DNA of 64,000 nt from positions 124,001-188,000 of the IMG/VR virus record IMGVR_UViG_3300046660_000488. The stretch is one strand, 5' to 3'. Below the pieces are notes generated by a model, which saw nothing but the letters and a program-made list of their open reading frames with translations, had not been told where the DNA came from and made no database searches. Numbering within the stretch: the first letter of the stretch is position 1; every line of letters begins with the position of its first letter. A program made the translations under genes and the position numbers. Below, in pieces: positions 1 to 64,000 of this stretch.

Positions 1-507
1 TATGCGTTCCGTGACGAATTGCTGGCGCGCACCGGCGCCCGCAGCCAGCGCATCCAGCAAGGCTACGTCGGTGAGCACATTCGCTTCCGGCTGTCCCAGA
101 CGGCGTCGTATCTGCGGACGTTCAACGCCTTCATGACCTTCAAGATGAAGGTCGGGGACGAACTGATCGAGATCGAGACCGACATGGCGCTCGCTGATTT
201 CCGCAAGCTCTGGGAGTCCGACAAGGTCGAGCGCAAGCTTATCAAGGAACGCATCTGCGTTCCGCACTACAACAACACGTGGGAAGTCGATTTCTTCATC
301 GAACCGGCCGACGTCGGCAATGGATTCGAGAAAATCTACATGGTCATGGCAGAGGTCGAACTGCCGCCCGGCAGGCTCCTGCCGTCAAGCGTGCCGAAAT
401 TCATCAACGACAACCTGATCTATTTGGTTGAGCCCAACGACCTGCGGTTCGTCAACGCCCGCCTCGGCACGCCGGACGAGGTCCGCGCACTGGTCGCCAG
501 CCTCTAG
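1..507 (+). CDS. CYTH-domain (triphosphate tunnel) protein, 5'-truncated by the window edge
   Basis: Frame open from base 1. CYTH-like pattern: RFRL..T.K, IEIE, KER, WEVDFF, AEVEL, RF.N..L. Confidence 0.7.
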   Translation, partial: YAFRDELLARTGARSQRIQQGYVGEHIRFRLSQTASYLRTFNAFMTFKMKVGDELIEIETDMALADFRKLWESDKVERKLIKERICVPHYNNTWEVDFFIEPADVGNGFEKIYMVMAEVELPPGRLLPSSVPKFINDNLIYLVEPNDLRFVNARLGTPDEVRALVASL

Positions 508-1802
508 CGTTTCTTGATCGGCGCGAAGCGCATGCGGCTGGTGGGGATCACCACGCTGGCGTTGAACTCGCCGATGAAATTGGCGGGCATGTCGCTGGCC
601 TGCCACGGGTCGCGGTCCCAGCCTTGGGATCGCGGCGATCCCTTCATTTCGTAATTGCCGACGTTGTCGCGGCGAATGTCGCCGTTGTAATACTCGCTGT
701 CGTGGTTGTCGTTCTCAGTTTCCAACTCGGCGGCGCGCGCATTGGCTTCGTCAGCCGTGTTGAACGTTTCCTTGTGCGTGACGTCGTCGGCGTACTCTTC
801 GCCGTTCCACTTCGCTCGATAGTAAGTCACCGTGTATTTCATCGGTGTGCGGAAGTAGATCACGCACGGAAACTTGTCTCCACCGGCCTTCAGCACGCGG
901 GCCGCGCGGTGGCGACCTTCGTGGCCCTTGACCTTCCCGGTCTCTTGAACCACCCGCAGGAACGGGATGTTGTAAGAGGACTTGTTGAAGTCTGGGTCCG
1001 TCCCCTTCTTGAAATCGTCGAGCGACACCTTGGCGTCGTCCAGCACGTCCTGATACTCGCGCTCGTTCGTCGTCGTCAGACGGATGAAGTCGGCCGGGTT
1101 CATGACGCAGATCATCGCGCCATACATGCTGCGCGCATGCTTCACGCCGCCCTTGTTCAGCGGTAGGCGGACGGTCTCTTCGTTCACCGCGTTGGCGGCC
1201 CGCTCCAGATCGTCCCGCGTGCCGCGCGCCATGACCTCGACCCGGTCGGCCGGGATCGCGTCCGTGATGGCCACCACGCCCATGCCCAAGGTGTGCTTGG
1301 CGCGCCAGCCGTCCTGATCGGTGTAGGCGATCTTGACCAGCACGTTGTTCGCGCCCGGCTCGGCGTAGTTCAGGTCAGGCTCTGCTGAGGCGTGGACGAT
1401 AGGACGGCCGCGAAAGACGCCGCTGGACGATCCGTTCGTGTACTCGGCGTCGGACATCACGCGATAGAGGTGCTTGGGCGGCTCGCCGTCCTGTGTGCGC
1501 GGCAGGACGCGGCCATCCTTGAAGGGACCTTCGATCAGGCCCTCGACCACCGGAGCCTTCTTGTTGGCGGGTTTGCCGTCATCGCCGTAGAAGGTCTGCT
1601 TGCCGGTCTTGTCCTTGTTCGGGGTGTCCTTGGCGCCGGTGGTGTGACCAAAGCCTGTCCACGTCGGCGGCAGGCCGTTGTCATCGACGGTGTTGCCGAA
1701 TTTGGAAGCCTGACGCTTCGTCTCGCCCGGCCCCACGTCGCAGGTGGAGTTGATGCCGGGGACCACGAGGCCAAGTTCAGAAAGGATTTCACGAGCGCGC
1801 AT
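504..1802 (-). CDS. Late multidomain protein (putative internal head protein): MRAREILSE leader, ART-like middle domain, ParB/Srx-like domain
   Basis: TAAATA 5 nt upstream of the ATG. HLYRVMS..HAS..IPADRVEV is ART-fold-like; GHEGRHRA..FPCVIY is ParB-like. Confidence 0.55.
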   Translation of the reverse strand: MRAREILSELGLVVPGINSTCDVGPGETKRQASKFGNTVDDNGLPPTWTGFGHTTGAKDTPNKDKTGKQTFYGDDGKPANKKAPVVEGLIEGPFKDGRVLPRTQDGEPPKHLYRVMSDAEYTNGSSSGVFRGRPIVHASAEPDLNYAEPGANNVLVKIAYTDQDGWRAKHTLGMGVVAITDAIPADRVEVMARGTRDDLERAANAVNEETVRLPLNKGGVKHARSMYGAMICVMNPADFIRLTTTNEREYQDVLDDAKVSLDDFKKGTDPDFNKSSYNIPFLRVVQETGKVKGHEGRHRAARVLKAGGDKFPCVIYFRTPMKYTVTYYRAKWNGEEYADDVTHKETFNTADEANARAAELETENDNHDSEYYNGDIRRDNVGNYEMKGSPRSQGWDRDPWQASDMPANFIGEFNASVVIPTSRMRFAPIKKR

Positions 1803-1807
1803 TGCTG

Positions 1808-1813
1808 TATTTA
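1808..1813 (-). promoter_or_regulatory. T4-type late promoter TAAATA, 5 nt before ATG
   Basis: Minus strand reads gaTAAATAcagcaATG. Confidence 0.75.
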
Positions 1814-1842
1814 TCGACCACAGTTTTCACAGATGCTACTGT
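1814..1842 (+). promoter_or_regulatory. Sigma70-type promoter giving a leaderless transcript
   Basis: TCGACC-N17-TACTGT-N6-ATG(1849). Confidence 0.5.
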
Positions 1843-1848
1843 TTCTTA

Positions 1849-2562
1849 ATGAAGATCGCAGTCATCACAGCATACTACAACGAGACGTTCGAACAACTGA
1901 TGAAGTGTCACGACAGCGTCGTGAAGCAAAGCGGAGACGTCACGCACTTCATGGTCTCGGACGGCAAGCCCCATCCCGATATTGATTACTGGAACGGCGT
2001 GGTCCACATCAAGATTCCGAACCACGGTGACTACGGTGATACGCCGCGCGGCGTTGGTTCTGCTTCAGCCGCAGCCCAAGGCTACGATGCGATCTGCTTC
2101 CTCGACGCCGACAACTGGTACGAGCCCGATCACATCGAGAACATGCTGTACGCGGTCGAGACGACCGGCGCTCAAGTCGTGACGATGGCGCGCCACATCT
2201 ACACCAAGGATTTCCGCCTGCTGGGCATGTGCCACGAATCTGACGGCCTCACGTTCAACGACACCAACTGCTACTTCATCACCCGTCCGGCCTTCCCGGC
2301 TTGCGCGGCGTGGATGTTCAAGGATCAGTCGGACGGCATCGTCGGAGACCGCCGGTTCTGGGAAGCGATCAAGACGGGCGGCTACTCGCGCGCTCACGTC
2401 GCCGCGCCGACGATCAACTACGTCTCGACGCTGGCGTTCCACTACCAGATGTTTGGCGAAACTCCGCCGGACGACTCGAAGGTGATCGTCAAGAAGACGT
2501 ATGACGAGCCGTTCACGATGGTCAGCTACGCCGAGTTCAAGAAGCTTTCCGGTCAGAGGTAG
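1849..2562 (+). CDS. GT-A (GT2-like) glycosyltransferase
   Basis: IAVITAYYNE N-terminus, VSDG, ICFLDADNW (DxD motif). Confidence 0.8.
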   Translation: MKIAVITAYYNETFEQLMKCHDSVVKQSGDVTHFMVSDGKPHPDIDYWNGVVHIKIPNHGDYGDTPRGVGSASAAAQGYDAICFLDADNWYEPDHIENMLYAVETTGAQVVTMARHIYTKDFRLLGMCHESDGLTFNDTNCYFITRPAFPACAAWMFKDQSDGIVGDRRFWEAIKTGGYSRAHVAAPTINYVSTLAFHYQMFGETPPDDSKVIVKKTYDEPFTMVSYAEFKKLSGQR

Positions 2563-3437
2563 ACGTTGTTGTCGCCTTTCAGGTAGGCGATGATGTCCTT
2601 GGCGCCGCGATAGACGCGCTTGTCGCTGTTGGTCCGGACCGTCAGGGAAATCCACGGGGCGGCCTGATAGCGGGCTGTGAACAGCAGGCGAGCGGCTTTC
2701 ATGGCGGCGGTGTCGTTCAGGGCGAACACGGTCGCCTCGTAATTCTCGCCGTTGGCGTGGACGGATACGGCCGCCCAGCCCTTCTGCTCAGCCACACCAA
2801 GGGCCTTAACGAGACTGGGGACACCGGCGACCCCGAACGTGTCCGGACTGGCCTTCAGGGCGTCGTGGTGGGTCTTGTTGATGTCGAAGGCCTTGAAGAC
2901 CTTGTCGTTGATGTTGACCCACGCCTTGTAGTCGCGCGCACGGCTCGCAGCGGCGCTCTTTGCCTGCTGGTACGTCGCGTCTGATTTACCGATCTGGTGC
3001 AGAAGGCGCGGCAGGCTGTTGATGAAGTCCCAGTCGTTGGCCGGGTTGCCGTTGAACGATTTGTGGTCGATGGCGTGAGGCTGGCCCAGCACCTTGCCGT
3101 CCATGGCGATCAGCAGCATTTTCTTGGCCGCGCCGGACATGAAGATGGCCTTGCTGTCAGGGTGCAGCAGGCTCATGGCCTTGGCCATTTCCTTGTAGAC
3201 CTTCGAATTCCCCCAGAGGTTCAGGTGAGACAGACGCTTGCCGTCGAACGCCCACAGGACGACGGGGAATTTCTGACCATCGCCGATCAGTTCGAAGATG
3301 GCCTTGCGGACGAAGTTCGGATCGCTGAAATCGTTTTTGTGGATGGTCGAATCCCCACCGGCGTAGTCCGCCCACTGCGGCTGCGTCGAGCGCTCGAACA
3401 GGGTTCGTGCAAGCGATTTCTGAATTCTTTTGGCCAT
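2553..3437 (-). CDS. Late protein, putative internal head protein
   Basis: TAAATA (3448-3443)-N5-ATG 3437 resets the start to MAKRIQKSLARTLFE; LFE motif near the N-terminus. Confidence 0.5.
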   Translation of the reverse strand: MAKRIQKSLARTLFERSTQPQWADYAGGDSTIHKNDFSDPNFVRKAIFELIGDGQKFPVVLWAFDGKRLSHLNLWGNSKVYKEMAKAMSLLHPDSKAIFMSGAAKKMLLIAMDGKVLGQPHAIDHKSFNGNPANDWDFINSLPRLLHQIGKSDATYQQAKSAAASRARDYKAWVNINDKVFKAFDINKTHHDALKASPDTFGVAGVPSLVKALGVAEQKGWAAVSVHANGENYEATVFALNDTAAMKAARLLFTARYQAAPWISLTVRTNSDKRVYRGAKDIIAYLKGDNNVYL

Positions 3438-3442
3438 AGGCA

Positions 3443-3448
3443 TATTTA
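3443..3448 (-). promoter_or_regulatory. T4-type late promoter TAAATA
   Basis: Minus strand reads ccTAAATAtgcctATG. Confidence 0.7.
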
Positions 3449-3621
3449 GGCAATTTCGTTTCCCAGTCCGAAAAACGAGCTTGCCACCCGGCCGGTGTTT
3501 CCCTATCCATGTCCACGACGCGCCCTTGCTCAGTCTCGGTTTCACCGATTTCACGAGACGACCCGGCCAGACAGGGTTGGGCCTATCTGGTTGATAGCAA
3601 GCGGCGCGTCTCCCTACCGAA

Positions 3622-3656
3622 TTTGGTTGACCAGAATTAACCCACCTGATTAGGTT
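3622..3656 (+). promoter_or_regulatory. Early sigma70-type promoter with TTTGG-TTGAC extended -35
   Basis: TTTGG-TTGACC-N18-TAGGTT-N5-ATG(3662). The same extended -35 recurs near 10050, 14300 and 53627. Confidence 0.6.
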
Positions 3657-3661
3657 GGGGC

Positions 3662-4177
3662 ATGATCTCCGTGACCCATTATTTCCTCGCCGTCACCGGC
3701 ATGTTCGCCCTCGGGTGCATCGTTGGCTACGTGATTTGCCAGTACCGGGCACAGCGGCAGATGGAAGAGTTGGCCAAGCATCACTGGAAGAACCGTGAGG
3801 CTCTTATCGGCGCGGTGACCATGGTCTCCGGCGACATCATCGACGCCATTGACGTCGTGAACACCGACCGCAATTTCGAGAACCTTCATCGCCGCCTGAT
3901 CAAGCTTGGCGAAGAGTACGGCGAAGCCTCGGAAGCCTACCTCGCCTCGACCAGCAGCCGCAGCTACAAGAAGCTGACCTACGCCGATCTGCGCGAGGAA
4001 TTGGCCGACACGGTCATCGTGGCCGTCGATCTGGCCCTGACGCGCACCCCGGACCAAATCGCCTCTGGCCTGACCACCAACCAAGCCAAGTCTGAATTCG
4101 CCAACATCATCGGCCGCAAGCTCCTGAAGTGGGTCGAAAATCGTCAACGCGGTCTGGTCATGACCGATGCGGAGTAG
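3662..4177 (+). CDS. MazG-like NTP pyrophosphatase with an N-terminal hydrophobic segment
   Basis: KLGEEYGEASEA and LREELADTVIVAVD (EExxE..ExxD) motifs; RKLLKW. Confidence 0.7.
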   Translation: MISVTHYFLAVTGMFALGCIVGYVICQYRAQRQMEELAKHHWKNREALIGAVTMVSGDIIDAIDVVNTDRNFENLHRRLIKLGEEYGEASEAYLASTSSRSYKKLTYADLREELADTVIVAVDLALTRTPDQIASGLTTNQAKSEFANIIGRKLLKWVENRQRGLVMTDAE

Positions 4178-4181
4178 CACC

Positions 4182-4460
4182 ATGAAATTCGCCAAGATCG
4201 CCCTCATTGTGGGCGCCGCCGTCTCTCTGTCCGCCTGCACGGTCGGCAAGGGCAAGGTTACCGACATGCTGGAGGCGGACGGCTACACGGACGTCAACGT
4301 CAAGGGCCACGCATGGTTCGGGTGTTCTGACGGCGACGACGCCACGCAAGCGTTCGAGGCCACCAAGAACGGCCACCGCGTCAAGGGCGTCGTCTGCGGC
4401 CACGTCGTGCCGTGGGGCAAGGCTCCGACGACCCGGATTCAGAGCGCCAAGAAGCTCTGA
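4182..4460 (+). CDS. Putative lipoprotein
   Basis: Signal peptide with lipobox LSAC. Confidence 0.6.
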   Translation: MKFAKIALIVGAAVSLSACTVGKGKVTDMLEADGYTDVNVKGHAWFGCSDGDDATQAFEATKNGHRVKGVVCGHVVPWGKAPTTRIQSAKKL

Positions 4461-4463
4461 CCG

Positions 4464-4826
4464 ATGAAGACCGTCGATTACCTCACGTTCTGTGATCTTC
4501 CGAACGGCACGATCTACCGTGAAGTGGAGGTCAACAAGGACGGTGGCCATGGCCTTCCGGGCGAACTTAGTGTTCGTTTCGACGTTTTGCGCGATGACGA
4601 TGGCTGGCCCCGAGACTTCGTCGAAGGTCGCATGATCGTCGAGTCCGGAGACAATCGCGCCCATTATGGCTGCGGCCGGTGGGGTCTGTTCGAATACGAC
4701 AATTTGTACATCGTCTACGACGAATTGGACATTAGGCACACGGTTCGGTTCCTGACCGATCCGATGGAGTTCTTCAATCTCTATGACCACAAGCAGCAAC
4801 GAATTCCCGAAGATAAAGATCGGTGA
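4464..4826 (+). CDS. Hypothetical protein
   Basis: Coupled ORF with coding-like codon usage. Confidence 0.6.
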   Translation: MKTVDYLTFCDLPNGTIYREVEVNKDGGHGLPGELSVRFDVLRDDDGWPRDFVEGRMIVESGDNRAHYGCGRWGLFEYDNLYIVYDELDIRHTVRFLTDPMEFFNLYDHKQQRIPEDKDR

Positions 4827-5463
4827 TCGGATCGAAGTCACGCTGCAACAGCCTTACGGCAATCCGCCGTGGACATTGTGGCATGGCTATCTCGTGGCCG
4901 AATTCAACATCTACGGCGACCGGTTAGACGCCCACGATCAAATGGTCATTCTGGGTGACACACAGGACGGCGGTGGTCAGCCGATCAGCTTCCGCCGGGA
5001 TCAGGTGTTCCCCGAATTTGGCTCCATCCGGCATCTGGGCTACACCGACAAGCTGGAGAAACGCTTCGAACGTCTGTGGCGTGAGCGCCACCGTCCTCGG
5101 AAATGGTGGAACCGGTTGTCCGCTCTCCGCGAGGAAGAGTTGGACTCGCAGATCGAGACGATCCAGATGTCCTTGGCGGCTTTCAGGCTGGCCCAAGACA
5201 TCGCCTACACGCTCAAGGGAAAACCCGCTCGCAGTGAAATAATCACGCGCGTCGGTGCTTACCTCAAGCCCGGCTCTCCAGTCAGTGTGCGTATTCCGGA
5301 GAGAAGCGGAGGTCCGATAACAGTCAATGGCAAGTTCGTTGCTGATTTCAGGGGCTGGCGTTTCTTCCAATTCGACCACGGTGGAACACATGCTTACCGC
5401 GTGCCAGACGTGCAGCCCATTCGAAAGAAAAGAAAGGTTGCAACCAAGGTGAACATCGCTTAA
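4783..5463 (+). CDS. Hypothetical protein
   Basis: 226-aa ORF within the operon. Confidence 0.55.
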   Translation: MTTSSNEFPKIKIGDRIEVTLQQPYGNPPWTLWHGYLVAEFNIYGDRLDAHDQMVILGDTQDGGGQPISFRRDQVFPEFGSIRHLGYTDKLEKRFERLWRERHRPRKWWNRLSALREEELDSQIETIQMSLAAFRLAQDIAYTLKGKPARSEIITRVGAYLKPGSPVSVRIPERSGGPITVNGKFVADFRGWRFFQFDHGGTHAYRVPDVQPIRKKRKVATKVNIA

Positions 5464-5494
5464 GGTGAAGTTGAACTTTGGATAGGAGATCGTC

Positions 5495-5599
5495 GTGAAG
5501 ACGTTCGGCGCTACGCAGCGACAAGGAAACGGAGCACCCCGTGCGATGGCCATTGAAGCCACTCGCACGTGCACGCTCCGACGCCTGCGCGCTCGCTGA
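5495..5599 (+). CDS. Possible 34-aa small protein
   Basis: TAGGAG SD followed by GTG; MKTFGATQ...LRAR. Confidence 0.3.
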   Translation: MKTFGATQRQGNGAPRAMAIEATRTCTLRRLRAR

Positions 5600-5634
5600 A
5601 CCCCACGACCATCACTATTCATAGGAGGCCCGGC

Positions 5635-6207
5635 GTGGCCAAAGAACCGAAAGCCGTGATCGAAGCAACCGATCCGGTCAAGTACATCCCCAACTTCATC
5701 AGCAACCCGGACGAAATCTTCGCCGCGTTGTGGGACAATCTGGACTGGGAGAGAAGGGAGAATACCCCGAGAAGGGAGTATTGGGCCAACTCTCTGGACA
5801 GAGCGTACTCGTACCCGTCCAAATTCGGGATGAAGACTTACTACCCGAGGCCGTCCGTGCCCGAGATCGACGCTGTCTCCGCAGCCTTGGAGTCCTATTT
5901 GGGCTTCAAGTATGAGGGCTGCTTCCTGAACGGCTACGAGAACGGCGCCGACACCTTGGGGCCGCACGCCGACGACGACCCCGGCATCGATCACAATTTC
6001 CCCATCGCCGTCGTGACGGTCGGCTGTAAGAGGGAAATCGAGTTCATGGAAATGGCCACCAAGAGGAAGGTCAGGGTCATGCTGGAGCCGGGTTCTCTGT
6101 TCCTGATGGAGCCGGGAATGCAGTCCACCCACTTGCACAAGATTCCTCCGGCTGGCTTCGTCGCCACCCCGAGGATCAGCCTGACCTTCAGGAAACTGAT
6201 CGCATGA
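5635..6207 (+). CDS. AlkB-like 2OG-Fe(II) oxygenase
   Basis: HxD (HADD), distal H (HKIP), RISLTFR; AGGAGG SD before the GTG. Confidence 0.85.
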   Translation: MAKEPKAVIEATDPVKYIPNFISNPDEIFAALWDNLDWERRENTPRREYWANSLDRAYSYPSKFGMKTYYPRPSVPEIDAVSAALESYLGFKYEGCFLNGYENGADTLGPHADDDPGIDHNFPIAVVTVGCKREIEFMEMATKRKVRVMLEPGSLFLMEPGMQSTHLHKIPPAGFVATPRISLTFRKLIA

Positions 6208-6482
6208 TCCACACGTTCTGGGCGGCCCGTTCCAAACAGGCCTATCGCAACCACCATGGTGGGCCGCCGGTGGATCGTCCGATCCAGTTCGCCTATGAAT
6301 TCGATGTGGGTTCTTACCTGACCCGCTCGAACGGGTTTCAGCCGGGCTTCGCAGAGGCCCGGCTGTTTCCAACCGCCGCGAAGGCCAAACAAAACGTCCG
6401 GTCCAGCAGCAGCGTCATCAAGGTCGATGACTTCGACGCATGGTTTGAGATCGTTCCAGTCGAAGTCAAGGAACCGGCATGA
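6204..6482 (+). CDS. Hypothetical protein
   Basis: ATGA overlap with the upstream stop. Confidence 0.6.
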   Translation: MIHTFWAARSKQAYRNHHGGPPVDRPIQFAYEFDVGSYLTRSNGFQPGFAEARLFPTAAKAKQNVRSSSSVIKVDDFDAWFEIVPVEVKEPA

Positions 6483-6868
6483 GCGTCCACCGCGTTGAGG
6501 TGACCAGCCATGGTCCGGAGCACCTTCAGAAGATTCTGGGCCTAATTCTGACGTCGCCGAGCCAGAAATTCGCCAACGTCCAAATCCCGCCGCATGAGTC
6601 CACCTTCTCCGCATGGCGGGTCAAGGATGGCGTGCTGTTCTTCGGGACGAGCTACGGATCGTCGGCCAAGGACGAGTGGACGAAATTCCCATGCTCGATG
6701 ACCGGCGCCATGGTCGTTCCGATCATCACCGCGTGGCTCGGCGACCAGAAATATCCTCCCCAGCCGCCGTTTGACGGCGACTCCGTCAAGGGATACCTGA
6801 TCAAGACGCGGGTCGGCTATGAGGGCGATTTCTCCGTCGAACCGGCGTGGGTCCATTACGGCAAGTAG
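6479..6868 (+). CDS. Hypothetical protein
   Basis: Coupled ORF. Confidence 0.6.
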   Translation: MSVHRVEVTSHGPEHLQKILGLILTSPSQKFANVQIPPHESTFSAWRVKDGVLFFGTSYGSSAKDEWTKFPCSMTGAMVVPIITAWLGDQKYPPQPPFDGDSVKGYLIKTRVGYEGDFSVEPAWVHYGK

Positions 6869-7582
6869 ATGTTCATCAGCCACATTCGCGCGAAGAACCT
6901 GAAGCCACACGCGGATTGCATCCGGAGCTTCAGTTTCGAAATGAATTTCCGCCATCCGGTGTCGATCATCCACGGCGCGAACGGCTCGGGCAAATCCACT
7001 TTCTTCCGGTTCTTGGCCATGCTGGTCGGGACCGACGAGGCCCACGAGAAGATCGTCCGGCAGATGACGGTGGAAGAGTTCGCGATCCGCGTGGAGGACG
7101 ACGAGCGCCTAACGTCGGCTTCCATGATCGGTCGCGGCATCGAGCGATACGCCATCGACGAGTTTCGAGCCAAGCTCCCGCGCCGCGCCACCTATGACGA
7201 TGGCCACGGCCAACAGTTCGTCAGCGAGTACCGGCCGCCGGAGCAGAACTCGCGCGGCATCCACAAGGCCATGCGTCTGTTCAAGAACATGCCGCACATC
7301 GAATACAAGCGCGGCAAGAGCATGTGCGTCGCTGGCCCGAGCAGCAGTCAGGTACGGCTCATCGGCGTCGGGTTGCTGCGCGCACCCAAGGACATCCCGA
7401 TGCTGCTCGACGACGTCGATACCGGCTATGGTGAGAACGTGGCCAAGCATTTCAACACCCTGATCGGCGACATCCCCGGCCAACAGGTGATCATGTCCTG
7501 CCGAAACTTCGACACGATGAGCGCCTACGTCACCACGACCTTGCAGCGCAACGAAATGCTATTCTCGTCCAATGAGTGGTGA
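6869..7582 (+). CDS. ABC/SMC-like P-loop ATPase with divergent motifs
   Basis: Walker A GANGSGKS; Walker B LLDDVD; the signature is PSSSQ rather than LSGGQ. Confidence 0.65.
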   Translation: MFISHIRAKNLKPHADCIRSFSFEMNFRHPVSIIHGANGSGKSTFFRFLAMLVGTDEAHEKIVRQMTVEEFAIRVEDDERLTSASMIGRGIERYAIDEFRAKLPRRATYDDGHGQQFVSEYRPPEQNSRGIHKAMRLFKNMPHIEYKRGKSMCVAGPSSSQVRLIGVGLLRAPKDIPMLLDDVDTGYGENVAKHFNTLIGDIPGQQVIMSCRNFDTMSAYVTTTLQRNEMLFSSNEW

Positions 7583-7922
7583 CGTCATCCGGGTCGATTG
7601 CCTGCGCGCCGAGCTTCGCGCGGCTGGAGCGCCCTATCTGGTGTTCCATGACCCCAATGGCCCACATGGCGCGAAGCAACCGTTCCTGTTCGAGTGCTGG
7701 GAGCCGTCACCCGAACCACACGTCTGGGCGCGCCTCTACTACAAGACGTTCGACGATATGAAATTCGTCGTGGACAATCACGTCACCGACTGGCGCGCGG
7801 CCGGAGCCAAACAGGTTTTGACCGAAGACAGCCGCTTCCTAGATTTCGTCTTCCCGCTCGCGGATAATCCAACCGAAAATTCGTTTGCGATCAGTGCCTT
7901 ACGAAAAACTCGATCTCGTTGA
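7572..7922 (+). CDS. Hypothetical protein
   Basis: Coupled ORF. Confidence 0.55.
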   Translation: MSGDVIRVDCLRAELRAAGAPYLVFHDPNGPHGAKQPFLFECWEPSPEPHVWARLYYKTFDDMKFVVDNHVTDWRAAGAKQVLTEDSRFLDFVFPLADNPTENSFAISALRKTRSR

Positions 7923-7933
7923 CTAAATAGTTG

Positions 7934-7963
7934 TTGACGGGATGCTCCTGTCAAACGTATAAA
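7934..7963 (+). promoter_or_regulatory. Sigma70 promoter for the tRNA region, with a TAAATA late promoter just upstream at 7924-7929
   Basis: TTGACG-N18-TATAAA. Confidence 0.7.
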
Positions 7964-7970
7964 GACAATT

Positions 7971-8215
7971 ATGACCAACGCACCGAACCACTTCCGCACC
8001 CTGACGACCGGCTTTGCCGGTTGCGGCGACGTGCGCGGTATCGGCGGCGGTCGCGGGGAACGAGAACGTTCCGCCGGGCCGCTCGGTCGTACTGGGGATA
8101 CTGTGGGACGCTAAGCGTCCCCGAAACTCTCCCTCCCGTTACGAACGCGAGAATGCCCGGCGACCAGAAAGTATCTTTCTGGCGGTGAGGCTGTATTTCC
8201 AAAGACAATCTGTAG
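7971..8215 (+). ncRNA. Structured leader or candidate ncRNA ahead of the tRNA cluster, containing a possible 47-aa leaderless ORF (7971-8114)
   Basis: Hairpins at 8007-8021, 8057-8072, 8105-8121 and 8164-8182, plus long-range pairing 8073-8079/8155-8161. Confidence 0.4.
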
Positions 8216-8216
8216 C

Positions 8217-8292
8217 GCGGGTGTAGCTCAATGGCTAGAGCGCTACCTTGCCGAGGTAGAGGTTGTGGGTTCGAGTCCCATCACCCGCTCCA
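8217..8292 (+). tRNA. tRNA-Gly(GCC)
   Basis: Acceptor GCGGGTG/CACCCGC, anticodon loop TTGCCGA, TTCGAG T-loop, U73, encoded CCA. Confidence 0.95.
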
Positions 8293-8325
8293 GATGTCTT
8301 AGGAACCAGTCTCCGCTACTTCCAC

Positions 8326-8400
8326 GGAGCATTCCTCTATCGGCTAAGAGACCCGGTTTTCACCCGGACAAGAGGGGTTCGATTCCCCTATGCTCTACCA
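8326..8400 (+). tRNA. tRNA-Glu(TTC)
   Basis: Acceptor GGAGCAT/ATGCTCT, loop TTTTCAC, TTCGAT T-loop, encoded CCA. Confidence 0.9.
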
Positions 8401-8402
8401 AT

Positions 8403-8477
8403 GTCTCGTTCGTATATCGGTTAGTATGCTGGACTTTCACTCCAGAGGGACGGGTTCGACTCCCGTACGAGACACCA
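8403..8477 (+). tRNA. tRNA-Glu(TTC)
   Basis: Acceptor GTCTCGT/ACGAGAC, loop CTTTCAC, encoded CCA. Confidence 0.93.
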
Positions 8478-8497
8478 AATAAAGTAAAGAAAGGTAG

Positions 8498-8528
8498 TTG
8501 ACACAGATTTCGAAGTAGAGTTTAAGAG
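8498..8528 (+). promoter_or_regulatory. Internal sigma70-type promoter in the tRNA cluster
   Basis: TTGACA, then 17-19 nt, then TTTAAG/TAAGAG in an A-rich spacer. Confidence 0.45.
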
Positions 8529-8551
8529 TAACCGAAGTATTCGACTTGCAC

Positions 8552-8626
8552 GGACCATTAGTCTATGGGTTAAGACGTTGCGTTCTCAGCGCGAAGTAAC
8601 GGGTTCGAGTCCCGTATGGTCTGCCA
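8552..8626 (+). tRNA. tRNA-Glu(CTC)
   Basis: Acceptor GGACCAT/ATGGTCT, loop TTCTCAG, encoded CCA. Confidence 0.9.
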
Positions 8627-8663
8627 AGTCTTGTATTTCACAGTATAGATGTTTCGTTGTGTT

Positions 8664-8738
8664 GGTTCTGTAGCTCAGTGGGAGAGCGTCCGGTTGTCAG
8701 CCGGAAGGTCGCGGGTTCGAAACCCGTCAGGACCGCCA
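8664..8738 (+). tRNA. tRNA-Asp(GTC)
   Basis: Acceptor GGTTCTG/CAGGACC, loop TTGTCAG, G73, encoded CCA. Confidence 0.95.
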
Positions 8739-8753
8739 TCACCAAACATCTAT

Positions 8754-8828
8754 GCGGCTGTAGCTCAGGGGTAGAGTACTGCACTGTCGATGCAGTTGTC
8801 GCGGGTTCAAATCCCGTCAGTCGCGCCA
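8754..8828 (+). tRNA. tRNA-Asp(GTC)
   Basis: Acceptor GCGGCTG/CAGTCGC, loop CTGTCGA, G73, encoded CCA. Confidence 0.93.
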
Positions 8829-8833
8829 TTTCC

Positions 8834-8854
8834 GGACCTGCTAAATACAGGTTC
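8834..8854 (+). promoter_or_regulatory. TAAATA late promoter in the loop of a hairpin between tRNA-Asp and tRNA-Gly
   Basis: GGACCTG-c-TAAATA-CAGGTTC. Confidence 0.55.
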
Positions 8855-8857
8855 AAT

Positions 8858-8932
8858 GCGGGTATAGCACAGTGGTAGTGCGTCAGCTTGCCAAGCTGAA
8901 GGTCGTCGGTTCGAACCCGACTACCCGCTCCA
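8858..8932 (+). tRNA. tRNA-Gly(GCC)
   Basis: Acceptor GCGGGTA/TACCCGC, loop TTGCCAA, U73, encoded CCA. Confidence 0.95.
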
Positions 8933-8950
8933 GTTTTCGCACTTCAGTGC

Positions 8951-9024
8951 GCGGGTATAGCATAGTGGTAATGCAGCAGCCTTCCAAGCTGAGTAGCGGG
9001 GTTCGATTCCCCGTACCCGCTCCA
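8951..9024 (+). tRNA. tRNA-Gly(TCC)
   Basis: Acceptor GCGGGTA/TACCCGC, loop CTTCCAA, U73, encoded CCA. Confidence 0.95.
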
Positions 9025-9025
9025 A

Positions 9026-9439
9026 TCACCGGAGAGGCAACCCACGGGCCTTCCGCCCATTGCCTTTGTTTCTGGCGCCAAACGTCGGCAACTGGCTCGC
9101 GCAGTTCGGGCACACCAATCTGAAATTGACCGGCATGTTGTTGGCGACATTTCCGTCGATGTGGTCGAGGATCAACGAGAGCGGCTTCCCGCGCCATTCA
9201 CTGGTGTTGCATTCCCGGCATAGATAGCCGTCGCGCTCGATGACATATGTTTTGATGGTAGATCGTTCAACCAATTGCCCTTCGGCAAACATTCGACGGC
9301 TAAGGTTGCGTTTCGCCAATCCAGAACAAGCATTCGAACAGAATTTTCCAGTCGAACTTCCGGGATAATATTCAAACTCTTGTTCGCATTCAACGCACTG
9401 TGCTTTAAGCCAGTGCGTTTTTCTTGTTGGGTTGGCCAT
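9026..9439 (-). CDS. HNH endonuclease family protein
   Basis: CxxC pairs, LDHIDG..NN...N, CPNC. AT-richer than its neighbours. Confidence 0.85.
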   Translation of the reverse strand: MANPTRKTHWLKAQCVECEQEFEYYPGSSTGKFCSNACSGLAKRNLSRRMFAEGQLVERSTIKTYVIERDGYLCRECNTSEWRGKPLSLILDHIDGNVANNMPVNFRLVCPNCASQLPTFGARNKGNGRKARGLPLR

Positions 9440-9493
9440 GCTTGCTATAGAAAGAGCTATAGTACATGGTACTAACTTGCGAAAATCCCGTCA

Positions 9494-9766
9494 CTATCCG
9501 TGATAGTTGATGACGGTGTTGCTGAGTTCGATCACGTCGAGCCGGATCGCCACAATGGCTTCTAAGGCCTCTCCGTTCATGACCCCATCCGAGGACGCCT
9601 GTGCTTCGGACAGGTCCATCGTGATCATGGTGACAGCGACGGCCAACCGCTCTTGGAGTTTCGCAGCCTTGCGGTCGGCGTCCGATCCGGGCAGGCCGGT
9701 GCGGATGAGCCCCAGCAGCGCCCGGAGGTTTTCGATAACTTCGGTGAGGTTTACTTTGTCGGCCAT
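9494..9766 (-). CDS. Hypothetical helical protein, paralog of 9770-10027
   Basis: N-terminal NLTEVIENLR; ends HG. Confidence 0.6.
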   Translation of the reverse strand: MADKVNLTEVIENLRALLGLIRTGLPGSDADRKAAKLQERLAVAVTMITMDLSEAQASSDGVMNGEALEAIVAIRLDVIELSNTVINYHG

Positions 9767-9769
9767 GGA

Positions 9770-10027
9770 TCATCCATGTCTCGCTTGGATTTCCCTGCCG
9801 AGCGCGGCAAGATCGCCCATCAATCCGTGCATGATCAGCAGGATGTCCGTATTGACCTGCTGGATCGTTTCAAGCCCTTCTGATTGATCAAGTTGGTACA
9901 TGCTTTCCACCACGTTCAACCGCGTCTCTATGGCGTCGGCTCGTGCGTGGAACTCTGGATCGTATTGCGGTTCGTTCGCTTTGGCGATCACGGTTCGCAG
10001 GGTTTTTATGGTCTCGGTGATGTTCAT
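9770..10027 (-). CDS. Hypothetical helical protein
   Basis: N-terminal NITETIKTLR; ends HG. Confidence 0.6.
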   Translation of the reverse strand: MNITETIKTLRTVIAKANEPQYDPEFHARADAIETRLNVVESMYQLDQSEGLETIQQVNTDILLIMHGLMGDLAALGREIQARHG

Positions 10028-10048
10028 GGCTCATCATACCGCACGATT

Positions 10049-10082
10049 TTTGGTTGACCAAATTTTAATGCGTCGGTAACCA
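10049..10082 (+). promoter_or_regulatory. Early promoter giving a leaderless transcript
   Basis: TTTGG-TTGACC-N17-TAACCA-N6-ATG(10089). Confidence 0.55.
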
Positions 10083-10088
10083 TGAGCT

Positions 10089-10376
10089 ATGTTCTTCCGC
10101 AAACGCAAACCGTGGGCGCCTCCGTCGCCTCTTCTCCACACCTACCGCGTCCTGCGGAACAGCCGGGTGTTCTTTGTCGAGCGCGATGAGTCGGCCGACA
10201 ACGAGGACGTGAAATGGGTCCGCCTGACGCGGTACGTCAATTACTACAACGAGTGCCGGGCGGTCGATTATTTCGACAACCTTGATCAGGTGCACTCGAT
10301 CATCGACCAGAATAACGACCACGCGCTGTTCCAGCAGCCGCCCACCGTCGTCACGACTTTCGAGAAGACCAAATGA
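10089..10376 (+). CDS. Hypothetical protein, paralog of the next gene
   Basis: RKRKP..PLLHTYRV..IDQNN.AL. Confidence 0.6.
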   Translation: MFFRKRKPWAPPSPLLHTYRVLRNSRVFFVERDESADNEDVKWVRLTRYVNYYNECRAVDYFDNLDQVHSIIDQNNDHALFQQPPTVVTTFEKTK

Positions 10377-10711
10377 AGCTGAACCTCAACTGGCTCCGCC
10401 GCAAGAAGAAGCAGCCGGACGTCACCCCGATGCTTCACGAGTACCGGATCATCGAAGTCGCCCACAAGACCTACAACGTCGCCCGACTGGAAGAGGACGG
10501 CACGTGGACCGGCGTTCCTTGGCAGTGGACCACCGTATACGGCGAGAAAAAGTCGGAGGCGAATTTCCCCGGCATCGGTTACGCCAAGCTCGCCATCGAC
10601 GAGGACAATCTAGCACTCATCAAAGAGCGGCAGATCGCTGAATACGAATCACAACTTCCGCGACTGGTCAAAACGGTCCCGAGAACTCCAAGGGTTGACG
10701 ACTGGCGCTGA
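10373..10711 (+). CDS. Hypothetical protein
   Basis: RRKKKQP..PMLHEYRI..IDEDNLAL. Confidence 0.6.
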   Translation: MKLNLNWLRRKKKQPDVTPMLHEYRIIEVAHKTYNVARLEEDGTWTGVPWQWTTVYGEKKSEANFPGIGYAKLAIDEDNLALIKERQIAEYESQLPRLVKTVPRTPRVDDWR

Positions 10712-10752
10712 ACTGTGCTATGGGCCGTATCTGGTCCAATGGTGGAGGCGAC

Positions 10753-11040
10753 ATGGCGGAGATCATCGACTTTGAAATCGCCAAGCGCCTGCATTATCTG
10801 CGGCACAAGTGTGGCATCTGGGTTCAAGTCACTACCGAAAAGCGCGGGCCGCGCAAAGGCGAGACCGCGTTCACCTGCATCGTTGGCGCGACCCACGAGG
10901 AAGCTTATGCTCGCTGGAAGCTGAACGGGGACGGCCCGCGCTGGGAGACCTACGACGGTGCCTTGAACCACGTGCTCTGGCATCGCCGGGACACGGCCCG
11001 CTCCATCGAGCACTACGAGCAGAAAGTGAGGATCGCCTGA
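10753..11040 (+). CDS. Hypothetical protein
   Basis: GGAGG SD before ATG 10753. Confidence 0.6.
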   Translation: MAEIIDFEIAKRLHYLRHKCGIWVQVTTEKRGPRKGETAFTCIVGATHEEAYARWKLNGDGPRWETYDGALNHVLWHRRDTARSIEHYEQKVRIA

Positions 11041-11285
11041 TGGTCGGTGGGAAAATCATCGAAGTCCGTCGCGACGACATCGGCCTGCGTCTGTGGTGCA
11101 TGGACGTCTTCGACGAATGCGCGATCTACGTCCAGCCGAACGCTGACGACGAGGACAACCCCAAGGCGGGTGACTCTCTATGGTGGCAGATGGACAAAGC
11201 TTACTGGACGCCCGCCTCCGGCTGGGTAAAAGATCACCCGATGCAGCGCATCGGCAACAGCTTTGAGGTCCGCCCGCCCCAATGA
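11040..11285 (+). CDS. Hypothetical protein
   Basis: TGATG coupling. Confidence 0.6.
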   Translation: MVGGKIIEVRRDDIGLRLWCMDVFDECAIYVQPNADDEDNPKAGDSLWWQMDKAYWTPASGWVKDHPMQRIGNSFEVRPPQ

Positions 11286-11752
11286 GCAAGATCAAGAAAA
11301 CCTTCAGCATCTACTCGCAGGCGTTCTACGCCAAGCCCGAGATCGAATATCTCGAAGGGCGCGAGGAAATCGTGGGCGGCGTTCACTGGAAGCTTCCGGG
11401 GCGGACCCTGTACCGTCGCGACTACGGCGACGTGAAGGGTCTGTTCCACGACGAGATCACCATCCACTACGACGATCACGGCGCGGGCCTCCATCTGGAG
11501 ATCGACGTGGTGTGGTTCGTCGATAAGGGCGAGAACGTGCCCACCCTTCTCAACCGGGAAGTCGTCCTCCAGCTTCCGGACAGCGACGCCAAGAGCCTTC
11601 TGCGTTCCCTGAACGTGATGGACAATTATTCGCCGCGCCAGCTTGCGGCCGAGTTGGTCACACTCGGTTTCTCGGACAAGACCCTCCGCAGGCTGGAAGA
11701 TCGTTACGAGGTCGAGGACGAGGACGAGGACGAAGATGCTGGTGAAAACTAA
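11282..11752 (+). CDS. Hypothetical protein with acidic C-terminus
   Basis: Coupled ORF ending EDEDEDEDAGEN. Confidence 0.6.
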   Translation: MSKIKKTFSIYSQAFYAKPEIEYLEGREEIVGGVHWKLPGRTLYRRDYGDVKGLFHDEITIHYDDHGAGLHLEIDVVWFVDKGENVPTLLNREVVLQLPDSDAKSLLRSLNVMDNYSPRQLAAELVTLGFSDKTLRRLEDRYEVEDEDEDEDAGEN

Positions 11753-12002
11753 GCGCCGCTACGTCGCCGCCAGCTACCCATGGTGGCTGTCCTCGTTCGT
11801 CCATTCGCTGCTGGTCGGCGGCCCCATCGGCTACGGGTTCCTCACTTTCCTGTGGTGGCTGGCGGGCTATGAGATCAACGTCCCGCTGGCCATCGTCATG
11901 CTCACGTCCGCGTTCCTTGGCGTCGTGATGACGGTCGCTCGCGCGCTCTACCGCAGGCGCCTGCAAGCGCTGCATCCCAACGATTTTCTAAGGTTCGTCT
12001 GA
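11736..12002 (+). CDS. Small membrane protein
   Basis: Two hydrophobic helices. Confidence 0.55.
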   Translation: MLVKTKRRYVAASYPWWLSSFVHSLLVGGPIGYGFLTFLWWLAGYEINVPLAIVMLTSAFLGVVMTVARALYRRRLQALHPNDFLRFV

Positions 12003-12361
12003 TGGGCTACAAGATCAAGTATTTCGGCTGGAACAACGAGGCCGGGCACGACAAGGTGTGGGGCTACGTCCTGTTCGACGGCGTGAAACTCTACAATTTC
12101 TGGGGGCCGCGCGGCAAGAAACTGGCGTTCCAAGAACACGAGTACGATGCGTCCCGGCCGTTCAGCGGCATGGCGCGGCAGTTGGAGACTCGTGCGGCGG
12201 CCAAGACCCGCAAGGGCTATCGCCAGATCGACTCCAAGGACATCGAGACGGAAATCCCCGGCTTCAAACTGGAATTCGAGAAGCAACTGACCATCGCCAA
12301 GATGTTCGAGCGCTTCCGATACCAAGAAGGCGACAACGGCGACGACTTCTGGAACAGTTAA
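12002..12361 (+). CDS. WGR-domain-like protein
   Basis: DKVWGY..NFWGPRG....K..KGY pattern. Confidence 0.6.
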   Translation: MGYKIKYFGWNNEAGHDKVWGYVLFDGVKLYNFWGPRGKKLAFQEHEYDASRPFSGMARQLETRAAAKTRKGYRQIDSKDIETEIPGFKLEFEKQLTIAKMFERFRYQEGDNGDDFWNS

Positions 12362-12400
12362 TTTGAAGCATTGCGGATGTTTAGCCAGCACGACGCTGGC

Positions 12401-12406
12401 TAAATA
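12401..12406 (+). promoter_or_regulatory. T4-type late promoter TAAATA, 5 nt before ATG
   Basis: TAAATAttgcaATG. Confidence 0.75.
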
Positions 12407-12411
12407 TTGCA

Positions 12412-13710
12412 ATGCGCGCAGAACAACTCTTCGAAGACATTTTCCTGACCGACCGGATGTCGGCGTTCGAGGCTATCCGCCAGCATCCGAACCTGTTCGT
12501 GCACTTTTCGTCGGGCATCACCCGCGATGGTCAGCGCTCCCCTAGCGCTCCGAAATTCGGCATCAATCCGAGCAAGACCCATGGCGACCCGCCGGGCATC
12601 TATTTCTACTACAATCGCTGGCTCCTGAAATCGGACGACGTGTCTGACGGCCAGTACGGCGTCCACGGCTCCGAATATTTCTGGGTGTGCAACATCACCA
12701 AGACGTCCAACTCGCTCAACATCGGAGCGATGAAGAAAGAGGACGCCATTCGCCTTGCCAAGCGCAACGGCTGGGAAGACGAATACTACGACTGCATCCG
12801 CAAGGGCAACGTTCTCACGTCATCGCAGACCGCGAAGGCTGCGAAGACCGTTGGAGGCCAGTTCTGGGGCATTATGGACTATCTGGTCAACGAGGCGAAG
12901 ACGCACTCGTGGCTGAAGCTCTTGCGCGGCGTTGACGCGATTTTCGATTCCGGCCTCGGCATCATCAACTACCAAGAACCGGCTCAAGTCATCGTCCTGA
13001 ACAAGGCGCTGATCAAGATCGTCACCTTCGGTACGAACCGCGACAAGCAGGGCAACGTCGTCGCTCGCACCGTCAAAGCGTTCTCGGACAAGATCGGCGG
13101 AAGGTTCAGCTTCAAGTACAAGAGAGCGATCATCGACTTCGAGATCGATGGCGCCCCGGTGCAATGGAGCTTTGACGATTACGGCCGCAAGTCCACGTCG
13201 CAGTTCAAGGAGGGTTTCTGGGTCACTGACACTGAACCTCGCAGCATGGCGTCACAAGACGCCAATTGGTTCGGCGAAGGCCTGATGAAGTCGTACGAGG
13301 CCCTGAAAAGATACGGCAAGCTTGAGAAGACTGGGACGGTCTCCGAGTGGAGTCCACAGTCGGCCGTCGAATTCTCTAAGCAGTTGTTCACCAAGGCGCT
13401 TCTCTACAACCGCACCAACGTCAAAGACGGCGTTCTGATCATCACCGGCGACAACACCGGCGTGCTGTCTTCGTACAACCGGATCGAAGTAAATCACGAC
13501 GGTTCCGTGATGTTCCTGATCGATTTTTACAAGCGTGGTGGCGTTGAGGTTTGCAAGGCAGAAGCCACGTTCCCGGCCAAGACTCCGCGCAGCCATATCG
13601 TCGCCGAGCTTCGCAAGCAGTTGATTTCCTCGGCGAACCAAGCGGTCGAAAAGAAAGAAGTGGTCAGCCTCGAAAAGCTGGCCGCCGTCACAGGGCTCAT
13701 TTTGTCCTGA
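12412..13710 (+). CDS. Late protein, putative internal head protein with an N-terminal ART-like domain
   Basis: MRAEQLFE leader; FVHFS..KFGINP..DPPGIYFY. Confidence 0.5.
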   Translation: MRAEQLFEDIFLTDRMSAFEAIRQHPNLFVHFSSGITRDGQRSPSAPKFGINPSKTHGDPPGIYFYYNRWLLKSDDVSDGQYGVHGSEYFWVCNITKTSNSLNIGAMKKEDAIRLAKRNGWEDEYYDCIRKGNVLTSSQTAKAAKTVGGQFWGIMDYLVNEAKTHSWLKLLRGVDAIFDSGLGIINYQEPAQVIVLNKALIKIVTFGTNRDKQGNVVARTVKAFSDKIGGRFSFKYKRAIIDFEIDGAPVQWSFDDYGRKSTSQFKEGFWVTDTEPRSMASQDANWFGEGLMKSYEALKRYGKLEKTGTVSEWSPQSAVEFSKQLFTKALLYNRTNVKDGVLIITGDNTGVLSSYNRIEVNHDGSVMFLIDFYKRGGVEVCKAEATFPAKTPRSHIVAELRKQLISSANQAVEKKEVVSLEKLAAVTGLILS

Positions 13711-13712
13711 AC

Positions 13713-13769
13713 TAAATATGGCTTTAAGCCATGAGCAATGGCTATAGTTAACTCATACTTTAGAGCCAT
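13713..13769 (+). promoter_or_regulatory. Late promoter followed by a leader with alternative hairpins
   Basis: TAAATA at 13713-13718; ATGGCT at 13718 and 13738; AGCCAT at 13727 and 13764. Confidence 0.6.
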
Positions 13770-13773
13770 TTTC

Positions 13774-14298
13774 ATGCGAGCCATTGAGATTTTCGAGCGT
13801 AGTAGCGCCACCAAAGGCGACTTCAAGACGCTGTATTGCAGCCGCAAGCTGCTGAACGGCAAAGAGATCGTCGAGTGGGCGAAGAGCCAAGGGCTCCCCA
13901 AGTGCTTGGACCCGGATAACATGCACGTCACCGTTGCTTACTCCAAGGAGAAAATCGACTGGTCTGAAATGACCGACAGTTTCGACAACGTCCGCAGCGA
14001 CGGCGGCAAACGCGAAATGGCGCTGTTCGGCCAGAACAAGGACGCGGTGGTCCTGAAATTCGAGTGCCCCGATCTGGACAGCCGCTGGCAGGAATTCAAG
14101 GACGATTTCGGCGCCTCGTGGGATTTCGACGGCTACAATCCCCACGTGACGATCTCCTATGACGGCCTGCCCAAGGGCATCGACATTGACGACATCGAGC
14201 CGTTCGAAGGCGTGCTGGAATTCGGTCCCGAGAAAATGGACATCGTCGATCTGAAGTGGCGCGGCAAGGTCAAGGAAACCAAGCTCGACACCGAATAA
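13774..14298 (+). CDS. acb1: 2H phosphodiesterase, T4 gp57B/Acb1-like anti-CBASS nuclease homolog
   Basis: Two HxT motifs (MHVTVAYS, PHVTISY). GASWDFDGYNPHVTISY resembles the recalled T4 57B segment GATHDFDDYTPHITLSY. Confidence 0.75.
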   Translation: MRAIEIFERSSATKGDFKTLYCSRKLLNGKEIVEWAKSQGLPKCLDPDNMHVTVAYSKEKIDWSEMTDSFDNVRSDGGKREMALFGQNKDAVVLKFECPDLDSRWQEFKDDFGASWDFDGYNPHVTISYDGLPKGIDIDDIEPFEGVLEFGPEKMDIVDLKWRGKVKETKLDTE

Positions 14299-14357
14299 TT
14301 TGGTTGACGAAAATTAGCGGCGCTGGCATGTAGGACGCTCAGTAGGAGTGTCCTATG
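14299..14357 (+). promoter_or_regulatory. Early promoter overlapped by an RBS-sequestering hairpin
   Basis: TTTGG-TTGACG at 14299-14309; stem TAGGACGCTC/GAGTGTCCTA (14331-14355) covers the SD and the A of the ATG. Confidence 0.55.
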
Positions 14358-14564
14358 TCCGGCGACGCCGAATCCGCAGAGATCAGCAACAGCAGCGTTC
14401 TGCGGGACGGCTTCTTCACCACGGTTCCTACGGAGCCGGTGATCAAGCGCGGCGGTCGCGGTTATGAACCCATGACTGAAGTCGAGAAGGTCGTAGGTGA
14501 TCTGATCGGCACGATTCTCGGCCTCGGCATCGTCGTGGCGTTCTGGTGGTTCTTTGTGCGATGA
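14355..14564 (+). CDS. Small membrane protein
   Basis: GGAG SD; C-terminal hydrophobic helix. Confidence 0.5.
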   Translation: MSGDAESAEISNSSVLRDGFFTTVPTEPVIKRGGRGYEPMTEVEKVVGDLIGTILGLGIVVAFWWFFVR

Positions 14565-15400
14565 CCAAGCCTGTCTGGATTCTCGAAACCAACGTGTTCG
14601 CCGAAGTCTGCTTTGACCGGATGGTCGAGCATCTGACGTCCAAGGACATCGAGCACCATTTCGTGCGGGTGATCCCGATGTCGAGTGCTGGCGGCGCGCC
14701 GCGCATCGACGGCAAGGTTCCGATCCTCGCCCCCAGCACGCCGGTTGTCGTCTACGGCTCCATCGGCACGCAGGTTCTGGCCCGCCAGCAAGGCTGGACG
14801 CCGGGCGTGTGGACCGACAACGAGAATTTCAACTACGAGACCTACCGGGACAAGCTGGGCGACCTGCTGCTGAACCACGACATGGTTCGCATGCCGCTGA
14901 GCGAGGTGAAAGCCTATCTCGACGCCTCGGGTATGGACACCGTGTTCATGAAGCCCAATCTCGACACCAAGGAATTCGCCGGGCAGGTCATCACCGTGGC
15001 CGCGTTCGACGAATGGTTGGCCGGGATGATCGACACCGGCTACCTGAACAAGGACAGCGATTTCGACGTGGTCGTCTCGCGCCCCAAGGAATTGGGCGTG
15101 GAGTGGCGCGCGGTCGTGGTCAACGGCAAGGTCTCGTCGTGCAGCATCTATCGCCAGTGGCAGAGCGTGCGGCCCGAGCGCCACATCCTGCCGGAGGTCG
15201 AAGACCTGATCATGCAGGCCCACGCCAAGTTCGCTCCGGCCGACGTCTACGTGATCGATATCGCACAGGAATACTCGGTCGTGAACGGCGTTCGCGATTA
15301 TGTGTTCAAGGTGATCGAATATAACACCTTCAACTCAGCCGGTCTGTACGACTGCGACGTCGCGGCCATCATCGACGACATCAACGCTTTCGTGAGTTAG
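14561..15400 (+). CDS. ATP-grasp domain protein (R2K/DUF4343-like)
   Basis: FMKP...KEF.G, EWR.VVVNG, YVIDIA, KVIEYN.FNSAG.Y. Confidence 0.75.
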   Translation: MTKPVWILETNVFAEVCFDRMVEHLTSKDIEHHFVRVIPMSSAGGAPRIDGKVPILAPSTPVVVYGSIGTQVLARQQGWTPGVWTDNENFNYETYRDKLGDLLLNHDMVRMPLSEVKAYLDASGMDTVFMKPNLDTKEFAGQVITVAAFDEWLAGMIDTGYLNKDSDFDVVVSRPKELGVEWRAVVVNGKVSSCSIYRQWQSVRPERHILPEVEDLIMQAHAKFAPADVYVIDIAQEYSVVNGVRDYVFKVIEYNTFNSAGLYDCDVAAIIDDINAFVS

Positions 15401-15402
15401 AC

Positions 15403-15813
15403 ATGGCTAAGGACGCAAGAGCTTGGGTTCCGAAGACGATTCCGGCGACTGGCCGGAACCTTCTCATCCGCCTGACCAAGCTGTTCGTCCCCAAGTCTCG
15501 CTTGGTCTGGGTCCGCGACGCATGGGACAACAAGTGGCTGTGCGTCGCCTTCCCGTCAGCCTATGACGAATTCGGCCTGCCGCTGTTCAGCGCGTACCGT
15601 TACTGGCCGTTCTACCTCCGCATGACCCTGAATTCTGACGGAAGCGTCAGCACAGGGCGCGATGACAATTACATCTATCACTGGATCGAAGCGGCGCCCG
15701 CCGCGCAGACGGTGATGATGCTGAAGAATTACGACACCTACGCCAGTTTCGTGCGCGATGAGTCGCAAGACCCGCCGGTCTATATCGGCGGCGGTGGCGT
15801 CACCACGATTTAA
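15403..15813 (+). CDS. Hypothetical protein
   Basis: 136-aa ORF in the operon. Confidence 0.55.
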   Translation: MAKDARAWVPKTIPATGRNLLIRLTKLFVPKSRLVWVRDAWDNKWLCVAFPSAYDEFGLPLFSAYRYWPFYLRMTLNSDGSVSTGRDDNYIYHWIEAAPAAQTVMMLKNYDTYASFVRDESQDPPVYIGGGGVTTI

Positions 15814-16069
15814 GGCAGAGCTACCGGCAAATTTTCGTTTACCACATTCGATACGAGGTCACATTTTCTTCACCCAACACTGGTTGGCGGTGAATTCTAC
15901 CTCATTCTCGGGCATATTCTTGCCCATGCTACGTTTTTTGGCAGGTCTGGTAGAATTTGTCGCACTAAAAACTGGTCCGAGAGGGTGATTTTATATTGCC
16001 AAGGGTAACGTGGTTACCGCATTATGAAGATGTAGCATCGTGTTCATTTGATGCGCGGAGGCATATTCG

Positions 16070-18019
16070 ATGTCATTGTCACTATTCGATACTTTCAAGG
16101 AAAAGTACGCCAAGTCGAAGGTCGAGGTCATGCCGTTGGGCGACTACCTCGAACTCTGCAAGACTGAGCCGATGGCGTATGCCACCGCGCCCGAGCGTAT
16201 GATCGCCGCAATTGGCGAACCCCAACTGGTGGACACCGCGAGCGATCCGCGCCTGTCCCGCGTGTTCCTGAACCGCACCGTCAAGGTCTACCCGGCCTTC
16301 AAGGATTTCTACGGCACGGAAGCTGTCGTGGAACGGATCGTCTCGTACTTCCGGCAAGCGGCCCAAGGGCTGGAAGAGCGCAAGCAGGTTCTGTACCTTC
16401 TCGGCCCGGTCGGCGGCGGCAAGTCGTCCATCGCCGAGCGTCTGAAGCAACTGATGGAAGCCAACCCCATCTACGTGCTGGCTGTCGATGGTCCGGACGG
16501 CAAGCCGGAACTCAGCCCGGTGTTCGAGACCCCACTGGGCCTCTTCCCGGCCGAGCACTACGCCTCGACGATGGCCGAGCAATACGGCATCAACAAGCGC
16601 TACCTGAACACCATCATGAGCCCGTGGGCGTCCAAGCGCTTGCGTGAATTCGAAGGCGACATCACCCAGTTCAAGGTGGCCAAGGTCTGGCCGTCGCGTC
16701 TGGAACAAATCGCCATCTGCAAGACCGAACCCGGCGACGAGAACAACCAAGACATTTCCTGCCTCGTGGGCAAGACCGACATCCGCAAGCTGGAGTTCTT
16801 CAGCCAGAACGATCCGGACGCCTACGCCTTCTCCGGCGCTCTGAACCGGGGCAACCAAGGCATCATGGAATTCGTCGAAATGTTCAAGGCGCCGATCAAG
16901 GTGCTGCACCCGCTGCTGACGGCCACGCAAGAAGGCAACTACGTCGGCACGGAAGCGATCTCGGCGATCCCGTTCAACGGCACGATCCTCGCGCACTCCA
17001 ACGAGAGTGAGTGGCAGTCGTTCCGCAACAACAAGAACAACGAAGCCTTCCTCGACCGCATCTGCGTGATCAAGGTCCCCTACTGCCTGCGCGACACCGA
17101 AGAGAGCAACATCTACCAGAAGATGCTCAACGGCTCGACGCTGTCGGAAGCCCCGCTGGCTCCGGAAACCCTCTCGCTGCTGTCGCGCTTCAGCGTGCTC
17201 AGCCGCCTGAAGGACCACCCCAACTCGACCCTGTGGTCGAAGATGCGGGTCTATGACGGCGCCAACATGAAGGAGACCGATCCGCGCTCCAAGTCGGTGC
17301 AGGAATACCGCGACGACGCTGGCGTGGACGAAGGCATGAACGGTATCTCGACTCGCTTCGCGTTCAAGATTCTGTCGAACGCCTTCAACTACGACACCGA
17401 AGAAATCGGCGCCGACCCGGTCCTGCTGATGATGGTGCTGGAGGAAGCGATCCGCCGTGAACAATTCCCGGCCGAGATCGAGAAGAAATACCTCGGGTTC
17501 CTGAAGGACGATCTGGTTCGCTCCTACGCCGAATTCGTCGGTAGTGAAATCCAGACGGCCTACCTCGAAGCCTACGACGAGTACGGTCAGAACCTGTTCG
17601 ACCGCTACATCGAGTACGCCGACCACTGGCTGCAAGAGATCGACTACAAGGACCCCGACACCGGCAACCTGTTCAACCGTGCGGTCCTGAACAACGAACT
17701 CGAAAAGATCGAGAAGGCGGCGGGAATCGGCAACCCGAAGGACTTCCGCCACGAGACGGTCAATTTCGTCCTGCGTCAGCGGGCTCGTGGCAACTCGGTG
17801 ACGTGGACCAGCTACGAGAAACTGAAGCGGGTCATCGAGAAGAAGATGTTCTCGTCGGTCGAAGAGCTTCTTCCGGTCATCAGCTTCGGCTCGAAGCAGG
17901 ACAAGGACACGGAACGCAAGCACAAGGACTTCGTCGAGCGGATGGAGAAGAAGGGCTACACGGCCCGCCAGACCCGCCGCATCGTCGAGTGGTACATGCG
18001 GACCCGCAAGTCGGGCTAA
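16070..18019 (+). CDS. prkA: PrkA/YeaG family AAA+ ATPase / serine kinase
   Basis: Walker A GPVGGGKS; EPGDENNQDIS; EFVEMFKAPIKVLHPLLTATQEG; full length. Confidence 0.97.
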   Translation: MSLSLFDTFKEKYAKSKVEVMPLGDYLELCKTEPMAYATAPERMIAAIGEPQLVDTASDPRLSRVFLNRTVKVYPAFKDFYGTEAVVERIVSYFRQAAQGLEERKQVLYLLGPVGGGKSSIAERLKQLMEANPIYVLAVDGPDGKPELSPVFETPLGLFPAEHYASTMAEQYGINKRYLNTIMSPWASKRLREFEGDITQFKVAKVWPSRLEQIAICKTEPGDENNQDISCLVGKTDIRKLEFFSQNDPDAYAFSGALNRGNQGIMEFVEMFKAPIKVLHPLLTATQEGNYVGTEAISAIPFNGTILAHSNESEWQSFRNNKNNEAFLDRICVIKVPYCLRDTEESNIYQKMLNGSTLSEAPLAPETLSLLSRFSVLSRLKDHPNSTLWSKMRVYDGANMKETDPRSKSVQEYRDDAGVDEGMNGISTRFAFKILSNAFNYDTEEIGADPVLLMMVLEEAIRREQFPAEIEKKYLGFLKDDLVRSYAEFVGSEIQTAYLEAYDEYGQNLFDRYIEYADHWLQEIDYKDPDTGNLFNRAVLNNELEKIEKAAGIGNPKDFRHETVNFVLRQRARGNSVTWTSYEKLKRVIEKKMFSSVEELLPVISFGSKQDKDTERKHKDFVERMEKKGYTARQTRRIVEWYMRTRKSG

Positions 18020-18097
18020 GCACTGACGGAGAGGCGTCTATTTTGGCGCCTCTCCACCACCGCCACGATTGCTTTAGTACCATTTCTGAGTAGGCAT

Positions 18098-19432
18098 ATG
18101 ACTGGCTGCATCATTATCGACCGTCGCAAGAACCCCAAGGACAAGAGTCTGTCCAACCGCCAGCGGTTTTTCGAGCGGGCCAAGAAGGCTGTGCGCGAAG
18201 CCGCCAAGCGGACTCTGGCTGGCCGTTCGCTGTCGGACACGGGTGATGCGATCATCAATATCCCGACCGAAGGCTTGGGCGAGCCCCATTTCCATCACGA
18301 CAACAACGTCGGCGAATACGACATCGTCCTGCCCGGCAATCGGCAGTTCATCGTCGGCGACAAGATCAAGAAGCAACAGGACGGCGAAGGCGGCGGCCGT
18401 GGTAGCGGCGGCAATGGCGAAGGCGGTGAGGACGATTTCCAATTCGCCCTGACGCACGAAGAATTCCTCGACGTCATTTTCGACGATCTCGAACTGCCGG
18501 ACCTGATCAAGAAGACCGAACGCAACGCCGTGGCGTTCGCGCCCAAGCGCGCGGGTCACACCAACGTCGGCATGCCCTCCAACCTGAACGTCGAGAAGAC
18601 GGCTATCGCAGGCATCGCCCGACGCTTGGCTCTGCGGGCGCCCAAGAAGCGCCAAATCCGCGAGCTTGAGGACGAATATCGCGAAGTTCTGGCCAAGTTC
18701 CACGACGCTCAGGACTCCGGCCTCATCTACGCCCTGACCACGCGACTGAACGAGATCATCACCGAAGTCGTGGCGCTGGAACGCAAGATGGCGGCGGTCG
18801 GCTTCCTCGACGACGTGGACCTTCGCTACAACAACTTCGTCCAGCAGCCCAAGCCGATCACTCAGGCCGTGATGTTCTGCATCATGGACGTGTCGTTCTC
18901 GATGGGCGAGCGCGAGAAGATCATCGCCAAGAAATTCTTCATCCTGATGAACCTCTTCCTGAAGCGTCGGTACGAGAACATCGACGTGGTCTTCGTTCGC
19001 CACCACAGCGAAGCCATCGAATGCGACGAGGAAACGTTCTTCACGAGCCGTGAAGGCGGCGGAACGGTCGTGTCGTCCGGCTATCGCAAGATGATCGACA
19101 TCATGAAGGATCGCTACGCCTCGGATGACTGGAACATCTACATGGCCCAAGCATCGGATGGCGACAACTACGATGGCGACAACGGCGAGGTCACCCGCTA
19201 CCTGAGCGAGGAAATCCTGCCGGTGATCCAACACTTCACCTACATCGAAATCGTCGATGAGTGGCGTAAGCAATTCTTCGGCGACCCGTCCGGCGGCTAC
19301 AGGTCCAACCTGTGGCAAACCATCGACGCGATTGCCAGCCAGTTCGAAAACGTCTCGGCCGCCATGCTCGAAGACGAAAGCGAAGTGATCCGCGTGTTCC
19401 GCAACCTCTTCAAGTCAGAGAAATCCCAGTGA
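18098..19432 (+). CDS. yeaH: YeaH/YhbH family vWA-domain protein
   Basis: IIDRR.N...KS..NRQRF, VLPGN, MIDAS-like MDVSFSM, GGT, ASDGDN. Confidence 0.95.
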   Translation: MTGCIIIDRRKNPKDKSLSNRQRFFERAKKAVREAAKRTLAGRSLSDTGDAIINIPTEGLGEPHFHHDNNVGEYDIVLPGNRQFIVGDKIKKQQDGEGGGRGSGGNGEGGEDDFQFALTHEEFLDVIFDDLELPDLIKKTERNAVAFAPKRAGHTNVGMPSNLNVEKTAIAGIARRLALRAPKKRQIRELEDEYREVLAKFHDAQDSGLIYALTTRLNEIITEVVALERKMAAVGFLDDVDLRYNNFVQQPKPITQAVMFCIMDVSFSMGEREKIIAKKFFILMNLFLKRRYENIDVVFVRHHSEAIECDEETFFTSREGGGTVVSSGYRKMIDIMKDRYASDDWNIYMAQASDGDNYDGDNGEVTRYLSEEILPVIQHFTYIEIVDEWRKQFFGDPSGGYRSNLWQTIDAIASQFENVSAAMLEDESEVIRVFRNLFKSEKSQ

Positions 19433-20898
19433 CCACGCTTCCCCTCTGGACAGATTCTGAATGGTCGTTCGAGCGCATCCGTCGCGTCTATGACGAGTGC
19501 GAAAAGATCGGCATCGGTGAGCTTGGTCTGGACATCTACCAGAACCAGTTCGAGATCATTTCGTCCGAGCAGATGATCGACCGCTACACCAGCGTCGGCA
19601 TGCCGCTCTACTATAACCATTGGTCGTTCGGTAAGCAGTTCTCGCGCGAGTGGGACAGCTACAAGGCTGGCAAGTCGGGTCTCGCGTACGAGTTGGTCAT
19701 CAACAGCAACCCCTGCATCAATTACTTGATGGAGGACAACACGATGACGACCCAAGCTCTCGTCATCGCGCACGCTGCTTTCGGCCACAACCATTTCTTC
19801 AAGAACAACTACATGTTCAAGACGTGGACTGACGCCGACGCCATCGTCGATTACCTCGTGTTTGCCCGCGATTACGTGGCCGAGTGCGAAGATCGTCACG
19901 GCCGCCAAGCGGTAGAAACTTTCCTCGACAGTTGCCATGCTCTGCAAGAGTACGGCGTGAACCGCTACGTGCGGCCGTCCAAGCTGTCCCTGAAGGATGA
20001 GCGCAAGAAAGCCGCCGAGCGCGAGGCGTACCTGCAAACGCGGGTGGACGAACTGTACCGGATCATCCCCGACAAAACGGCCACCAAGGAGAAGGAAAAG
20101 TTCCCGAAGCAGCCGGAAGAGAACCTTCTGTATTTCTTCGAGAAGAATTCACCGAAGCTGGAGCCGTGGCAACGTGAGTTGATCCGCATCGTTCGCAAGA
20201 CTTCGCAGTATTTCTACCCGCAAGGTCAGACGAAAATCGCCAACGAAGGCTTCGCGACGTGGACACACTACACGATCATGAACCGTCTGCACGACAAGGG
20301 CCTGACGACTGACGGCGCGCACCTCGAATTCCTGAAGCTGCATGCTGGCGTCATCTTCCAGCCGGACTATGACGACAAGTATTTCTCTCTGCCGCTGAAC
20401 CCCTACAAGCTGGGTTTCGAAATCCTGCGGGACATCGAACGCATCTGCAAGGAGCCCACGGACGAGGATCGCCACTGGTTCCCCGACATCGTCGGCGAAG
20501 ACCCGGTCGAGGTGATCAAGGACGCCGTCGCCAATTACCGCGACGAAAGCCTGATCCGCCAGTTCCTGTCACCCAAGGTGATCCGCGATTTCCGGTTCTT
20601 CCAACTGAAGGACAACCGGGAATCTGACCACTATCTGGTCGAGACGATCCAGAACGAAAAGGGCGTGCTGGATATTCGCGACAAGCTGGCCCAGCAATCC
20701 GAACGCGACACGCGCCTGCCGAACATCGAGATCGAGGAATGCGATCTGGAGAACCGACGCCTGTACCTTCGCTACTCGCCCAACGGCACGAAGGAATTGA
20801 GCGACGCCACCGAAATGATGCGGCACGTCCGCCGCCTGTGGGGCTACAGCGTCTACCTCCGCGACACCAAGGGCAAGCTTCTGGGACTGGTTCAATGA
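19429..20898 (+). CDS. ycgB: SpoVR/YcgB family protein
   Basis: GMPLYYNHWSFGK, AYELVINSNPC, HAAFGHNHFFKNN, NEGFATWTH; GTG start overlapping the yeaH stop. Confidence 0.95.
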   Translation: MTTLPLWTDSEWSFERIRRVYDECEKIGIGELGLDIYQNQFEIISSEQMIDRYTSVGMPLYYNHWSFGKQFSREWDSYKAGKSGLAYELVINSNPCINYLMEDNTMTTQALVIAHAAFGHNHFFKNNYMFKTWTDADAIVDYLVFARDYVAECEDRHGRQAVETFLDSCHALQEYGVNRYVRPSKLSLKDERKKAAEREAYLQTRVDELYRIIPDKTATKEKEKFPKQPEENLLYFFEKNSPKLEPWQRELIRIVRKTSQYFYPQGQTKIANEGFATWTHYTIMNRLHDKGLTTDGAHLEFLKLHAGVIFQPDYDDKYFSLPLNPYKLGFEILRDIERICKEPTDEDRHWFPDIVGEDPVEVIKDAVANYRDESLIRQFLSPKVIRDFRFFQLKDNRESDHYLVETIQNEKGVLDIRDKLAQQSERDTRLPNIEIEECDLENRRLYLRYSPNGTKELSDATEMMRHVRRLWGYSVYLRDTKGKLLGLVQ

Positions 20899-21203
20899 CG
20901 AGCATGGTGCAATTCGAGGTCGTTCAACGCCTGACATCGGAAGGCTGGGGCGACCCATCCGCCGCGACGGTTGATTCCGAAATAGGTGGTCCGGTTTACC
21001 TGACGCGGTGGGGTGATCTCGTCCGCGTTCAGGCAGACGGGTCGGTCGAGGTCGCTTACTGGGGGCGAGCCGCATTTCCCGAAGAGCTAAGCGCGATCAC
21101 CAAGCGCCTGTCCGAACGATGGTCTTTCGCCCCGGCCGAAATTCCAGCGGCTGATCCTCCGGAGGCGGACGGTCCCACCTGTGGGCTTGATGGTTGCCCA
21201 TGA
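20895..21203 (+). CDS. Hypothetical protein
   Basis: ATGA overlap. Confidence 0.5.
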   Translation: MTSMVQFEVVQRLTSEGWGDPSAATVDSEIGGPVYLTRWGDLVRVQADGSVEVAYWGRAAFPEELSAITKRLSERWSFAPAEIPAADPPEADGPTCGLDGCP

Positions 21204-21283
21204 ACGAAGACCACTGGGTGTTCTGGGTGATCATCATCATCCTGTTGATGAAGGGGGTTTGGGACTACGAGGACGAAGAATAA
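21200..21283 (+). CDS. 27-aa membrane peptide
   Basis: MNEDHWVFWVIIIILLMKGVWDYEDEE; ATGA overlap. Confidence 0.4.
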   Translation: MNEDHWVFWVIIIILLMKGVWDYEDEE

Positions 21284-21373
21284 CGTTCTCGCAAACGAAA
21301 TTTTGGTTGCATTCTGCGACCAAGGTTGTATTATTTGCGTTCTGAGTTTTCGATTGGGATACGAGTTCATTTC

Positions 21374-21658
21374 ATGACCACATTCTCCACCCCGGAACGC
21401 CAGTGCTCGACCACGCTGGAACGAGCGTCCTTCAACCTGAAGGCCGCCATCGATTTCCTGCTGCGTCGCACCACCGGTCTGGCGTCCCAGATGGACCCTG
21501 ATCGCGCCCTGAAGGAAATCGAGACGGCCCAAGCCCGCCTCGACGAACTGCGCGACATCGTCATCGCCGCCTACAACACCAAGCACGGCATCGTCCCCAA
21601 GGCCAAGCGCGTGGCCAAGCCGCGCATCGTCGCCAACGACGTGGTCCGCGCGGCTTGA
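21374..21658 (+). CDS. Hypothetical protein with an ssrA-like C-terminus
   Basis: Upstream promoter TTGCAT-N16-TATTAT; ends ANDVVRAA. Confidence 0.6.
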   Translation: MTTFSTPERQCSTTLERASFNLKAAIDFLLRRTTGLASQMDPDRALKEIETAQARLDELRDIVIAAYNTKHGIVPKAKRVAKPRIVANDVVRAA

Positions 21659-22182
21659 TGCGGACAGTCGCTCTCCTGATATTGGCTCTGACGGTCGCCG
21701 CGTGTGGCGACCAACGAACCGATGATGACGTTGATCTGGGCGGTGGACCCGCGATCCAGATCAATGTCCAGAAGGAAGAGCCCCACCCGGTCGATACGAC
21801 CCGGTACGACATTCTGGACCTGTCCCAGACCGTCTCCACGCCCGTGGAGAATATGCCCCAACCGGTTGACGAGAAGCCCACCGTGGCGGAAAATCATCCG
21901 GTTGTGGTTTCCCAAAAACCCCGCCCTATCGAGAGCTACGGCGCCGCGTCGCTGAAGACTCTGGGGATCACCCGCAGCGACATCGAAATTCAACCGAAGG
22001 CTCGGCCGGTGAGCACCGCCGCCCAACCTTCCGGCGATCTTTATGCCGATGGATACCGCTATGCGCGCGATTTGGGGACGTTAGACACTCGCTATTGTCG
22101 AGAGCGACCCAAATCCTTCATTGCAGGCTGTATGGAATACATGCTAGGGATGAATTCACAGTTGGAGTTGGCGACTCGATGA
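21658..22182 (+). CDS. Putative lipoprotein
   Basis: Signal peptide with lipobox VAAC. Confidence 0.6.
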   Translation: MRTVALLILALTVAACGDQRTDDDVDLGGGPAIQINVQKEEPHPVDTTRYDILDLSQTVSTPVENMPQPVDEKPTVAENHPVVVSQKPRPIESYGAASLKTLGITRSDIEIQPKARPVSTAAQPSGDLYADGYRYARDLGTLDTRYCRERPKSFIAGCMEYMLGMNSQLELATR

Positions 22183-22603
22183 GCGACTACAAGACCATCG
22201 TAGCGGACCTTGAAGCTAAGGCGAAAGCCGAAGGCGCCGAGTACTCGGCCGCGAATGACCGTTACATGGCCGCCGTGAAATTGCAGGCGAACGCCAAGGA
22301 CGCGACGCAAGCGGCCTACAAGGCGATGATCAAGGTCATCGAAAGCGAAGACATGTTTCTGGCTGAAGGCCTGAAATTCGCCGCCGCTCACGAGCACCAA
22401 GAGACCTGCGGATTGCTGGTCACCAAGTTGCTTGGTGAACGAAACGACATCGCAAAGTCCCACACCGCACTCAAGACCCTGCACGACCTGACGATCATGC
22501 GTCGGTTCGCCGCCTCGCTGCTGGCGGCCGGTCTGGACCCGGCGCTGATGCTGACCGGCGTCGAGACGTTCTCGGAACGCGACCCCTATGGGACCAAAGC
22601 GAA

Positions 22604-22607
<4 letters not shown>
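22179..22607 (+). CDS. Hypothetical coiled-coil protein
   Basis: Ala/Lys-rich helical sequence; coupled. Confidence 0.6.
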
Positions 22608-23955
<1,348 letters not shown>

Positions 23956-23971
<16 letters not shown>

Positions 23972-24324
23972 ACTACGTCCCCGACGCGGTGACGATCACG
24001 AGCGTGCATTGGATGATGTACAATGCTTGTTTCGACCTGACTGACGCTCAGATCATCGACCTGTTCCAAAAGTCGGGCAAGCTGCGGGCCATCGTGGCTG
24101 AGGATTACTCGGACCTCACGGAGCCAACGACGTGGGACACCGATCAGATGGAGCAGATGCTTCAGGAATTCGCGGTCCACATCCTCGACCTTCCCGGCTG
24201 GCCGAACAACGGCGAGCGGGCCAGAGCCACGGAATCGGCCTGCATCTTCGACCAGACCATGCGCGACAGAATCGCGGATGGCACGGTCATCGACGAAGGC
24301 TGGTTGGAGCATGCCGATGATTGA
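23956..24324 (+). CDS. Hypothetical protein
   Basis: Overlapping ORF with GTG start. Confidence 0.55.
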
Positions 24325-24613
24325 GATCGTTCCCGAAGGCATCCGGCCTGAATTCGCGAAGATCGAGGACGTCCAGTTGGTCGTCACCACCTTCGGCGGC
24401 AAGACTCCCACGACGCTTGGTATCCGCGTCACGTTCTCTCGGGAAGACCCCGAAGACGAACCCATCGTTCGCGACTATGAACTGTTCCAACCGAACCTGT
24501 TCATGGACGCGCGCTTCCTTCACCCGATTCCGGATTCCGTCGAAGACTACCGGTATCGTGAAGTCACCATTCTCTGGAATGGCGACAAAATCCTACGTAT
24601 CAAGGGGTCCTAA
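24317..24613 (+). CDS. Hypothetical protein
   Basis: GGAG SD; coupled. Confidence 0.55.
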   Translation: MIEIVPEGIRPEFAKIEDVQLVVTTFGGKTPTTLGIRVTFSREDPEDEPIVRDYELFQPNLFMDARFLHPIPDSVEDYRYREVTILWNGDKILRIKGS

Positions 24614-24614
24614 C

Positions 24615-25016
24615 ATGGCTGAGAAGAACACTCCCAATCCAGTTGACGTCCACGTCGGCGCGCGCGTCCGCTACATGCGGAAGGCTCTGGGCATGTCCCA
24701 GACCGAACTGGCCGACGCGCTGGGCCTGACGTTCCAGCAAGTCCAGAAGTACGAACTGGGCACGAACCGCGTCAGCGCTTCGAAGCTGTACGAGATCGCC
24801 AAGAAGATGAAGGTCACCATCGGCTTCTTCTTCGAAGGCCTCGAAGCGACGCAGGGCGACAACAACGACGCCGCCGTCAAGATCGACCGGAACCTGAACG
24901 AAGCCATGGCCGTCATGATCGACGTCCCGTCGTTGATGTCCCTGTCGAAGCTGTCGCGTCCCAAGCTCGTCATCGTCGGCAATCTTGTCGAGTCGATGAT
25001 CGGCGAAGCCGCTTAA
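24615..25016 (+). CDS. XRE/Cro-C1 helix-turn-helix regulator, alphaproteobacterial type
   Basis: PNPVDVHVGARVR..R..LGMSQ..LA..LGLTFQQVQKYE.G.NRVSAS.L. Confidence 0.92.
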   Translation: MAEKNTPNPVDVHVGARVRYMRKALGMSQTELADALGLTFQQVQKYELGTNRVSASKLYEIAKKMKVTIGFFFEGLEATQGDNNDAAVKIDRNLNEAMAVMIDVPSLMSLSKLSRPKLVIVGNLVESMIGEAA

Positions 25017-26038
25017 GCTGCTCCAGCCTGCGCGCGAAGTTTCTCGTTGATCTTCGCGCGCATGGCACGATCCCATTCGGGCACGCGGTCGTACTGGTGC
25101 ACGATGGGATAGAGTTCGTCGTCCTCTGCGGACGCGAACACCTCTCCATCCCGCAGGACGGGCTCAGGGCACAACAGGTTCGGCCGGAAGGCGTCGATCT
25201 TGTTGGGGTCCGCAGTCGTGCCCGCTTGGCAGACGACGCCGTCGTCGTGGCGCCCGAACCGGGTGATGCTCGACCATGCGGCCATGTCGAGCAGGATGTT
25301 GTAGCCGCTCTGGTCGGCCACGCCGTATCCCGACGACTTGGCGATCATGCCAACGCTCAGACACATGTCGGCCACGGTCTGGGCCGATCCCAGCAAGACG
25401 CCGACATTGTAGATTTCCTTGTCCATGACGCGGTCGGCGAGCGATGGGTAACCCGCCTTCACGTTGTCGCATCCCCACGGCTCGTCGCGGTAGCTCAGAC
25501 CTTCGGCCGCCGCGTATAGCTGGTACTCTCCCTCGCCGTCGTCCAGCCAGCGCTCCAGCGCCAGCGACGGGTTGGACTGGAAGGCCACATCGCGGATGTC
25601 GGTGACGATGGCGAACCGCAGGCTATGGGGGTTCTCGTCGTCGCTCAGCCCGTCGATGTGGTTGATGATTTCGTGGAAATCATAGAAGCGCGCATTGAAG
25701 ATCGACTGCGGCATCGGCTTGACGAAGAGCATGAAGCCCAGCGCGTTCAGTCGCTTGATGACGTCGAGGTTGTTCTTCGTGGCTGGCGGCAGATCGTTGT
25801 CTACCTGCGGGAGACCTCCTGTGTCGCGGATGCTCGCGGCCAACAGGCTGTCGTAGATGATGACGGCTTTCTTGCCCTCGAAACCGGAGGTCACTAGGCT
25901 CAGCGCCCAGACTTCGATCTTGGACCAGTCGTAGCCACCGGCTGCTGCGAGAACAAGATCGTTCTTGCGCTCGATGACGTTCATTTCTTCAAGGATCGCG
26001 CCAAATTTGACGATCACGTCTTCTTCACTGGGCATCAA
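25013..26038 (-). CDS. Putative GT-A glycosyltransferase
   Basis: YDWSKIEVW..SL..SGFEG, RF, VTDIRDVAFQSNP, NVGVLLG, DQ..YN. Confidence 0.65.
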   Translation of the reverse strand: MMPSEEDVIVKFGAILEEMNVIERKNDLVLAAAGGYDWSKIEVWALSLVTSGFEGKKAVIIYDSLLAASIRDTGGLPQVDNDLPPATKNNLDVIKRLNALGFMLFVKPMPQSIFNARFYDFHEIINHIDGLSDDENPHSLRFAIVTDIRDVAFQSNPSLALERWLDDGEGEYQLYAAAEGLSYRDEPWGCDNVKAGYPSLADRVMDKEIYNVGVLLGSAQTVADMCLSVGMIAKSSGYGVADQSGYNILLDMAAWSSITRFGRHDDGVVCQAGTTADPNKIDAFRPNLLCPEPVLRDGEVFASAEDDELYPIVHQYDRVPEWDRAMRAKINEKLRAQAGAA

Positions 26039-26065
26039 ATATGGTCCAAAAATGAATTAAGTAAC

Positions 26066-26295
26066 GCAAGTGGAGGAAGACTAAGACGACAACGAAATGC
26101 GAAGCACGAACCTCGAAATACGAAGAACGACATGCCTTGAGCCCGGTAACGAAGAACGATAGTCTCCCGAAGGAAACAGGGGGTTGTTTGCCGGGTAACG
26201 AGGCTGGTGCTTTTACGGAGTCATGCGCTCGTAAGCGAATGACAATGCCTTAATCTATCCTCCACTCACGCCGCCCGTCCGAAGACAGGCGTGTC
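26066..26295 (-). ncRNA. Candidate structured ncRNA of about 230 nt
   Basis: Closing stem 26069-26085/26249-26266, nested stems, two cUUCGg tetraloops and G-U pairs only on the minus strand; no ORF. Confidence 0.65.
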
Positions 26296-26304
26296 CTCGC
26301 TCCC

Positions 26305-26895
26305 CTAGAGCAGCGAGTATTTCTCCACCAAGGCCGCGACGAACGCCGGGATGACAATCCGGGTCGAGCCGTTGATGATTTCGATCTGGTCGGCGATGGC
26401 CACTTTCTGGCGCCGAATGTCGTTCAGCGACTTGGCGGTGGCCTCGGCCGTCGCTTCGTCCACCAGTGCGACCGACAGAGACTCCGGCGCGCGGCTGTAG
26501 CGATCCGTCGCGGGCTGCGAGGCGCGCTTTTCAGCGGCCTCCAGTTGGCGGACGATGATCTTCACGTCCTGCGCGGTGACGTCCTTGCCAATCGTGCCGT
26601 AGATGGTCTCCATCTTGCGGAGCGATTCGGACTGACGCAGCAGGTCCGGAATACCGGCGCGCTCGTTGGCCTCGCCACGGGCGTTGTGCAGGGTGTTGAT
26701 GGCCTCGACCAGCGCAAGCTTTTCAGTCTGCGACTCGATCATCTTGGCTTGCGCGTCGGCCAGCGCAGCCTTCACGGACGCTTCGTCCTTGTCGTCGTAG
26801 ATCGACAGGGTGGCGCTGGTGGTGATCTGAACTTCGGCGGCCTTCCGCTCAAGAAGCTTCTCGATCTGGTACGCCTTGCGAAGGGTCACTTCCAT
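26305..26895 (-). CDS. Coiled-coil hypothetical protein
   Basis: MEVTLRKAY start; long amphipathic helices. Confidence 0.7.
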   Translation of the reverse strand: MEVTLRKAYQIEKLLERKAAEVQITTSATLSIYDDKDEASVKAALADAQAKMIESQTEKLALVEAINTLHNARGEANERAGIPDLLRQSESLRKMETIYGTIGKDVTAQDVKIIVRQLEAAEKRASQPATDRYSRAPESLSVALVDEATAEATAKSLNDIRRQKVAIADQIEIINGSTRIVIPAFVAALVEKYSLL

Positions 26896-26984
26896 TTTCG
26901 TTCTCGTTTCTCTGATTTCACCCAACCTACCACCCCCGCCCGCGCATCGCAATATTCTCGTGCACGATAAGTGGGGTGTTTATG

Positions 26985-27021
26985 CCTCCGTAAATACTTT
27001 TAGACCCACTATTATCGGAGG
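26985..27021 (+). promoter_or_regulatory. Late promoter with an upstream anti-SD
   Basis: CCTCCG (26985-90)-TAAATA (26991-96) ... CGGAGG (27016-21). Confidence 0.7.
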
Positions 27022-27028
27022 AACACTA

Positions 27029-27511
27029 ATGGGCCAGAAATCATACAAGGGTGGAACGGACGTCCCGTTCAAAGCCAATGACTTCAAAGTATACTTTTCC
27101 GTCAAGCAAGGAAGCCGTGTCACAAGAAATGTCATGGATGCCAAGATGGACTTTCTACACCGGAAACTCTACCTGACTATCCGCCAACCGATGTCCGAAA
27201 CCTTCTTCTTCGACTTGATGGAATCTATTCGGATGTCTGCCCCGACCGTCGTTATGGTCGATGCGAACGGAGCACCTGTGCTCGGCTATGAACTGGCCGA
27301 AGCTCGGGTTTCGCACCACACCATGACGTTGGACTATTCGGACAACGACTGGCTGGTGCACATCCTACATTACGACTTCGAGAACATCGTCGTCACGGAT
27401 GGCAAACCTCTCTCGCAGGGTGACATGGAACTGACTGAAGGCTACCTGTCACCGCAACAAGCTTGTGAAGCGGTTATGGCTGCTCAGGCTAATCAGGCTC
27501 AAGCCAGTTGA
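27029..27511 (+). CDS. Late protein, tail-tube (gp19/gp54)-like
   Basis: Late promoter; P.LGY.L..A......LDYSDND..V..L.YDF resembles a tube-protein C-terminus. Confidence 0.45.
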   Translation: MGQKSYKGGTDVPFKANDFKVYFSVKQGSRVTRNVMDAKMDFLHRKLYLTIRQPMSETFFFDLMESIRMSAPTVVMVDANGAPVLGYELAEARVSHHTMTLDYSDNDWLVHILHYDFENIVVTDGKPLSQGDMELTEGYLSPQQACEAVMAAQANQAQAS

Positions 27512-27752
27512 TGTAATTATAGGCGTCGTTCTTGTATGCTTTCCAGCAGAAGAACGGCGCCACCCATACCAGCATCAGAACCCACGTGTGCGGATCATGT
27601 CGATGCTCGGGATAGAATACGAACATGGCGGTGGCGAAACCGGCCATCAGCATGAACATCCACGACATCGAGCCGTAGAAAAACAGGTACTTGCGCGCCG
27701 CCGCTGCATACCGGCAGTCGCGCTCGTAGACGTCGTAGAGACTGTTACCCAT
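27489..27752 (-). CDS. Small membrane protein
   Basis: Two transmembrane-like segments. Confidence 0.6.
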   Translation of the reverse strand: MGNSLYDVYERDCRYAAAARKYLFFYGSMSWMFMLMAGFATAMFVFYPEHRHDPHTWVLMLVWVAPFFCWKAYKNDAYNYINWLEPD

Positions 27753-28056
27753 CGAGTGCTCCTGACAACCTGATCAAGGTCAGTTCCGAAATGAAGCGCT
27801 GGCGATCACCGCGAACTTGCGGCCGACCCTCGCGGTCATAGAACACAAACCAGTCCGGAGACAGAACGCTGTACCCGGTGGAGTGTCCATCGAGATTTTC
27901 GGAGTACCAGTGATCCAAGTCGATCTCACACACCGTGGCCCGGACGTGCTCGGTTGTCCCCACGTATTGCTCCGTCGTCGTGTATCCACGGCCGACCTCA
28001 CCCATGTGATCCACCAACCGCCGGACCATCGTCATTTCGTCGCGACGGATGAACAT
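27745..28056 (-). CDS. Hypothetical protein
   Basis: Coupled ORF; start uncertain. Confidence 0.55.
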   Translation of the reverse strand: MFIRRDEMTMVRRLVDHMGEVGRGYTTTEQYVGTTEHVRATVCEIDLDHWYSENLDGHSTGYSVLSPDWFVFYDREGRPQVRGDRQRFISELTLIRLSGALDG

Positions 28057-28119
28057 CGCGCACGTTGATCACCATCGAAAAATCTTGTCAATTGGTTTAC
28101 GACTTGATACGATTCCAGC

Positions 28120-28857
28120 ATGCGGATTATCTCGCCCTTCCAAGATTATTACGACGGCGTCCAGCAGCACGGCTACGACGACCGGTCGTTGGTCTATGAT
28201 CGTCGCACCGTCGAGCACCAGATCGAGCGCGGCCACAAGCACAAGCCCAAGCCGCCTTTCCTCGGCGACGACGTCCTGCCGCCGTTCCACTGGGAGCGGC
28301 CGAACATCGAGTACGTGCGCGCTAATTCGCGCGGCTGGCGCGACGCGCCCAGTCGGGCCATGCTCTATTTCTGTGGCAAGGCCTACCCGTTCTGGATCGC
28401 GATGGACCACCGTCGCTACAACGACTATCCGCGCGTCGAGAGCAAGAAGGTTTATTCGTTCGAAGCCGAGTTCAACGACTTGGTGCAGGACAAGGCCTCG
28501 TCTTGGTGGTGGGACGACCGCTTCAAAATCTCGCAGGCCAAGCATGTGGACTGGCTGGCCAAGCACACCGGGATCGAGATCGACCCGGCCATCCACTTCA
28601 AGTACAAGTCGCCGATCCTGCTCTACCTCGAAAGCGAGAATGAGCCGGTGCTGATCGTCAATCCCTGCCTGAAGGATTACGCGATCCAGAAGGTGATCGA
28701 CCCCTACAGCGCGTTCCAAGAGATCGACATGTTCCTTGGCGGCGTTCTGGGTTCCATCGAAAAAGACGGCCCACCCATGACCGACGTGCAGAAGGTGTCT
28801 TCGCACGGCATGGACCCCAAGTGGAGCTTCCGCAAGAAATCGGAGTCGAAAAAGTGA
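28120..28857 (+). CDS. Phage hypothetical protein
   Basis: Leaderless promoter TTGTCA-N17-TACGAT-N6-ATG; MRIIS.F.DYYD...DPY.AFQEI.MFLG...HG.D.K.SFRK. Confidence 0.7.
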   Translation: MRIISPFQDYYDGVQQHGYDDRSLVYDRRTVEHQIERGHKHKPKPPFLGDDVLPPFHWERPNIEYVRANSRGWRDAPSRAMLYFCGKAYPFWIAMDHRRYNDYPRVESKKVYSFEAEFNDLVQDKASSWWWDDRFKISQAKHVDWLAKHTGIEIDPAIHFKYKSPILLYLESENEPVLIVNPCLKDYAIQKVIDPYSAFQEIDMFLGGVLGSIEKDGPPMTDVQKVSSHGMDPKWSFRKKSESKK

Positions 28858-29243
28858 GCCAAGCTGTCGCCTACTATGCCTTCGGCATCAACCTGAATGT
28901 CGGGGTGTTCGACGACGAGCGCTTCGAGCCCATCGTCGCCTATCTGGCCAACAACTGCTTTCTGGAGAAGCGCTACAGCGGCAACGGCTACGACGCCCGC
29001 TGGCTCGGCATCGAACTGAAGTCCTTCGACGAAGCCAACGATTTCCCGGTCACCAACCTGACCTTCCAGCGCTCGGCGCTGGGCGAGCAGGTTGCCGATT
29101 TCATGACCAAGCGCCGGGTGGCGCTTGAGTACATTCAGAACGAGTTTTCGGATGGGTTCGCACCGGCCGAAGACGTGGCCGAGTTCGTGCAGATCGTCGA
29201 GGGCATGGAGCCCTCGTTCTTCATCACTTGGGGTTCGTCTTGA
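28854..29243 (+). CDS. Hypothetical protein
   Basis: GTGA overlap. Confidence 0.6.
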   Translation: MSQAVAYYAFGINLNVGVFDDERFEPIVAYLANNCFLEKRYSGNGYDARWLGIELKSFDEANDFPVTNLTFQRSALGEQVADFMTKRRVALEYIQNEFSDGFAPAEDVAEFVQIVEGMEPSFFITWGSS

Positions 29244-29397
29244 ACCATCCGCCGCACGCCGCGCAGTTCTGTTGACGGCCGCCCTCCGGGGCGTCCTCTT
29301 CCCAATAGATGGCGTGCTTGCCGAAACGGCACAGGATAACGCGCTGGAACCACAGGTGGTTGATCGGCTCGCAGGGGATTTCGGTCGGTTCAGCCAT
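29224..29397 (-). CDS. 57-aa Cys/His protein absent from the ORF track
   Basis: TAAATA (29408-29403)-N5-ATG; MAEPTEIPCEPINHLWFQRVILCRFGKHAIYWEEDAPEGGRQQNCAACGGWFKTNPK. Confidence 0.6.
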   Translation of the reverse strand: MAEPTEIPCEPINHLWFQRVILCRFGKHAIYWEEDAPEGGRQQNCAACGGWFKTNPK

Positions 29398-29412
29398 GAC
29401 AGTATTTAGACC

Positions 29413-29853
29413 TCAGCCCCAGAACATCTTCACGAGGGTCATGTCGTAGCGAAAACGGTCCTCGTCGCCATCGACGCGATACGACGTCCAGTATTTCTGC
29501 TCGGCGAGAAATCGACCGTCGTTGGACACCATCGACCAGCTTCGGTCGAACCCGTGGAACGTCAATCTCTTGAGCAAAACGTGCGATTCTCTCGACGGGT
29601 TCGTATACGTTCGACCGCCGTCAGGCTCGCTCGATATGCTTTTACGCCATGCCAACCGACTTATGCGTTTCTTCTTGAAAGGCGTGCGATTTGACTCATT
29701 ACGCAGGATGATCTTGAAGCTGGCACGCTCGATAACGCGCTCTTCAAAAGCATAAGCATCGGCTGTGCAGGTCAGCAATTTCTGTTCACTTTCGCGATAG
29801 CCTTGGGCCAAACTCTCGATGAGGTCTTTGCTGATTTCAACCCGGTGACCCAT
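29413..29853 (-). CDS. Hypothetical protein
   Basis: Start MGHRV; C-terminal DEDRFRYDMTLVKMFWG. Confidence 0.55.
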   Translation of the reverse strand: MGHRVEISKDLIESLAQGYRESEQKLLTCTADAYAFEERVIERASFKIILRNESNRTPFKKKRISRLAWRKSISSEPDGGRTYTNPSRESHVLLKRLTFHGFDRSWSMVSNDGRFLAEQKYWTSYRVDGDEDRFRYDMTLVKMFWG

Positions 29854-30193
29854 GGAACTCGCCGTATTTCTGGTAAACCAGACGGTACATCGAATTCCAC
29901 ATGATGACCAGCATTTCCTGCGTGTTGTCATTGGCCATCAGGCGCTTGCGGGCGATCTCCCGCTCGGCGAACGGCATTTCGATCATGTGCTCGCTGATGA
30001 AAGTCGCCATGGTCTCGCGGTCCATGACCTCGCCGAGAATGTCCTTGTCGATCTGCGGGTTGCTCTTCGACATTTCTTCGGGGATGCCGAGCAGATTCCG
30101 CAGTTCATCCTCCCGCACCACCAGCACGTTAAGCTGATGGTTCAGGATGGCCATGTGCTTTGCAGCCTTCTCGGCAGTCCAGATTTTGTCCAT
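29837..30193 (-). CDS. Late hypothetical protein
   Basis: Full TATAAATA (30206-30199)-N5-ATG resets the start to MDKIW. Confidence 0.65.
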   Translation of the reverse strand: MDKIWTAEKAAKHMAILNHQLNVLVVREDELRNLLGIPEEMSKSNPQIDKDILGEVMDRETMATFISEHMIEMPFAEREIARKRLMANDNTQEMLVIMWNSMYRLVYQKYGEFHGSPG

Positions 30194-30198
30194 GGCAG

Positions 30199-30206
30199 TA
30201 TTTATA
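30199..30206 (-). promoter_or_regulatory. Perfect T4 late consensus TATAAATA
   Basis: Minus strand reads TATAAATActgccATG. Confidence 0.8.
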
Positions 30207-30228
30207 GCCCGCTTTATTATAGCCCGTC

Positions 30229-30420
30229 TTAAGTCGAGTGCGTGATGACGTTCTCGTTGCACTTCGGGCAGACGATGAAGTAGTAAGTATCCGTGCCGCC
30301 ACCGTAGTCAGTCTTGGTGTACGATTTCTCTTCGCTCTTGGTGTACTCCATGATGGAAGCACACTTGCGACAGGTAGCACGGTGAACATGCTTCGGGTCA
30401 GTGCCGACTATTTGCACCAC
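30229..30420 (-). CDS. Zn-ribbon small protein
   Basis: CRKC...CPKC. Confidence 0.7.
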   Translation of the reverse strand: MVQIVGTDPKHVHRATCRKCASIMEYTKSEEKSYTKTDYGGGTDTYYFIVCPKCNENVITHST

Positions 30421-30653
30421 GGGAACACCTCGACTTTCGTGTCATTGGTTTCTTGGATACCGATGTAGATGTTCTCGTAGAACACGTGGTCGATCCCGTT
30501 GTCGTTCATCCGCTTCTGGAATTCACGCAGGTGTTTCTCAGCAGAGGCGCGCGACAGGTTTCCAACGCCGATATAGAAAACGCGCGTAGCTCGCGGTCCG
30601 ATGACCTTGACGGTCCCGTCCTCACCGACCACGACGCTAGATGCCTTGCTCAT
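30408..30653 (-). CDS. Hypothetical protein
   Basis: GGAG SD-like element; VFYIGVGNLSRASAEKHL. Confidence 0.55.
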   Translation of the reverse strand: MSKASSVVVGEDGTVKVIGPRATRVFYIGVGNLSRASAEKHLREFQKRMNDNGIDHVFYENIYIGIQETNDTKVEVFPWCK

Positions 30654-30713
30654 CGAATGCCCTTTCTCCAAGGGTCATTGTCGCCCAGCCGCAGAATTTA
30701 GGTCAACTTTCGT

Positions 30714-30983
30714 TTACCATTCCCGCAGTTTCATCGTCAGGAACTGGGCGAGTTCTTTGACCGTCTCTTCCGTGAACGGCTCGTAGTCGTCGAGGCTCAT
30801 GGTCCCCAAGCCGTAGGACGATTTGCAGCGCGTCAGGTTGTAGGAATATGACCCTTCCGGCGCGTTCACGCCGAAGTAATCGCTCAGCCAGTCGGCGATG
30901 TCGTCGGTGTCGAACCGCAGAGCGGCTGTCACCTTGTGAAGCTCTGGCTGACCGTCGAAGGAGTCCGGAGCGTCTGTCATCAC
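30714..30983 (-). CDS. Hypothetical protein
   Basis: Coupled to the deaminase gene. Confidence 0.6.
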   Translation of the reverse strand: MMTDAPDSFDGQPELHKVTAALRFDTDDIADWLSDYFGVNAPEGSYSYNLTRCKSSYGLGTMSLDDYEPFTEETVKELAQFLTMKLREW

Positions 30984-31513
30984 ATGATCCTGTCGAGAAT
31001 GCGATCCACTGCCCGGCGCCAGAACGGCTTGCCGCGCTTCAGGGGATGGTCGATGCGGGCCGGGGTCTCACCGGCCACGAAACGGACGCGGACCTTGGCC
31101 TCGCGCAGCATCTTCTGGGTGACCTTGAACTCGTCGGAGTAGGTGATGTCGTCCCAGTTGGGCTCGACCGTCACGACCTCACAGATGCCCGCCTGAATGA
31201 TGCCGCGAGCACAATGCGCGCACGGGTACATGGACTGGTAGATGCGACAGCCCAGCGTCGAGTTGCCGGAGGCCGCCGCGTTGAACAGAGCGTTGCGCTC
31301 GGCATGCTCCGACCACAGGTACTTGTCCGGCCGATCATGGCGTTCGTCTATGTCGTCGCGGATGTTGCGGGGGAAACCGTTCCAGCCCATCGACACCGCG
31401 ACGTTGCGCGCGTCCACGATTACCGCGCCGACGTGTCGGCTCCGGTCCTTGCTCCATGACGCGACCAGTCGCGACATAGACATCCAACGATCATCCCACC
31501 CACGCTTGCTCAT
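30980..31513 (-). CDS. dCMP deaminase family protein
   Basis: SKDRS.HVGAVIV, GWNG.PR, HAERNA, PCAHC; TAAATA at 31544-31539. Confidence 0.92.
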   Translation of the reverse strand: MSKRGWDDRWMSMSRLVASWSKDRSRHVGAVIVDARNVAVSMGWNGFPRNIRDDIDERHDRPDKYLWSEHAERNALFNAAASGNSTLGCRIYQSMYPCAHCARGIIQAGICEVVTVEPNWDDITYSDEFKVTQKMLREAKVRVRFVAGETPARIDHPLKRGKPFWRRAVDRILDRIM

Positions 31514-31560
31514 AAACTGCCTACAGAACGCTTTTCAGTATTTAGGTGGGTGGGACAGGA

Positions 31561-31902
31561 TCAGGGTAGTTCGTCGTCTTCGCGCCGCGCCCGCTTGAAA
31601 AACTGTTGGCGAATGCGTTTCTGTTGCGCTAACCGCTCTTTGGATTGCGCTTTGTTGTAGAGTTCGTCGTTGTTGGTGGCCACCGTGATAATCGTTCGTT
31701 GGTGCGGACAGTAACAAATCCGCATTTCACTTTCGCCGATATTGACTGTGGTCCAAACTGAAGTTCGTGTGTTTTTGTAGAAGAAATCCCGTGCTTGAAA
31801 TGTCTTAAACTGTTCTTCGATTTTGCTCAGAACGTCCGGCGTCAGTTCAAATCCAAACCTCTCGACCGCACGTTCTTTGGCATGCTTGCTTGCCTTGAAC
31901 AT
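31561..31902 (-). CDS. Hypothetical protein
   Basis: SKHAKER..ERFG; preceded by an inverted repeat at 31911-31944. Confidence 0.55.
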   Translation of the reverse strand: MFKASKHAKERAVERFGFELTPDVLSKIEEQFKTFQARDFFYKNTRTSVWTTVNIGESEMRICYCPHQRTIITVATNNDELYNKAQSKERLAQQKRIRQQFFKRARREDDELP

Positions 31903-31977
31903 GGCACTCTCAATAGTAGACGCCCAATGGGGCATCTACTATTGTGCACAGCGTGCAAATTCAGGTCGATATTTTCG

Positions 31978-32448
31978 TCAGTATCCAGTCATGAAATGAT
32001 GGAACTTGATTTCTTCTGGCTTGAATTTGAACGGCATTTCTTCATCGTATTCTTTGAACATGCTTTCCAGCGTGCCGAAGAGAGCCTGAATGCCGCGCAC
32101 GAGATCGTCGTACGGCGGGACTTTTTCAGCCTCGGCGTCGTCGTAGATGTGCATGGACGATCCCCACCCAAAGAACCATCGGTTCTTCCCGGCGTTTGGG
32201 TCCATGTTGGTCGCCATCCACGAACCCTCAACTTGGTTCTCAAGCTCGTGCAGATAGTCGTCCAAGCCTCCCATGTCGCGGTCATTGACGATGGTGTCTT
32301 TGACCGCCTTGCCGCATTTGGGGCAGAACGGCACGCCGATCCGCTCCGGATGCTCGCAGCTATGCTCGATGCGCTCCGTCACCGGATAATGTTCGTCGAA
32401 ATCGATAACGACGCCGATCCCGGCGTTCGAGTACCACGAGGTTCCCAT
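31978..32448 (-). CDS. Zn-ribbon protein, paralog of 32992-33462
   Basis: AGIGVVI...SCEHPERIGVPFCPKCGK. Confidence 0.65.
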   Translation of the reverse strand: MGTSWYSNAGIGVVIDFDEHYPVTERIEHSCEHPERIGVPFCPKCGKAVKDTIVNDRDMGGLDDYLHELENQVEGSWMATNMDPNAGKNRWFFGWGSSMHIYDDAEAEKVPPYDDLVRGIQALFGTLESMFKEYDEEMPFKFKPEEIKFHHFMTGY

Positions 32449-32449
32449 A

Positions 32450-32992
32450 TCAAGCAGCCTTCTTCCACGGCGGGTCGAACATGTAGGTTTCGAGCCTCGC
32501 GCCGCGCGGTTTCCAAATGTTGAGCTTCGGATGGCCGAGCAGGCGATCCGCGAGCAAATCGAAATCAGCCTTCTGCATGTCGAAGCGGAAGACGTTGTTG
32601 TGGTAAATTTCCCAGCGATAGTGCTCAAGGATGGCGATGTCCAAGTTGATGGACACCAGATAGTCTTCGAACCGTGTGAGCGGCCCGCAGATGCCTTCTT
32701 CGTGTTCGTTGAGCGGGTATGAGATCGTCACGACCTCTTCGTCAATGATCTCGGCGTCGGTGTCCCATTCGCACACCGGCACGATCTTGTGTCGGCGACG
32801 GACAAGGTCGCGGTCGAAGACCAACAAAGCGCCGCCGTGGCGCCAGCCGGTCTGCTTGGCGAAGAACGTCGAGGTGTTGGCGCTCCGCGACGTCGAGAAA
32901 TACGGAGCGCCGTGGTTGTTGTTCACCTGCCCGGCGAGCATCATCATCAACACGCGGTCGATGGATGTTCCATGGAACAGGGGCGTGAACAT
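32450..32992 (-). CDS. Putative ADP-ribosyltransferase-fold protein
   Basis: LFHGT, FSTSRS, LVFDRD, EHEE.I. Confidence 0.5.
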   Translation of the reverse strand: MFTPLFHGTSIDRVLMMMLAGQVNNNHGAPYFSTSRSANTSTFFAKQTGWRHGGALLVFDRDLVRRRHKIVPVCEWDTDAEIIDEEVVTISYPLNEHEEGICGPLTRFEDYLVSINLDIAILEHYRWEIYHNNVFRFDMQKADFDLLADRLLGHPKLNIWKPRGARLETYMFDPPWKKAA

Positions 32993-33462
32993 CAGCAGGA
33001 GACGTGCAGGCCGACGACGAAACCCACGTCGGTTTCCGGATCGAAAATCTGCTCGATGGTGTCTTCAGGCAGGTTCATCTTGGCGATGGCCTTCGTCAGG
33101 TCAGCGTGAATCGTCACCTTGAGTTCATCGAGAGTGGGCACTTCGCTGATCGGAATCACCTCGTACTCACCGTTGTCCGATCTCATCGACTCATAGTAGC
33201 CGATGAAAAACCCGGTCTGTTCCTCGCCCTCGTATAGGTCGCTGGTGCTGAGGCTGGTCAGGCCTTCCAAGGTTTCAAGGAAGGCCTTGGGCTTAACCGC
33301 TGGCTTGTCCTTGGTCTCGACCTTCTTGCCGCACTCAGGGCAGAATTTCAAACCAAGGCGTTCCGGGTGTTTGCACGACGGTTTCTCGACCGTGCCGAAG
33401 TCGATCTCACCCGCGCGGATGACGATGCCGATCCCGGCGAAGGCGGTGTAGCTGCAACTCAT
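32992..33462 (-). CDS. Zn-ribbon protein
   Basis: AGIGIVI...SCKHPERLGLKFCPECGK. Confidence 0.65.
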   Translation of the reverse strand: MSCSYTAFAGIGIVIRAGEIDFGTVEKPSCKHPERLGLKFCPECGKKVETKDKPAVKPKAFLETLEGLTSLSTSDLYEGEEQTGFFIGYYESMRSDNGEYEVIPISEVPTLDELKVTIHADLTKAIAKMNLPEDTIEQIFDPETDVGFVVGLHVSC

Positions 33463-33474
33463 GGCGACGCTCGC

Positions 33475-34686
33475 TTACTGGAATTCCGTGCCGCCCTTGC
33501 GGCCACCATAGTCTGGGCTCACCCACTTCACGATCTTGCGGCCGTGGCGGATGTGGCGGTTGTTACCGCCGTCGAGCCCGGTGATCACCACGCCCTCGCG
33601 GATGTGCTTGCCGCTGAAGCTGTCCTTGCCGTCGCGCACGGCGCGCAGGGCGTCCGCGTCGAACGGACCCTCGTAGAGCTTGGGAACGACGTCCATGCCC
33701 CATTGCTCGGCCAGCATGGCGACCGTCTCATAGGGAAGCCAGAGGCCGTTGGTCGTCTCACCGACGAACACGTCGAACAGGGCGATGCCGACGTCCTTCT
33801 TGTTGCGGCCGTACTTCAGGTCTTGGGCGCCGTAAATCTCGGCGAAGGCGCGCACCGGCAGGCCCGCGCAGATCGCCATGCTGAAGGCGGCGATGTTCGG
33901 CTCGAATTGCTTCAGGATGCTGTTCAGGGCGCGGGTGTAGACGTTGTCGTTCGGCTCGCCGTCGTCTTTCGTCTTCTTGAAACTCATGCCCTTCCCGGCC
34001 ATCAACTTCGACGAAATGTAGACGCTCTTGGTCACGCCGAAACAGTGCTCGTGGTTCAGGCCGGGCACGTAGCCGATCTGGACGTTGAAGCCGTGAATTT
34101 TCTCCGTGCCGATGACGGGCTCACCCGGCTCGAACATGTCGGTCTGGTCTTGGATACTGTCGAAATCGTAGCGCAGCGAAACGCCGAACGAGTTGAAGAC
34201 CGACCCTTGGTTCTCGGGTGGTATCTCCGGCTCGTACTTGGTGATGCCGAGCTTGGCGGCGACGTCCGTGCCCACGGTCACGTAGTAGCTGTGGCCTTCG
34301 CCTTCCAGCGGGAATTCGTACTCGGGGTTCCCCTCCAACTCCCAGAGCAACGTGGGGTCGGCGTCTTCCGGAATCGGGACCGGGATCAGCGGCAGGACGA
34401 TGCCTTGAGAGTAGATGCCGCGCAGCCGGAGGGGATGGACGCGATTGCCTTGCGGCCCGGCCAGCCTGCCCATGTTGGTTTCACGGTTCCAGAAATTGTG
34501 GCGGACCAGAATCCAGTCCGGAACGATGGCGCCTTCGGGGACGTAGATGATCGCGTCGCCGGGCTTGTACTGGTTGCGGCCGACCACGCATTCATAGCCG
34601 CCGACCTTGGCGACCGACAGGACGTCGCCGGTGGGGTGATCGTAGACTTCGTCGATCTTGCGGACTTTGACAGCGAAGGTGGACAT
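33475..34686 (-). CDS. RNA ligase, DRB0094/Rnl5-like, with an N-terminal OB-like domain
   Basis: Motif I TEKIHG, EIYG, FDV, EGVV, KWVS.DY. Confidence 0.88.
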   Translation of the reverse strand: MSTFAVKVRKIDEVYDHPTGDVLSVAKVGGYECVVGRNQYKPGDAIIYVPEGAIVPDWILVRHNFWNRETNMGRLAGPQGNRVHPLRLRGIYSQGIVLPLIPVPIPEDADPTLLWELEGNPEYEFPLEGEGHSYYVTVGTDVAAKLGITKYEPEIPPENQGSVFNSFGVSLRYDFDSIQDQTDMFEPGEPVIGTEKIHGFNVQIGYVPGLNHEHCFGVTKSVYISSKLMAGKGMSFKKTKDDGEPNDNVYTRALNSILKQFEPNIAAFSMAICAGLPVRAFAEIYGAQDLKYGRNKKDVGIALFDVFVGETTNGLWLPYETVAMLAEQWGMDVVPKLYEGPFDADALRAVRDGKDSFSGKHIREGVVITGLDGGNNRHIRHGRKIVKWVSPDYGGRKGGTEFQ

Positions 34687-34691
34687 GCGAT

Positions 34692-34745
34692 CCTGACCAA
34701 TGGTTTCTCGTAAACGAGATTAGCCGGTCAGGGCCGCATCGTCAA
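34692..34745 (-). promoter_or_regulatory. Sigma70 promoter inside an RBS-sequestering hairpin
   Basis: TTGACG (34745-40)-N17-TAATCT (34722-17); stem CCTGACC/GGTCAGG plus TCTCG/CGAGA. Confidence 0.7.
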
Positions 34746-35009
34746 TCCGGCTCGGGCGTTCATGAAGGCGTCGAAGCGGTACTGCAAGCACTTGCTCTCG
34801 TAGCTGATGTAGAGGATCAGAACGTCAGCGTCGTATTTGCCGCCCACACGATGCAGCTTGTCGTACTGGTCGATCACCGTTTGGATGAACGTCCGAAAGT
34901 CTTCCTCAAACATCGTCGGGAATTGGAACATTTCCAACCCTCGGTTCACCGATCCCGCCCAGTACTCAAGCGATTCGATGACCTTGTTCAAATATAGACG
35001 CCAGTGCAT
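34728..35009 (-). CDS. Hypothetical protein
   Basis: 93-aa ORF coupled to adk. Confidence 0.55.
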   Translation of the reverse strand: MHWRLYLNKVIESLEYWAGSVNRGLEMFQFPTMFEEDFRTFIQTVIDQYDKLHRVGGKYDADVLILYISYESKCLQYRFDAFMNARAGLTMRP

Positions 35010-35011
35010 GG

Positions 35012-35584
35012 CTACGCTTTCTTGAGTGCCGCCACGATCTTTGCGTGAACGTCTTTGATGGCGGCCATGCCATCGACCTTAATTTCTCGAACGCCAGTGT
35101 TGCCGTAGTAATCGAGTACCGGTGCGGTCTTCTCGAAATAGGTGGCCATGCGCTTGGCGAAGGTCTCGGGGTTGTCGTCGGCGCGACCGTCCGTCTTGAA
35201 ACGGTCGGTGATGCGCTGGAGCAGGACGTCCTGATCGACGCTCAATTCGACGACGGCGTCGATCTTGCAACCACCGCCGCAGGAAACGGTCAGCAGTTCG
35301 TCGAGCGCGAACGCTTGCGCGCAGTTGCGCGGGAATCCGTCGAAGATGATGTTCTTGCCATCATGGCGGATCAACTGTTCGTCGATCAGCTTCAGGACCA
35401 GTTCGTCCGAAGCAAAGATGCCGTTGTCGATCAGGCTCTTGATGTGTCGGCCGCGCTCGGAGTCTTCCGTTGCTGCGGCTCTGAGCATGTCACCCGTGGA
35501 GAGTTGAACCCAACCCTGCTCGACGAGTAACTTAGACTGCGTGCCTTTACCCGAACCGGGCGGGCCGAAGATTACGATTTGCAT
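35012..35584 (-). CDS. adk: Adenylate kinase (short, lidless type)
   Basis: GPPGSGKGTQ, STGDMLR, FDGFPR, GRADDN. Confidence 0.96.
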   Translation of the reverse strand: MQIVIFGPPGSGKGTQSKLLVEQGWVQLSTGDMLRAAATEDSERGRHIKSLIDNGIFASDELVLKLIDEQLIRHDGKNIIFDGFPRNCAQAFALDELLTVSCGGGCKIDAVVELSVDQDVLLQRITDRFKTDGRADDNPETFAKRMATYFEKTAPVLDYYGNTGVREIKVDGMAAIKDVHAKIVAALKKA

Positions 35585-35588
35585 GGGA

Positions 35589-35647
35589 CAGAGGATTTCC
35601 AGAGCGACTGTAGGATCAGTCTACAGTAGTCCGGAAATCCTCTGCAA
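35589..35647 (-). promoter_or_regulatory. 56-bp inverted repeat overlapping the adk promoter
   Basis: CAGAGGATTTCC/GGAAATCCTCTG (12 bp) plus ACTGTAG/CTACAGT (7 bp); TTGCAG-N18-TAGACT. Confidence 0.65.
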
Positions 35648-35652
35648 TATTG

Positions 35653-35865
35653 TCAGCCGACGATTTCGCCTGCCAGCTTGCGGGAGATCGCGCTGGCCAC
35701 GTGACGCGGCTTGACAGCGACCCGGCCGAGCGGGTCGGCGTCGTCGTACTGCGTCAGGATGGAGTTGTCGAACGAGCCCACACCCTTCACCTTCGTGGCG
35801 GTGCGACCGACAACGTATTCATACGTGCGATCTCCGACTTCGATGGTGCGATAGTGTCCAGCCAT
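35653..35865 (-). CDS. Hypothetical protein
   Basis: AGAGGA SD before MAGHY. Confidence 0.55.
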   Translation of the reverse strand: MAGHYRTIEVGDRTYEYVVGRTATKVKGVGSFDNSILTQYDDADPLGRVAVKPRHVASAISRKLAGEIVG

Positions 35866-35940
35866 GTTCTTCCTCTCATCATCGGCGTAATTGCCTGAGA
35901 CGAGCTTGTGGATTATTTTCAAGCTCGTCAACCAGATTCT

Positions 35941-37098
35941 TCACCATCCGCCGTTCTGACGAGTTCCGTTCGTCGCGCGAGCACGTTGGTGTTCATCCTC
36001 GCCCGGCTGCACGCCTTCCACGTCGTGGAACACGTAATTGTACTTTTCATAGCGGTAGCCATGCTTGGGGATCAGCGTCGCCAGCGTCTGGAAGTCGGCC
36101 TTGAACGCCTTGGCCTCGGGTAGCGTGTCAAACAGCGCGCAGACGCCGAACCCGCCACCATTGATGTAGCGCACCGTACCGGGCTTGGTGAAGCTCGTGA
36201 CGTCAACGTCTTCGCGCAGGATGCGAACACGGTTTGGCATCTTCGGATAGCAGGCGTAGGTGTCGCCTTCCTCGGCTTCGATCTCCATGCCCTCGTCCTC
36301 GTCGTCTCCGTTTTGGAGACGGACGAACACGAATTGCTTCTTGCTGATTTCATCGGTGACGCGGGCGTTGACGATGAAGCTTTCGGCGCCGCTGTTGGCA
36401 TCTTGCCAACGCTTGCTGTTCCAATGGCTCCAGCCAAGGCCGTCCTCCGACAGGACCAGCTTGAAGGGCGGCTCACGACTGAATTCGCGCTCTTCGTAGG
36501 TGCGAATGTAGAATTGGCCGATGTACAGGTATTCAATCGTGCTGGTCCCCAGATTGACGACGTCGCCGGGGATCGGTGTTTTGCGTTCAACGACCGGCTT
36601 GATGTGAAGCTGGTAGGACTGGTGGTTCTCTCGGGTCAGCCAGTTGACGGCGCCCTTGCGGCCCCAAATGTAGCGGCCGACGAACTTGCCATTGCTGACC
36701 TCGCCGCGCAGCAGGATGTCCAGCAGGTTTTCGGCGCTGATCTGAAGCTGGAAACCGCGCGGGTCAGTGATCTGGAACCACTTGTTGTTGGTGCGGTAGC
36801 GGCTCTCGACCGTATCGACCAAGAACCCCTCTTGCAGGACGTTGTCGATGACCACGGGCGTCTTCCGGCCGATAACTCGGGAGACGCGCTCGCTCTTCCC
36901 GGTCTCCTTGTTCGTCACCCAATCCCACGTCTTGCCGTCGCCGCACCAGCCATCGACAGAGTCCTTGCGTTTCTCGAACGCCTTGTCCGTGCCGTAAGGC
37001 GTGGCGAAGGCCAGCGGCGGATCTTCGTGGCTCCATTCAGCGAGCTTTTCGGTCCCGACGTACAGTTTCTCGGGAAAATTGAGGATGTCTTCAGACAT
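35941..37098 (-). CDS. Phage hypothetical protein
   Basis: 385 aa; DPRGFQLQIS..NL..IL...NG...G.YIW. Confidence 0.7.
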   Translation of the reverse strand: MSEDILNFPEKLYVGTEKLAEWSHEDPPLAFATPYGTDKAFEKRKDSVDGWCGDGKTWDWVTNKETGKSERVSRVIGRKTPVVIDNVLQEGFLVDTVESRYRTNNKWFQITDPRGFQLQISAENLLDILLRGEVSNGKFVGRYIWGRKGAVNWLTRENHQSYQLHIKPVVERKTPIPGDVVNLGTSTIEYLYIGQFYIRTYEEREFSREPPFKLVLSEDGLGWSHWNSKRWQDANSGAESFIVNARVTDEISKKQFVFVRLQNGDDEDEGMEIEAEEGDTYACYPKMPNRVRILREDVDVTSFTKPGTVRYINGGGFGVCALFDTLPEAKAFKADFQTLATLIPKHGYRYEKYNYVFHDVEGVQPGEDEHQRARATNGTRQNGGW

Positions 37099-37189
37099 AA
37101 TCGGAGGTCCAGATCGGGAGCGAAAATCTGGTAAACCATATCTGAACCTGCTGAGTTATGTCCAGAGCCGATTTTTCGGAGGCCCTTGA

Positions 37190-37195
37190 TAAATA
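37190..37195 (+). promoter_or_regulatory. T4-type late promoter
   Basis: gaTAAATAc, then a leader with a GGAG SD. Confidence 0.7.
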
Positions 37196-37225
37196 CGGGA
37201 TATTCTCAGTTGGAGATCAACCACT

Positions 37226-37585
37226 ATGCACCCTATTTCGAAAATCAATTTCGGTGACGACGCCGGTAAGATCGCAGTCCAGTTCTACAAGGGCAGTTCG
37301 GTTGTTGAAGGCTACGTCCTGAAGCAAACCGGCACGAAGTCCTTCAAGGTCACGGACGACGGCGTCACCGTCTACAAGGCCAAGCTGATCGCTGACGGCA
37401 CGCCGAGCGCCGCTGGCGAAATGACGATCAACGTCTATCCGTTCGTCGGCAGTGCCGTCTCGAACGTCGCGCAGCACGCTGTGTCGATCTCGATGAACCA
37501 CGTCCGTACGGCCGAAGGCAACAAGTACATCTGGTCGCTGACGAACCCGACCTCGGTTGGCTACGCGAAGATCGACACGGTCTAA
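37226..37585 (+). CDS. Late (putative virion) protein, paralog of the next gene
   Basis: Late promoter; DAGKIAV.F..G..VVEGY..KQ.GT. Confidence 0.6.
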   Translation: MHPISKINFGDDAGKIAVQFYKGSSVVEGYVLKQTGTKSFKVTDDGVTVYKAKLIADGTPSAAGEMTINVYPFVGSAVSNVAQHAVSISMNHVRTAEGNKYIWSLTNPTSVGYAKIDTV

Positions 37586-37586
37586 G

Positions 37587-37961
37587 ATGCTCCCGATCTC
37601 CGGTGACAATATGGGTAGCGATGCCGGACGCATCGCTATCCTTTTCCACAACGGAGTTGAAGTGGTAGACGGGTTCCTGATCGCGCAGATCGGAACCCGT
37701 CGCTACCTCGTCAGCGATGGCGCTGGCGAATTCAAGGTGATTTTGGCCAAGACTGTCGAGGCCGCAACCAACCTTCAGCCGGGATACGCCACCATCCTGT
37801 GCTACCCCAATATCGACGGAACGATCTCCACGATCCCCGAGCACATCAAGACTATCACCATGTTCACCTGCAACACGGTTGAAGGTCATCGCTATGGCTG
37901 GCGCTTCGACCGCGCTGATCAGCCGGGCGAGTGCAACATCGCCCGCATTCCGGCGGCTTAG
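37587..37961 (+). CDS. Late (putative virion) protein
   Basis: DAGRIAI.F..G..VVDGF..AQ.GT. Confidence 0.6.
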   Translation: MLPISGDNMGSDAGRIAILFHNGVEVVDGFLIAQIGTRRYLVSDGAGEFKVILAKTVEAATNLQPGYATILCYPNIDGTISTIPEHIKTITMFTCNTVEGHRYGWRFDRADQPGECNIARIPAA

Positions 37962-38569
37962 ATCGACCCACCCACCAAGACTGCACCCACGCAATCGAAC
38001 CGGTAGACCGACAGGTCTCCCGCCGTCGTGCTGTATTCGTTGCGCTTGATGACGAAGATGTTGGTGTCGAACGTCGGCACACCCGCACCCACGGCCTTGG
38101 TGATCAGCGTGAACTGCTGGCCAGTCTTCATGCCGGTCGGTGCCGGAATGGCGACATCGCCATCAACTTCCAGATATCCGATCTCGTAGTAAGCGTCCCA
38201 GACGGCCGCGCCGCCGCTCTGCGTCAGGGCGGTGAACTGTCGGGTCAGCGGGGTCCAGCCTTCAGCATAGCCCTCCAGCACGCCTGTGGCCTCGTTGTAG
38301 CGGATGGAGCCGTTGCGCGGCACATCGCTGGCCACGGTGACCCAAAGGCCGTCCACGGTGATCTCTACGCTTCCTGTCGTGGTGTTGAACCTGATTTGGC
38401 CCGGCTGTGCACCAAAGCGGCGCTGCTCTTCAGTTCCCTGCGGAAGGAACAAGGAGTCAGTCGCTCGCGACAAGTCGATCTCAGATTCCGTCGCCCAACT
38501 CTGCGAGGGATCGCGCAACAATGCTTTGGTGCGACGCTTGGTGAAAAGAATGTCCAGTGGGAAAACCAT
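37958..38569 (-). CDS. Late structural protein (tail fibre/baseplate-type repeats)
   Basis: TAAATA (38580-75)-N5-ATG; LP.GT..QR...GQIRFNTTT and GSIRYNEAT repeats. Confidence 0.6.
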   Translation of the reverse strand: MVFPLDILFTKRRTKALLRDPSQSWATESEIDLSRATDSLFLPQGTEEQRRFGAQPGQIRFNTTTGSVEITVDGLWVTVASDVPRNGSIRYNEATGVLEGYAEGWTPLTRQFTALTQSGGAAVWDAYYEIGYLEVDGDVAIPAPTGMKTGQQFTLITKAVGAGVPTFDTNIFVIKRNEYSTTAGDLSVYRFDCVGAVLVGGSI

Positions 38570-38636
38570 GGACTTATTTATTGCCGGTAATTAACCACGT
38601 ATTGTACAAGTAGAGTCATAGGAGACATTCATTTCT

Positions 38637-39557
38637 ATGGCCAAGAAACCCAAATCCATTCCCGACATCAAGATCACTGCACCTGCGGTGGCTCCGGTTC
38701 CGCAAGTTGCCGAGACCACTGAAGCGTCGGTTGTGCTTCCCCAGAAGCCGCACATCTGCATCGCCACGCCCTGCTACGGCAGTCAGGTGTTCCAGAACTA
38801 CTTCCTGAGCGTCATCAGCCTGATCATGACGGTCACCCACCGTCGCGACATCGACATTTCGTTCATCGTTCGTGGCGGCGACTCGCTGATCACGCGCTCG
38901 CGAAATTCGATCACGGCCGAATTCCTCGCCAGCCCGCAGTACACCCACCTGCTGTGGATCGACGCCGACATCGGCTTCCGCCCCGAGGCGATTTATCGCC
39001 TGATCGCGGCGAACAAGGACATCGCGGCGGGCATCTACCCGCTGAAAGCTCTGCAATTCCCCGAGCAAATCCCCGCGATGTCGCGTGACGAACTGATCTT
39101 CCGTCACACCGGCTACCCCTTCAACCCGACCGGCAACACCTTCCGCGTCGAGAACGGCTTCGTGCCGGTGAAGGACGCGCCGACCGGCCTGATGCTGATC
39201 AAGCGTGAAGTCTTCACGAAGATGATCGAGAGCTATCCGGAACTGAAGTACAAGCCCGACCACCAAGTCGGCTTGGAAGCCATCGCCGAGAAAATCAACG
39301 ACTACTACTACAACTTCTTCGACACCTTCATCGACGAAGAAGGTCGCTACCTCTCCGAAGACTACGCATTCTGCCGTCTGTGGCAGAAAGTCGGCGGCGA
39401 AGTCTACGCCGACGCCAACTCCAAGCTGACGCACACCGGCCTGTACCAGTATCAAGGCGATTTCGCCAAGATGCTGAAGTACAAGTACACCGAAACGCCG
39501 GACGCTGTTCCGACGACGGTGGCGCCGCCCGCTGAAGCCCCTCCGGCCAGCGAGTAA
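38637..39557 (+). CDS. GT-A glycosyltransferase
   Basis: IATPCYG, SLITRSRN, LLWIDADI (DxD), GLMLIKR, LSEDYAFC. Confidence 0.8.
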   Translation: MAKKPKSIPDIKITAPAVAPVPQVAETTEASVVLPQKPHICIATPCYGSQVFQNYFLSVISLIMTVTHRRDIDISFIVRGGDSLITRSRNSITAEFLASPQYTHLLWIDADIGFRPEAIYRLIAANKDIAAGIYPLKALQFPEQIPAMSRDELIFRHTGYPFNPTGNTFRVENGFVPVKDAPTGLMLIKREVFTKMIESYPELKYKPDHQVGLEAIAEKINDYYYNFFDTFIDEEGRYLSEDYAFCRLWQKVGGEVYADANSKLTHTGLYQYQGDFAKMLKYKYTETPDAVPTTVAPPAEAPPASE

Positions 39558-39562
39558 GCATC

Positions 39563-39871
39563 ATGGGGATCGAGCTTGCGGGCGGCGGCCCGGTAACGGA
39601 AGATCACCGGGACATTGACCCGGTGACTGGTCAGCAGAAGGGCTACATCGTCCTGACCGCTGACGAGCGCACCAAAGGCTTCGTGCGACCGCTTCGGCGG
39701 TCGTACACCCACACGGTGTGCGGCGAGCAGACGACGATGGCTCAGTCCATCGCCGAGACGTTCGCAACGGACCCGGAATTCTATTCGGGGACGTTCTGCT
39801 CCAAGTGCCTGACCCACCGGCCACTGGCCGAGTTCAAGTGGCACGGCACGGACGAAACGGTCGGTAGCTAA
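39563..39871 (+). CDS. Hypothetical Zn-binding protein
   Basis: HTVC...FCSKC. Confidence 0.6.
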   Translation: MGIELAGGGPVTEDHRDIDPVTGQQKGYIVLTADERTKGFVRPLRRSYTHTVCGEQTTMAQSIAETFATDPEFYSGTFCSKCLTHRPLAEFKWHGTDETVGS

Positions 39872-39880
39872 CCGGCGATA

Positions 39881-39905
39881 GGGCGGCCTTCGGGTCGCCC
39901 TTTTT
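39881..39905 (+). terminator. Rho-independent terminator
   Basis: GGGCGGCC-TTCG-GGTCGCCC followed by TTTTT. Confidence 0.9.
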
Positions 39906-39962
39906 CGTTGACGAGACGATAATCAACCCGTATCGGTTAGGCTCCACCAGTAAGGACTACCG

Positions 39963-41822
39963 ATGACCAAGCTCTCGTCGAAATATCGCTCTGTCACCTG
40001 CGGAGCCCTGACCAGCGCAAATGTGTCCGAGACACACACGCTGTCGGGCTGGGTGCACAACGTGCGAGATCACGGCGGTCTGGCCTTCATCGACCTGCGC
40101 GACAATTACGGTATCACGCAACTGGTGCTGAACCCGACCGAATTCCCCGAGATCGCCCACATCCGCAAGGAAAGCGTCATCCGGGTTATCGGTGAGGTCG
40201 TTCCGCGTCTGGCTGGCACGACGAACGCCAAGCTCTCCACCGGCGGGATCGAACTGAAGGTCGCGCACGCCATGGTGCTGTCGGAAGCCGTTGAGCTTCC
40301 CGTGCCCGTTTTCGGCGAGCCTGACTACCCCGAAGAGCTTCGCCTGAAGCATCGCTATCTCGACCTTCGCCGCGAAGGGCTGCACAAGCGCATCCAGCTT
40401 CGCTCGGACGTGGTCAACTTCCTGCGCGAGCGGATGCTGGGCGAAGGCTTCAAGGAATTCCACACGCCCATCCTGACGGCGTCGTCGCCGGAAGGTGCGC
40501 GCGATTTCCTCGTGCCCGCCCGCCTGCACCCCGGAAAATTCTACGCCCTGCCGCAAGCCCCTCAGCAATTCAAGCAATTGCTGATGGTCGCCGGGTTCGA
40601 CCGATATTTCCAGATCGCGCCGTGTTTCCGCGACGAAGCTGGCCGGGCCGACCGGTCGCCGGGCGAATTCTACCAACTCGACATCGAAATGAGCTTCGTC
40701 GATCAGGAAGACATCTTCCGGATGATCGAGCCGATCCTGTTCGACACGTTCGCCAAATTCCGACCGCAGCGAGACGTCTCGCCCGACAGCGGCTTCCTGC
40801 CCGGCACGGTTGCGGACAAGCTCAACATTTCGTCCTACCCGTTCAAGCGCATCCCCTATCGGGAGAGCATCCAGAAATACGGCACGGACAAGCCCGACCT
40901 GCGGAACCCGCTGGAAATGCAGGACGTGTCGAACGTGTTCAAGGGCGGCGGCTTCGGCATCTTCGCCTCAATCCTCGACGCCGATCCCGACAACCGCATC
41001 TGGGCGCTCCCCGCCTATGGCGGCGGCGCCAACTCGTTCACGCGAGGCATGGACTCGTGGGCCAAGGAACAGGGCCTGCCGGGCATGGCCTACATCGCGT
41101 GGAAACCCGAAAGCACCGACAACGATCTCGAAATCTCCTTCACCACCGCCACCGGCCCCGTCGCCAAGGCGCTAGGTAACGACGGCGCGGACAGGCTGCG
41201 CGACCGGTTCATGATGGCCGGAGGCGACGCCCTGTTTTTCTTCGCTGGCAAGCCGGACGATTTCTACAAGATCGCGGGCGCGGCGCGCACGAAGCTGGGC
41301 GAAGACCTCGGGCTGATCGACAAGAACCGGTTCGAATTCTGCTGGATCGTGGACTTCCCCATGTACGAGTTGAACGACGAGGGGAAGATCGACTTCAGCC
41401 ACAACCCGTTCTCGATGCCGCAAGGCGAAATGGATGCGCTGATCGGCCAAGACCCGCTCGACATCCTCGCCTACCAATACGACATCGTCGTCAACGGCAT
41501 CGAACTGTGCTCGGGCGGCATCCGGAACCACAAGCCGGAGATCATGCTGAAGGCCTTCGAGATCGCGGGCTACGGCCCGGAAGTCGTCGAAGAGAAATTC
41601 GGCGGGATGTTCAACGCCTTCAAGTACGGCGCTCCGCCGCACGGTGGCCTCGCACCCGGCATCGACCGCATGGTCATGCTGCTGGCTGGCGTGGACACCA
41701 TCCGCGACGTCATCGCTTTCCCGCTCAACCAGCAGGGCCAAGACCTGATGATGGGCGCGCCGTCCGAGATCACCGACAAGCAATGGAAAGAGTCCGGTAT
41801 CCGCCCGGCGCTGAAGGTCTGA
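39963..41822 (+). CDS. aspS: Aspartyl-tRNA synthetase, probably non-discriminating Asp/Asn type
   Basis: [34 protein letters not shown], motif 2 FRDE, motif 3 [14 protein letters not shown]. Confidence 0.97.
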
Positions 41823-41827
41823 CGCCC

Positions 41828-41983
41828 GTGAAACTGCTCGCCAATTTCGCGTTGAGCTTTGGCGTCGGCTGGTGCATCGCCGGGATCGTCAAAGCCGTGC
41901 GTGATGAAAATCTGTCGGACCGCCAGAAATACGCGATCTGGTTGGTCGTGTTCCTTGGCATCCTCGGCGTCCTCTGGCTCTAA
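41828..41983 (+). CDS. Small membrane protein
   Basis: Two hydrophobic helices. Confidence 0.5.
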   Translation: MKLLANFALSFGVGWCIAGIVKAVRDENLSDRQKYAIWLVVFLGILGVLWL

Positions 41984-41993
41984 CGGATCATCC

Positions 41994-42365
41994 ATGCCGC
42001 ATCTTCGCACCCTGCACGTCGAATACTCCGAAGGCGTGGTCTTCGACGATCTGAAGACCCTGAACATGCTGCTCGAAGCCAACACGGACATCCGTGGCCT
42101 GTTCGACTTCATGCGAGACCCCGGCCCGGTGTTCCATGGCTTCCTGAAGGTCACGGACGGCGCGGTCACGATCACCTCGAACGAGGAAGGCATGTTCTCC
42201 GGCTATCGCAACTGGGCGAACGTCTGGGGGTGCTTCACCGAAGACGCGGCCGAGTTGATCGCCAAGCACATGACCGAAGGCCGTCTTGTCTTCCGCCGTC
42301 GCGACGAAGACCCCGGCGTGCCGGACAAGGTCTTCATCATCCAACCCGGAACCGTCAACCACTGA
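41994..42365 (+). CDS. Hypothetical protein
   Basis: Coding-like codon usage. Confidence 0.6.
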   Translation: MPHLRTLHVEYSEGVVFDDLKTLNMLLEANTDIRGLFDFMRDPGPVFHGFLKVTDGAVTITSNEEGMFSGYRNWANVWGCFTEDAAELIAKHMTEGRLVFRRRDEDPGVPDKVFIIQPGTVNH

Positions 42366-42374
42366 GGCGCCACC

Positions 42375-42566
42375 ATGGCCAACGACCTGAGCTTCGAAGA
42401 CTGGTGCGCTGAACTCGACCGGATCGCGAAGGCGGATGGCATCGAGAAGAGCTACACCGAACAATGCGGCGCTGAGAGCTTCCGTGACAGCTTCGACGGC
42501 GGCATGACCCCGCAGGAAGCGTGGGATGAGGAAATCTACGCGGCCCAAGCCTGCGGCTGTTTCTGA
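42375..42566 (+). CDS. Hypothetical protein
   Basis: GAGG SD; GMTPQEAWDEE. Confidence 0.6.
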   Translation: MANDLSFEDWCAELDRIAKADGIEKSYTEQCGAESFRDSFDGGMTPQEAWDEEIYAAQACGCF

Positions 42567-42940
42567 TGCCTCGGATCGCTACTCCAAAGGCGATCAAAGC
42601 CGCCCGCAAGCGTCCGGAAAAGCTGCGCGCCAAGCCGTACACGCGGTCCGAGATTTTCGACATCGACCTGTACGTCAACGAGACCACCGGCGGGAACACG
42701 CTGAAAAATCAGCACCTGATGCGTCTCATTCACGCACAGACACTGAACGCTAAATATCCGCGTGCCCTATTTGAAGACGACGAAGACACCCCGAAAGAGA
42801 TCGAGGCGGATGACGTCGCGCTTTCCTATCATATCTGTGATAGCTACGATAATCCGGGCGTTTATTGCGCGTATGACGACGTCGTCGATCCCTCCAACGA
42901 TTTCTGCTGTTACTGCGGTCAGCCGGACGAGCGAAAATAG
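42566..42940 (+). CDS. Hypothetical protein with Cys-rich C-terminus
   Basis: TGATG coupling; FCCYCGQP. Confidence 0.55.
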   Translation: MPRIATPKAIKAARKRPEKLRAKPYTRSEIFDIDLYVNETTGGNTLKNQHLMRLIHAQTLNAKYPRALFEDDEDTPKEIEADDVALSYHICDSYDNPGVYCAYDDVVDPSNDFCCYCGQPDERK

Positions 42941-42944
42941 TCCG

Positions 42945-43241
42945 ATGGTTGCCTTGCATCAGGCAATCTATGCTTCACTGAGCCATGGTCGCGTGTTGTC
43001 GGCACAGGATGTTGACGACCGCGTCCGCCCGGCTATCGTTGACCTCTGGTTCGACGGCCGGATGCCGTTCAAGATGGGCAAGGAATGGGTCGTCGGCGCG
43101 ATTGTCCGACACGAACACTTCGGCCAAACGAACATTGAGGTGATCGTTGTCGGGCCGGGTAAGCCACAGTTCAAGGACCACTATGTCAAATCCTACTGGC
43201 GAGAATGGCGTTCAACCGGGCCTTGGCTTGGACGAAAATGA
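42945..43241 (+). CDS. Hypothetical protein
   Basis: ATG 5 nt after the upstream stop. Confidence 0.45.
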   Translation: MVALHQAIYASLSHGRVLSAQDVDDRVRPAIVDLWFDGRMPFKMGKEWVVGAIVRHEHFGQTNIEVIVVGPGKPQFKDHYVKSYWREWRSTGPWLGRK

Positions 43242-43383
43242 CATCGTCTATCGGCTCCGCAAGCGGGCCGAGATCAGGCGGCAGATTCCCGGCCGCAAGG
43301 CGGTCGAGGAAGGCAAGCCGGATCGCATGGCCGACCTACTCGATGAGGCGGCGGACGAAATCGCGAGACTGCGTGGCCAATGA
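43183..43383 (+). CDS. Hypothetical protein
   Basis: AAGGA SD; DIVYRLRKRAEIRRQI...LL.EAADEI.RLR. Confidence 0.6.
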   Translation: MSNPTGENGVQPGLGLDENDIVYRLRKRAEIRRQIPGRKAVEEGKPDRMADLLDEAADEIARLRGQ

Positions 43384-43820
43384 CCAAACCTCTGACGTAC
43401 CCACAACAGCACATCTTGGACTTGATATTGGACGGTGGTCCATACCGGCTCTTTGAGATCGAGAGCGAACTGAGGCTCAACCCCGGTTTTCGAACCGTTG
43501 TCCGCAACCTGATCGCCAAAGGGCGGCTCAGGTACAATGGCGATCAACTCGAAGCCATCGTCTGGCACGAGCGCCCCGACGAGTATTTGAACTGGGTTCA
43601 CATCAATGGCTGTCAGATGACAGCAACGTTTGACGGTGAATTCTACCGCATCTTCAATTTCAAGTACGACACGCCAGAGAATGGCAAACGCGCTCTGCGT
43701 GACCTGTCTCGTATCTGGGGCGTGACCGTATTCACGCACCATTACCCAGATGACGACAAGGAATTCTGGGATAGCATGCTGGCCAAATACTACGTCTACA
43801 TGCCCATCCCACCTAAATAA
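43380..43820 (+). CDS. Hypothetical protein
   Basis: ATGA overlap. Confidence 0.5.
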   Translation: MTKPLTYPQQHILDLILDGGPYRLFEIESELRLNPGFRTVVRNLIAKGRLRYNGDQLEAIVWHERPDEYLNWVHINGCQMTATFDGEFYRIFNFKYDTPENGKRALRDLSRIWGVTVFTHHYPDDDKEFWDSMLAKYYVYMPIPPK

Positions 43821-43825
43821 GGTGG

Positions 43826-44365
43826 ATGTTTACTTTCCGAATTGAAGGCGCGTTCGACGCCGAACAACTGCTCGACAAGCACAAGTGGCCGACCCGCACC
43901 GTGACGGTCATCCAGCGTGGCGCCGACTGGTACTCGCGTGGCCCCAGCCACCTCGTGGTTCCGATGAGCGACGTTGGTTCACCGCTGGCCAGCAAGGACG
44001 CTCCGACCGAAGCGCACATGCACGCGATCTTCGATCACTGCGAGGGTCTGACGGACGATGACCGGGTGCTGGTCAACTGCTGGCTCGGCCAGAGCCGGTC
44101 GAGCGCCACGATGCTGGGCATCCTGATCCTGTACGGCATGGAGCCGCAGGAAGCGCTGGACGCGGTCATCGAGCAACGGCCTGTCGCCATGCCGAACCTG
44201 TTGATCTGCAAGCACATCGACAGCATCTTCGGCCTCGGCACGGAGACCTACGACGTCACGGCCGACTATGTCGGCAAGGAACTGCGAAAGGTCGGTCTTG
44301 CCCCTGACAAGCCGACCACCGCCGCTGTCGCTCAGATGAACGACATCATGAAGCTGTTCAAGTAA
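43826..44365 (+). CDS. Protein tyrosine phosphatase-like (CX5R) protein
   Basis: VLVNCWLGQSRSSA...RP.A.PN. Confidence 0.8.
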   Translation: MFTFRIEGAFDAEQLLDKHKWPTRTVTVIQRGADWYSRGPSHLVVPMSDVGSPLASKDAPTEAHMHAIFDHCEGLTDDDRVLVNCWLGQSRSSATMLGILILYGMEPQEALDAVIEQRPVAMPNLLICKHIDSIFGLGTETYDVTADYVGKELRKVGLAPDKPTTAAVAQMNDIMKLFK

Positions 44366-44708
44366 AGTTGGCGGAAACCCGCTCGCCATTCACGTCGTAG
44401 TAGAGAGTGCGCGGCTGGCTGTTTTGGCCACCTTGAACCGAATTCAGTGCGACCAGCTTGATGTAGCTCTCGGCCTCGGTTTGCGTCATGAACGTCGCGA
44501 AGAGCGCTCCACCTTCTGGGATATGGGCCATGCCTGTCTGTTTGTTGGAAGCATATTCGTACAGTGGCATGCGGTAATAGTTGCGTGCGATACCGCCGAA
44601 CAGACGCTTGGTTTCATGGAGCTTGAAGCACGAGTACCAGATCACGTCCTGCTCATCGCGGGTTTCGACGATCTTGTACTTTGGATAGTTGACGGTGCGA
44701 AGCGGCAT
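44358..44708 (-). CDS. Hypothetical protein
   Basis: 116-aa ORF. Confidence 0.5.
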   Translation of the reverse strand: MPLRTVNYPKYKIVETRDEQDVIWYSCFKLHETKRLFGGIARNYYRMPLYEYASNKQTGMAHIPEGGALFATFMTQTEAESYIKLVALNSVQGGQNSQPRTLYYDVNGERVSANFT

Positions 44709-44773
44709 GCCAGTCGAGTTTCCCTGAATTTGACACGATAATGCACGCTCGGCAAGCAAAGTCAAGGATCAAA

Positions 44774-44809
44774 TAAATACTGCCACAATTCGTTAAGGAG
44801 ACAGTGGCA
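44774..44809 (+). promoter_or_regulatory. Late promoter with a start-codon-sequestering hairpin (T4 gene e-like)
   Basis: TAAATA at 44774-79; TGCCAC/GTGGCA(tg) stem enclosing AAGGAG. Confidence 0.7.
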
Positions 44810-45447
44810 TGGACGTGCTCGCAATTCAGAAGAAGCTCAAGGCCGCCGGTTACGATCCCGGCACACAGGACGGTGACCTTGGTCCGAAGACCTTCACCGC
44901 CATCGTCAACTACACGGTCCGCAAAGACCTCGGAGCACTGAGCGTCCTGCTCGGCCGCGCCTTGGCCGCCGACCTGCGGAAATACGACATCACCACCGGC
45001 GCCCGTATCTCGCACTTCCTCGCGCAAGCCGCGCACGAGACCGGCGGGTTCAAGCGCTTCAACGAAATGGGCTCGGGCAAAGACCTGAACCACGACGGCT
45101 TCGACGACTACCTTCAGAAGTACGACTTCCGCAAGGACTTGGGCAACACCGGTGTCGGCTTCGGCCCGCGCTTCAAGGGCCGTGGCATCTTCCAACTGAC
45201 CGGCTTCTTCAATTACGTCACCTACGGCAAGCGCATCGGCATCGACTTGGCCAAGACGCCGGAGAAGGCCGCCGAGCCGGACATCGCCGTCCTGATCGCC
45301 TGCTTGTTCTGGACTGACAAGAAGATGAACCCGCTGGCCGACGCTGGCAACATCCGCGAGATCACCCGTCGCATCAACGGCGGCGCCAACGGTCTGGCCG
45401 AACGTCAGGAATACTTCAACCGCATCAGCGGCTTGCTGGGAGCCTAA
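44809..45447 (+). CDS. Endolysin: PG-binding domain plus GH19 catalytic domain
   Basis: IQKKL..AGYDPG..DG.LGPKT; HFLAQAAHETGGF..E; FKGRG.FQLTG..NY; TRRINGG.NGL..R. Confidence 0.92.
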   Translation: MDVLAIQKKLKAAGYDPGTQDGDLGPKTFTAIVNYTVRKDLGALSVLLGRALAADLRKYDITTGARISHFLAQAAHETGGFKRFNEMGSGKDLNHDGFDDYLQKYDFRKDLGNTGVGFGPRFKGRGIFQLTGFFNYVTYGKRIGIDLAKTPEKAAEPDIAVLIACLFWTDKKMNPLADAGNIREITRRINGGANGLAERQEYFNRISGLLGA

Positions 45448-45448
45448 G

Positions 45449-46801
45449 ATGATTCGAGGCATGGATTACTTCTACGACGCCCAAATCTATCGGTTCTTGG
45501 AGCAGATCGTTCGCGCCTATTCCGGTTTCAAATACATGACCGGATCGCGCGCGGGCCTGCCTCCCGTCGAGCAAGTCGTCCCTGTTCGGATGGCCCCCAC
45601 CGACCGACTGGTTGCTTCGATCATGAAGAACCTGTCGGACAACACCCTGTTCGCGGCGCCACTGATTGCGGTGTACATCACCGGCGTCAGCGGTCGCCGC
45701 GACGACCTCCAGAACCCGGCCCACGTGGACACTCGTCAAGTCGTCGAGCGCGCCATCGACCCGGTCTCCGGAGAGTATGAGCACGGTCGCGGCAAGTCCT
45801 ACACGGTCAAGCGCCTGATGGCCCTGCCGATGACGATGACCGTCAACGTGGACGTCTGGACGACGAACCTGAACCAGAAGCTTCAGCTTCTGGAGCAGAT
45901 CACCATCGCCACCTACCCGGACTTCGACATCCAGAACTCGAACAACGCGCTCGACTGGACGGCCCTGACCCGCGTGCAGGTTCGCGACGACATCACGTTC
46001 ACCTCGCGCGCCATCCCGATTGGAACGGCCGACGAGATCGACATCATGACGTTCACGCTGGACATCCCGTTCTGGCTGTCGCCGCCCGCGATCATCACGC
46101 AACAGATGCTCATCGAGCAAATCGTCACCGACGTCTCGGAAGAGAAACCCACACCGGGCATCGTCACCGATTCCGGACACTACGGCGATCCGATGTGGCA
46201 ACAGGTCACGACGCCGGGCAACTACCGGGTCAACGTCTCCGGCAACGAGATCACCCTGATCAATGACGCTGGCGAGCCCTTCGACGACCAAGGCTACCCC
46301 AACTCGTGGGAGCGCCTGATCAACCAGTACGGCGTGCTCCGTCCGGCGGAAAGCAAGCTGATCCTGAAGAACGAGATCGAAGAGCCGCTTGGCATCGTCG
46401 GAACGCTTCAACCCGATCCGACGCGACCGAACGTCCTGTTCTGGCAGATCGACCCCGACACGCTCCCGGTCAACACCTTGCAGCCGATTGACGGCGTCGT
46501 CGATCCGCACAAGTCGTTCCCCGGTGGTGGATTGCCCCAACCCGTCCCCGGCCAGCGCTATCTGATCGTCAGCGACATCGGAACCAGTCAGGTCTGGGGT
46601 GTGCTGAACGCCAAGTATGGCGACATCATCGAATACTCCACGCTGGGCTGGAACGTGGCGTTCAACGCCGCTCTGAACACCAGTTCCACGCAATACGTGC
46701 TCAACCTCGCGAAGGGCGCGCAGATGAAATGGACCGGTGAAGACTGGACTATGGCCATTGACGGCGAGTATCCACCGGGACTGTGGCGTCTAAACTTGTA
46801 A
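45449..46801 (+). CDS. Tail sheath stabilizer/completion protein (T4 gp15-like)
   Basis: YFYD.QI.RF..Q, VPVR.A..DR, P......VDVWT.N..QKLQLLEQI, IDI.T.T. Confidence 0.75.
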   Translation: MIRGMDYFYDAQIYRFLEQIVRAYSGFKYMTGSRAGLPPVEQVVPVRMAPTDRLVASIMKNLSDNTLFAAPLIAVYITGVSGRRDDLQNPAHVDTRQVVERAIDPVSGEYEHGRGKSYTVKRLMALPMTMTVNVDVWTTNLNQKLQLLEQITIATYPDFDIQNSNNALDWTALTRVQVRDDITFTSRAIPIGTADEIDIMTFTLDIPFWLSPPAIITQQMLIEQIVTDVSEEKPTPGIVTDSGHYGDPMWQQVTTPGNYRVNVSGNEITLINDAGEPFDDQGYPNSWERLINQYGVLRPAESKLILKNEIEEPLGIVGTLQPDPTRPNVLFWQIDPDTLPVNTLQPIDGVVDPHKSFPGGGLPQPVPGQRYLIVSDIGTSQVWGVLNAKYGDIIEYSTLGWNVAFNAALNTSSTQYVLNLAKGAQMKWTGEDWTMAIDGEYPPGLWRLNL

Positions 46802-46808
46802 TCTGTGC

Positions 46809-46863
46809 TTGACACAAGCATAGGGTAGTGTACTGTGCGGCTTCCTACAACGCAGGAGGCCGC
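46809..46863 (+). promoter_or_regulatory. Sigma70 promoter with an SD-sequestering hairpin
   Basis: TTGACA-N16-TACTGT; stem GCGGCTTCCT/AGGAGGCCGC (46837-46863). Confidence 0.7.
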
Positions 46864-46865
46864 GC

Positions 46866-47234
46866 ATGACTCATTTCGTTCTCGTTCCCATGGAAGTCGT
46901 CGAGGACCGTGGCGACAACTACACTCGCGTGTGGGTTCCCGGCCTGACTTCGGCGGGTATCGGCGGCGACATGCGGACCAGCGATCTGGAGCAGTATCAG
47001 GGCGCGACGACCTACACCGAGAACGAATTCACCCAAGCCTGCGAACAGGTTCTGGGCATCGAAGTCGCTCAAGTCATGCTCAAGGGCACGGTCGGCGGCA
47101 AGGTCACCACCATGAACATGGCGATCAACCAAGCGTTCGTGCACGGCTGCACCGACGCCAAGGCCATCGCCGTCCTGCGCTCCATCGCCAAGGGCCTGAA
47201 CGATCTCGGCTATCTGGCCTTCCGTCAGGACTGA
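46866..47234 (+). CDS. Hypothetical protein
   Basis: AGGAGG SD. Confidence 0.65.
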   Translation: MTHFVLVPMEVVEDRGDNYTRVWVPGLTSAGIGGDMRTSDLEQYQGATTYTENEFTQACEQVLGIEVAQVMLKGTVGGKVTTMNMAINQAFVHGCTDAKAIAVLRSIAKGLNDLGYLAFRQD

Positions 47235-47239
47235 TCAGC

Positions 47240-47677
47240 ATGGAACCCCTCTACACCAAGCGCGAATTCGTCGATGCGATGAAGGCGGTCCTCGGCGACA
47301 GCTTCAAGATCAGCACGCAGGAAACCGTCCGCAACCTGACGATCCCGCTCGAAGCGGCCGTCCTGCGTGCGTTCACCTACGGCTCCGACGTCAAGGTCGC
47401 CGACATCCTGCGCTGGGCCTATAAATCCACGCTGGAGAACCAGACGATCAAATTCAAGGAAGCCATCGTGCTGACCATGGAGCAGCGCTCCAAGCTGGCC
47501 GACATGATCGACGCCCGGCGCGGAGTGAGCGTCAGCGGCCATCACCGCGATGATGCTCGGGACCATCGGGTTCTGGCTCACCACGGCTTCCTGACCATCT
47601 TCACCTACGCCAACGGCGACCACTACGAAGTGACGGACGCCGGTCACCAATTCCACGATGCTAATCCGTTCGACTAG
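47240..47677 (+). CDS. Hypothetical protein
   Basis: Coding-like codon usage. Confidence 0.6.
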   Translation: MEPLYTKREFVDAMKAVLGDSFKISTQETVRNLTIPLEAAVLRAFTYGSDVKVADILRWAYKSTLENQTIKFKEAIVLTMEQRSKLADMIDARRGVSVSGHHRDDARDHRVLAHHGFLTIFTYANGDHYEVTDAGHQFHDANPFD

Positions 47678-47685
47678 GAGGGACC

Positions 47686-48456
47686 ATGTTCGCAATCATC
47701 ACCTCGCGCCTCCGCGCCACACTGACCTACCTCCTGTTCGTCGGCTGTTTCGCTGGCGGCACGGCCGCGCTCCTGTCGTGGATGCTCTCGGCCAACGGCA
47801 CACCAGCGACGGACCCACGATCCATCACGGGTCTGGCCATCATCATCGGCTCCGTGGTCGGCTCCCATGCGTGGGCCGTCTGTGGGTCCATCCGCGAGGC
47901 CCCGCCGCTCCCGAAGGCGCTGCGCGTGTTCGCCAAGATCGTGACCCATTTCCAGTCGGCCATCAGCGTCATGACCATCTGCGCGCTGCTGTTCGTCTAC
48001 GGGCCGCCGATCTCGCAGATCACGCTGTGGGTGTCCGCCATCGTGTCGGGCTGGATGACCGCTGTCGCCTTCCCGATCCGGCGTCATCGCATCGCCTTCA
48101 CCAAATTCGCGGCCGAGCGCCAGAAGATCGCCGTTGAACTGAAGACGGCCATCGAAGACGTCCTGACGCGACCGGTGGCCGGGTACACACCCGAAGGCAT
48201 CGGCCACATCTACGCCCCTTTCTACGCGCCCATCGCAGCGATAGCTACGGTCGGCTATCTGCCGGAATGGGAGCGCCGGGTTTGGCGCGGAGCGATGATC
48301 CAGACCGAACGCCTCGTCCCGAACCTGTCGCACGAAGTCCCGGCTCTGAAGCTGATCATGGAGACCTGCGAACGGTTCACGTCGCTGGACATGAAATCGA
48401 CGGAGAACGACAAGCTCATGCTCGAAAGCTGCATCGAGCGCCTGAAGGTGGCCTGA
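47686..48456 (+). CDS. Multi-pass membrane protein
   Basis: AGGAGG SD; four hydrophobic segments. Confidence 0.65.
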   Translation: MFAIITSRLRATLTYLLFVGCFAGGTAALLSWMLSANGTPATDPRSITGLAIIIGSVVGSHAWAVCGSIREAPPLPKALRVFAKIVTHFQSAISVMTICALLFVYGPPISQITLWVSAIVSGWMTAVAFPIRRHRIAFTKFAAERQKIAVELKTAIEDVLTRPVAGYTPEGIGHIYAPFYAPIAAIATVGYLPEWERRVWRGAMIQTERLVPNLSHEVPALKLIMETCERFTSLDMKSTENDKLMLESCIERLKVA

Positions 48457-48479
48457 TCACCTCGAAAGATATGGACTAC

Positions 48480-48525
48480 AAAAGCCGTGGTGGGCGATGC
48501 TTAGGCATCATCCCCACGGCTTTTT
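48480..48525 (+). terminator. Terminator-like hairpin abutting the next start codon
   Basis: AAAGCCGTGG/CCACGGCTTT plus GATGC/GCATC; flanked by A- and T-runs. Confidence 0.6.
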
Positions 48526-48526
48526 C

Positions 48527-49075
48527 ATGTCCACGTTCTACTGCGTTCGCAACACCCAGACTGGCGCCTACCTGATCCACTCCATCGGCTATACGACGCG
48601 GTGGGCCAAGGCTGGGCACGTCCATGGCTACACGACCGCCCTCGAAGCGGCCAAGATGCAGCGGGCCTACAACTGGGCGCGCCGCAACGTCGCCAACGAG
48701 AAACCGATCTACGGTGACAGCGAACTGGTCGTGCTCAACGCCGACGAGGCAGAAGATCATCAGGCCAAACGTCTGGCGGACATGCTCACCAAGATGATCG
48801 ACGGGGTCGCCTACGATCTGGTCAACGAAATCCTGATGAAGGGCAACCCGAAAGAGGTTCGCTACGTCCTGTCATTCGAGACCGATGAAGAGCCTGACCT
48901 GAAGAATGTCGGCGGCGTCAAGATCATCACCAAGAAAACCGACATGCCCAAATACAGCACGAAGAAATTCGCGCTTGGCGTCGCCTCCGAAAAAGACATG
49001 GTCTACCTGCGATTGAGTTTCGACGGTCTGGTTGGCGCGTGGGACATCATCGAATTCAAGAAAGTATCGTCATGA
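48527..49075 (+). CDS. Hypothetical protein of a paralogous family
   Basis: FYCVRNTQTGAY N-terminus; SEKDMVYLRL C-terminus. Confidence 0.6.
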   Translation: MSTFYCVRNTQTGAYLIHSIGYTTRWAKAGHVHGYTTALEAAKMQRAYNWARRNVANEKPIYGDSELVVLNADEAEDHQAKRLADMLTKMIDGVAYDLVNEILMKGNPKEVRYVLSFETDEEPDLKNVGGVKIITKKTDMPKYSTKKFALGVASEKDMVYLRLSFDGLVGAWDIIEFKKVSS

Positions 49076-50046
49076 GCAAACACGTCATCGTCACCGGCGG
49101 AGCCGGATACATCGGCTCTCACGTGTGTCTGAAGTTGAAGGAAGCCGGGTACAAACCGGTCGCGTTCGACAACCTGTACAACGGCCAAAAATCGGCGGTG
49201 AAATGGGGACCGTTCCGCGACGGCGACGTGCGAAATTACGAGTCGATCAAGTCGGCCATCAGCAAGTATGAGCCCGTGGCGGTAGTGCACATGGCTGGCC
49301 GGATCGAGGTTGGCGACTCCGTCCGTAACCCGGCCAATTACTACCACACCAACGTCGGTGGGACGGCCAACGTTCTGAAAGCCTGCGTGATGAACAACGT
49401 CCCGATGGTGTTTTCTTCCACCTGCGCGACATTCGGCTTCCCTATGGCCGTCCTCGACGAGACCCATCGCCAGCAGCCGCTGAACCCGTACGGCGACAGC
49501 AAGATGCTGGCCGAGCGGATGATGCTGGGGACCATGGAGAACAGCAAATGGCAGGGTATCATTCTGCGCTATTTCAACGCTGCTGGCGCCGATCCTGAAG
49601 GCCGCATCGGCGAAGACCACACGCCGGAGACGCACCTGATCCCGCTGCTCCTGCAAGCGGCCATCGACGGCACCCCGTTCGATGTCTACGGCACGAATTG
49701 GCGAACCGACGACGGAACCTGCGTGCGCGATTACGTCCACGTGATGGACCTCGCAGACGCCCACGTCGCGGCCGTGAAAAAGCTGGAAGGCGCGACTGAC
49801 GTGCTGGAGTTCGTCGATTACAATCTCGGCACGGGCAAAGGCTATTCAGTGTTCGAGGTGATCGCCACCGTCGAGCGGATCACCGGCAAGGAAATCAACT
49901 GGGTGGCGGCCGACCGGCGGCCGGGCGACGCCGATGCTCTGGTCGCCGATCCGTCGCGCGCGCGGCGCGGGCTCCACTGGGAAGCACAGTACGACCTCGA
50001 CGATATGGTCAAGCATGCCTATGCGTGGTTGACAAGCAAGTCGTAA
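49072..50046 (+). CDS. galE: UDP-glucose 4-epimerase
   Basis: VTGGAGYIGSH, NPYGDSK (YxxxK), LRYFNAAGA, RDYVHV.DLA.AH, RRPGD. Confidence 0.95.
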   Translation: MSKHVIVTGGAGYIGSHVCLKLKEAGYKPVAFDNLYNGQKSAVKWGPFRDGDVRNYESIKSAISKYEPVAVVHMAGRIEVGDSVRNPANYYHTNVGGTANVLKACVMNNVPMVFSSTCATFGFPMAVLDETHRQQPLNPYGDSKMLAERMMLGTMENSKWQGIILRYFNAAGADPEGRIGEDHTPETHLIPLLLQAAIDGTPFDVYGTNWRTDDGTCVRDYVHVMDLADAHVAAVKKLEGATDVLEFVDYNLGTGKGYSVFEVIATVERITGKEINWVAADRRPGDADALVADPSRARRGLHWEAQYDLDDMVKHAYAWLTSKS

Positions 50047-50057
50047 ACCAGTATAGA
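50029..50057 (+). promoter_or_regulatory. Sigma70 promoter within the 3' end of galE driving the ncRNA
   Basis: (TGG)TTGACA-N17-TATAGA. Confidence 0.75.
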
Positions 50058-50063
50058 CGCAAT

Positions 50064-50344
50064 TGGAATGTGACGTGGCATGGCACCCGCAAGGGGATCG
50101 CGACAGTCTTGGGGTTCAAGTCCCCTTCACGTCATGGGGCGACGGTCCCAGCATTTCAGCAAGGCCGGTCGGTTTGGATGATCGCAAAGTCCGGGCCGCC
50201 CGTGGACTCCCTTGTTGGTACGAAACAGGTGCGCTTGGCAGTGCATCGTTGATCAGGACAGCCATCCTGACATAGCGCGTACGAGCTTGGATCAGTTATG
50301 CGGGCACAGGCAGTGTAGGTGGCCGCTCTCTTCGGAGGGCGGCC
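50064..50344 (+). ncRNA. Candidate ncRNA of about 280 nt with a 5' tRNA-like domain
   Basis: Own promoter; acceptor-like stem 50072-78/50127-33; T-arm GGGG-TTCAAGT-CCCC; further hairpins; terminal 10-bp cUUCGg hairpin; no credible ORF. Confidence 0.65.
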
Positions 50345-50353
50345 ATCATCGTT

Positions 50354-50668
50354 TTAGAACAGGATCACCGGGACCGTGGCGATCCCCAGTTCCTTGGCCG
50401 CGTTCGCGCGGTGGCGACCATCTTCCTTGCCATTGGCGTAGATGATCAGCGGATCGAGCGTCCGCCCGCTCTGGATGTGGTTCTTCAGGTCGTCGATATT
50501 GTCGCGCGAGACGTCGTCGATTTCGAGCGGCCGAACCTTGCTGAGGTATTCGTCCGGGGTCATGGACACCATCCTCCCACCGTTCTGCTGATAGTTGGCC
50601 TCGCCGTACCACTCATCGCGAGGGGCCAGCGGATAGGAACGGGCTTCGGTCAATTCGTGAAAGCGCAT
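50354..50668 (-). CDS. Late ParB/Srx-like small protein, putative internal head protein
   Basis: TAAATA (50678-73)-N4-ATG; MRFHELTE leader; DPLII...EDGRHRA..A..LG...VPV. Confidence 0.7.
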   Translation of the reverse strand: MRFHELTEARSYPLAPRDEWYGEANYQQNGGRMVSMTPDEYLSKVRPLEIDDVSRDNIDDLKNHIQSGRTLDPLIIYANGKEDGRHRANAAKELGIATVPVILF

Positions 50669-50712
50669 GCGGTATTTATTGACGCCGATTGACTGGTAAA
50701 CTAAATTAACGT

Positions 50713-50871
50713 ATGGAAACTGCTCGGATCGATTGGAAGTGGGCGCGGCGAGAATTCGTCAACACGCTCCGTCTCTATTTTCTTCCGGTCACGTTCCTGT
50801 GGACCTTGATCACCAAGGGCCGCGAACCGGCCGTGGCACATGTCACGGCTATCCTTGAATCAAACCTCTAA
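50713..50871 (+). CDS. 52-aa small protein absent from the ORF track
   Basis: TTGACG-N17-TAAATT-N5-ATG; METARIDWKWARREFVNTLRLYFLPVTFLW. Confidence 0.55.
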   Translation: METARIDWKWARREFVNTLRLYFLPVTFLWTLITKGREPAVAHVTAILESNL

Positions 50872-50901
50872 TTATACGGGTGTAAAGCAAATGTTGGACG
50901 T

Positions 50902-52425
50902 ACGCAGCTAACGAAGACCTTCGACCATCGCTCCGAAGAGTCTTCCATCTATAACACATGGGAACAGGAAGGAGCTTTCGCGCCACGCGGAAATGGTCCT
51001 GCCTACTTCCTTCCGATGCCACCGCCGAACATCACCGGCATCCTGCACATGGGTCACGCCCTCTTCGCGACATTGCAGGACATTTCGACCCGATACCACC
51101 GGATGGCAGGCGATTGCACGCTCTGGCTCCCCGGCACGGATCACGCGGGTCTGGCGACGAACACCAAGATCACGGCGCTTATGCTGGAAGACGGGCTGAA
51201 CCCCGACGATCCGGAAGAATTCGACCTGTTCGCCGACATCTACAAGAAGAGCCTCCGCAACACGATCAGCGGCCAACTCCGTTCCTGCGGCGCCAGCGCC
51301 GACTGGAGCCGTGAGACGTTCACGCTGGACGAAGGGTACTCCCGCGCCGTTCTGACGGCCATGGAGCGCTGTGAGGCCGCTGGAATGCTCTATGGGCAGG
51401 ATGGGCAGTGGTGGCTCAACATGAAGCCTCTGGCTGACCGTCTGCTGGCCGAACTCGATGAAGGAAACATCGAGATCATCCCGGCCGGGCAGGAAGGCAC
51501 GCTCCGCAACTTCATCGAGAAAATCGAGCCGTGGTGCATCAGCCGCCAGATCAGGTGGGGCCACAAGCTCCCGATCTGGATCAGGGGCAATGCGCGCATG
51601 ATCTCGGCGGAATCGCCGGGCGGCGGCTGGAAGCAGGAAGACGGTTGCCTCGACACGTGGTTCTCGTCGGCCCTCTGGCCGTTCGCCACGCTGGGCTGGC
51701 CGGACGACACCGAGGACATGCGTCGGTTCTATCCGGCCGCGATGATCGAGACGGCTGACGACATCCTGTTCTTCTGGTGTGCTCGCATGCTGATGATGGG
51801 CCTTCTGCTCACCGATCAATTGCCGTTCAAGACGATCTTCCTGCACGGGCTGATCCGCGACAAGCACGGCAAGAAGATGAGCAAATCGGAAGGCAATGGC
51901 ATCGACCCGCTGGAGATCATCGACCGCTACGGCTGCGACAGCATGCGCTTTGCGCTGGCTGAATCCGCCACGCCCGGTCAGGACATGCGGATGTGGGACG
52001 ACAAATTCCAAGCCGGAAAGGCCCTGCGGACGAAGCTGTGGAACGCGGCGCGCTATGCGCTGAGCCACTACGACCGCATGGGACGGCCAGAGATCGAAGC
52101 TCTGGCCAACCTCAACCGCATGGACGACTTCCATTTCGTCAAGCGGACGCAGGAAGCCTCTGAGACCATCCAGATGGCCTACCGCGACCTTCGATACCAT
52201 GAGGCTGCACACGAGCTTCGTCGATACATTTTCGACGATCTGTGCGGCACGTTCATCGAAGCCACGAAGAGCCGTCTCTACGACGACAACGATCCGAAGG
52301 CCCTCAACACCTTGATGTGGGCTCTGGACATGACTTGCCGGATGGCTCACCCGATCATGCCGTTCGTCACCGAACGCATCCGGGCGACGTTCTCCGACAA
52401 GCCTTTGATTACTGACACTTTCTAA
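50902..52425 (+). CDS. valS: Minimal valyl-tRNA synthetase lacking the editing domain; start codon non-canonical or frameshifted
   Basis: KTFD..E..IY..WE..G.F, PPPNITG.LHMGHA, PGTDHAGLAT, WCISRQ..WGH, DTWFSSALWP, KMSKS.GN. Confidence 0.9.
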   Translation, partial: TQLTKTFDHRSEESSIYNTWEQEGAFAPRGNGPAYFLPMPPPNITGILHMGHALFATLQDISTRYHRMAGDCTLWLPGTDHAGLATNTKITALMLEDGLNPDDPEEFDLFADIYKKSLRNTISGQLRSCGASADWSRETFTLDEGYSRAVLTAMERCEAAGMLYGQDGQWWLNMKPLADRLLAELDEGNIEIIPAGQEGTLRNFIEKIEPWCISRQIRWGHKLPIWIRGNARMISAESPGGGWKQEDGCLDTWFSSALWPFATLGWPDDTEDMRRFYPAAMIETADDILFFWCARMLMMGLLLTDQLPFKTIFLHGLIRDKHGKKMSKSEGNGIDPLEIIDRYGCDSMRFALAESATPGQDMRMWDDKFQAGKALRTKLWNAARYALSHYDRMGRPEIEALANLNRMDDFHFVKRTQEASETIQMAYRDLRYHEAAHELRRYIFDDLCGTFIEATKSRLYDDNDPKALNTLMWALDMTCRMAHPIMPFVTERIRATFSDKPLITDTF

Positions 52426-52456
52426 ATACTTCGGGCCACGGTTTAGGTCGTGGCCC
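52423..52456 (+). promoter_or_regulatory. Late promoter overlapping the valS stop, followed by a GC hairpin
   Basis: TAAATA at 52423-28; GGGCCACG/CGTGGCCC at 52433-56. Confidence 0.55.
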
Positions 52457-52481
52457 ACCATACTCAAACCATTTGAAGTCC

Positions 52482-53354
52482 ATGACCGTATTCAACAAAG
52501 TTGCGACCGAAATATTCGGTGAGCTTCCTCCGCAAAAGATGCGTCAGGTTGCTTCAGAAATCGAGCAATACTATTTCAGCAAGTACAAAGGTCCAACTGA
52601 GGTCCCCACTCGTTTTAGGGATTTCTTGCCGTATTGCAAAATCCACGCGCAGCCGTCGTACAAGCTGGCCTCCATCAGGCCTCACCAGTATCAGAACGAC
52701 TTGGCGAATAATCTGTCAGGCGTGGCCAATGGTCACCACCATGTGCTGATCAATAGCTCGCGGCAGATGGGCACGACGACGATGCTCATGCTGTTCCAAC
52801 TGTGGTCCGCGCTTCGCACGCCGCTGTCGGACATCCATTTCGCGACGTGGAACCTGAACAGCGCCCACGAAGGCCTCGACCGCATTCGTACGGTTCTGCC
52901 GCACTTGCCGCTCACGTTCGGTGAGGTCGCCTCGATGACGAAATCGGAACTCAAGTTCACCAACGGCTCGCGAATTTCCGGCGCCGCGATAGGCTCGAAC
53001 CACATTGCCGGAAAGCGGTTCTCCACCATCGTCATCGACAACGCCTCGATGGTGGGAATTCACGCTTCTCGGAAGCAAACCCTCGACGACATTTTGCACC
53101 AAGCGGCCGTCTACAACACGCGGGTCGTCATCGCGTCTCAGCCCGGCTATGTCGGCGAGTTCTTCCACAAACTGTGGGCCGATCCGGAAACCGACATCGG
53201 CGGCAAGAGCCGGTTGCAATTTGCCAAGGTCGTCCTGAACTGGCGATCCAACCCGCTGCAAAATACGGGCTGGGCCGCAAGCCATCGGGCGAACCTGCCG
53301 ACGAGCCAGTACCGTCAGGAATTCGAGAACGAGTTCATCTACAAAACAGCTTGA
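52482..53354 (+). CDS. Degenerate large-terminase (gp17) ATPase-domain paralog
   Basis: YQ motif, SRQMGTTT, F.NGS.I, IVIDN, ASQP, YRQEFENEF; no nuclease domain. Confidence 0.75.
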   Translation: MTVFNKVATEIFGELPPQKMRQVASEIEQYYFSKYKGPTEVPTRFRDFLPYCKIHAQPSYKLASIRPHQYQNDLANNLSGVANGHHHVLINSSRQMGTTTMLMLFQLWSALRTPLSDIHFATWNLNSAHEGLDRIRTVLPHLPLTFGEVASMTKSELKFTNGSRISGAAIGSNHIAGKRFSTIVIDNASMVGIHASRKQTLDDILHQAAVYNTRVVIASQPGYVGEFFHKLWADPETDIGGKSRLQFAKVVLNWRSNPLQNTGWAASHRANLPTSQYRQEFENEFIYKTA

Positions 53355-53610
53355 ACAGGGTGATGTCCCGGTCGCTGTGGACGATGTAGCGCCGGTGCGG
53401 GATGCTGCGGCGAAGCACGACGTCAGCCCGTTGGACCTTGCCCTTGGCGTTGTCCACCAGCCACTGGTAATAGGGCATCGCCACTTCGCTGATGGTCACG
53501 AAATCCACCCCGACCGGGAAATCGACGAACCACGGCTGGTTCTTTCCGCCGTGTCGGTCGATCACGAATGGCGAGGATTCGCATGACATACCATCAACGA
53601 ACGGACCCAT
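53335..53610 (-). CDS. Hypothetical protein
   Basis: C-terminal SDRDITLFKLF family motif. Confidence 0.55.
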   Translation of the reverse strand: MGPFVDGMSCESSPFVIDRHGGKNQPWFVDFPVGVDFVTISEVAMPYYQWLVDNAKGKVQRADVVLRRSIPHRRYIVHSDRDITLFKLFCR

Positions 53611-53626
53611 CGCACACTCGACCCAA

Positions 53627-53679
53627 TTTGGTTGACCAGATTACCCGATCCTCTATAATCTCGGCGTCAAGGAGACGCC
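53627..53679 (+). promoter_or_regulatory. Early promoter with an SD-covering hairpin
   Basis: TTTGG-TTGACC-N16-TATAAT; GGCGTC/GACGCC stem (53663-79). Confidence 0.7.
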
Positions 53680-54024
53680 ATGAAAATCGAGTCGATGGGG
53701 GACATCCCTGACAGGGCCTGCCAATACGTCCCGATGACGAACGCCGAGGTGGCCGAAGCCGGTAAGGCGATCTTCCAACACCGTTGGCTACCAAGCTGGC
53801 TGGTGAAAGAAACCGACCTGCTGCACGCGATTTTCCGCCCCCTGATGTTCCTGTCGGCGCTCCAGCGCCGTGAAATGGTCATCGACGGCGTCGTCGATGT
53901 CATCGGCACGTTCCGCAGCCTCACCGGCCACACGGTCAACGGCTTCCCGATCTTCGACGAAATCCGCATGGTCAACGCCGCCGACAAGCAGCGCGTCACC
54001 GAATGGATGTCGCTCCATTGCTGA
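53680..54024 (+). CDS. Hypothetical protein
   Basis: AAGGAG SD. Confidence 0.65.
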   Translation: MKIESMGDIPDRACQYVPMTNAEVAEAGKAIFQHRWLPSWLVKETDLLHAIFRPLMFLSALQRREMVIDGVVDVIGTFRSLTGHTVNGFPIFDEIRMVNAADKQRVTEWMSLHC

Positions 54025-54143
54025 CGTGGGCGCGCGTTCTCTTGATGCTGTTCGTCTGCCTGTCGCCGTTCTTGCTGGCGGTGGCTCTCTGGGCGATCTT
54101 TGGCGCTGACAAACTATCCAAGTGGCTGGGGCTGAAACGATGA
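54018..54143 (+). CDS. 41-aa membrane peptide
   Basis: TTG start; LLMLFVCLSPFLLAVALWAIFG. Confidence 0.4.
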   Translation: MLTWARVLLMLFVCLSPFLLAVALWAIFGADKLSKWLGLKR

Positions 54144-54409
54144 CGACCAAGATGGCCACGACCGCCGAGTTCGCCATGTTCACCTCGCCGGTCTACTGGA
54201 TCAAGGTGTCGGCGACGGCGCCTCAAACCGAAGAGCAGACCTATGATCTGTGCAAGCGCTGGATCGAGTCCCGCTGCGGCGCCAGCATCTGCTACTTCGA
54301 CGACATCGAGAAGACGTTCTATTTCGGAAGCGAAGGCGACCGGATGATCTTCCGCATGTGGCTGGCCGACAATCCGACGTTCGAAGAATGGGACGCGGAG
54401 CTTAGCTGA
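54140..54409 (+). CDS. Hypothetical protein
   Basis: FYFGSEGDRMIFRM motif. Confidence 0.6.
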   Translation: MTTKMATTAEFAMFTSPVYWIKVSATAPQTEEQTYDLCKRWIESRCGASICYFDDIEKTFYFGSEGDRMIFRMWLADNPTFEEWDAELS

Positions 54410-55008
54410 TGTCCAAGTCGTTCTTCTACAAAATCCAAGACCCGACGACCGGCCTGTACTGGGGCGGCTACAAGACGATGTGCGGCGCGAAAGTCGGCAC
54501 ACGCTTCGTCGGCATGAACGAGGTCCAATTCGTCTACGACTGGATGGAGCGACACCACGGCGGATGCCCCGCGCACTGGGAAGTGGTCTACGTCGAGATA
54601 GAAGAGCACGAGCGCCAGAGGTTGTCCGGCGACAATCTCAAGATCATCACCAGCACCAACGCCGTGAGCAAAATCCTCACCAATGCCGGGTTCCGCCGCA
54701 CGTTAGATGCTGGCATCCATTTCAAGAAACTACGGGCGAATGGTGAGCTTCACGACTGGCTGGTCATGGCCGAGCTTACCGAAGAACTGGAATATGCCCG
54801 GTCGAAACCGAAGCGCGTCAAGTTTTTCGAAGCACTGAACATCCCGTCCGAGCACTATCGTCTTGAAAGTCCGCGCGTGGTCGTGTTCAACAACCATTCG
54901 GCCGCGACGATGGCCAAGTTGGGTGATGCGGCTGGCGCGATGATCGAGATCGAATACCTCTGCAAGAGACTCGCCAGCGTGATCAACGTCGCGGTGGAAT
55001 CAGTCTGA
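54409..55008 (+). CDS. Hypothetical protein of a paralogous family
   Basis: FYKIQDPTTGLYW N-terminus. Confidence 0.6.
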   Translation: MSKSFFYKIQDPTTGLYWGGYKTMCGAKVGTRFVGMNEVQFVYDWMERHHGGCPAHWEVVYVEIEEHERQRLSGDNLKIITSTNAVSKILTNAGFRRTLDAGIHFKKLRANGELHDWLVMAELTEELEYARSKPKRVKFFEALNIPSEHYRLESPRVVVFNNHSAATMAKLGDAAGAMIEIEYLCKRLASVINVAVESV

Positions 55009-55598
55009 TGCCCGACGTCGTCACCGTTGAAGAGTACAGCCTGCTGGACGAGGCGACCGGCAACTGTCTGCGCGTGTCAAGCTTCAAGCACTCGTTCGAC
55101 AAGACCGGCACGACGTGGAAAACACGTGCCGCCGCCATGCGGACTCTGATGAATTACACAGCCCGCCGGGCGCGTGTCGATAACCCGCATCTGCCCCAGA
55201 CGCTGAAGCTGAAGAAGCGCGTGTTCACGGTCGAAGATTGTGGCTATGAGGAAGGGTTCGACCATTCCTACATCCAAGCCGTCGTCCGTACACTGGACCA
55301 ATGCGACACGCGACCGATGAAGCAAACCAAGGAACAGTTTCCCACTGAACTTGAACGCATCCTCGAAGCCATCATCACCTTCGTCCGGAAAGACAAATAC
55401 TACCACTACTGCATCGAGGCCAAGCTTCGGGCAGAAATTCCAACGATCAAAGTGCGCGGCATGCACGTCTATGACGCCGGTCTTGCTCGCGTTTATTTCA
55501 TCACCCGCGAGGAAGACTTCATCATCATGCGGATGGCGCTCGCTGGTGAAATCATCCGCTACTATGACTTCAAGGCAGAGCGGGCGGTCATCCTGTGA
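55008..55598 (+). CDS. Hypothetical protein of a paralogous family
   Basis: YSLLDEATGNC; REEDFIIMRMAL. Confidence 0.6.
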   Translation: MPDVVTVEEYSLLDEATGNCLRVSSFKHSFDKTGTTWKTRAAAMRTLMNYTARRARVDNPHLPQTLKLKKRVFTVEDCGYEEGFDHSYIQAVVRTLDQCDTRPMKQTKEQFPTELERILEAIITFVRKDKYYHYCIEAKLRAEIPTIKVRGMHVYDAGLARVYFITREEDFIIMRMALAGEIIRYYDFKAERAVIL

Positions 55599-56188
55599 TC
55601 GAGGTTCGCTGGAGGATCATCGACCCAATATCCGGCAGGTTCTGGTCCGGCGAACGGACGTCCACGACGCAGATGGACTTCAACCGCTGCGTCAAACGCT
55701 ACCTGAGCCGGGACGGTGTGATCTACAAGACCGAGGCCCATGCCACCCACGCCTACCGCCAGTACGCGGCGCTGAAACTGGTCAGCATGCCGTTCTTGCC
55801 GGACGTCCAGATCATCGAAGAACACCTCCCGGTCGAGATCGCCAAGGCGTTCGTTCCGGATATCGACATCAACACCGACCTCCATTTTCAGGAACAGGTC
55901 TTCAAGGTCCGGTTTCCAGAAGGCGGCGCGGAGGATAACCGCGACGTCCTCGCCATCGCCCGCACGGTACGTGGGCGAGAGGACCGCGAGCGGTTCCAAT
56001 TCATCGTGAAGCGAGGGTGGAAGGACGAATTCCCTGTCAACCAGATCGGCGAGCACATCGTCGTCTCAAACTCGAAGGGTGGCCGCACCATCGCCATTAC
56101 TTCCGAAGCCGATCTGTTCTTCCTGCGTTGCTCGTTAGAAGAATGTAAAGCATACGACAGAATCACCGGTCGCAAAGTACTGCCTTGA
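55595..56188 (+). CDS. Hypothetical protein of a paralogous family
   Basis: WRIIDPISGRFW; SEADLFFLRCSL. Confidence 0.6.
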   Translation: MIEVRWRIIDPISGRFWSGERTSTTQMDFNRCVKRYLSRDGVIYKTEAHATHAYRQYAALKLVSMPFLPDVQIIEEHLPVEIAKAFVPDIDINTDLHFQEQVFKVRFPEGGAEDNRDVLAIARTVRGREDRERFQFIVKRGWKDEFPVNQIGEHIVVSNSKGGRTIAITSEADLFFLRCSLEECKAYDRITGRKVLP

Positions 56189-56247
56189 CATCTGAAGTTT
56201 AGAGGGATAGTGTGCGCGCTCAGATCACTAAAGAGGAGTCCAAGCGA

Positions 56248-56409
56248 ATGCTGTTTGACGAAACCCTCGGGTCGCCGGAGCAACGGCTGGCCAACTGGCT
56301 CAAGAGCCTCGGCGACGCCGACCTCGTTGCGGCGAGCAAGAATTTCTCGCCGGGCGACATGCTGCTCGACATCCAAGGCGAAATGCGGCGGCGCGCCGTC
56401 CCCGCCTAA
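56248..56409 (+). CDS. Small hypothetical protein
   Basis: TTGACA-N17-TAGTGT promoter; GAGGAG SD. Confidence 0.5.
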   Translation: MLFDETLGSPEQRLANWLKSLGDADLVAASKNFSPGDMLLDIQGEMRRRAVPA

Positions 56410-56448
56410 TCTTATTGACGTTGGGATTTTCGTTTACTAAAAGTGGGC

Positions 56449-56946
56449 ATGGCTCGCGTAAACGAAAATCCCATCGTCCTGCCCCATTGGGCCGTCCTCG
56501 CCGCACCGGTGCTGGACATCTTCCTCTACACCATCGGCCGACCGCAGCGGATCGAAGTCCAGCAAAAGGGCGACGAACTCCGCATGTACTGCGTGGTGAG
56601 CAAGGAAGCTCTTACCAAAATGAACGGCAGTCGTGGGAAGTTTGGTTCGCAATGCGGCCATGCCTACCTGCATGCCTACTGGGACGCCGAGCGGCGTAAC
56701 CCGATCACTGCCCTGCGCTATCGCTACAGCGGCGCGGCGGCTAAGATCACGATGGTCGAAGAGACCACCGCTGGACTCATCGAGCTAAACCAACTCGCTG
56801 AAACTGATCCGGACTTGGGCGCCAGCCTGACAACGGACGCTGGCCGCACGACGTTCAAAGAGCCGACCGTCACGACACTTGGCCTTGGCCCAACCACCAA
56901 GGCCGATGCGGACTGGCTGCTCAACGGCAACTCGATGCTCACCTGA
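56449..56946 (+). CDS. pth2: Peptidyl-tRNA hydrolase, Pth2 family, with an N-terminal extension
   Basis: M..SRGKFGSQCGHA, KI, DAGRT...PTVT.LGLGP; leaderless promoter TTGACG-N17-TAAAAG-N5-ATG. Confidence 0.85.
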   Translation: MARVNENPIVLPHWAVLAAPVLDIFLYTIGRPQRIEVQQKGDELRMYCVVSKEALTKMNGSRGKFGSQCGHAYLHAYWDAERRNPITALRYRYSGAAAKITMVEETTAGLIELNQLAETDPDLGASLTTDAGRTTFKEPTVTTLGLGPTTKADADWLLNGNSMLT

Positions 56947-57269
56947 TGGACTGGCGCTCGCTCCGAGACGATCCCTACGACTGGCGGCCGTTCAAGGACG
57001 CGCCCAAGGACGGAAGCCGGATCATGGCGGGGGCCATCTTCCCAGAGGATGGTTTCAGTGTTCGCACGCCCTTCAGCGTAATCGTCCACTGGGGTTGCTC
57101 GACCCACGGCCTCCTATCCTATCGAAGTGGTGGGGTTTGCCGGTCTAAGCCAGTCGAGTCTTGCAAGTTAGGCTGGCTCGGAGAAATGGGCGAAGAGTGG
57201 ACGCCGCGCTTTGTTTGCTGGACAGACGCACCAGAACCGCCAGCCGAATTCTTCGCTTTGGAGTCTTGA
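56946..57269 (+). CDS. Hypothetical protein
   Basis: WRP..DAPKDGSRI...W...P.PP pattern. Confidence 0.55.
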   Translation: MDWRSLRDDPYDWRPFKDAPKDGSRIMAGAIFPEDGFSVRTPFSVIVHWGCSTHGLLSYRSGGVCRSKPVESCKLGWLGEMGEEWTPRFVCWTDAPEPPAEFFALES

Positions 57270-57300
57270 TTTCGTCAACCAAATAGTGTAGGTTGAAATC

Positions 57301-58761
57301 ATGACCAAAACCGTCGTCACACGCTTCGCCCCGTCGCCGACCGGCTACCTCCACATCGGAGGGGCACGCACGGCACTGTTCAACTACCTCTATGCCAAGC
57401 ATATGGGTGGCCAATTCGTGCTTCGGATCGAAGACACGGATCGCGAACGCTCGACGCCGGAATCCGTGCAGGCGATCTTCGACGGCCTGAAATGGCTGGG
57501 CATCCCGCACGACGGCGACGTCGTCTTCCAATCGGCGCGCGAGGCTCGCCACGTTGAGGCGGTGCAATACCTGCTCGACAAGGGCCGGGCCTATCGCTGC
57601 TACCTGACCAAGGACGAGCTTGAGGCCATGCGGGTCAAGGGCAAGGCCTTCCGCTCGCCGCACCGCGATGAGCCGGGCTGGGAGCCGCCGACCGATGACC
57701 GTCCGTTCGTTGTTCGTTTCAAGGGGCCGACCATCGGCCGCACGAACATCAACGACATGGTCAAGGGGAGCGAGGCCGCTGGCGTCTGGTTCGACAACTC
57801 GACGTTCGATGACCTGATCCTGCTGCGTTCAGACGGATCGCCGACCTACAACCTCGCGGTGGTGGTCGATGACCACGACATGGGTGTCACCCACGTGATC
57901 CGGGGCGACGACCATCTGAACAACGCTGGCCGTCAGACTCTGCTGTACGAAGCACTGGACTGGGAAATCCCGGTCTTCGGCCACGTGCCGCTGATCCTGA
58001 ACCCGGAAGGCAAGCCGCTGTCCAAGCGCAACGGCGACGCCGCCGTCTCCGACTATGCGGCTCTCGGCTACCTGCCGGAGGGCATGCGTAACTACCTCAC
58101 CCGTCTGGGCTGGGGTCACGGTGACGACGAAATCTTCTCGGACGCTCAGGCCATCGAGTGGTTCGACGTCGCCGATGTGGTGACTTCGCCCGCCCGCTTC
58201 GACTTCAAGAAGCTGGACGCAGTGAACCAACACTACATCAACGCGATGGATGACGTCACCCTGTCCAACATGGTGATCGACATCCTGAATTCGCGTCGCG
58301 ACGAGCCGTTGAACACCACCGCCGCCCATGCCGTGATGCGCGTTGTGCCCCTCATCAAGATGGGCACGCCGACCGTGGTGGCTCTGGCCAACGCGGCGGA
58401 TTTCGCGACGGTCCTCGACCAACCCCTGACCGACAAGGTCGCGGCGATGTTGGAGGACGACGTGGTCAAGCATCGCCTGTCGGTGCTGACCTCGGAGATC
58501 ATGCTGGCGCCGTGGAACGTTGATTCTCTGAACGAAGCCATCCGTGGCTACGTTCACGTCAACGATCTGAAGATGAAGGATGTCGGCCCGCTGCTGCGCG
58601 GTGTGCTGACCGGCCTTGATCGGGCACCGGACCTTGGCATCTGCCTTGTGGCCATCGGCCGTGAGCGTTCGCTGGCCCGTCTCAACGACGTGGTCAACCG
58701 CCTCACGTTCCCGCCGGTCAACAAGATGGATTCGCATCCAGCGGTTGACGGCCAAAACTAA
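57301..58761 (+). CDS. gltX: Glutamyl-tRNA synthetase
   Basis: VVTRFAPSPTGYLHIGGARTAL, LRIEDTD, PTYNLAVVVDD, VIRGDDH, LSKR; leaderless promoter TTGATT-N17-TAGGTT-N6-ATG. Confidence 0.97.
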   Translation: MTKTVVTRFAPSPTGYLHIGGARTALFNYLYAKHMGGQFVLRIEDTDRERSTPESVQAIFDGLKWLGIPHDGDVVFQSAREARHVEAVQYLLDKGRAYRCYLTKDELEAMRVKGKAFRSPHRDEPGWEPPTDDRPFVVRFKGPTIGRTNINDMVKGSEAAGVWFDNSTFDDLILLRSDGSPTYNLAVVVDDHDMGVTHVIRGDDHLNNAGRQTLLYEALDWEIPVFGHVPLILNPEGKPLSKRNGDAAVSDYAALGYLPEGMRNYLTRLGWGHGDDEIFSDAQAIEWFDVADVVTSPARFDFKKLDAVNQHYINAMDDVTLSNMVIDILNSRRDEPLNTTAAHAVMRVVPLIKMGTPTVVALANAADFATVLDQPLTDKVAAMLEDDVVKHRLSVLTSEIMLAPWNVDSLNEAIRGYVHVNDLKMKDVGPLLRGVLTGLDRAPDLGICLVAIGRERSLARLNDVVNRLTFPPVNKMDSHPAVDGQN

Positions 58762-58843
58762 ATCTGGCAAACCAAATAGGTCGGCCGGACCCTGATGGAC
58801 AACCCGGTCGGAACTGACCGGGTGGTTGGGGTTTAATGTTGAG

Positions 58844-58883
58844 CGGAGGCCTGTCACCCCAGTGGGACAGGCCTCCGTTTCTC
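58844..58883 (+). terminator. Terminator between convergent genes, with a second hairpin at 58802-58823
   Basis: CGGAGGCCTGTC/GACAGGCCTCCG followed by TTTCTC. Confidence 0.8.
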
Positions 58884-58884
58884 G

Positions 58885-59466
58885 TTAGTGTCGCTGGATA
58901 CGGAACAGTCCGCGATCATCAGACCCACGCATCCCCTGAGCCGCCATATCCTCAGCATCCGGGCAGAACGTGTACGGCACGTTGCCATTCCCCGCGCCAC
59001 GCTTCTGGCGGAGCGCGTCCTTGTACGTCAGGCGGCTGACATGGCCGGAGACGTGCACGTTGGTCTTCAGGTAGGGGTCGATGTTCGGCGAGAAGATCGT
59101 GTCGAACCATACGCCGCCGTCATCGGGGAAGAACACCAGATAGCCGGTGGCGATCTCCAGCATGTGGCGCTCGCCGCCCTGCAACTGCATGAACCGCGTC
59201 TCGCCGGTGTACGTCGCCATCGTGCCTTCGACGTCCTTGACCACGACATCGGCGATGTTCTTGGTGATCCGTGCCCGGACGTTTTCGAAACTCGTCTGCG
59301 TGGCGCCTTGCTTCTTCAGCATGGCGATGTGGTCTCGAACCCACTTGGGGAATCGCAGGGCTTCGATGTCGGAGGCCGTGAAGTCCATCGGGTTGGCGAG
59401 GATCGTGCCCAACACCGGTCGTTTCTTGACCTCGTACGCCAACAGGACGTTGGTGTCGCGCATCAT
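58885..59466 (-). CDS. Hypothetical protein coupled to the neck gene
   Basis: TGATG coupling. Confidence 0.6.
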   Translation of the reverse strand: MMRDTNVLLAYEVKKRPVLGTILANPMDFTASDIEALRFPKWVRDHIAMLKKQGATQTSFENVRARITKNIADVVVKDVEGTMATYTGETRFMQLQGGERHMLEIATGYLVFFPDDGGVWFDTIFSPNIDPYLKTNVHVSGHVSRLTYKDALRQKRGAGNGNVPYTFCPDAEDMAAQGMRGSDDRGLFRIQRH

Positions 59467-60560
59467 CAGAAATCGACCCCCGGCTTGCGCTTGGTGACCG
59501 CCTTGGACAGGGCTTGCTTCTGTTTCTCGACGTCACCGTTCTTGAACGTGGTGTCCTTGGTGTTGTTGAGGAAGTCCCACAGCAGACGGTGAGCCGAAGT
59601 CCACTCCTGCTCTTGGTAATTGATCTCCTGCATCTGCCAGCCCTTGTCGATGCGGCGGAAGAGGACGCTGGGCGAATAGTCGGTCCGCAGGTAGTAGTCG
59701 CCAATGTCGGCGCTTTGCGGGAAGCTGGTTCCAGCGCCCAAGGTCTCGTAGCCGTTGGGCGGCACGCCGTCGCCAGCCCAGACGAACGGGTACTCGTCGC
59801 CAAGCTCGGAGCCCGGACGAATCCAGAAATGCTGGGTCTCGAAATTGCGATGCAGGAAATTGGCCTTGGCGCTCTCGATGATCGCCTCGTTGATCCCCAG
59901 ATCGGTTCCGATGGTGGTCATGATGTCGCCAATGCTTCCCTGATCCAGACCGAACGGATCGGTGGCCTGCTTGTCGAGGATGTCTTGGAATTCCTGCGAG
60001 GCGGTCATCGGCTTGGCCTTGATCCGCCAGATGTGGGCGAACCACGTGGACGAGTAACCGTCCGTCGCCTTGTGGGCGTCGGTGATCACATAGAACTTGT
60101 TGATGGCCGGGCGCTCTTCCCAGACCGTGGGGCCGGGGATGCTGTCGTCGCGAAGGTGGGGAAGCTCGATGACGTCGCCTTCGATCAGTCGGCGGCCGAG
60201 CATCGAGAGCATGTCGTTCAGGTGGAACTCGATCATCACCGTGTCGTCCTGAATGAACATGGCGTACTGGCTCATGCTCCCTTCGAGGTCGCCGACGTTG
60301 TACGTGCCGCGAAGCTCGTAGACCGTGTCGGAATATTTGCGGTCGCGGTTCTCCAGCAGCAACGGGTCTTGGATGCTGGTGATCCCACCGTTGGCCACGG
60401 CCGCGTTGGCGATCCCGTTGGCCGTCTGGTCGTAGACACCCTCGTAGAGGTGGCAGTAGACCGCTGTCCCCGAGATATCCATGTGCTCGGAGATCAGGTT
60501 ATCGATGAATTTGTAATCGAGGTCTTTGAGACCACTATTCCACATTGAGAGGCGCGCCAT
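59466..60560 (-). CDS. Neck protein (T4 gp14-like)
   Basis: TAAATA (60571-66)-N5-ATG; DY.FID..I.E...I.G, IQD.LLLENRDRKY, LGR.LIEGDVIELPHL, W..HIWR.K..P...SQE..DIL. Confidence 0.75.
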   Translation of the reverse strand: MARLSMWNSGLKDLDYKFIDNLISEHMDISGTAVYCHLYEGVYDQTANGIANAAVANGGITSIQDPLLLENRDRKYSDTVYELRGTYNVGDLEGSMSQYAMFIQDDTVMIEFHLNDMLSMLGRRLIEGDVIELPHLRDDSIPGPTVWEERPAINKFYVITDAHKATDGYSSTWFAHIWRIKAKPMTASQEFQDILDKQATDPFGLDQGSIGDIMTTIGTDLGINEAIIESAKANFLHRNFETQHFWIRPGSELGDEYPFVWAGDGVPPNGYETLGAGTSFPQSADIGDYYLRTDYSPSVLFRRIDKGWQMQEINYQEQEWTSAHRLLWDFLNNTKDTTFKNGDVEKQKQALSKAVTKRKPGVDF

Positions 60561-60568
60561 GCCTCTAT

Positions 60569-61087
60569 TTAGGTGGCCAGCATCCCATTAAACGGACTTC
60601 CCGTCAGGTCGATGATGATGTCCGGTCGTGGCGTCAGCCCGGTGCTGCGGCCGGTGTTCCAGTCGCGCACGATCTCATGAACGCTGGAGCACCACTGGCC
60701 ATCGGCTTGGACCGCGTTGGTGAAGACAATCTCCACCCGGTCAGCCCGCTTGTCCACGGCCAGAACACCGTCTTCGGTAGGTCTGGCGACCCATCCCTCA
60801 CCAGTCCAGCAGTAGTGGCAGACGCCCCATTGCTTGAACATGACGCGCATGGTGTCACAAAATCGGTCTCTGGATACAGCGTCAGGGAAATCGGTGAACA
60901 GTTGGAAAGTGTCGCCATTCCGACATACGACGAACAGCATAGGTCTCATCTGAGCCTGAACTTCGCAGGTGCTGAAGAAACCTTGGTGCATCTTGACGAC
61001 AGTGTCGTGCAAGGCGCGGTAATCCTTCATATCGTTAGGTATAGGCTTCACTGGCCCTATCCCAATATGGGAGAATTTCCGTTCCAT
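60569..61087 (-). CDS. Hypothetical protein
   Basis: AT-richer ORF; EGW...RVEIV. Confidence 0.5.
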   Translation of the reverse strand: MERKFSHIGIGPVKPIPNDMKDYRALHDTVVKMHQGFFSTCEVQAQMRPMLFVVCRNGDTFQLFTDFPDAVSRDRFCDTMRVMFKQWGVCHYCWTGEGWVARPTEDGVLAVDKRADRVEIVFTNAVQADGQWCSSVHEIVRDWNTGRSTGLTPRPDIIIDLTGSPFNGMLAT

Positions 61088-61211
61088 CGACAGTCATCCA
61101 AAATCATTAACTGTCATTTACCCCGAAAAGTTGTGGTGGTCAACCCGGTAAATTGTCACACGAAGCGTTCGAACACACATTTTGTCTTGCCAACCTTTCA
61201 TAGTTAACGCT

Positions 61212-61255
61212 GGATATTTCAACCCCTCTAAATATCCGGTGTAAACAAGAGGGTT
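61212..61255 (+). promoter_or_regulatory. Late promoter with an upstream anti-SD, inside an inverted repeat
   Basis: GGATATTT/AAATATCC; AACCCCTC (61221-28)-TAAATA (61229-34) ... GAGGGTT (61249-55). Confidence 0.6.
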
Positions 61256-61259
61256 CACC

Positions 61260-61976
61260 ATGACCAACATCGTCATTCTAACCGGAGCGGGCATTAGCGC
61301 CGAATCCGGCATCCAAACGTTCCGCGACAGCAATGGCCTGTGGAACAATCACCGCGTCGAGGACGTCGCCACGCCGGAGGGTTTCAAGAACAACCCGCGC
61401 CTCGTGAACGATTTCTACAACGTCCGCCGGGCGGAACTTAAGACGGTCGAGCCCAACGACGGTCACCGGGCGCTGGCGAAGCTGGAAGAGGCGTGGAAGG
61501 ACATCGGCGGCTTCCTGCTGATCACCCAGAACGTGGATGACCTGCACGAGCGCGCCGGATCGAAGAACATCGCTCACATGCACGGCGAGCTTCGCGGCAT
61601 CCGTTGCACCGGCGAGGACTGCCGCAACCACGGCTACACCGACGACAACATCGGCATCGACACCCTGTGCGAAGACTGCGGCTCACCCATGCGGCCCGAC
61701 GTCGTCTGGTTTGGCGAGTTCCCCAAGTACCTGTCCCAGATCGACCGGGTGCTCGACAACACCGACATCCTGATCGTGATCGGAACGTCCGGGCAGGTCA
61801 TGCCCGCCAGCCTGTTCCCGACCGCAGTGCGACACATGAACCCCAAGGCCAACATCATCGAGGTCAACCCCGACCCGACGCGGGCGGCGGCGTTCAACTA
61901 CATCGTGGAAGGCGCTGCGGCGGTGGTTCTACCCGTGCTGGTGGACAACCTAATCGAACAGTGCAAGCCACGCTAA
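61260..61976 (+). CDS. cobB: Sirtuin, CobB/Sir2 NAD-dependent deacylase
   Basis: GAGISAESGIQTFR, TQNVDDLHERAG, HMHG, Zn-binding Cys residues, RPDVVWFGE, IGTSG.V.PA. Confidence 0.95.
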   Translation: MTNIVILTGAGISAESGIQTFRDSNGLWNNHRVEDVATPEGFKNNPRLVNDFYNVRRAELKTVEPNDGHRALAKLEEAWKDIGGFLLITQNVDDLHERAGSKNIAHMHGELRGIRCTGEDCRNHGYTDDNIGIDTLCEDCGSPMRPDVVWFGEFPKYLSQIDRVLDNTDILIVIGTSGQVMPASLFPTAVRHMNPKANIIEVNPDPTRAAAFNYIVEGAAAVVLPVLVDNLIEQCKPR

Positions 61977-62003
61977 ATATTGGAAACAACGAGGTTTCCA
62001 ATG
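61974..62003 (+). promoter_or_regulatory. Late promoter with a hairpin covering the SD and ATG
   Basis: TAAATA at 61974-79; TTGGAAAC/GTTTCCAA(tg). Confidence 0.75.
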
Positions 62004-62762
62004 GTCGCCCAGACTCCCCGCGATTTGATGATCAAAGACATTCGCATCGCACTTGGCGGCACGATTGTCCGCGTCGAACTTGAACGCGAAGAATACGATT
62101 ACTGCATCAACGTAGCGTTGGATCGCTACCGCCTGCGGTCCGGTAACGCCGTCGAGGAAAGCTTCACGTTCCTCGACGTTCAGCCGGACACGTCCTTCTA
62201 CAAACTGCCTGAAGAGATTCAGGAAGTGCGTGAGGTCTATCGTCGTATCAACGGCAACAGCGGCGGCGCCACCATCGACCCGTTCTCGCTGGCCATGACG
62301 CAGAACATCTACATGATCCAGAACCCCGGCGGACTCGGCGGCGGCGGCTCGGGCCAACTGGCGACCTACGATTTCGCCATGCAGTATCAGAAGCTGGTCG
62401 GCCGCATGTTTGGCCGAGACCTGACCTTCACGTGGAATGCCTCGACGAAGATGATCAACTTCCACCGCCAGTTCAACGCGGTCGAGCAGGTCGGCCTGCA
62501 CGTCTACAACGCCAAGCCGGAAAGCATCCTGCTGGTCGATGTCTACGCCAAGCCGTGGCTGCGTTCCTACGCCATCGCTCAGGCCAAGTACCTTCTGGGT
62601 CAGGCCCGTAGCAAGTTCGGTAGCTTCGCTGGTCCGCAAGGCGGCATCACCCTGAACGGCGACGCCCTGAAGTCCGAGGCTCAAGCCGAAATGGACAAGC
62701 TGGAAGAAGAGGTCAAGAACCTGATCGACCAGAACATGGGCTACGGCTTCACCATCGGATAA
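62001..62762 (+). CDS. Neck protein (T4 gp13-like)
   Basis: I...LGG..V.VEL..E.Y, Y.LP.E...V, W...Y..A..K..LGQAR.KF....GPQGG..LNG..LK.EA. Confidence 0.82.
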   Translation: MVAQTPRDLMIKDIRIALGGTIVRVELEREEYDYCINVALDRYRLRSGNAVEESFTFLDVQPDTSFYKLPEEIQEVREVYRRINGNSGGATIDPFSLAMTQNIYMIQNPGGLGGGGSGQLATYDFAMQYQKLVGRMFGRDLTFTWNASTKMINFHRQFNAVEQVGLHVYNAKPESILLVDVYAKPWLRSYAIAQAKYLLGQARSKFGSFAGPQGGITLNGDALKSEAQAEMDKLEEEVKNLIDQNMGYGFTIG

Positions 62763-62764
62763 TA

Positions 62765-62804
62765 TTGTTGTCCATGCTCCGGTACTGTTATGCTGGAGCA
62801 TGGA
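62765..62804 (+). promoter_or_regulatory. Sigma70-like promoter inside a perfect 10-bp hairpin covering the ATG
   Basis: TCCATGCTCC/GGAGCATGGA; TATGCT-N5-ATG. Confidence 0.65.
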
Positions 62805-63546
62805 CGACAAACATCACCAACTCAAAAAAGACCTCGCAATGCTGGAAGCCATCGACCGCCAATCGTGGTCGCCGGGTCAGCACGCCAAGGACATCGCCCG
62901 GCGGGCTGGTGAGGCGTTCCATGGGAGTCTCGCGGCGCTCGGGGCCACGACCAACCGCCGGACGCTGGACACAGGCTTCCAGCACGAAGAAGACCTGTTT
63001 CGTCCGGAGAACATCGACCACGTCGTCTACAGCGTCGTCCGGAACATCGAAGGCGAGTTGAGCGCAGGGATCAGCAACTACCTGCAACGCCTGCCAGCCA
63101 AGACCGTCTACGACTGCACCACCACCATGGGCATGGACAAATTCGTCGATGATCTCACGGTGATTCTCGCTGGCGCGCCCGGCGGGACCGTCGCGCTGAT
63201 CAGCAATGACGTCTACAACGTGGTGCGGACCGCGCGGAAAACGAAATTCGTTTACGAGCCCATGCAGACGGACCAAGTCATCGCCAAGGTCGGGACCATC
63301 CTGAACCGGGGCATTTTCCTCGACCTCAACGCCAAGCGCAACACGCCCGCGTACATCTGCTATCCGGGCTGGATCATGGCGCCGCCAAGAGACCATCTGG
63401 TCGAGTACACCGGCTTGAAGCAATTTGGTCTCGTCGGCCCGGCATGCCACACCTTCGACACCAATTACGCGCCGTCGTTCCACCTCAGCCGCATCACACC
63501 GCTGGGCGTCGAGTTCGATTCACCGAGCGACATCCCGTTCGCCTAA
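62800..63546 (+). CDS. Truncated, degenerate major-capsid-protein (gp23)-like paralog
   Basis: GAPGGTVALISNDVYNVV and KVGTILNRGIFLDLNAKRNTPAYICYPG resemble the recalled gp23 segments GRGEGNFIIASRNVVNVL and FAGVLGGKYRVYIDQYAKQDYFTVGYKG. Confidence 0.45.
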   Translation: MDDKHHQLKKDLAMLEAIDRQSWSPGQHAKDIARRAGEAFHGSLAALGATTNRRTLDTGFQHEEDLFRPENIDHVVYSVVRNIEGELSAGISNYLQRLPAKTVYDCTTTMGMDKFVDDLTVILAGAPGGTVALISNDVYNVVRTARKTKFVYEPMQTDQVIAKVGTILNRGIFLDLNAKRNTPAYICYPGWIMAPPRDHLVEYTGLKQFGLVGPACHTFDTNYAPSFHLSRITPLGVEFDSPSDIPFA

Positions 63547-64000
63547 GCGGCCTTTTCCTTGGCCAGCGAGACGAACATGCGGGCCATGATCCACAGCGTC
63601 TCGTTCTCTTCGATGGTCAGGATGTGGCCGTGTCCACGGCGTTCGTCCTCGTGGATCGACCAGTTGACGCCATGCAGCAATTGCTCAAGGCCCTCAATCT
63701 CCCAATCGTCTATGCGATAGGCGGCGAGGCGCTTGGGGAACCCGTCCAGCAGGGCGCGTAGCTCGTCGAACCGCTTTGGTGTCCGAACGTAGAAACAGCG
63801 CTCGTGCATGTCGCGGTAGGCTGGATCGTCGGCCACACGGAAATCCTTGGGGTACTGGGCGGCGAAGGCTTCGACCGCCTCGATCTCTTTGTGCCCAAGG
63901 CCGTAGATGGCCACGCCGATCCAGTGTAGGTCGTAGAGCCGCATTTCGGCCAGCCAGCGGGGGCCGTCGTTGTAATTAGGGCGTCCGGTCGTCCAATAGG
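63543..64000 (-). CDS. Hypothetical protein, 5'-truncated by the window edge
   Basis: The frame stays open from ATG 63944 to the window end. Confidence 0.55.
   Translation of the reverse strand, partial: YWTTGRPNYNDGPRWLAEMRLYDLHWIGVAIYGLGHKEIEAVEAFAAQYPKDFRVADDPAYRDMHERCFYVRTPKRFDELRALLDGFPKRLAAYRIDDWEIEGLEQLLHGVNWSIHEDERRGHGHILTIEENETLWIMARMFVSLAKEKAA

What the first reader, a model, noticed from the sequence alone, without database searches (positions are those of the whole stretch)
62765..63546. Truncated major-capsid-like paralog restricted to an early-type promoter
Seen: a 248-aa protein with segments resembling the C-terminal half of T4 gp23. It has no late promoter; instead a TATGCT-N5-ATG leaderless start, and a perfect 10-bp hairpin would silence read-through from the late neck gene. 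Known: capsid proteins trigger defences such as CapRel and Lit. Inference: an early-made capsid mimic that pre-empts sensors, parallel to the dead terminase.
Basis: inference. Interest (0 to 1): 0.6.

Follow-up and report, generated by a model that had tools for sequence, protein, structure and literature searches.

The report
Cut-down capsid-protein copy, separately switched
A 578-kb soil megaphage carries an orphan gene for a shortened, very diverged copy of its major capsid protein, wired to be made with the non-structural genes and masked on late messages, so it probably does something other than build the shell; what it does is untested.

Summary
Window 62800-63546 (+) is a real 248-aa gene with the genome's codon signature. 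It lies in a 578,292-bp virus record with terminal repeats. It has no detectable sequence relative in any database searched. Near-identical (about 90-94%) copies without frame-breaking indels occur in two other soil runs.

Three partly independent lines say residues about 50-236 are a diverged gp23-type (HK97-fold) capsid core. The first third of the capsid protein has no counterpart in it. These lines are a profile comparison with the phage's own capsid-protein family, language-model features, and the ESM Atlas model's structural neighbours. Pfam's Gp23 model and AlphaFold2 do not confirm this.

There is no late-type [C/A]TAAATA box. Instead TTGTTG-N18-TATGCT-N5-ATG puts the gene in a non-random class of 11 genes with a sigma70-type promoter abutting the start codon. 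The other ten are non-structural or of unknown function.

The '10-bp hairpin' is a 20-bp, -34 kcal/mol sense-strand RNA stem. It buries the AUG only in transcripts arriving from the late adaptor gene.

The regulatory reading is therefore plausible. The decoy function is untested. Rivals are a late, translationally coupled minor capsid protein, or a decaying duplicate. Short Gp23-like ORFs recur in this phage clade.

The parts
62800..63546 (+). 248-aa orphan gene (ATG...TAA), a truncated gp23-like protein
   Evidence: ORF list. Codon and GC3 signature. It matches only itself in the 5.8e9 word search and the 1.84e9 HMMER search. Relatives at about 90-94% identity, with no indels in the ORF, occur in runs X2 and X4.
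62989..63444 (+). Core of the capsid-protein similarity (residues 64-215; weaker extension to about 50-236)
   Evidence: hhalign to MCP residues 185-359: P 0.0024, 25% identity, 0 of 300 shuffles as good. Rank 4 of 665 genome proteins. MAFFT gives nearly the same register. Atlas structural alignment covers residues 53-236 with TM 0.58/0.50.
62765..62810 (+). RNA hairpin: 20-bp stem (62765-62784 / 62791-62810), 6-nt loop. The 3' arm contains GGAG and the AUG.
   Evidence: RNAfold: -34.3 kcal/mol, z -9.9. The antisense strand gives only -25.2 kcal/mol because three pairs are G.U. It has the 6th lowest start-region energy of 665 genes. No U-tract follows it.
62765..62770 (+). -35-like TTGTTG (3 of 6 matches to the consensus)
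   Evidence: Pattern scan. An 18-nt spacer precedes TATGCT. Relatives carry a 1-nt deletion at 62788, which makes the spacer 17 nt.
62789..62794 (+). -10-like TATGCT, 5 nt before the ATG
   Evidence: Sequence. It is a member of the offset-5/6 class of TTGNNN-N16-18-TANNNT promoters.
61973..61979 (+). Late-type box CTAAATA serving the adaptor gene; it overlaps the Sir2 stop codon
   Evidence: Motif enrichment 17- to 20-fold upstream of genes. Listed among the motif sites. The T4-family late consensus and its C variant are described in PMC2988020. A gp55-like sigma factor is encoded at G000 301806-302033.
61980..62762 (+). Head-tail adaptor gene (phrog_211 Ad2). The likely true start is ATG 62001. 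Its stop codon lies 2 nt (62763-62764) before the hairpin's first base.
   Evidence: PHROGs E 6e-33. 42 related loci were found.
61260..61976 (+). Sir2-family gene, first gene of the same-strand block; CTAAATA lies at 61228-61234
   Evidence: Pfam SIR2 3e-47. Promoter context.
63543..64000 (-). Convergent 236-aa orphan gene (runs to G000 188253), overlapping the target's stop by 4 nt
   Evidence: Gene call. No Pfam or PHROG family. Changes in relatives fall mainly at third codon positions.

Best explanation
This is a real, fast-evolving accessory gene encoding an N-terminally truncated derivative of the T4-type (gp23, HK97-fold) major capsid protein.

What the protein keeps and lacks. It retains the C-terminal about 55% of the fold: the long helix after the RKL..W.E..QD strand, the 'GNWVVVSP'-like strand and helix, and the 'VGTLN..VYVD..A....vGYKG' strands. 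The first about 110 mature residues of the capsid protein have no counterpart. Assigning these stretches to named HK97 elements (spine helix, A-domain, P-domain, N-arm, E-loop) rests on my own knowledge of the fold, not on a test here. About 50 unrelated, helical residues replace the missing part.

How it is switched. The gene has its own sigma70-type promoter (TTGTTG-N18-TATGCT), placed 5 nt before the ATG, so transcription should start at or next to the AUG and give a leaderless mRNA with an open 5' end. Any transcript that enters from the late (CTAAATA) adaptor promoter also carries the 5' arm of a 20-bp hairpin. That hairpin locks the AUG and leaves no usable Shine-Dalgarno sequence. The protein would therefore be made with the non-structural gene class rather than with the virion genes.

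Likely role. Lacking the N-terminal third of the capsid protein, it is unlikely to be a regular shell subunit. It most likely acts off the virion by occupying something that normally binds free capsid protein, either a host capsid sensor or the assembly machinery.

Shown: the gene, the hairpin, the motif classes and the remote similarity. Inferred: the transcription start, the timing, and everything about function.
For: Gene reality.

Capsid-like core:
- hhalign P 0.0024, 0 of 300 shuffles as good, rank 4 of 665 with by far the longest collinear alignment apart from a second short Gp23-like ORF.
- The independent MAFFT register agrees.
- Atlas feature hits are all capsid families, and structural neighbours are Gp23 clusters with TM 0.52-0.58.

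Promoter class:
- TTGNNN-N16-18-TANNNT occurs 4 and 7 times at offsets 5 and 6 before start codons. Offsets 7-23 average about 0.4, and the genome-wide rate is 2.3e-4 per position.
- The other ten members are aminoacyl-tRNA synthetases, a MazG-like protein, a kinase/phosphatase and unknowns.

Late class:
- 32 genes have [CAG]TAAATA-N4-6-ATG. They include 3275-, 1156- and 991-aa proteins and a virion structural protein.
- A gp55-like sigma factor is present.
- The target has no such box.

Hairpin:
- It is sense-specific: -34.3 against -25.2 kcal/mol.
- The AUG lies in the 3' arm.
- RNA from the AUG onward folds at -2.5 kcal/mol, z +2.0.
- The 1-nt loop deletion in relatives keeps the stem and brings the spacer to 17 nt.

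Locus: it is variable among relatives of the adaptor gene, which fits an accessory gene.
Against: - Pfam Gp23 does not match.
- The hhalign P value would be E about 1.8 in a blind scan of 665 proteins.
- AlphaFold2 stays at pLDDT 33 from the single sequence and 45 with an MCP alignment. Foldseek on that model finds nothing significant.
- The -35 hexamer is the weakest of its class (3 of 6), and the tool's stricter promoter scan finds no site.
- No RNA data exist, so the start site and the timing are not observed.
- A ribosome terminating at the adaptor stop, 2 nt before the hairpin, could melt the base of the stem that hides the AUG. That would allow late, coupled translation.
- Nothing bears on binding partners. 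The complex prediction with the MCP gave no answer.
Confidence: 0.4

Rival explanations
1. It is a late minor capsid, vertex or cement protein made by translational coupling. Ribosomes terminating at the adaptor UAA (62760-62762) unwind the lower part of the stem (about 62765-62775). That releases exactly the AUG-containing segment (62800-62810), and the remaining upper stem holds the AUG next to the terminating ribosome. The hairpin would then enforce a fixed ratio to the adaptor protein rather than silence the gene.
For: The gene lies 37 nt downstream of a late virion gene, on the same strand, with no canonical terminator between them. The lower stem pairs 62765-62775 with 62800-62810. MCP paralogs that are virion parts are known (T4 gp24; annotated in T6). 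Short Gp23-like ORFs recur in this clade, which builds very large capsids.
Against: The sigma70-type promoter geometry would then be a coincidence, with a background chance of about 1e-3 per gene. The structural genes examined here carry the late box (adaptor and the 364-aa virion protein; the head operon is headed by ATAAATA at G000 333807), and this gene does not. The protein lacks the N-terminal third of the capsid protein. The gene is absent from related phages that keep the adaptor, which is unusual for a structural part.
Confidence: 0.25
2. It is not capsid-related. The weak profile match and the low-confidence ESM model are misleading, and this is an unrelated orphan accessory protein. 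The hairpin and promoter logic may still hold.
For: There is no Pfam, PHROG or PDB sequence match. AlphaFold2 confidence is low even with an MCP alignment, and Foldseek finds nothing significant. The Atlas model has pLDDT of only 0.52.
Against: Three methods converge on the same family and the same residue range. The aligned blocks are the family's most conserved motifs. No shuffle, and only two other short Gp23-like ORFs, score higher.
Confidence: 0.17
3. It is a decaying remnant of an MCP duplication with little or no function. The hairpin serves mainly as a 3' stabiliser or processing site (for example for RNase III) for the adaptor mRNA.
For: Divergence is extreme. The protein is truncated. 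Nucleotide divergence between strains is about twice that of the adaptor (7-10% against about 5%). A 20-bp perfect stem is about the size of an RNase III substrate (own knowledge).
Against: The 248-codon frame is intact and has normal codon usage. There are no indels in about 650 nt covered by relatives at 90-94% identity, while the 37-nt spacer has one. The RNA after the AUG is unusually unstructured.
Confidence: 0.1
4. It is an assembly modulator or a weapon against competing phages. As a capsid-protein homolog it joins or caps capsomers, changing or poisoning capsid assembly, as SaPIbov5 Ccm does to its helper phage.
For: Ccm is a capsid-protein homolog that redirects assembly (PMC8569155). 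The truncated fold and the non-late promoter fit a dominant-negative role.
Against: Expressed in its own phage, such a protein would also threaten that phage's own capsids. The complex prediction gave no answer. There is no satellite or competitor context.
Confidence: 0.08

Closest known systems
T4 gp23 / gp24 (Pfam PF07068, T4-type HK97-fold capsid and vertex proteins)
   Same: The collinear match covers the conserved C-terminal blocks of the family. Structural neighbours of the ESM model are Gp23 clusters. Like gp24, it would be a second gp23-derived gene in one genome.
   Different: It is below the Pfam threshold. It has only 248 aa, and the first third of the capsid protein has no counterpart. 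It has no late promoter, no sequence relatives, and lies far (about 150 kb) from the head gene cluster at G000 334-338 kb.
SaPIbov5 Ccm (capsid-protein homolog that redirects helper capsid assembly; PMC8569155)
   Same: It is a capsid-protein homolog that is not the shell's main building block and may act on capsid-protein partners.
   Different: Ccm is full length, belongs to a satellite, and co-assembles into shells. Here the gene sits in the phage itself, is truncated, and its action is unknown.
Start-codon occlusion hairpins (MS2 replicase/coat coupling; own knowledge)
   Same: The AUG is buried in a stable stem just downstream of another gene's stop codon, so translation depends on how the RNA was made or on upstream ribosomes.
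   Different: Here a promoter is nested inside the hairpin, so the gene's own transcript lacks the 5' arm. I found no described case of this arrangement.
T4-family late promoters (TATAAATA and the C variant of Aeh1; PMC2988020)
   Same: The genome's [C/A]TAAATA box, with no -35 element, is used by structural genes, and a gp55-like sigma factor is encoded.
   Different: The target gene lacks the box. In this genome many boxes sit 4-6 nt from the ATG, which implies leaderless late mRNAs. This was not mentioned in the papers read.
Capsid-sensing defences (CapRel SJ46, Thoeris and others; review PMC13728456)
   Same: They are triggered by major capsid proteins, so a capsid-like protein is a conceivable ligand.
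   Different: No capsid-mimic decoy is described in the review or in the papers found. No such defence is known for this phage's unknown host.

Membership tests
Gp23 family (PF07068) | Match to the family HMM at or above the gathering score (24.4 bits) | tested here: not met
   No Pfam hit at E<=0.1. The locus is not among the six-frame hits at E<=10.
Gp23 family (PF07068) | Remote homology to bona fide members over a long collinear stretch | tested here: met
   hhalign P 0.0024 over 148 columns, 0 of 300 shuffles as good, rank 4 of 665. The MAFFT register agrees.
HK97-fold capsid proteins | HK97 core fold (A and P domains, spine helix) | tested here: inconclusive
   The neighbours of the Atlas ESM model (pLDDT 0.52) are Gp23 clusters, with TM 0.58/0.50. 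AlphaFold2 gives pLDDT 33 and 45, and Foldseek against the PDB finds nothing at E<=0.001. Only weak encapsulin and Sf6 rows appear.
HK97-fold capsid proteins | Complete subunit with N-arm and E-loop for inter-subunit contacts | tested here: not met
   The alignment starts at about MCP residue 172 of 403. The first 50 residues of the query are unrelated. The assignment to named elements is from my own knowledge of the fold.
Virion (late) structural genes of this phage | [C/A]TAAATA late box upstream | tested here: not met
   No box within 80 nt upstream. The adaptor, the 364-aa virion protein and the giant structural genes have one.
Virion (late) structural genes of this phage | Presence in purified particles | not testable with these tools
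   This is a metagenomic phage with no proteome.
Leaderless sigma70-type promoter class of this genome | TTGNNN-N16-18-TANNNT ending 5-6 nt before the start codon | tested here: met
   TTGTTG-N18-TATGCT-N5-ATG is one of 11 such genes. It has the weakest -35 of the set.
Leaderless sigma70-type promoter class of this genome | Transcript 5' end at the AUG | not testable with these tools
   No RNA run holds the locus.
Intrinsic terminators | GC-rich stem followed by a U-tract | tested here: not met
   The stem is followed by ACAUCACCAAC. The scan tool does not list it. The genome's real terminators have U-runs.
Anti-defence decoys / trigger mimics | Binding to, or protection from, a capsid-sensing defence | not testable with these tools
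   The host and its defences are unknown. The literature search found no precedent.

The most novel reading that the evidence does not exclude
A megaphage makes, before its virion genes, a cut-down copy of its own capsid protein that cannot assemble. This copy occupies host sensors (or competitors' assembly machinery) that recognise free capsid protein. A promoter nested in a hairpin ensures the copy is not made from late messages. Together with the TerL-like fragment 10 kb upstream and the other short Gp23-like ORFs, this would point to a class of 'trigger-mimic' genes in giant phages.
Probability: 0.15. Interest if true: 0.85.

Novelty: new variant of a known kind. Interest (0 to 1): 0.55.

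Why it matters
Capsid proteins are among the commonest triggers of bacterial immunity, yet no phage-encoded capsid mimic has been described in the papers found. A truncated capsid-protein derivative that is switched apart from the virion genes is a concrete, synthesisable candidate for such a role, or for control of capsid assembly. The locus also shows a compact regulatory device, a promoter nested in a hairpin so that only the gene's own leaderless transcript is translatable. It also reveals that this clade of 400-600-kb soil phages uses leaderless mRNAs widely and carries several short capsid-protein-derived genes of unknown use.

Tried and rejected
Searches for relatives that found nothing:
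- Pfam and PHROGs on the protein.
- tblastn and megablast against 50,697 phage records.
- The word search and the full HMMER search returned only the protein itself.
- A search with residues 1-95 alone, aimed at short-contig fragments.
- Pattern searches in IMG/VR and JGI metagenomes.
- The PDB sequence search gave only a chance xylanase row at E=2.
- Relatives of the adaptor gene do not carry the gene.

Structure and complex predictions that gave no usable result:
- AlphaFold2 on the single sequence gave pLDDT 33.
- AlphaFold2 with an MCP-family alignment gave pLDDT 45. This test is circular in any case.
- Foldseek against the PDB with that model had no row at E<=0.001.
- The complex prediction of the target with the MCP returned no answer, which is not evidence either way.

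Readings rejected:
- The consensus promoter/terminator scan lists no promoter here because it demands 9 of 12 matches. I replaced it with a genome-wide offset analysis.
- An intrinsic terminator was rejected for lack of a U-tract.
- A purely DNA-level palindrome or a minus-strand terminator is less likely, because three G.U pairs make the stem 9 kcal/mol stronger in the sense RNA.
- A T4-like capsid-targeting N-terminus was looked for and is absent from this protein.

No RNA runs exist for the locus.

Full report
WHERE WE ARE. The window is bases 124001-188000 of a 578,292-bp virus record with direct terminal repeats, judged complete. Its GC content is about 59%. The record comes from a rhizosphere metagenome. 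Its major capsid protein (MCP; 403 aa, G000 336004-337215) is a clear Gp23-family protein (PF07068, E 4e-93). That MCP is 77% identical to the MCP of the 469-kb Sinorhizobium phage Phosso, and many 400-600-kb uncultured phages share it. These are the 'group 2.2', T4-core giant phages, which rely on phage sigma factors (PMC7824862; PMC6102473). A gp55-like late sigma factor is encoded at G000 301806-302033.

THE GENE IS REAL.
- ATG 62800 to TAA 63546 gives 248 aa.
- GC at codon positions 1/2/3 is 0.60/0.41/0.82, and the codon log-odds score is 0.40. The 125 long training genes give 0.56 +/- 0.13. The other five frames, including the 231-aa antisense ORF, score below zero.
- The finding's start coordinate (62765) is the first base of the hairpin and of an out-of-frame TTG ORF, not the gene start.
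- Contigs from two soil runs of another study cover most of the gene at about 90-94% identity. They have no indel in the ORF and a single 1-nt deletion in the 37-nt spacer upstream. The two changes listed inside the ORF are one synonymous change and one Tyr-to-Phe change.
- Divergence between strains is 7-10% here and about 5% in the adaptor gene.

IT IS AN ORPHAN BY SEQUENCE.
- Pfam and PHROGs give nothing.
- The 5.8-billion-protein word search and the exhaustive HMMER search of 1.84 billion representatives return only the protein itself.
- There is nothing in cultured phages, IMG/VR or JGI metagenomes.
- There is no second copy in its own genome.
- Forty-two loci with a related adaptor gene, up to 78% identical, lack the gene. 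The DNA downstream of the adaptor differs from phage to phage.

IS IT CAPSID-LIKE? Probably yes. Evidence for:
- hhalign of the single sequence against an 85-sequence alignment of the phage's MCP family plus T6 gp23/gp24, Syn19 and P9VFCI aligns residues 64-215 with MCP 185-359. The alignment has 148 columns, 25% identity and P = 0.0024.
- None of 300 shuffled queries reaches the score (mean 14.7, sd 2.6, maximum 25.7, observed 29.4).
- When all 665 predicted proteins of the genome are run the same way, the gene ranks fourth. Ahead of it are the MCP itself and two other short ORFs that do hit Pfam Gp23. Its alignment is far longer than the chance matches below it.
- The matched blocks are the family's most conserved ones (RKL..W.E..QD, the long helix that follows, GNWVVVSP, VGTLN..VYVD..A...vGYKG). 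MAFFT reproduces the register.
- Independently, the ESM Atlas holds a model of this protein (pLDDT 0.52). Its nearest structural neighbours are Gp23 clusters. For residues 53-236, TM is 0.58 by the query and 0.50 by a 241-aa Gp23 cluster. Every named cluster among the language-model feature hits is a phage capsid family.

Evidence against:
- Pfam's own model does not reach it.
- AlphaFold2 stays unconfident: pLDDT 33 alone and 45 with an MCP alignment.
- Foldseek with that model gives only insignificant encapsulin and Sf6 rows.

I put the capsid-core reading at about 0.8. The first about 50 residues are unrelated and predicted helical. About 110 N-terminal residues of the mature MCP have no counterpart. 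From my own knowledge of the fold these are the N-arm and E-loop, so the protein is unlikely to be an ordinary shell subunit.

PROMOTER CLASSES OF THIS GENOME.
- Late class. Upstream regions are 17- to 20-fold enriched in CTAAATA/ATAAATA. This is the T4-family late box, including the C variant described for Aeh1 (PMC2988020). The box sits 4-6 nt before the start codon of 32 genes. These include proteins of 3275, 1156 and 991 aa and the 364-aa virion protein at 59466-60560. Since the T4 box ends at -6, these should be leaderless late mRNAs. The adaptor gene just upstream of the target has a box at 61973-61979, and Sir2 has one at 61228-61234. The target has none.
- Sigma70 class. The loose sigma70 pattern TTGNNN-N16-18-TANNNT is distributed in two sharp peaks relative to start codons. 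One peak is at 5-6 nt (4 + 7 genes) and one at 24-33 nt. Between them the count is about 0.4 per offset, and the genome-wide rate is 2.3e-4 per position.
- The target is one of the 11 genes at 5-6 nt (TTGTTG-N18-TATGCT-GGAGC-ATG). The other ten are arginyl- and glutamyl-tRNA synthetases, a MazG-like protein, a kinase/phosphatase, and six with no annotated function. None is annotated as structural.
- The target's -35 hexamer is the weakest of the set. In the related strains the 1-nt deletion shortens the spacer to the optimal 17 nt.

THE HAIRPIN.
It has 17 Watson-Crick and 3 G.U pairs.
- dG is -34.3 kcal/mol and z is -9.9.
- Because of the G.U pairs, the antisense RNA folds 9 kcal/mol less well. 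This points to a function in the sense RNA.
- The stem spans exactly from the -35-like hexamer to +11. The GGAG and the AUG lie in the 3' arm.
- No U-tract follows the stem, unlike the genome's evident terminators.
- RNA beginning at the AUG is almost structure-free: -2.5 kcal/mol, with 198 of 200 shuffles folding at least as well.
- Among 665 start regions this is the sixth most stable. Several of the others are mis-called starts inside terminators.

HOW IT MOST LIKELY WORKS. A transcript started by the nested promoter lacks the 5' arm and offers a free 5'-terminal AUG. A transcript arriving from the late adaptor promoter contains both arms and hides the AUG, with no Shine-Dalgarno sequence at a usable distance.

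The main rival uses the same geometry the other way round. The adaptor stop codon ends 2 nt before the stem. A terminating ribosome should melt roughly the lower 10 bp, which are the pairs that hide the AUG. The gene could then be a late product strictly coupled to the adaptor. Only 5'-end mapping or reporter fusions can decide between these, and no RNA run holds the locus.

FUNCTION. Nothing here tests function. A truncated capsid-protein core made apart from the virion genes suggests a protein that binds what free capsid protein binds. I found no described capsid-mimic decoy. A complex prediction with the MCP gave no answer.

The gene is not alone. This genome has further short Gp23-like ORFs: 233 aa at G000 34508-35209, and two tandem ORFs from 434191 to 435155 that carry the MCP's C-terminal motif. 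Three of five related megaphages examined have their own short Gp23-like ORFs. A 293-aa terminase-like fragment lies 10 kb upstream of the target.

VERDICT. The regulatory interpretation is plausible but unproven. The decoy function is speculative. It is a new variant of a known kind (capsid-protein paralogs), of moderate interest. It would be of high interest if a mimic role were shown.

Noticed in passing
G000 (whole genome); e.g. window 60560-60578 (-), 12400-12412 (+): 32 genes have the late box [CAG]TAAATA only 4-6 nt before the start codon, which implies widespread leaderless late mRNAs. They include giant (3275, 1156 and 991 aa) presumably structural proteins.
   Followed up: partly
G000 32770-34437(-), 35888-36850(-), 44585-45253(+), 124504-125802(-) = window 504-1802, 136412-137710(+) = window 12412-13710, 174354-174668(-), 406984-407631(+), 466968-467333(+), 479835-480416(-), 500340-501059(+), 550078-550665(+): At least 12 late, leaderless genes encode otherwise unrelated-looking proteins (104-555 aa) that all begin MRxxE(I/L)... 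with an (L/I)-x-E within the first 8-13 residues. This resembles the T4 capsid-targeting sequence plus prohead-protease site (own knowledge). They may be proteins packed into the head and ejected.
   Followed up: partly
G000 34508-35209 (+); 434191-434670 and the next ORF to 435155 (+); relatives G001 396695-397093, G004 256480-256566 / 299832-299999, G005 337097-337366: There are further short ORFs with partial Gp23 similarity. One is 233 aa and matches MCP 193-334. Two tandem ORFs of about 160 aa carry the MCP's C-terminal CPY..P..F.P motif. Related megaphages have their own. Short capsid-protein-derived genes seem to be a trait of the clade.
   Followed up: partly
window 52473-53354 (+): A 293-aa protein matches only part of large-terminase families (phrog_2, E 9e-11).
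   Followed up: no
22 sites genome-wide, e.g. window 3624-3633, 10051-10060, 53629-53638: The palindrome (A/T)TTTGGTYRACCAAAT has 22 copies, of which 17 are intergenic (17.5% of the genome is intergenic). It contains the -35 TTGACC of the sigma70-type promoters. It may be an operator for a phage regulator of that gene class.
   Followed up: partly
window 61212-61237 and 61260-61976: A Sir2-family gene sits between virion genes and heads the same-strand block. Its CTAAATA box lies inside an 8-bp inverted repeat (GGATATTT / AAATATCC). The closest relatives of the adaptor locus lack Sir2 there.
   Followed up: no
window 61973-62003: The adaptor gene probably starts at ATG 62001 (AGG 8 nt upstream), not at the TTG 61980 given by the ORF list. 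Its late box overlaps the Sir2 stop codon.
   Followed up: partly
window 51016-52425, 56443-56946, 57301-58761; G000 8459-10063: There is a cluster of translation genes: a class-I tRNA-synthetase fragment-like ORF (469 aa), a PTH2 peptidyl-tRNA hydrolase, GluRS and, elsewhere, ArgRS. GluRS and ArgRS have sigma70-type promoters abutting the ATG.
   Followed up: partly
G000 288550-288625; window 12377-12412: Other promoters are nested in inverted repeats. In one, a late box and ATG lie in the loop of a roughly 16-bp imperfect hairpin (G000 288580). In another, a late box forms the 3' arm of a 13-bp hairpin (G000 136377-136407). Hairpin-embedded promoters may be a recurring insulating device here.
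   Followed up: no
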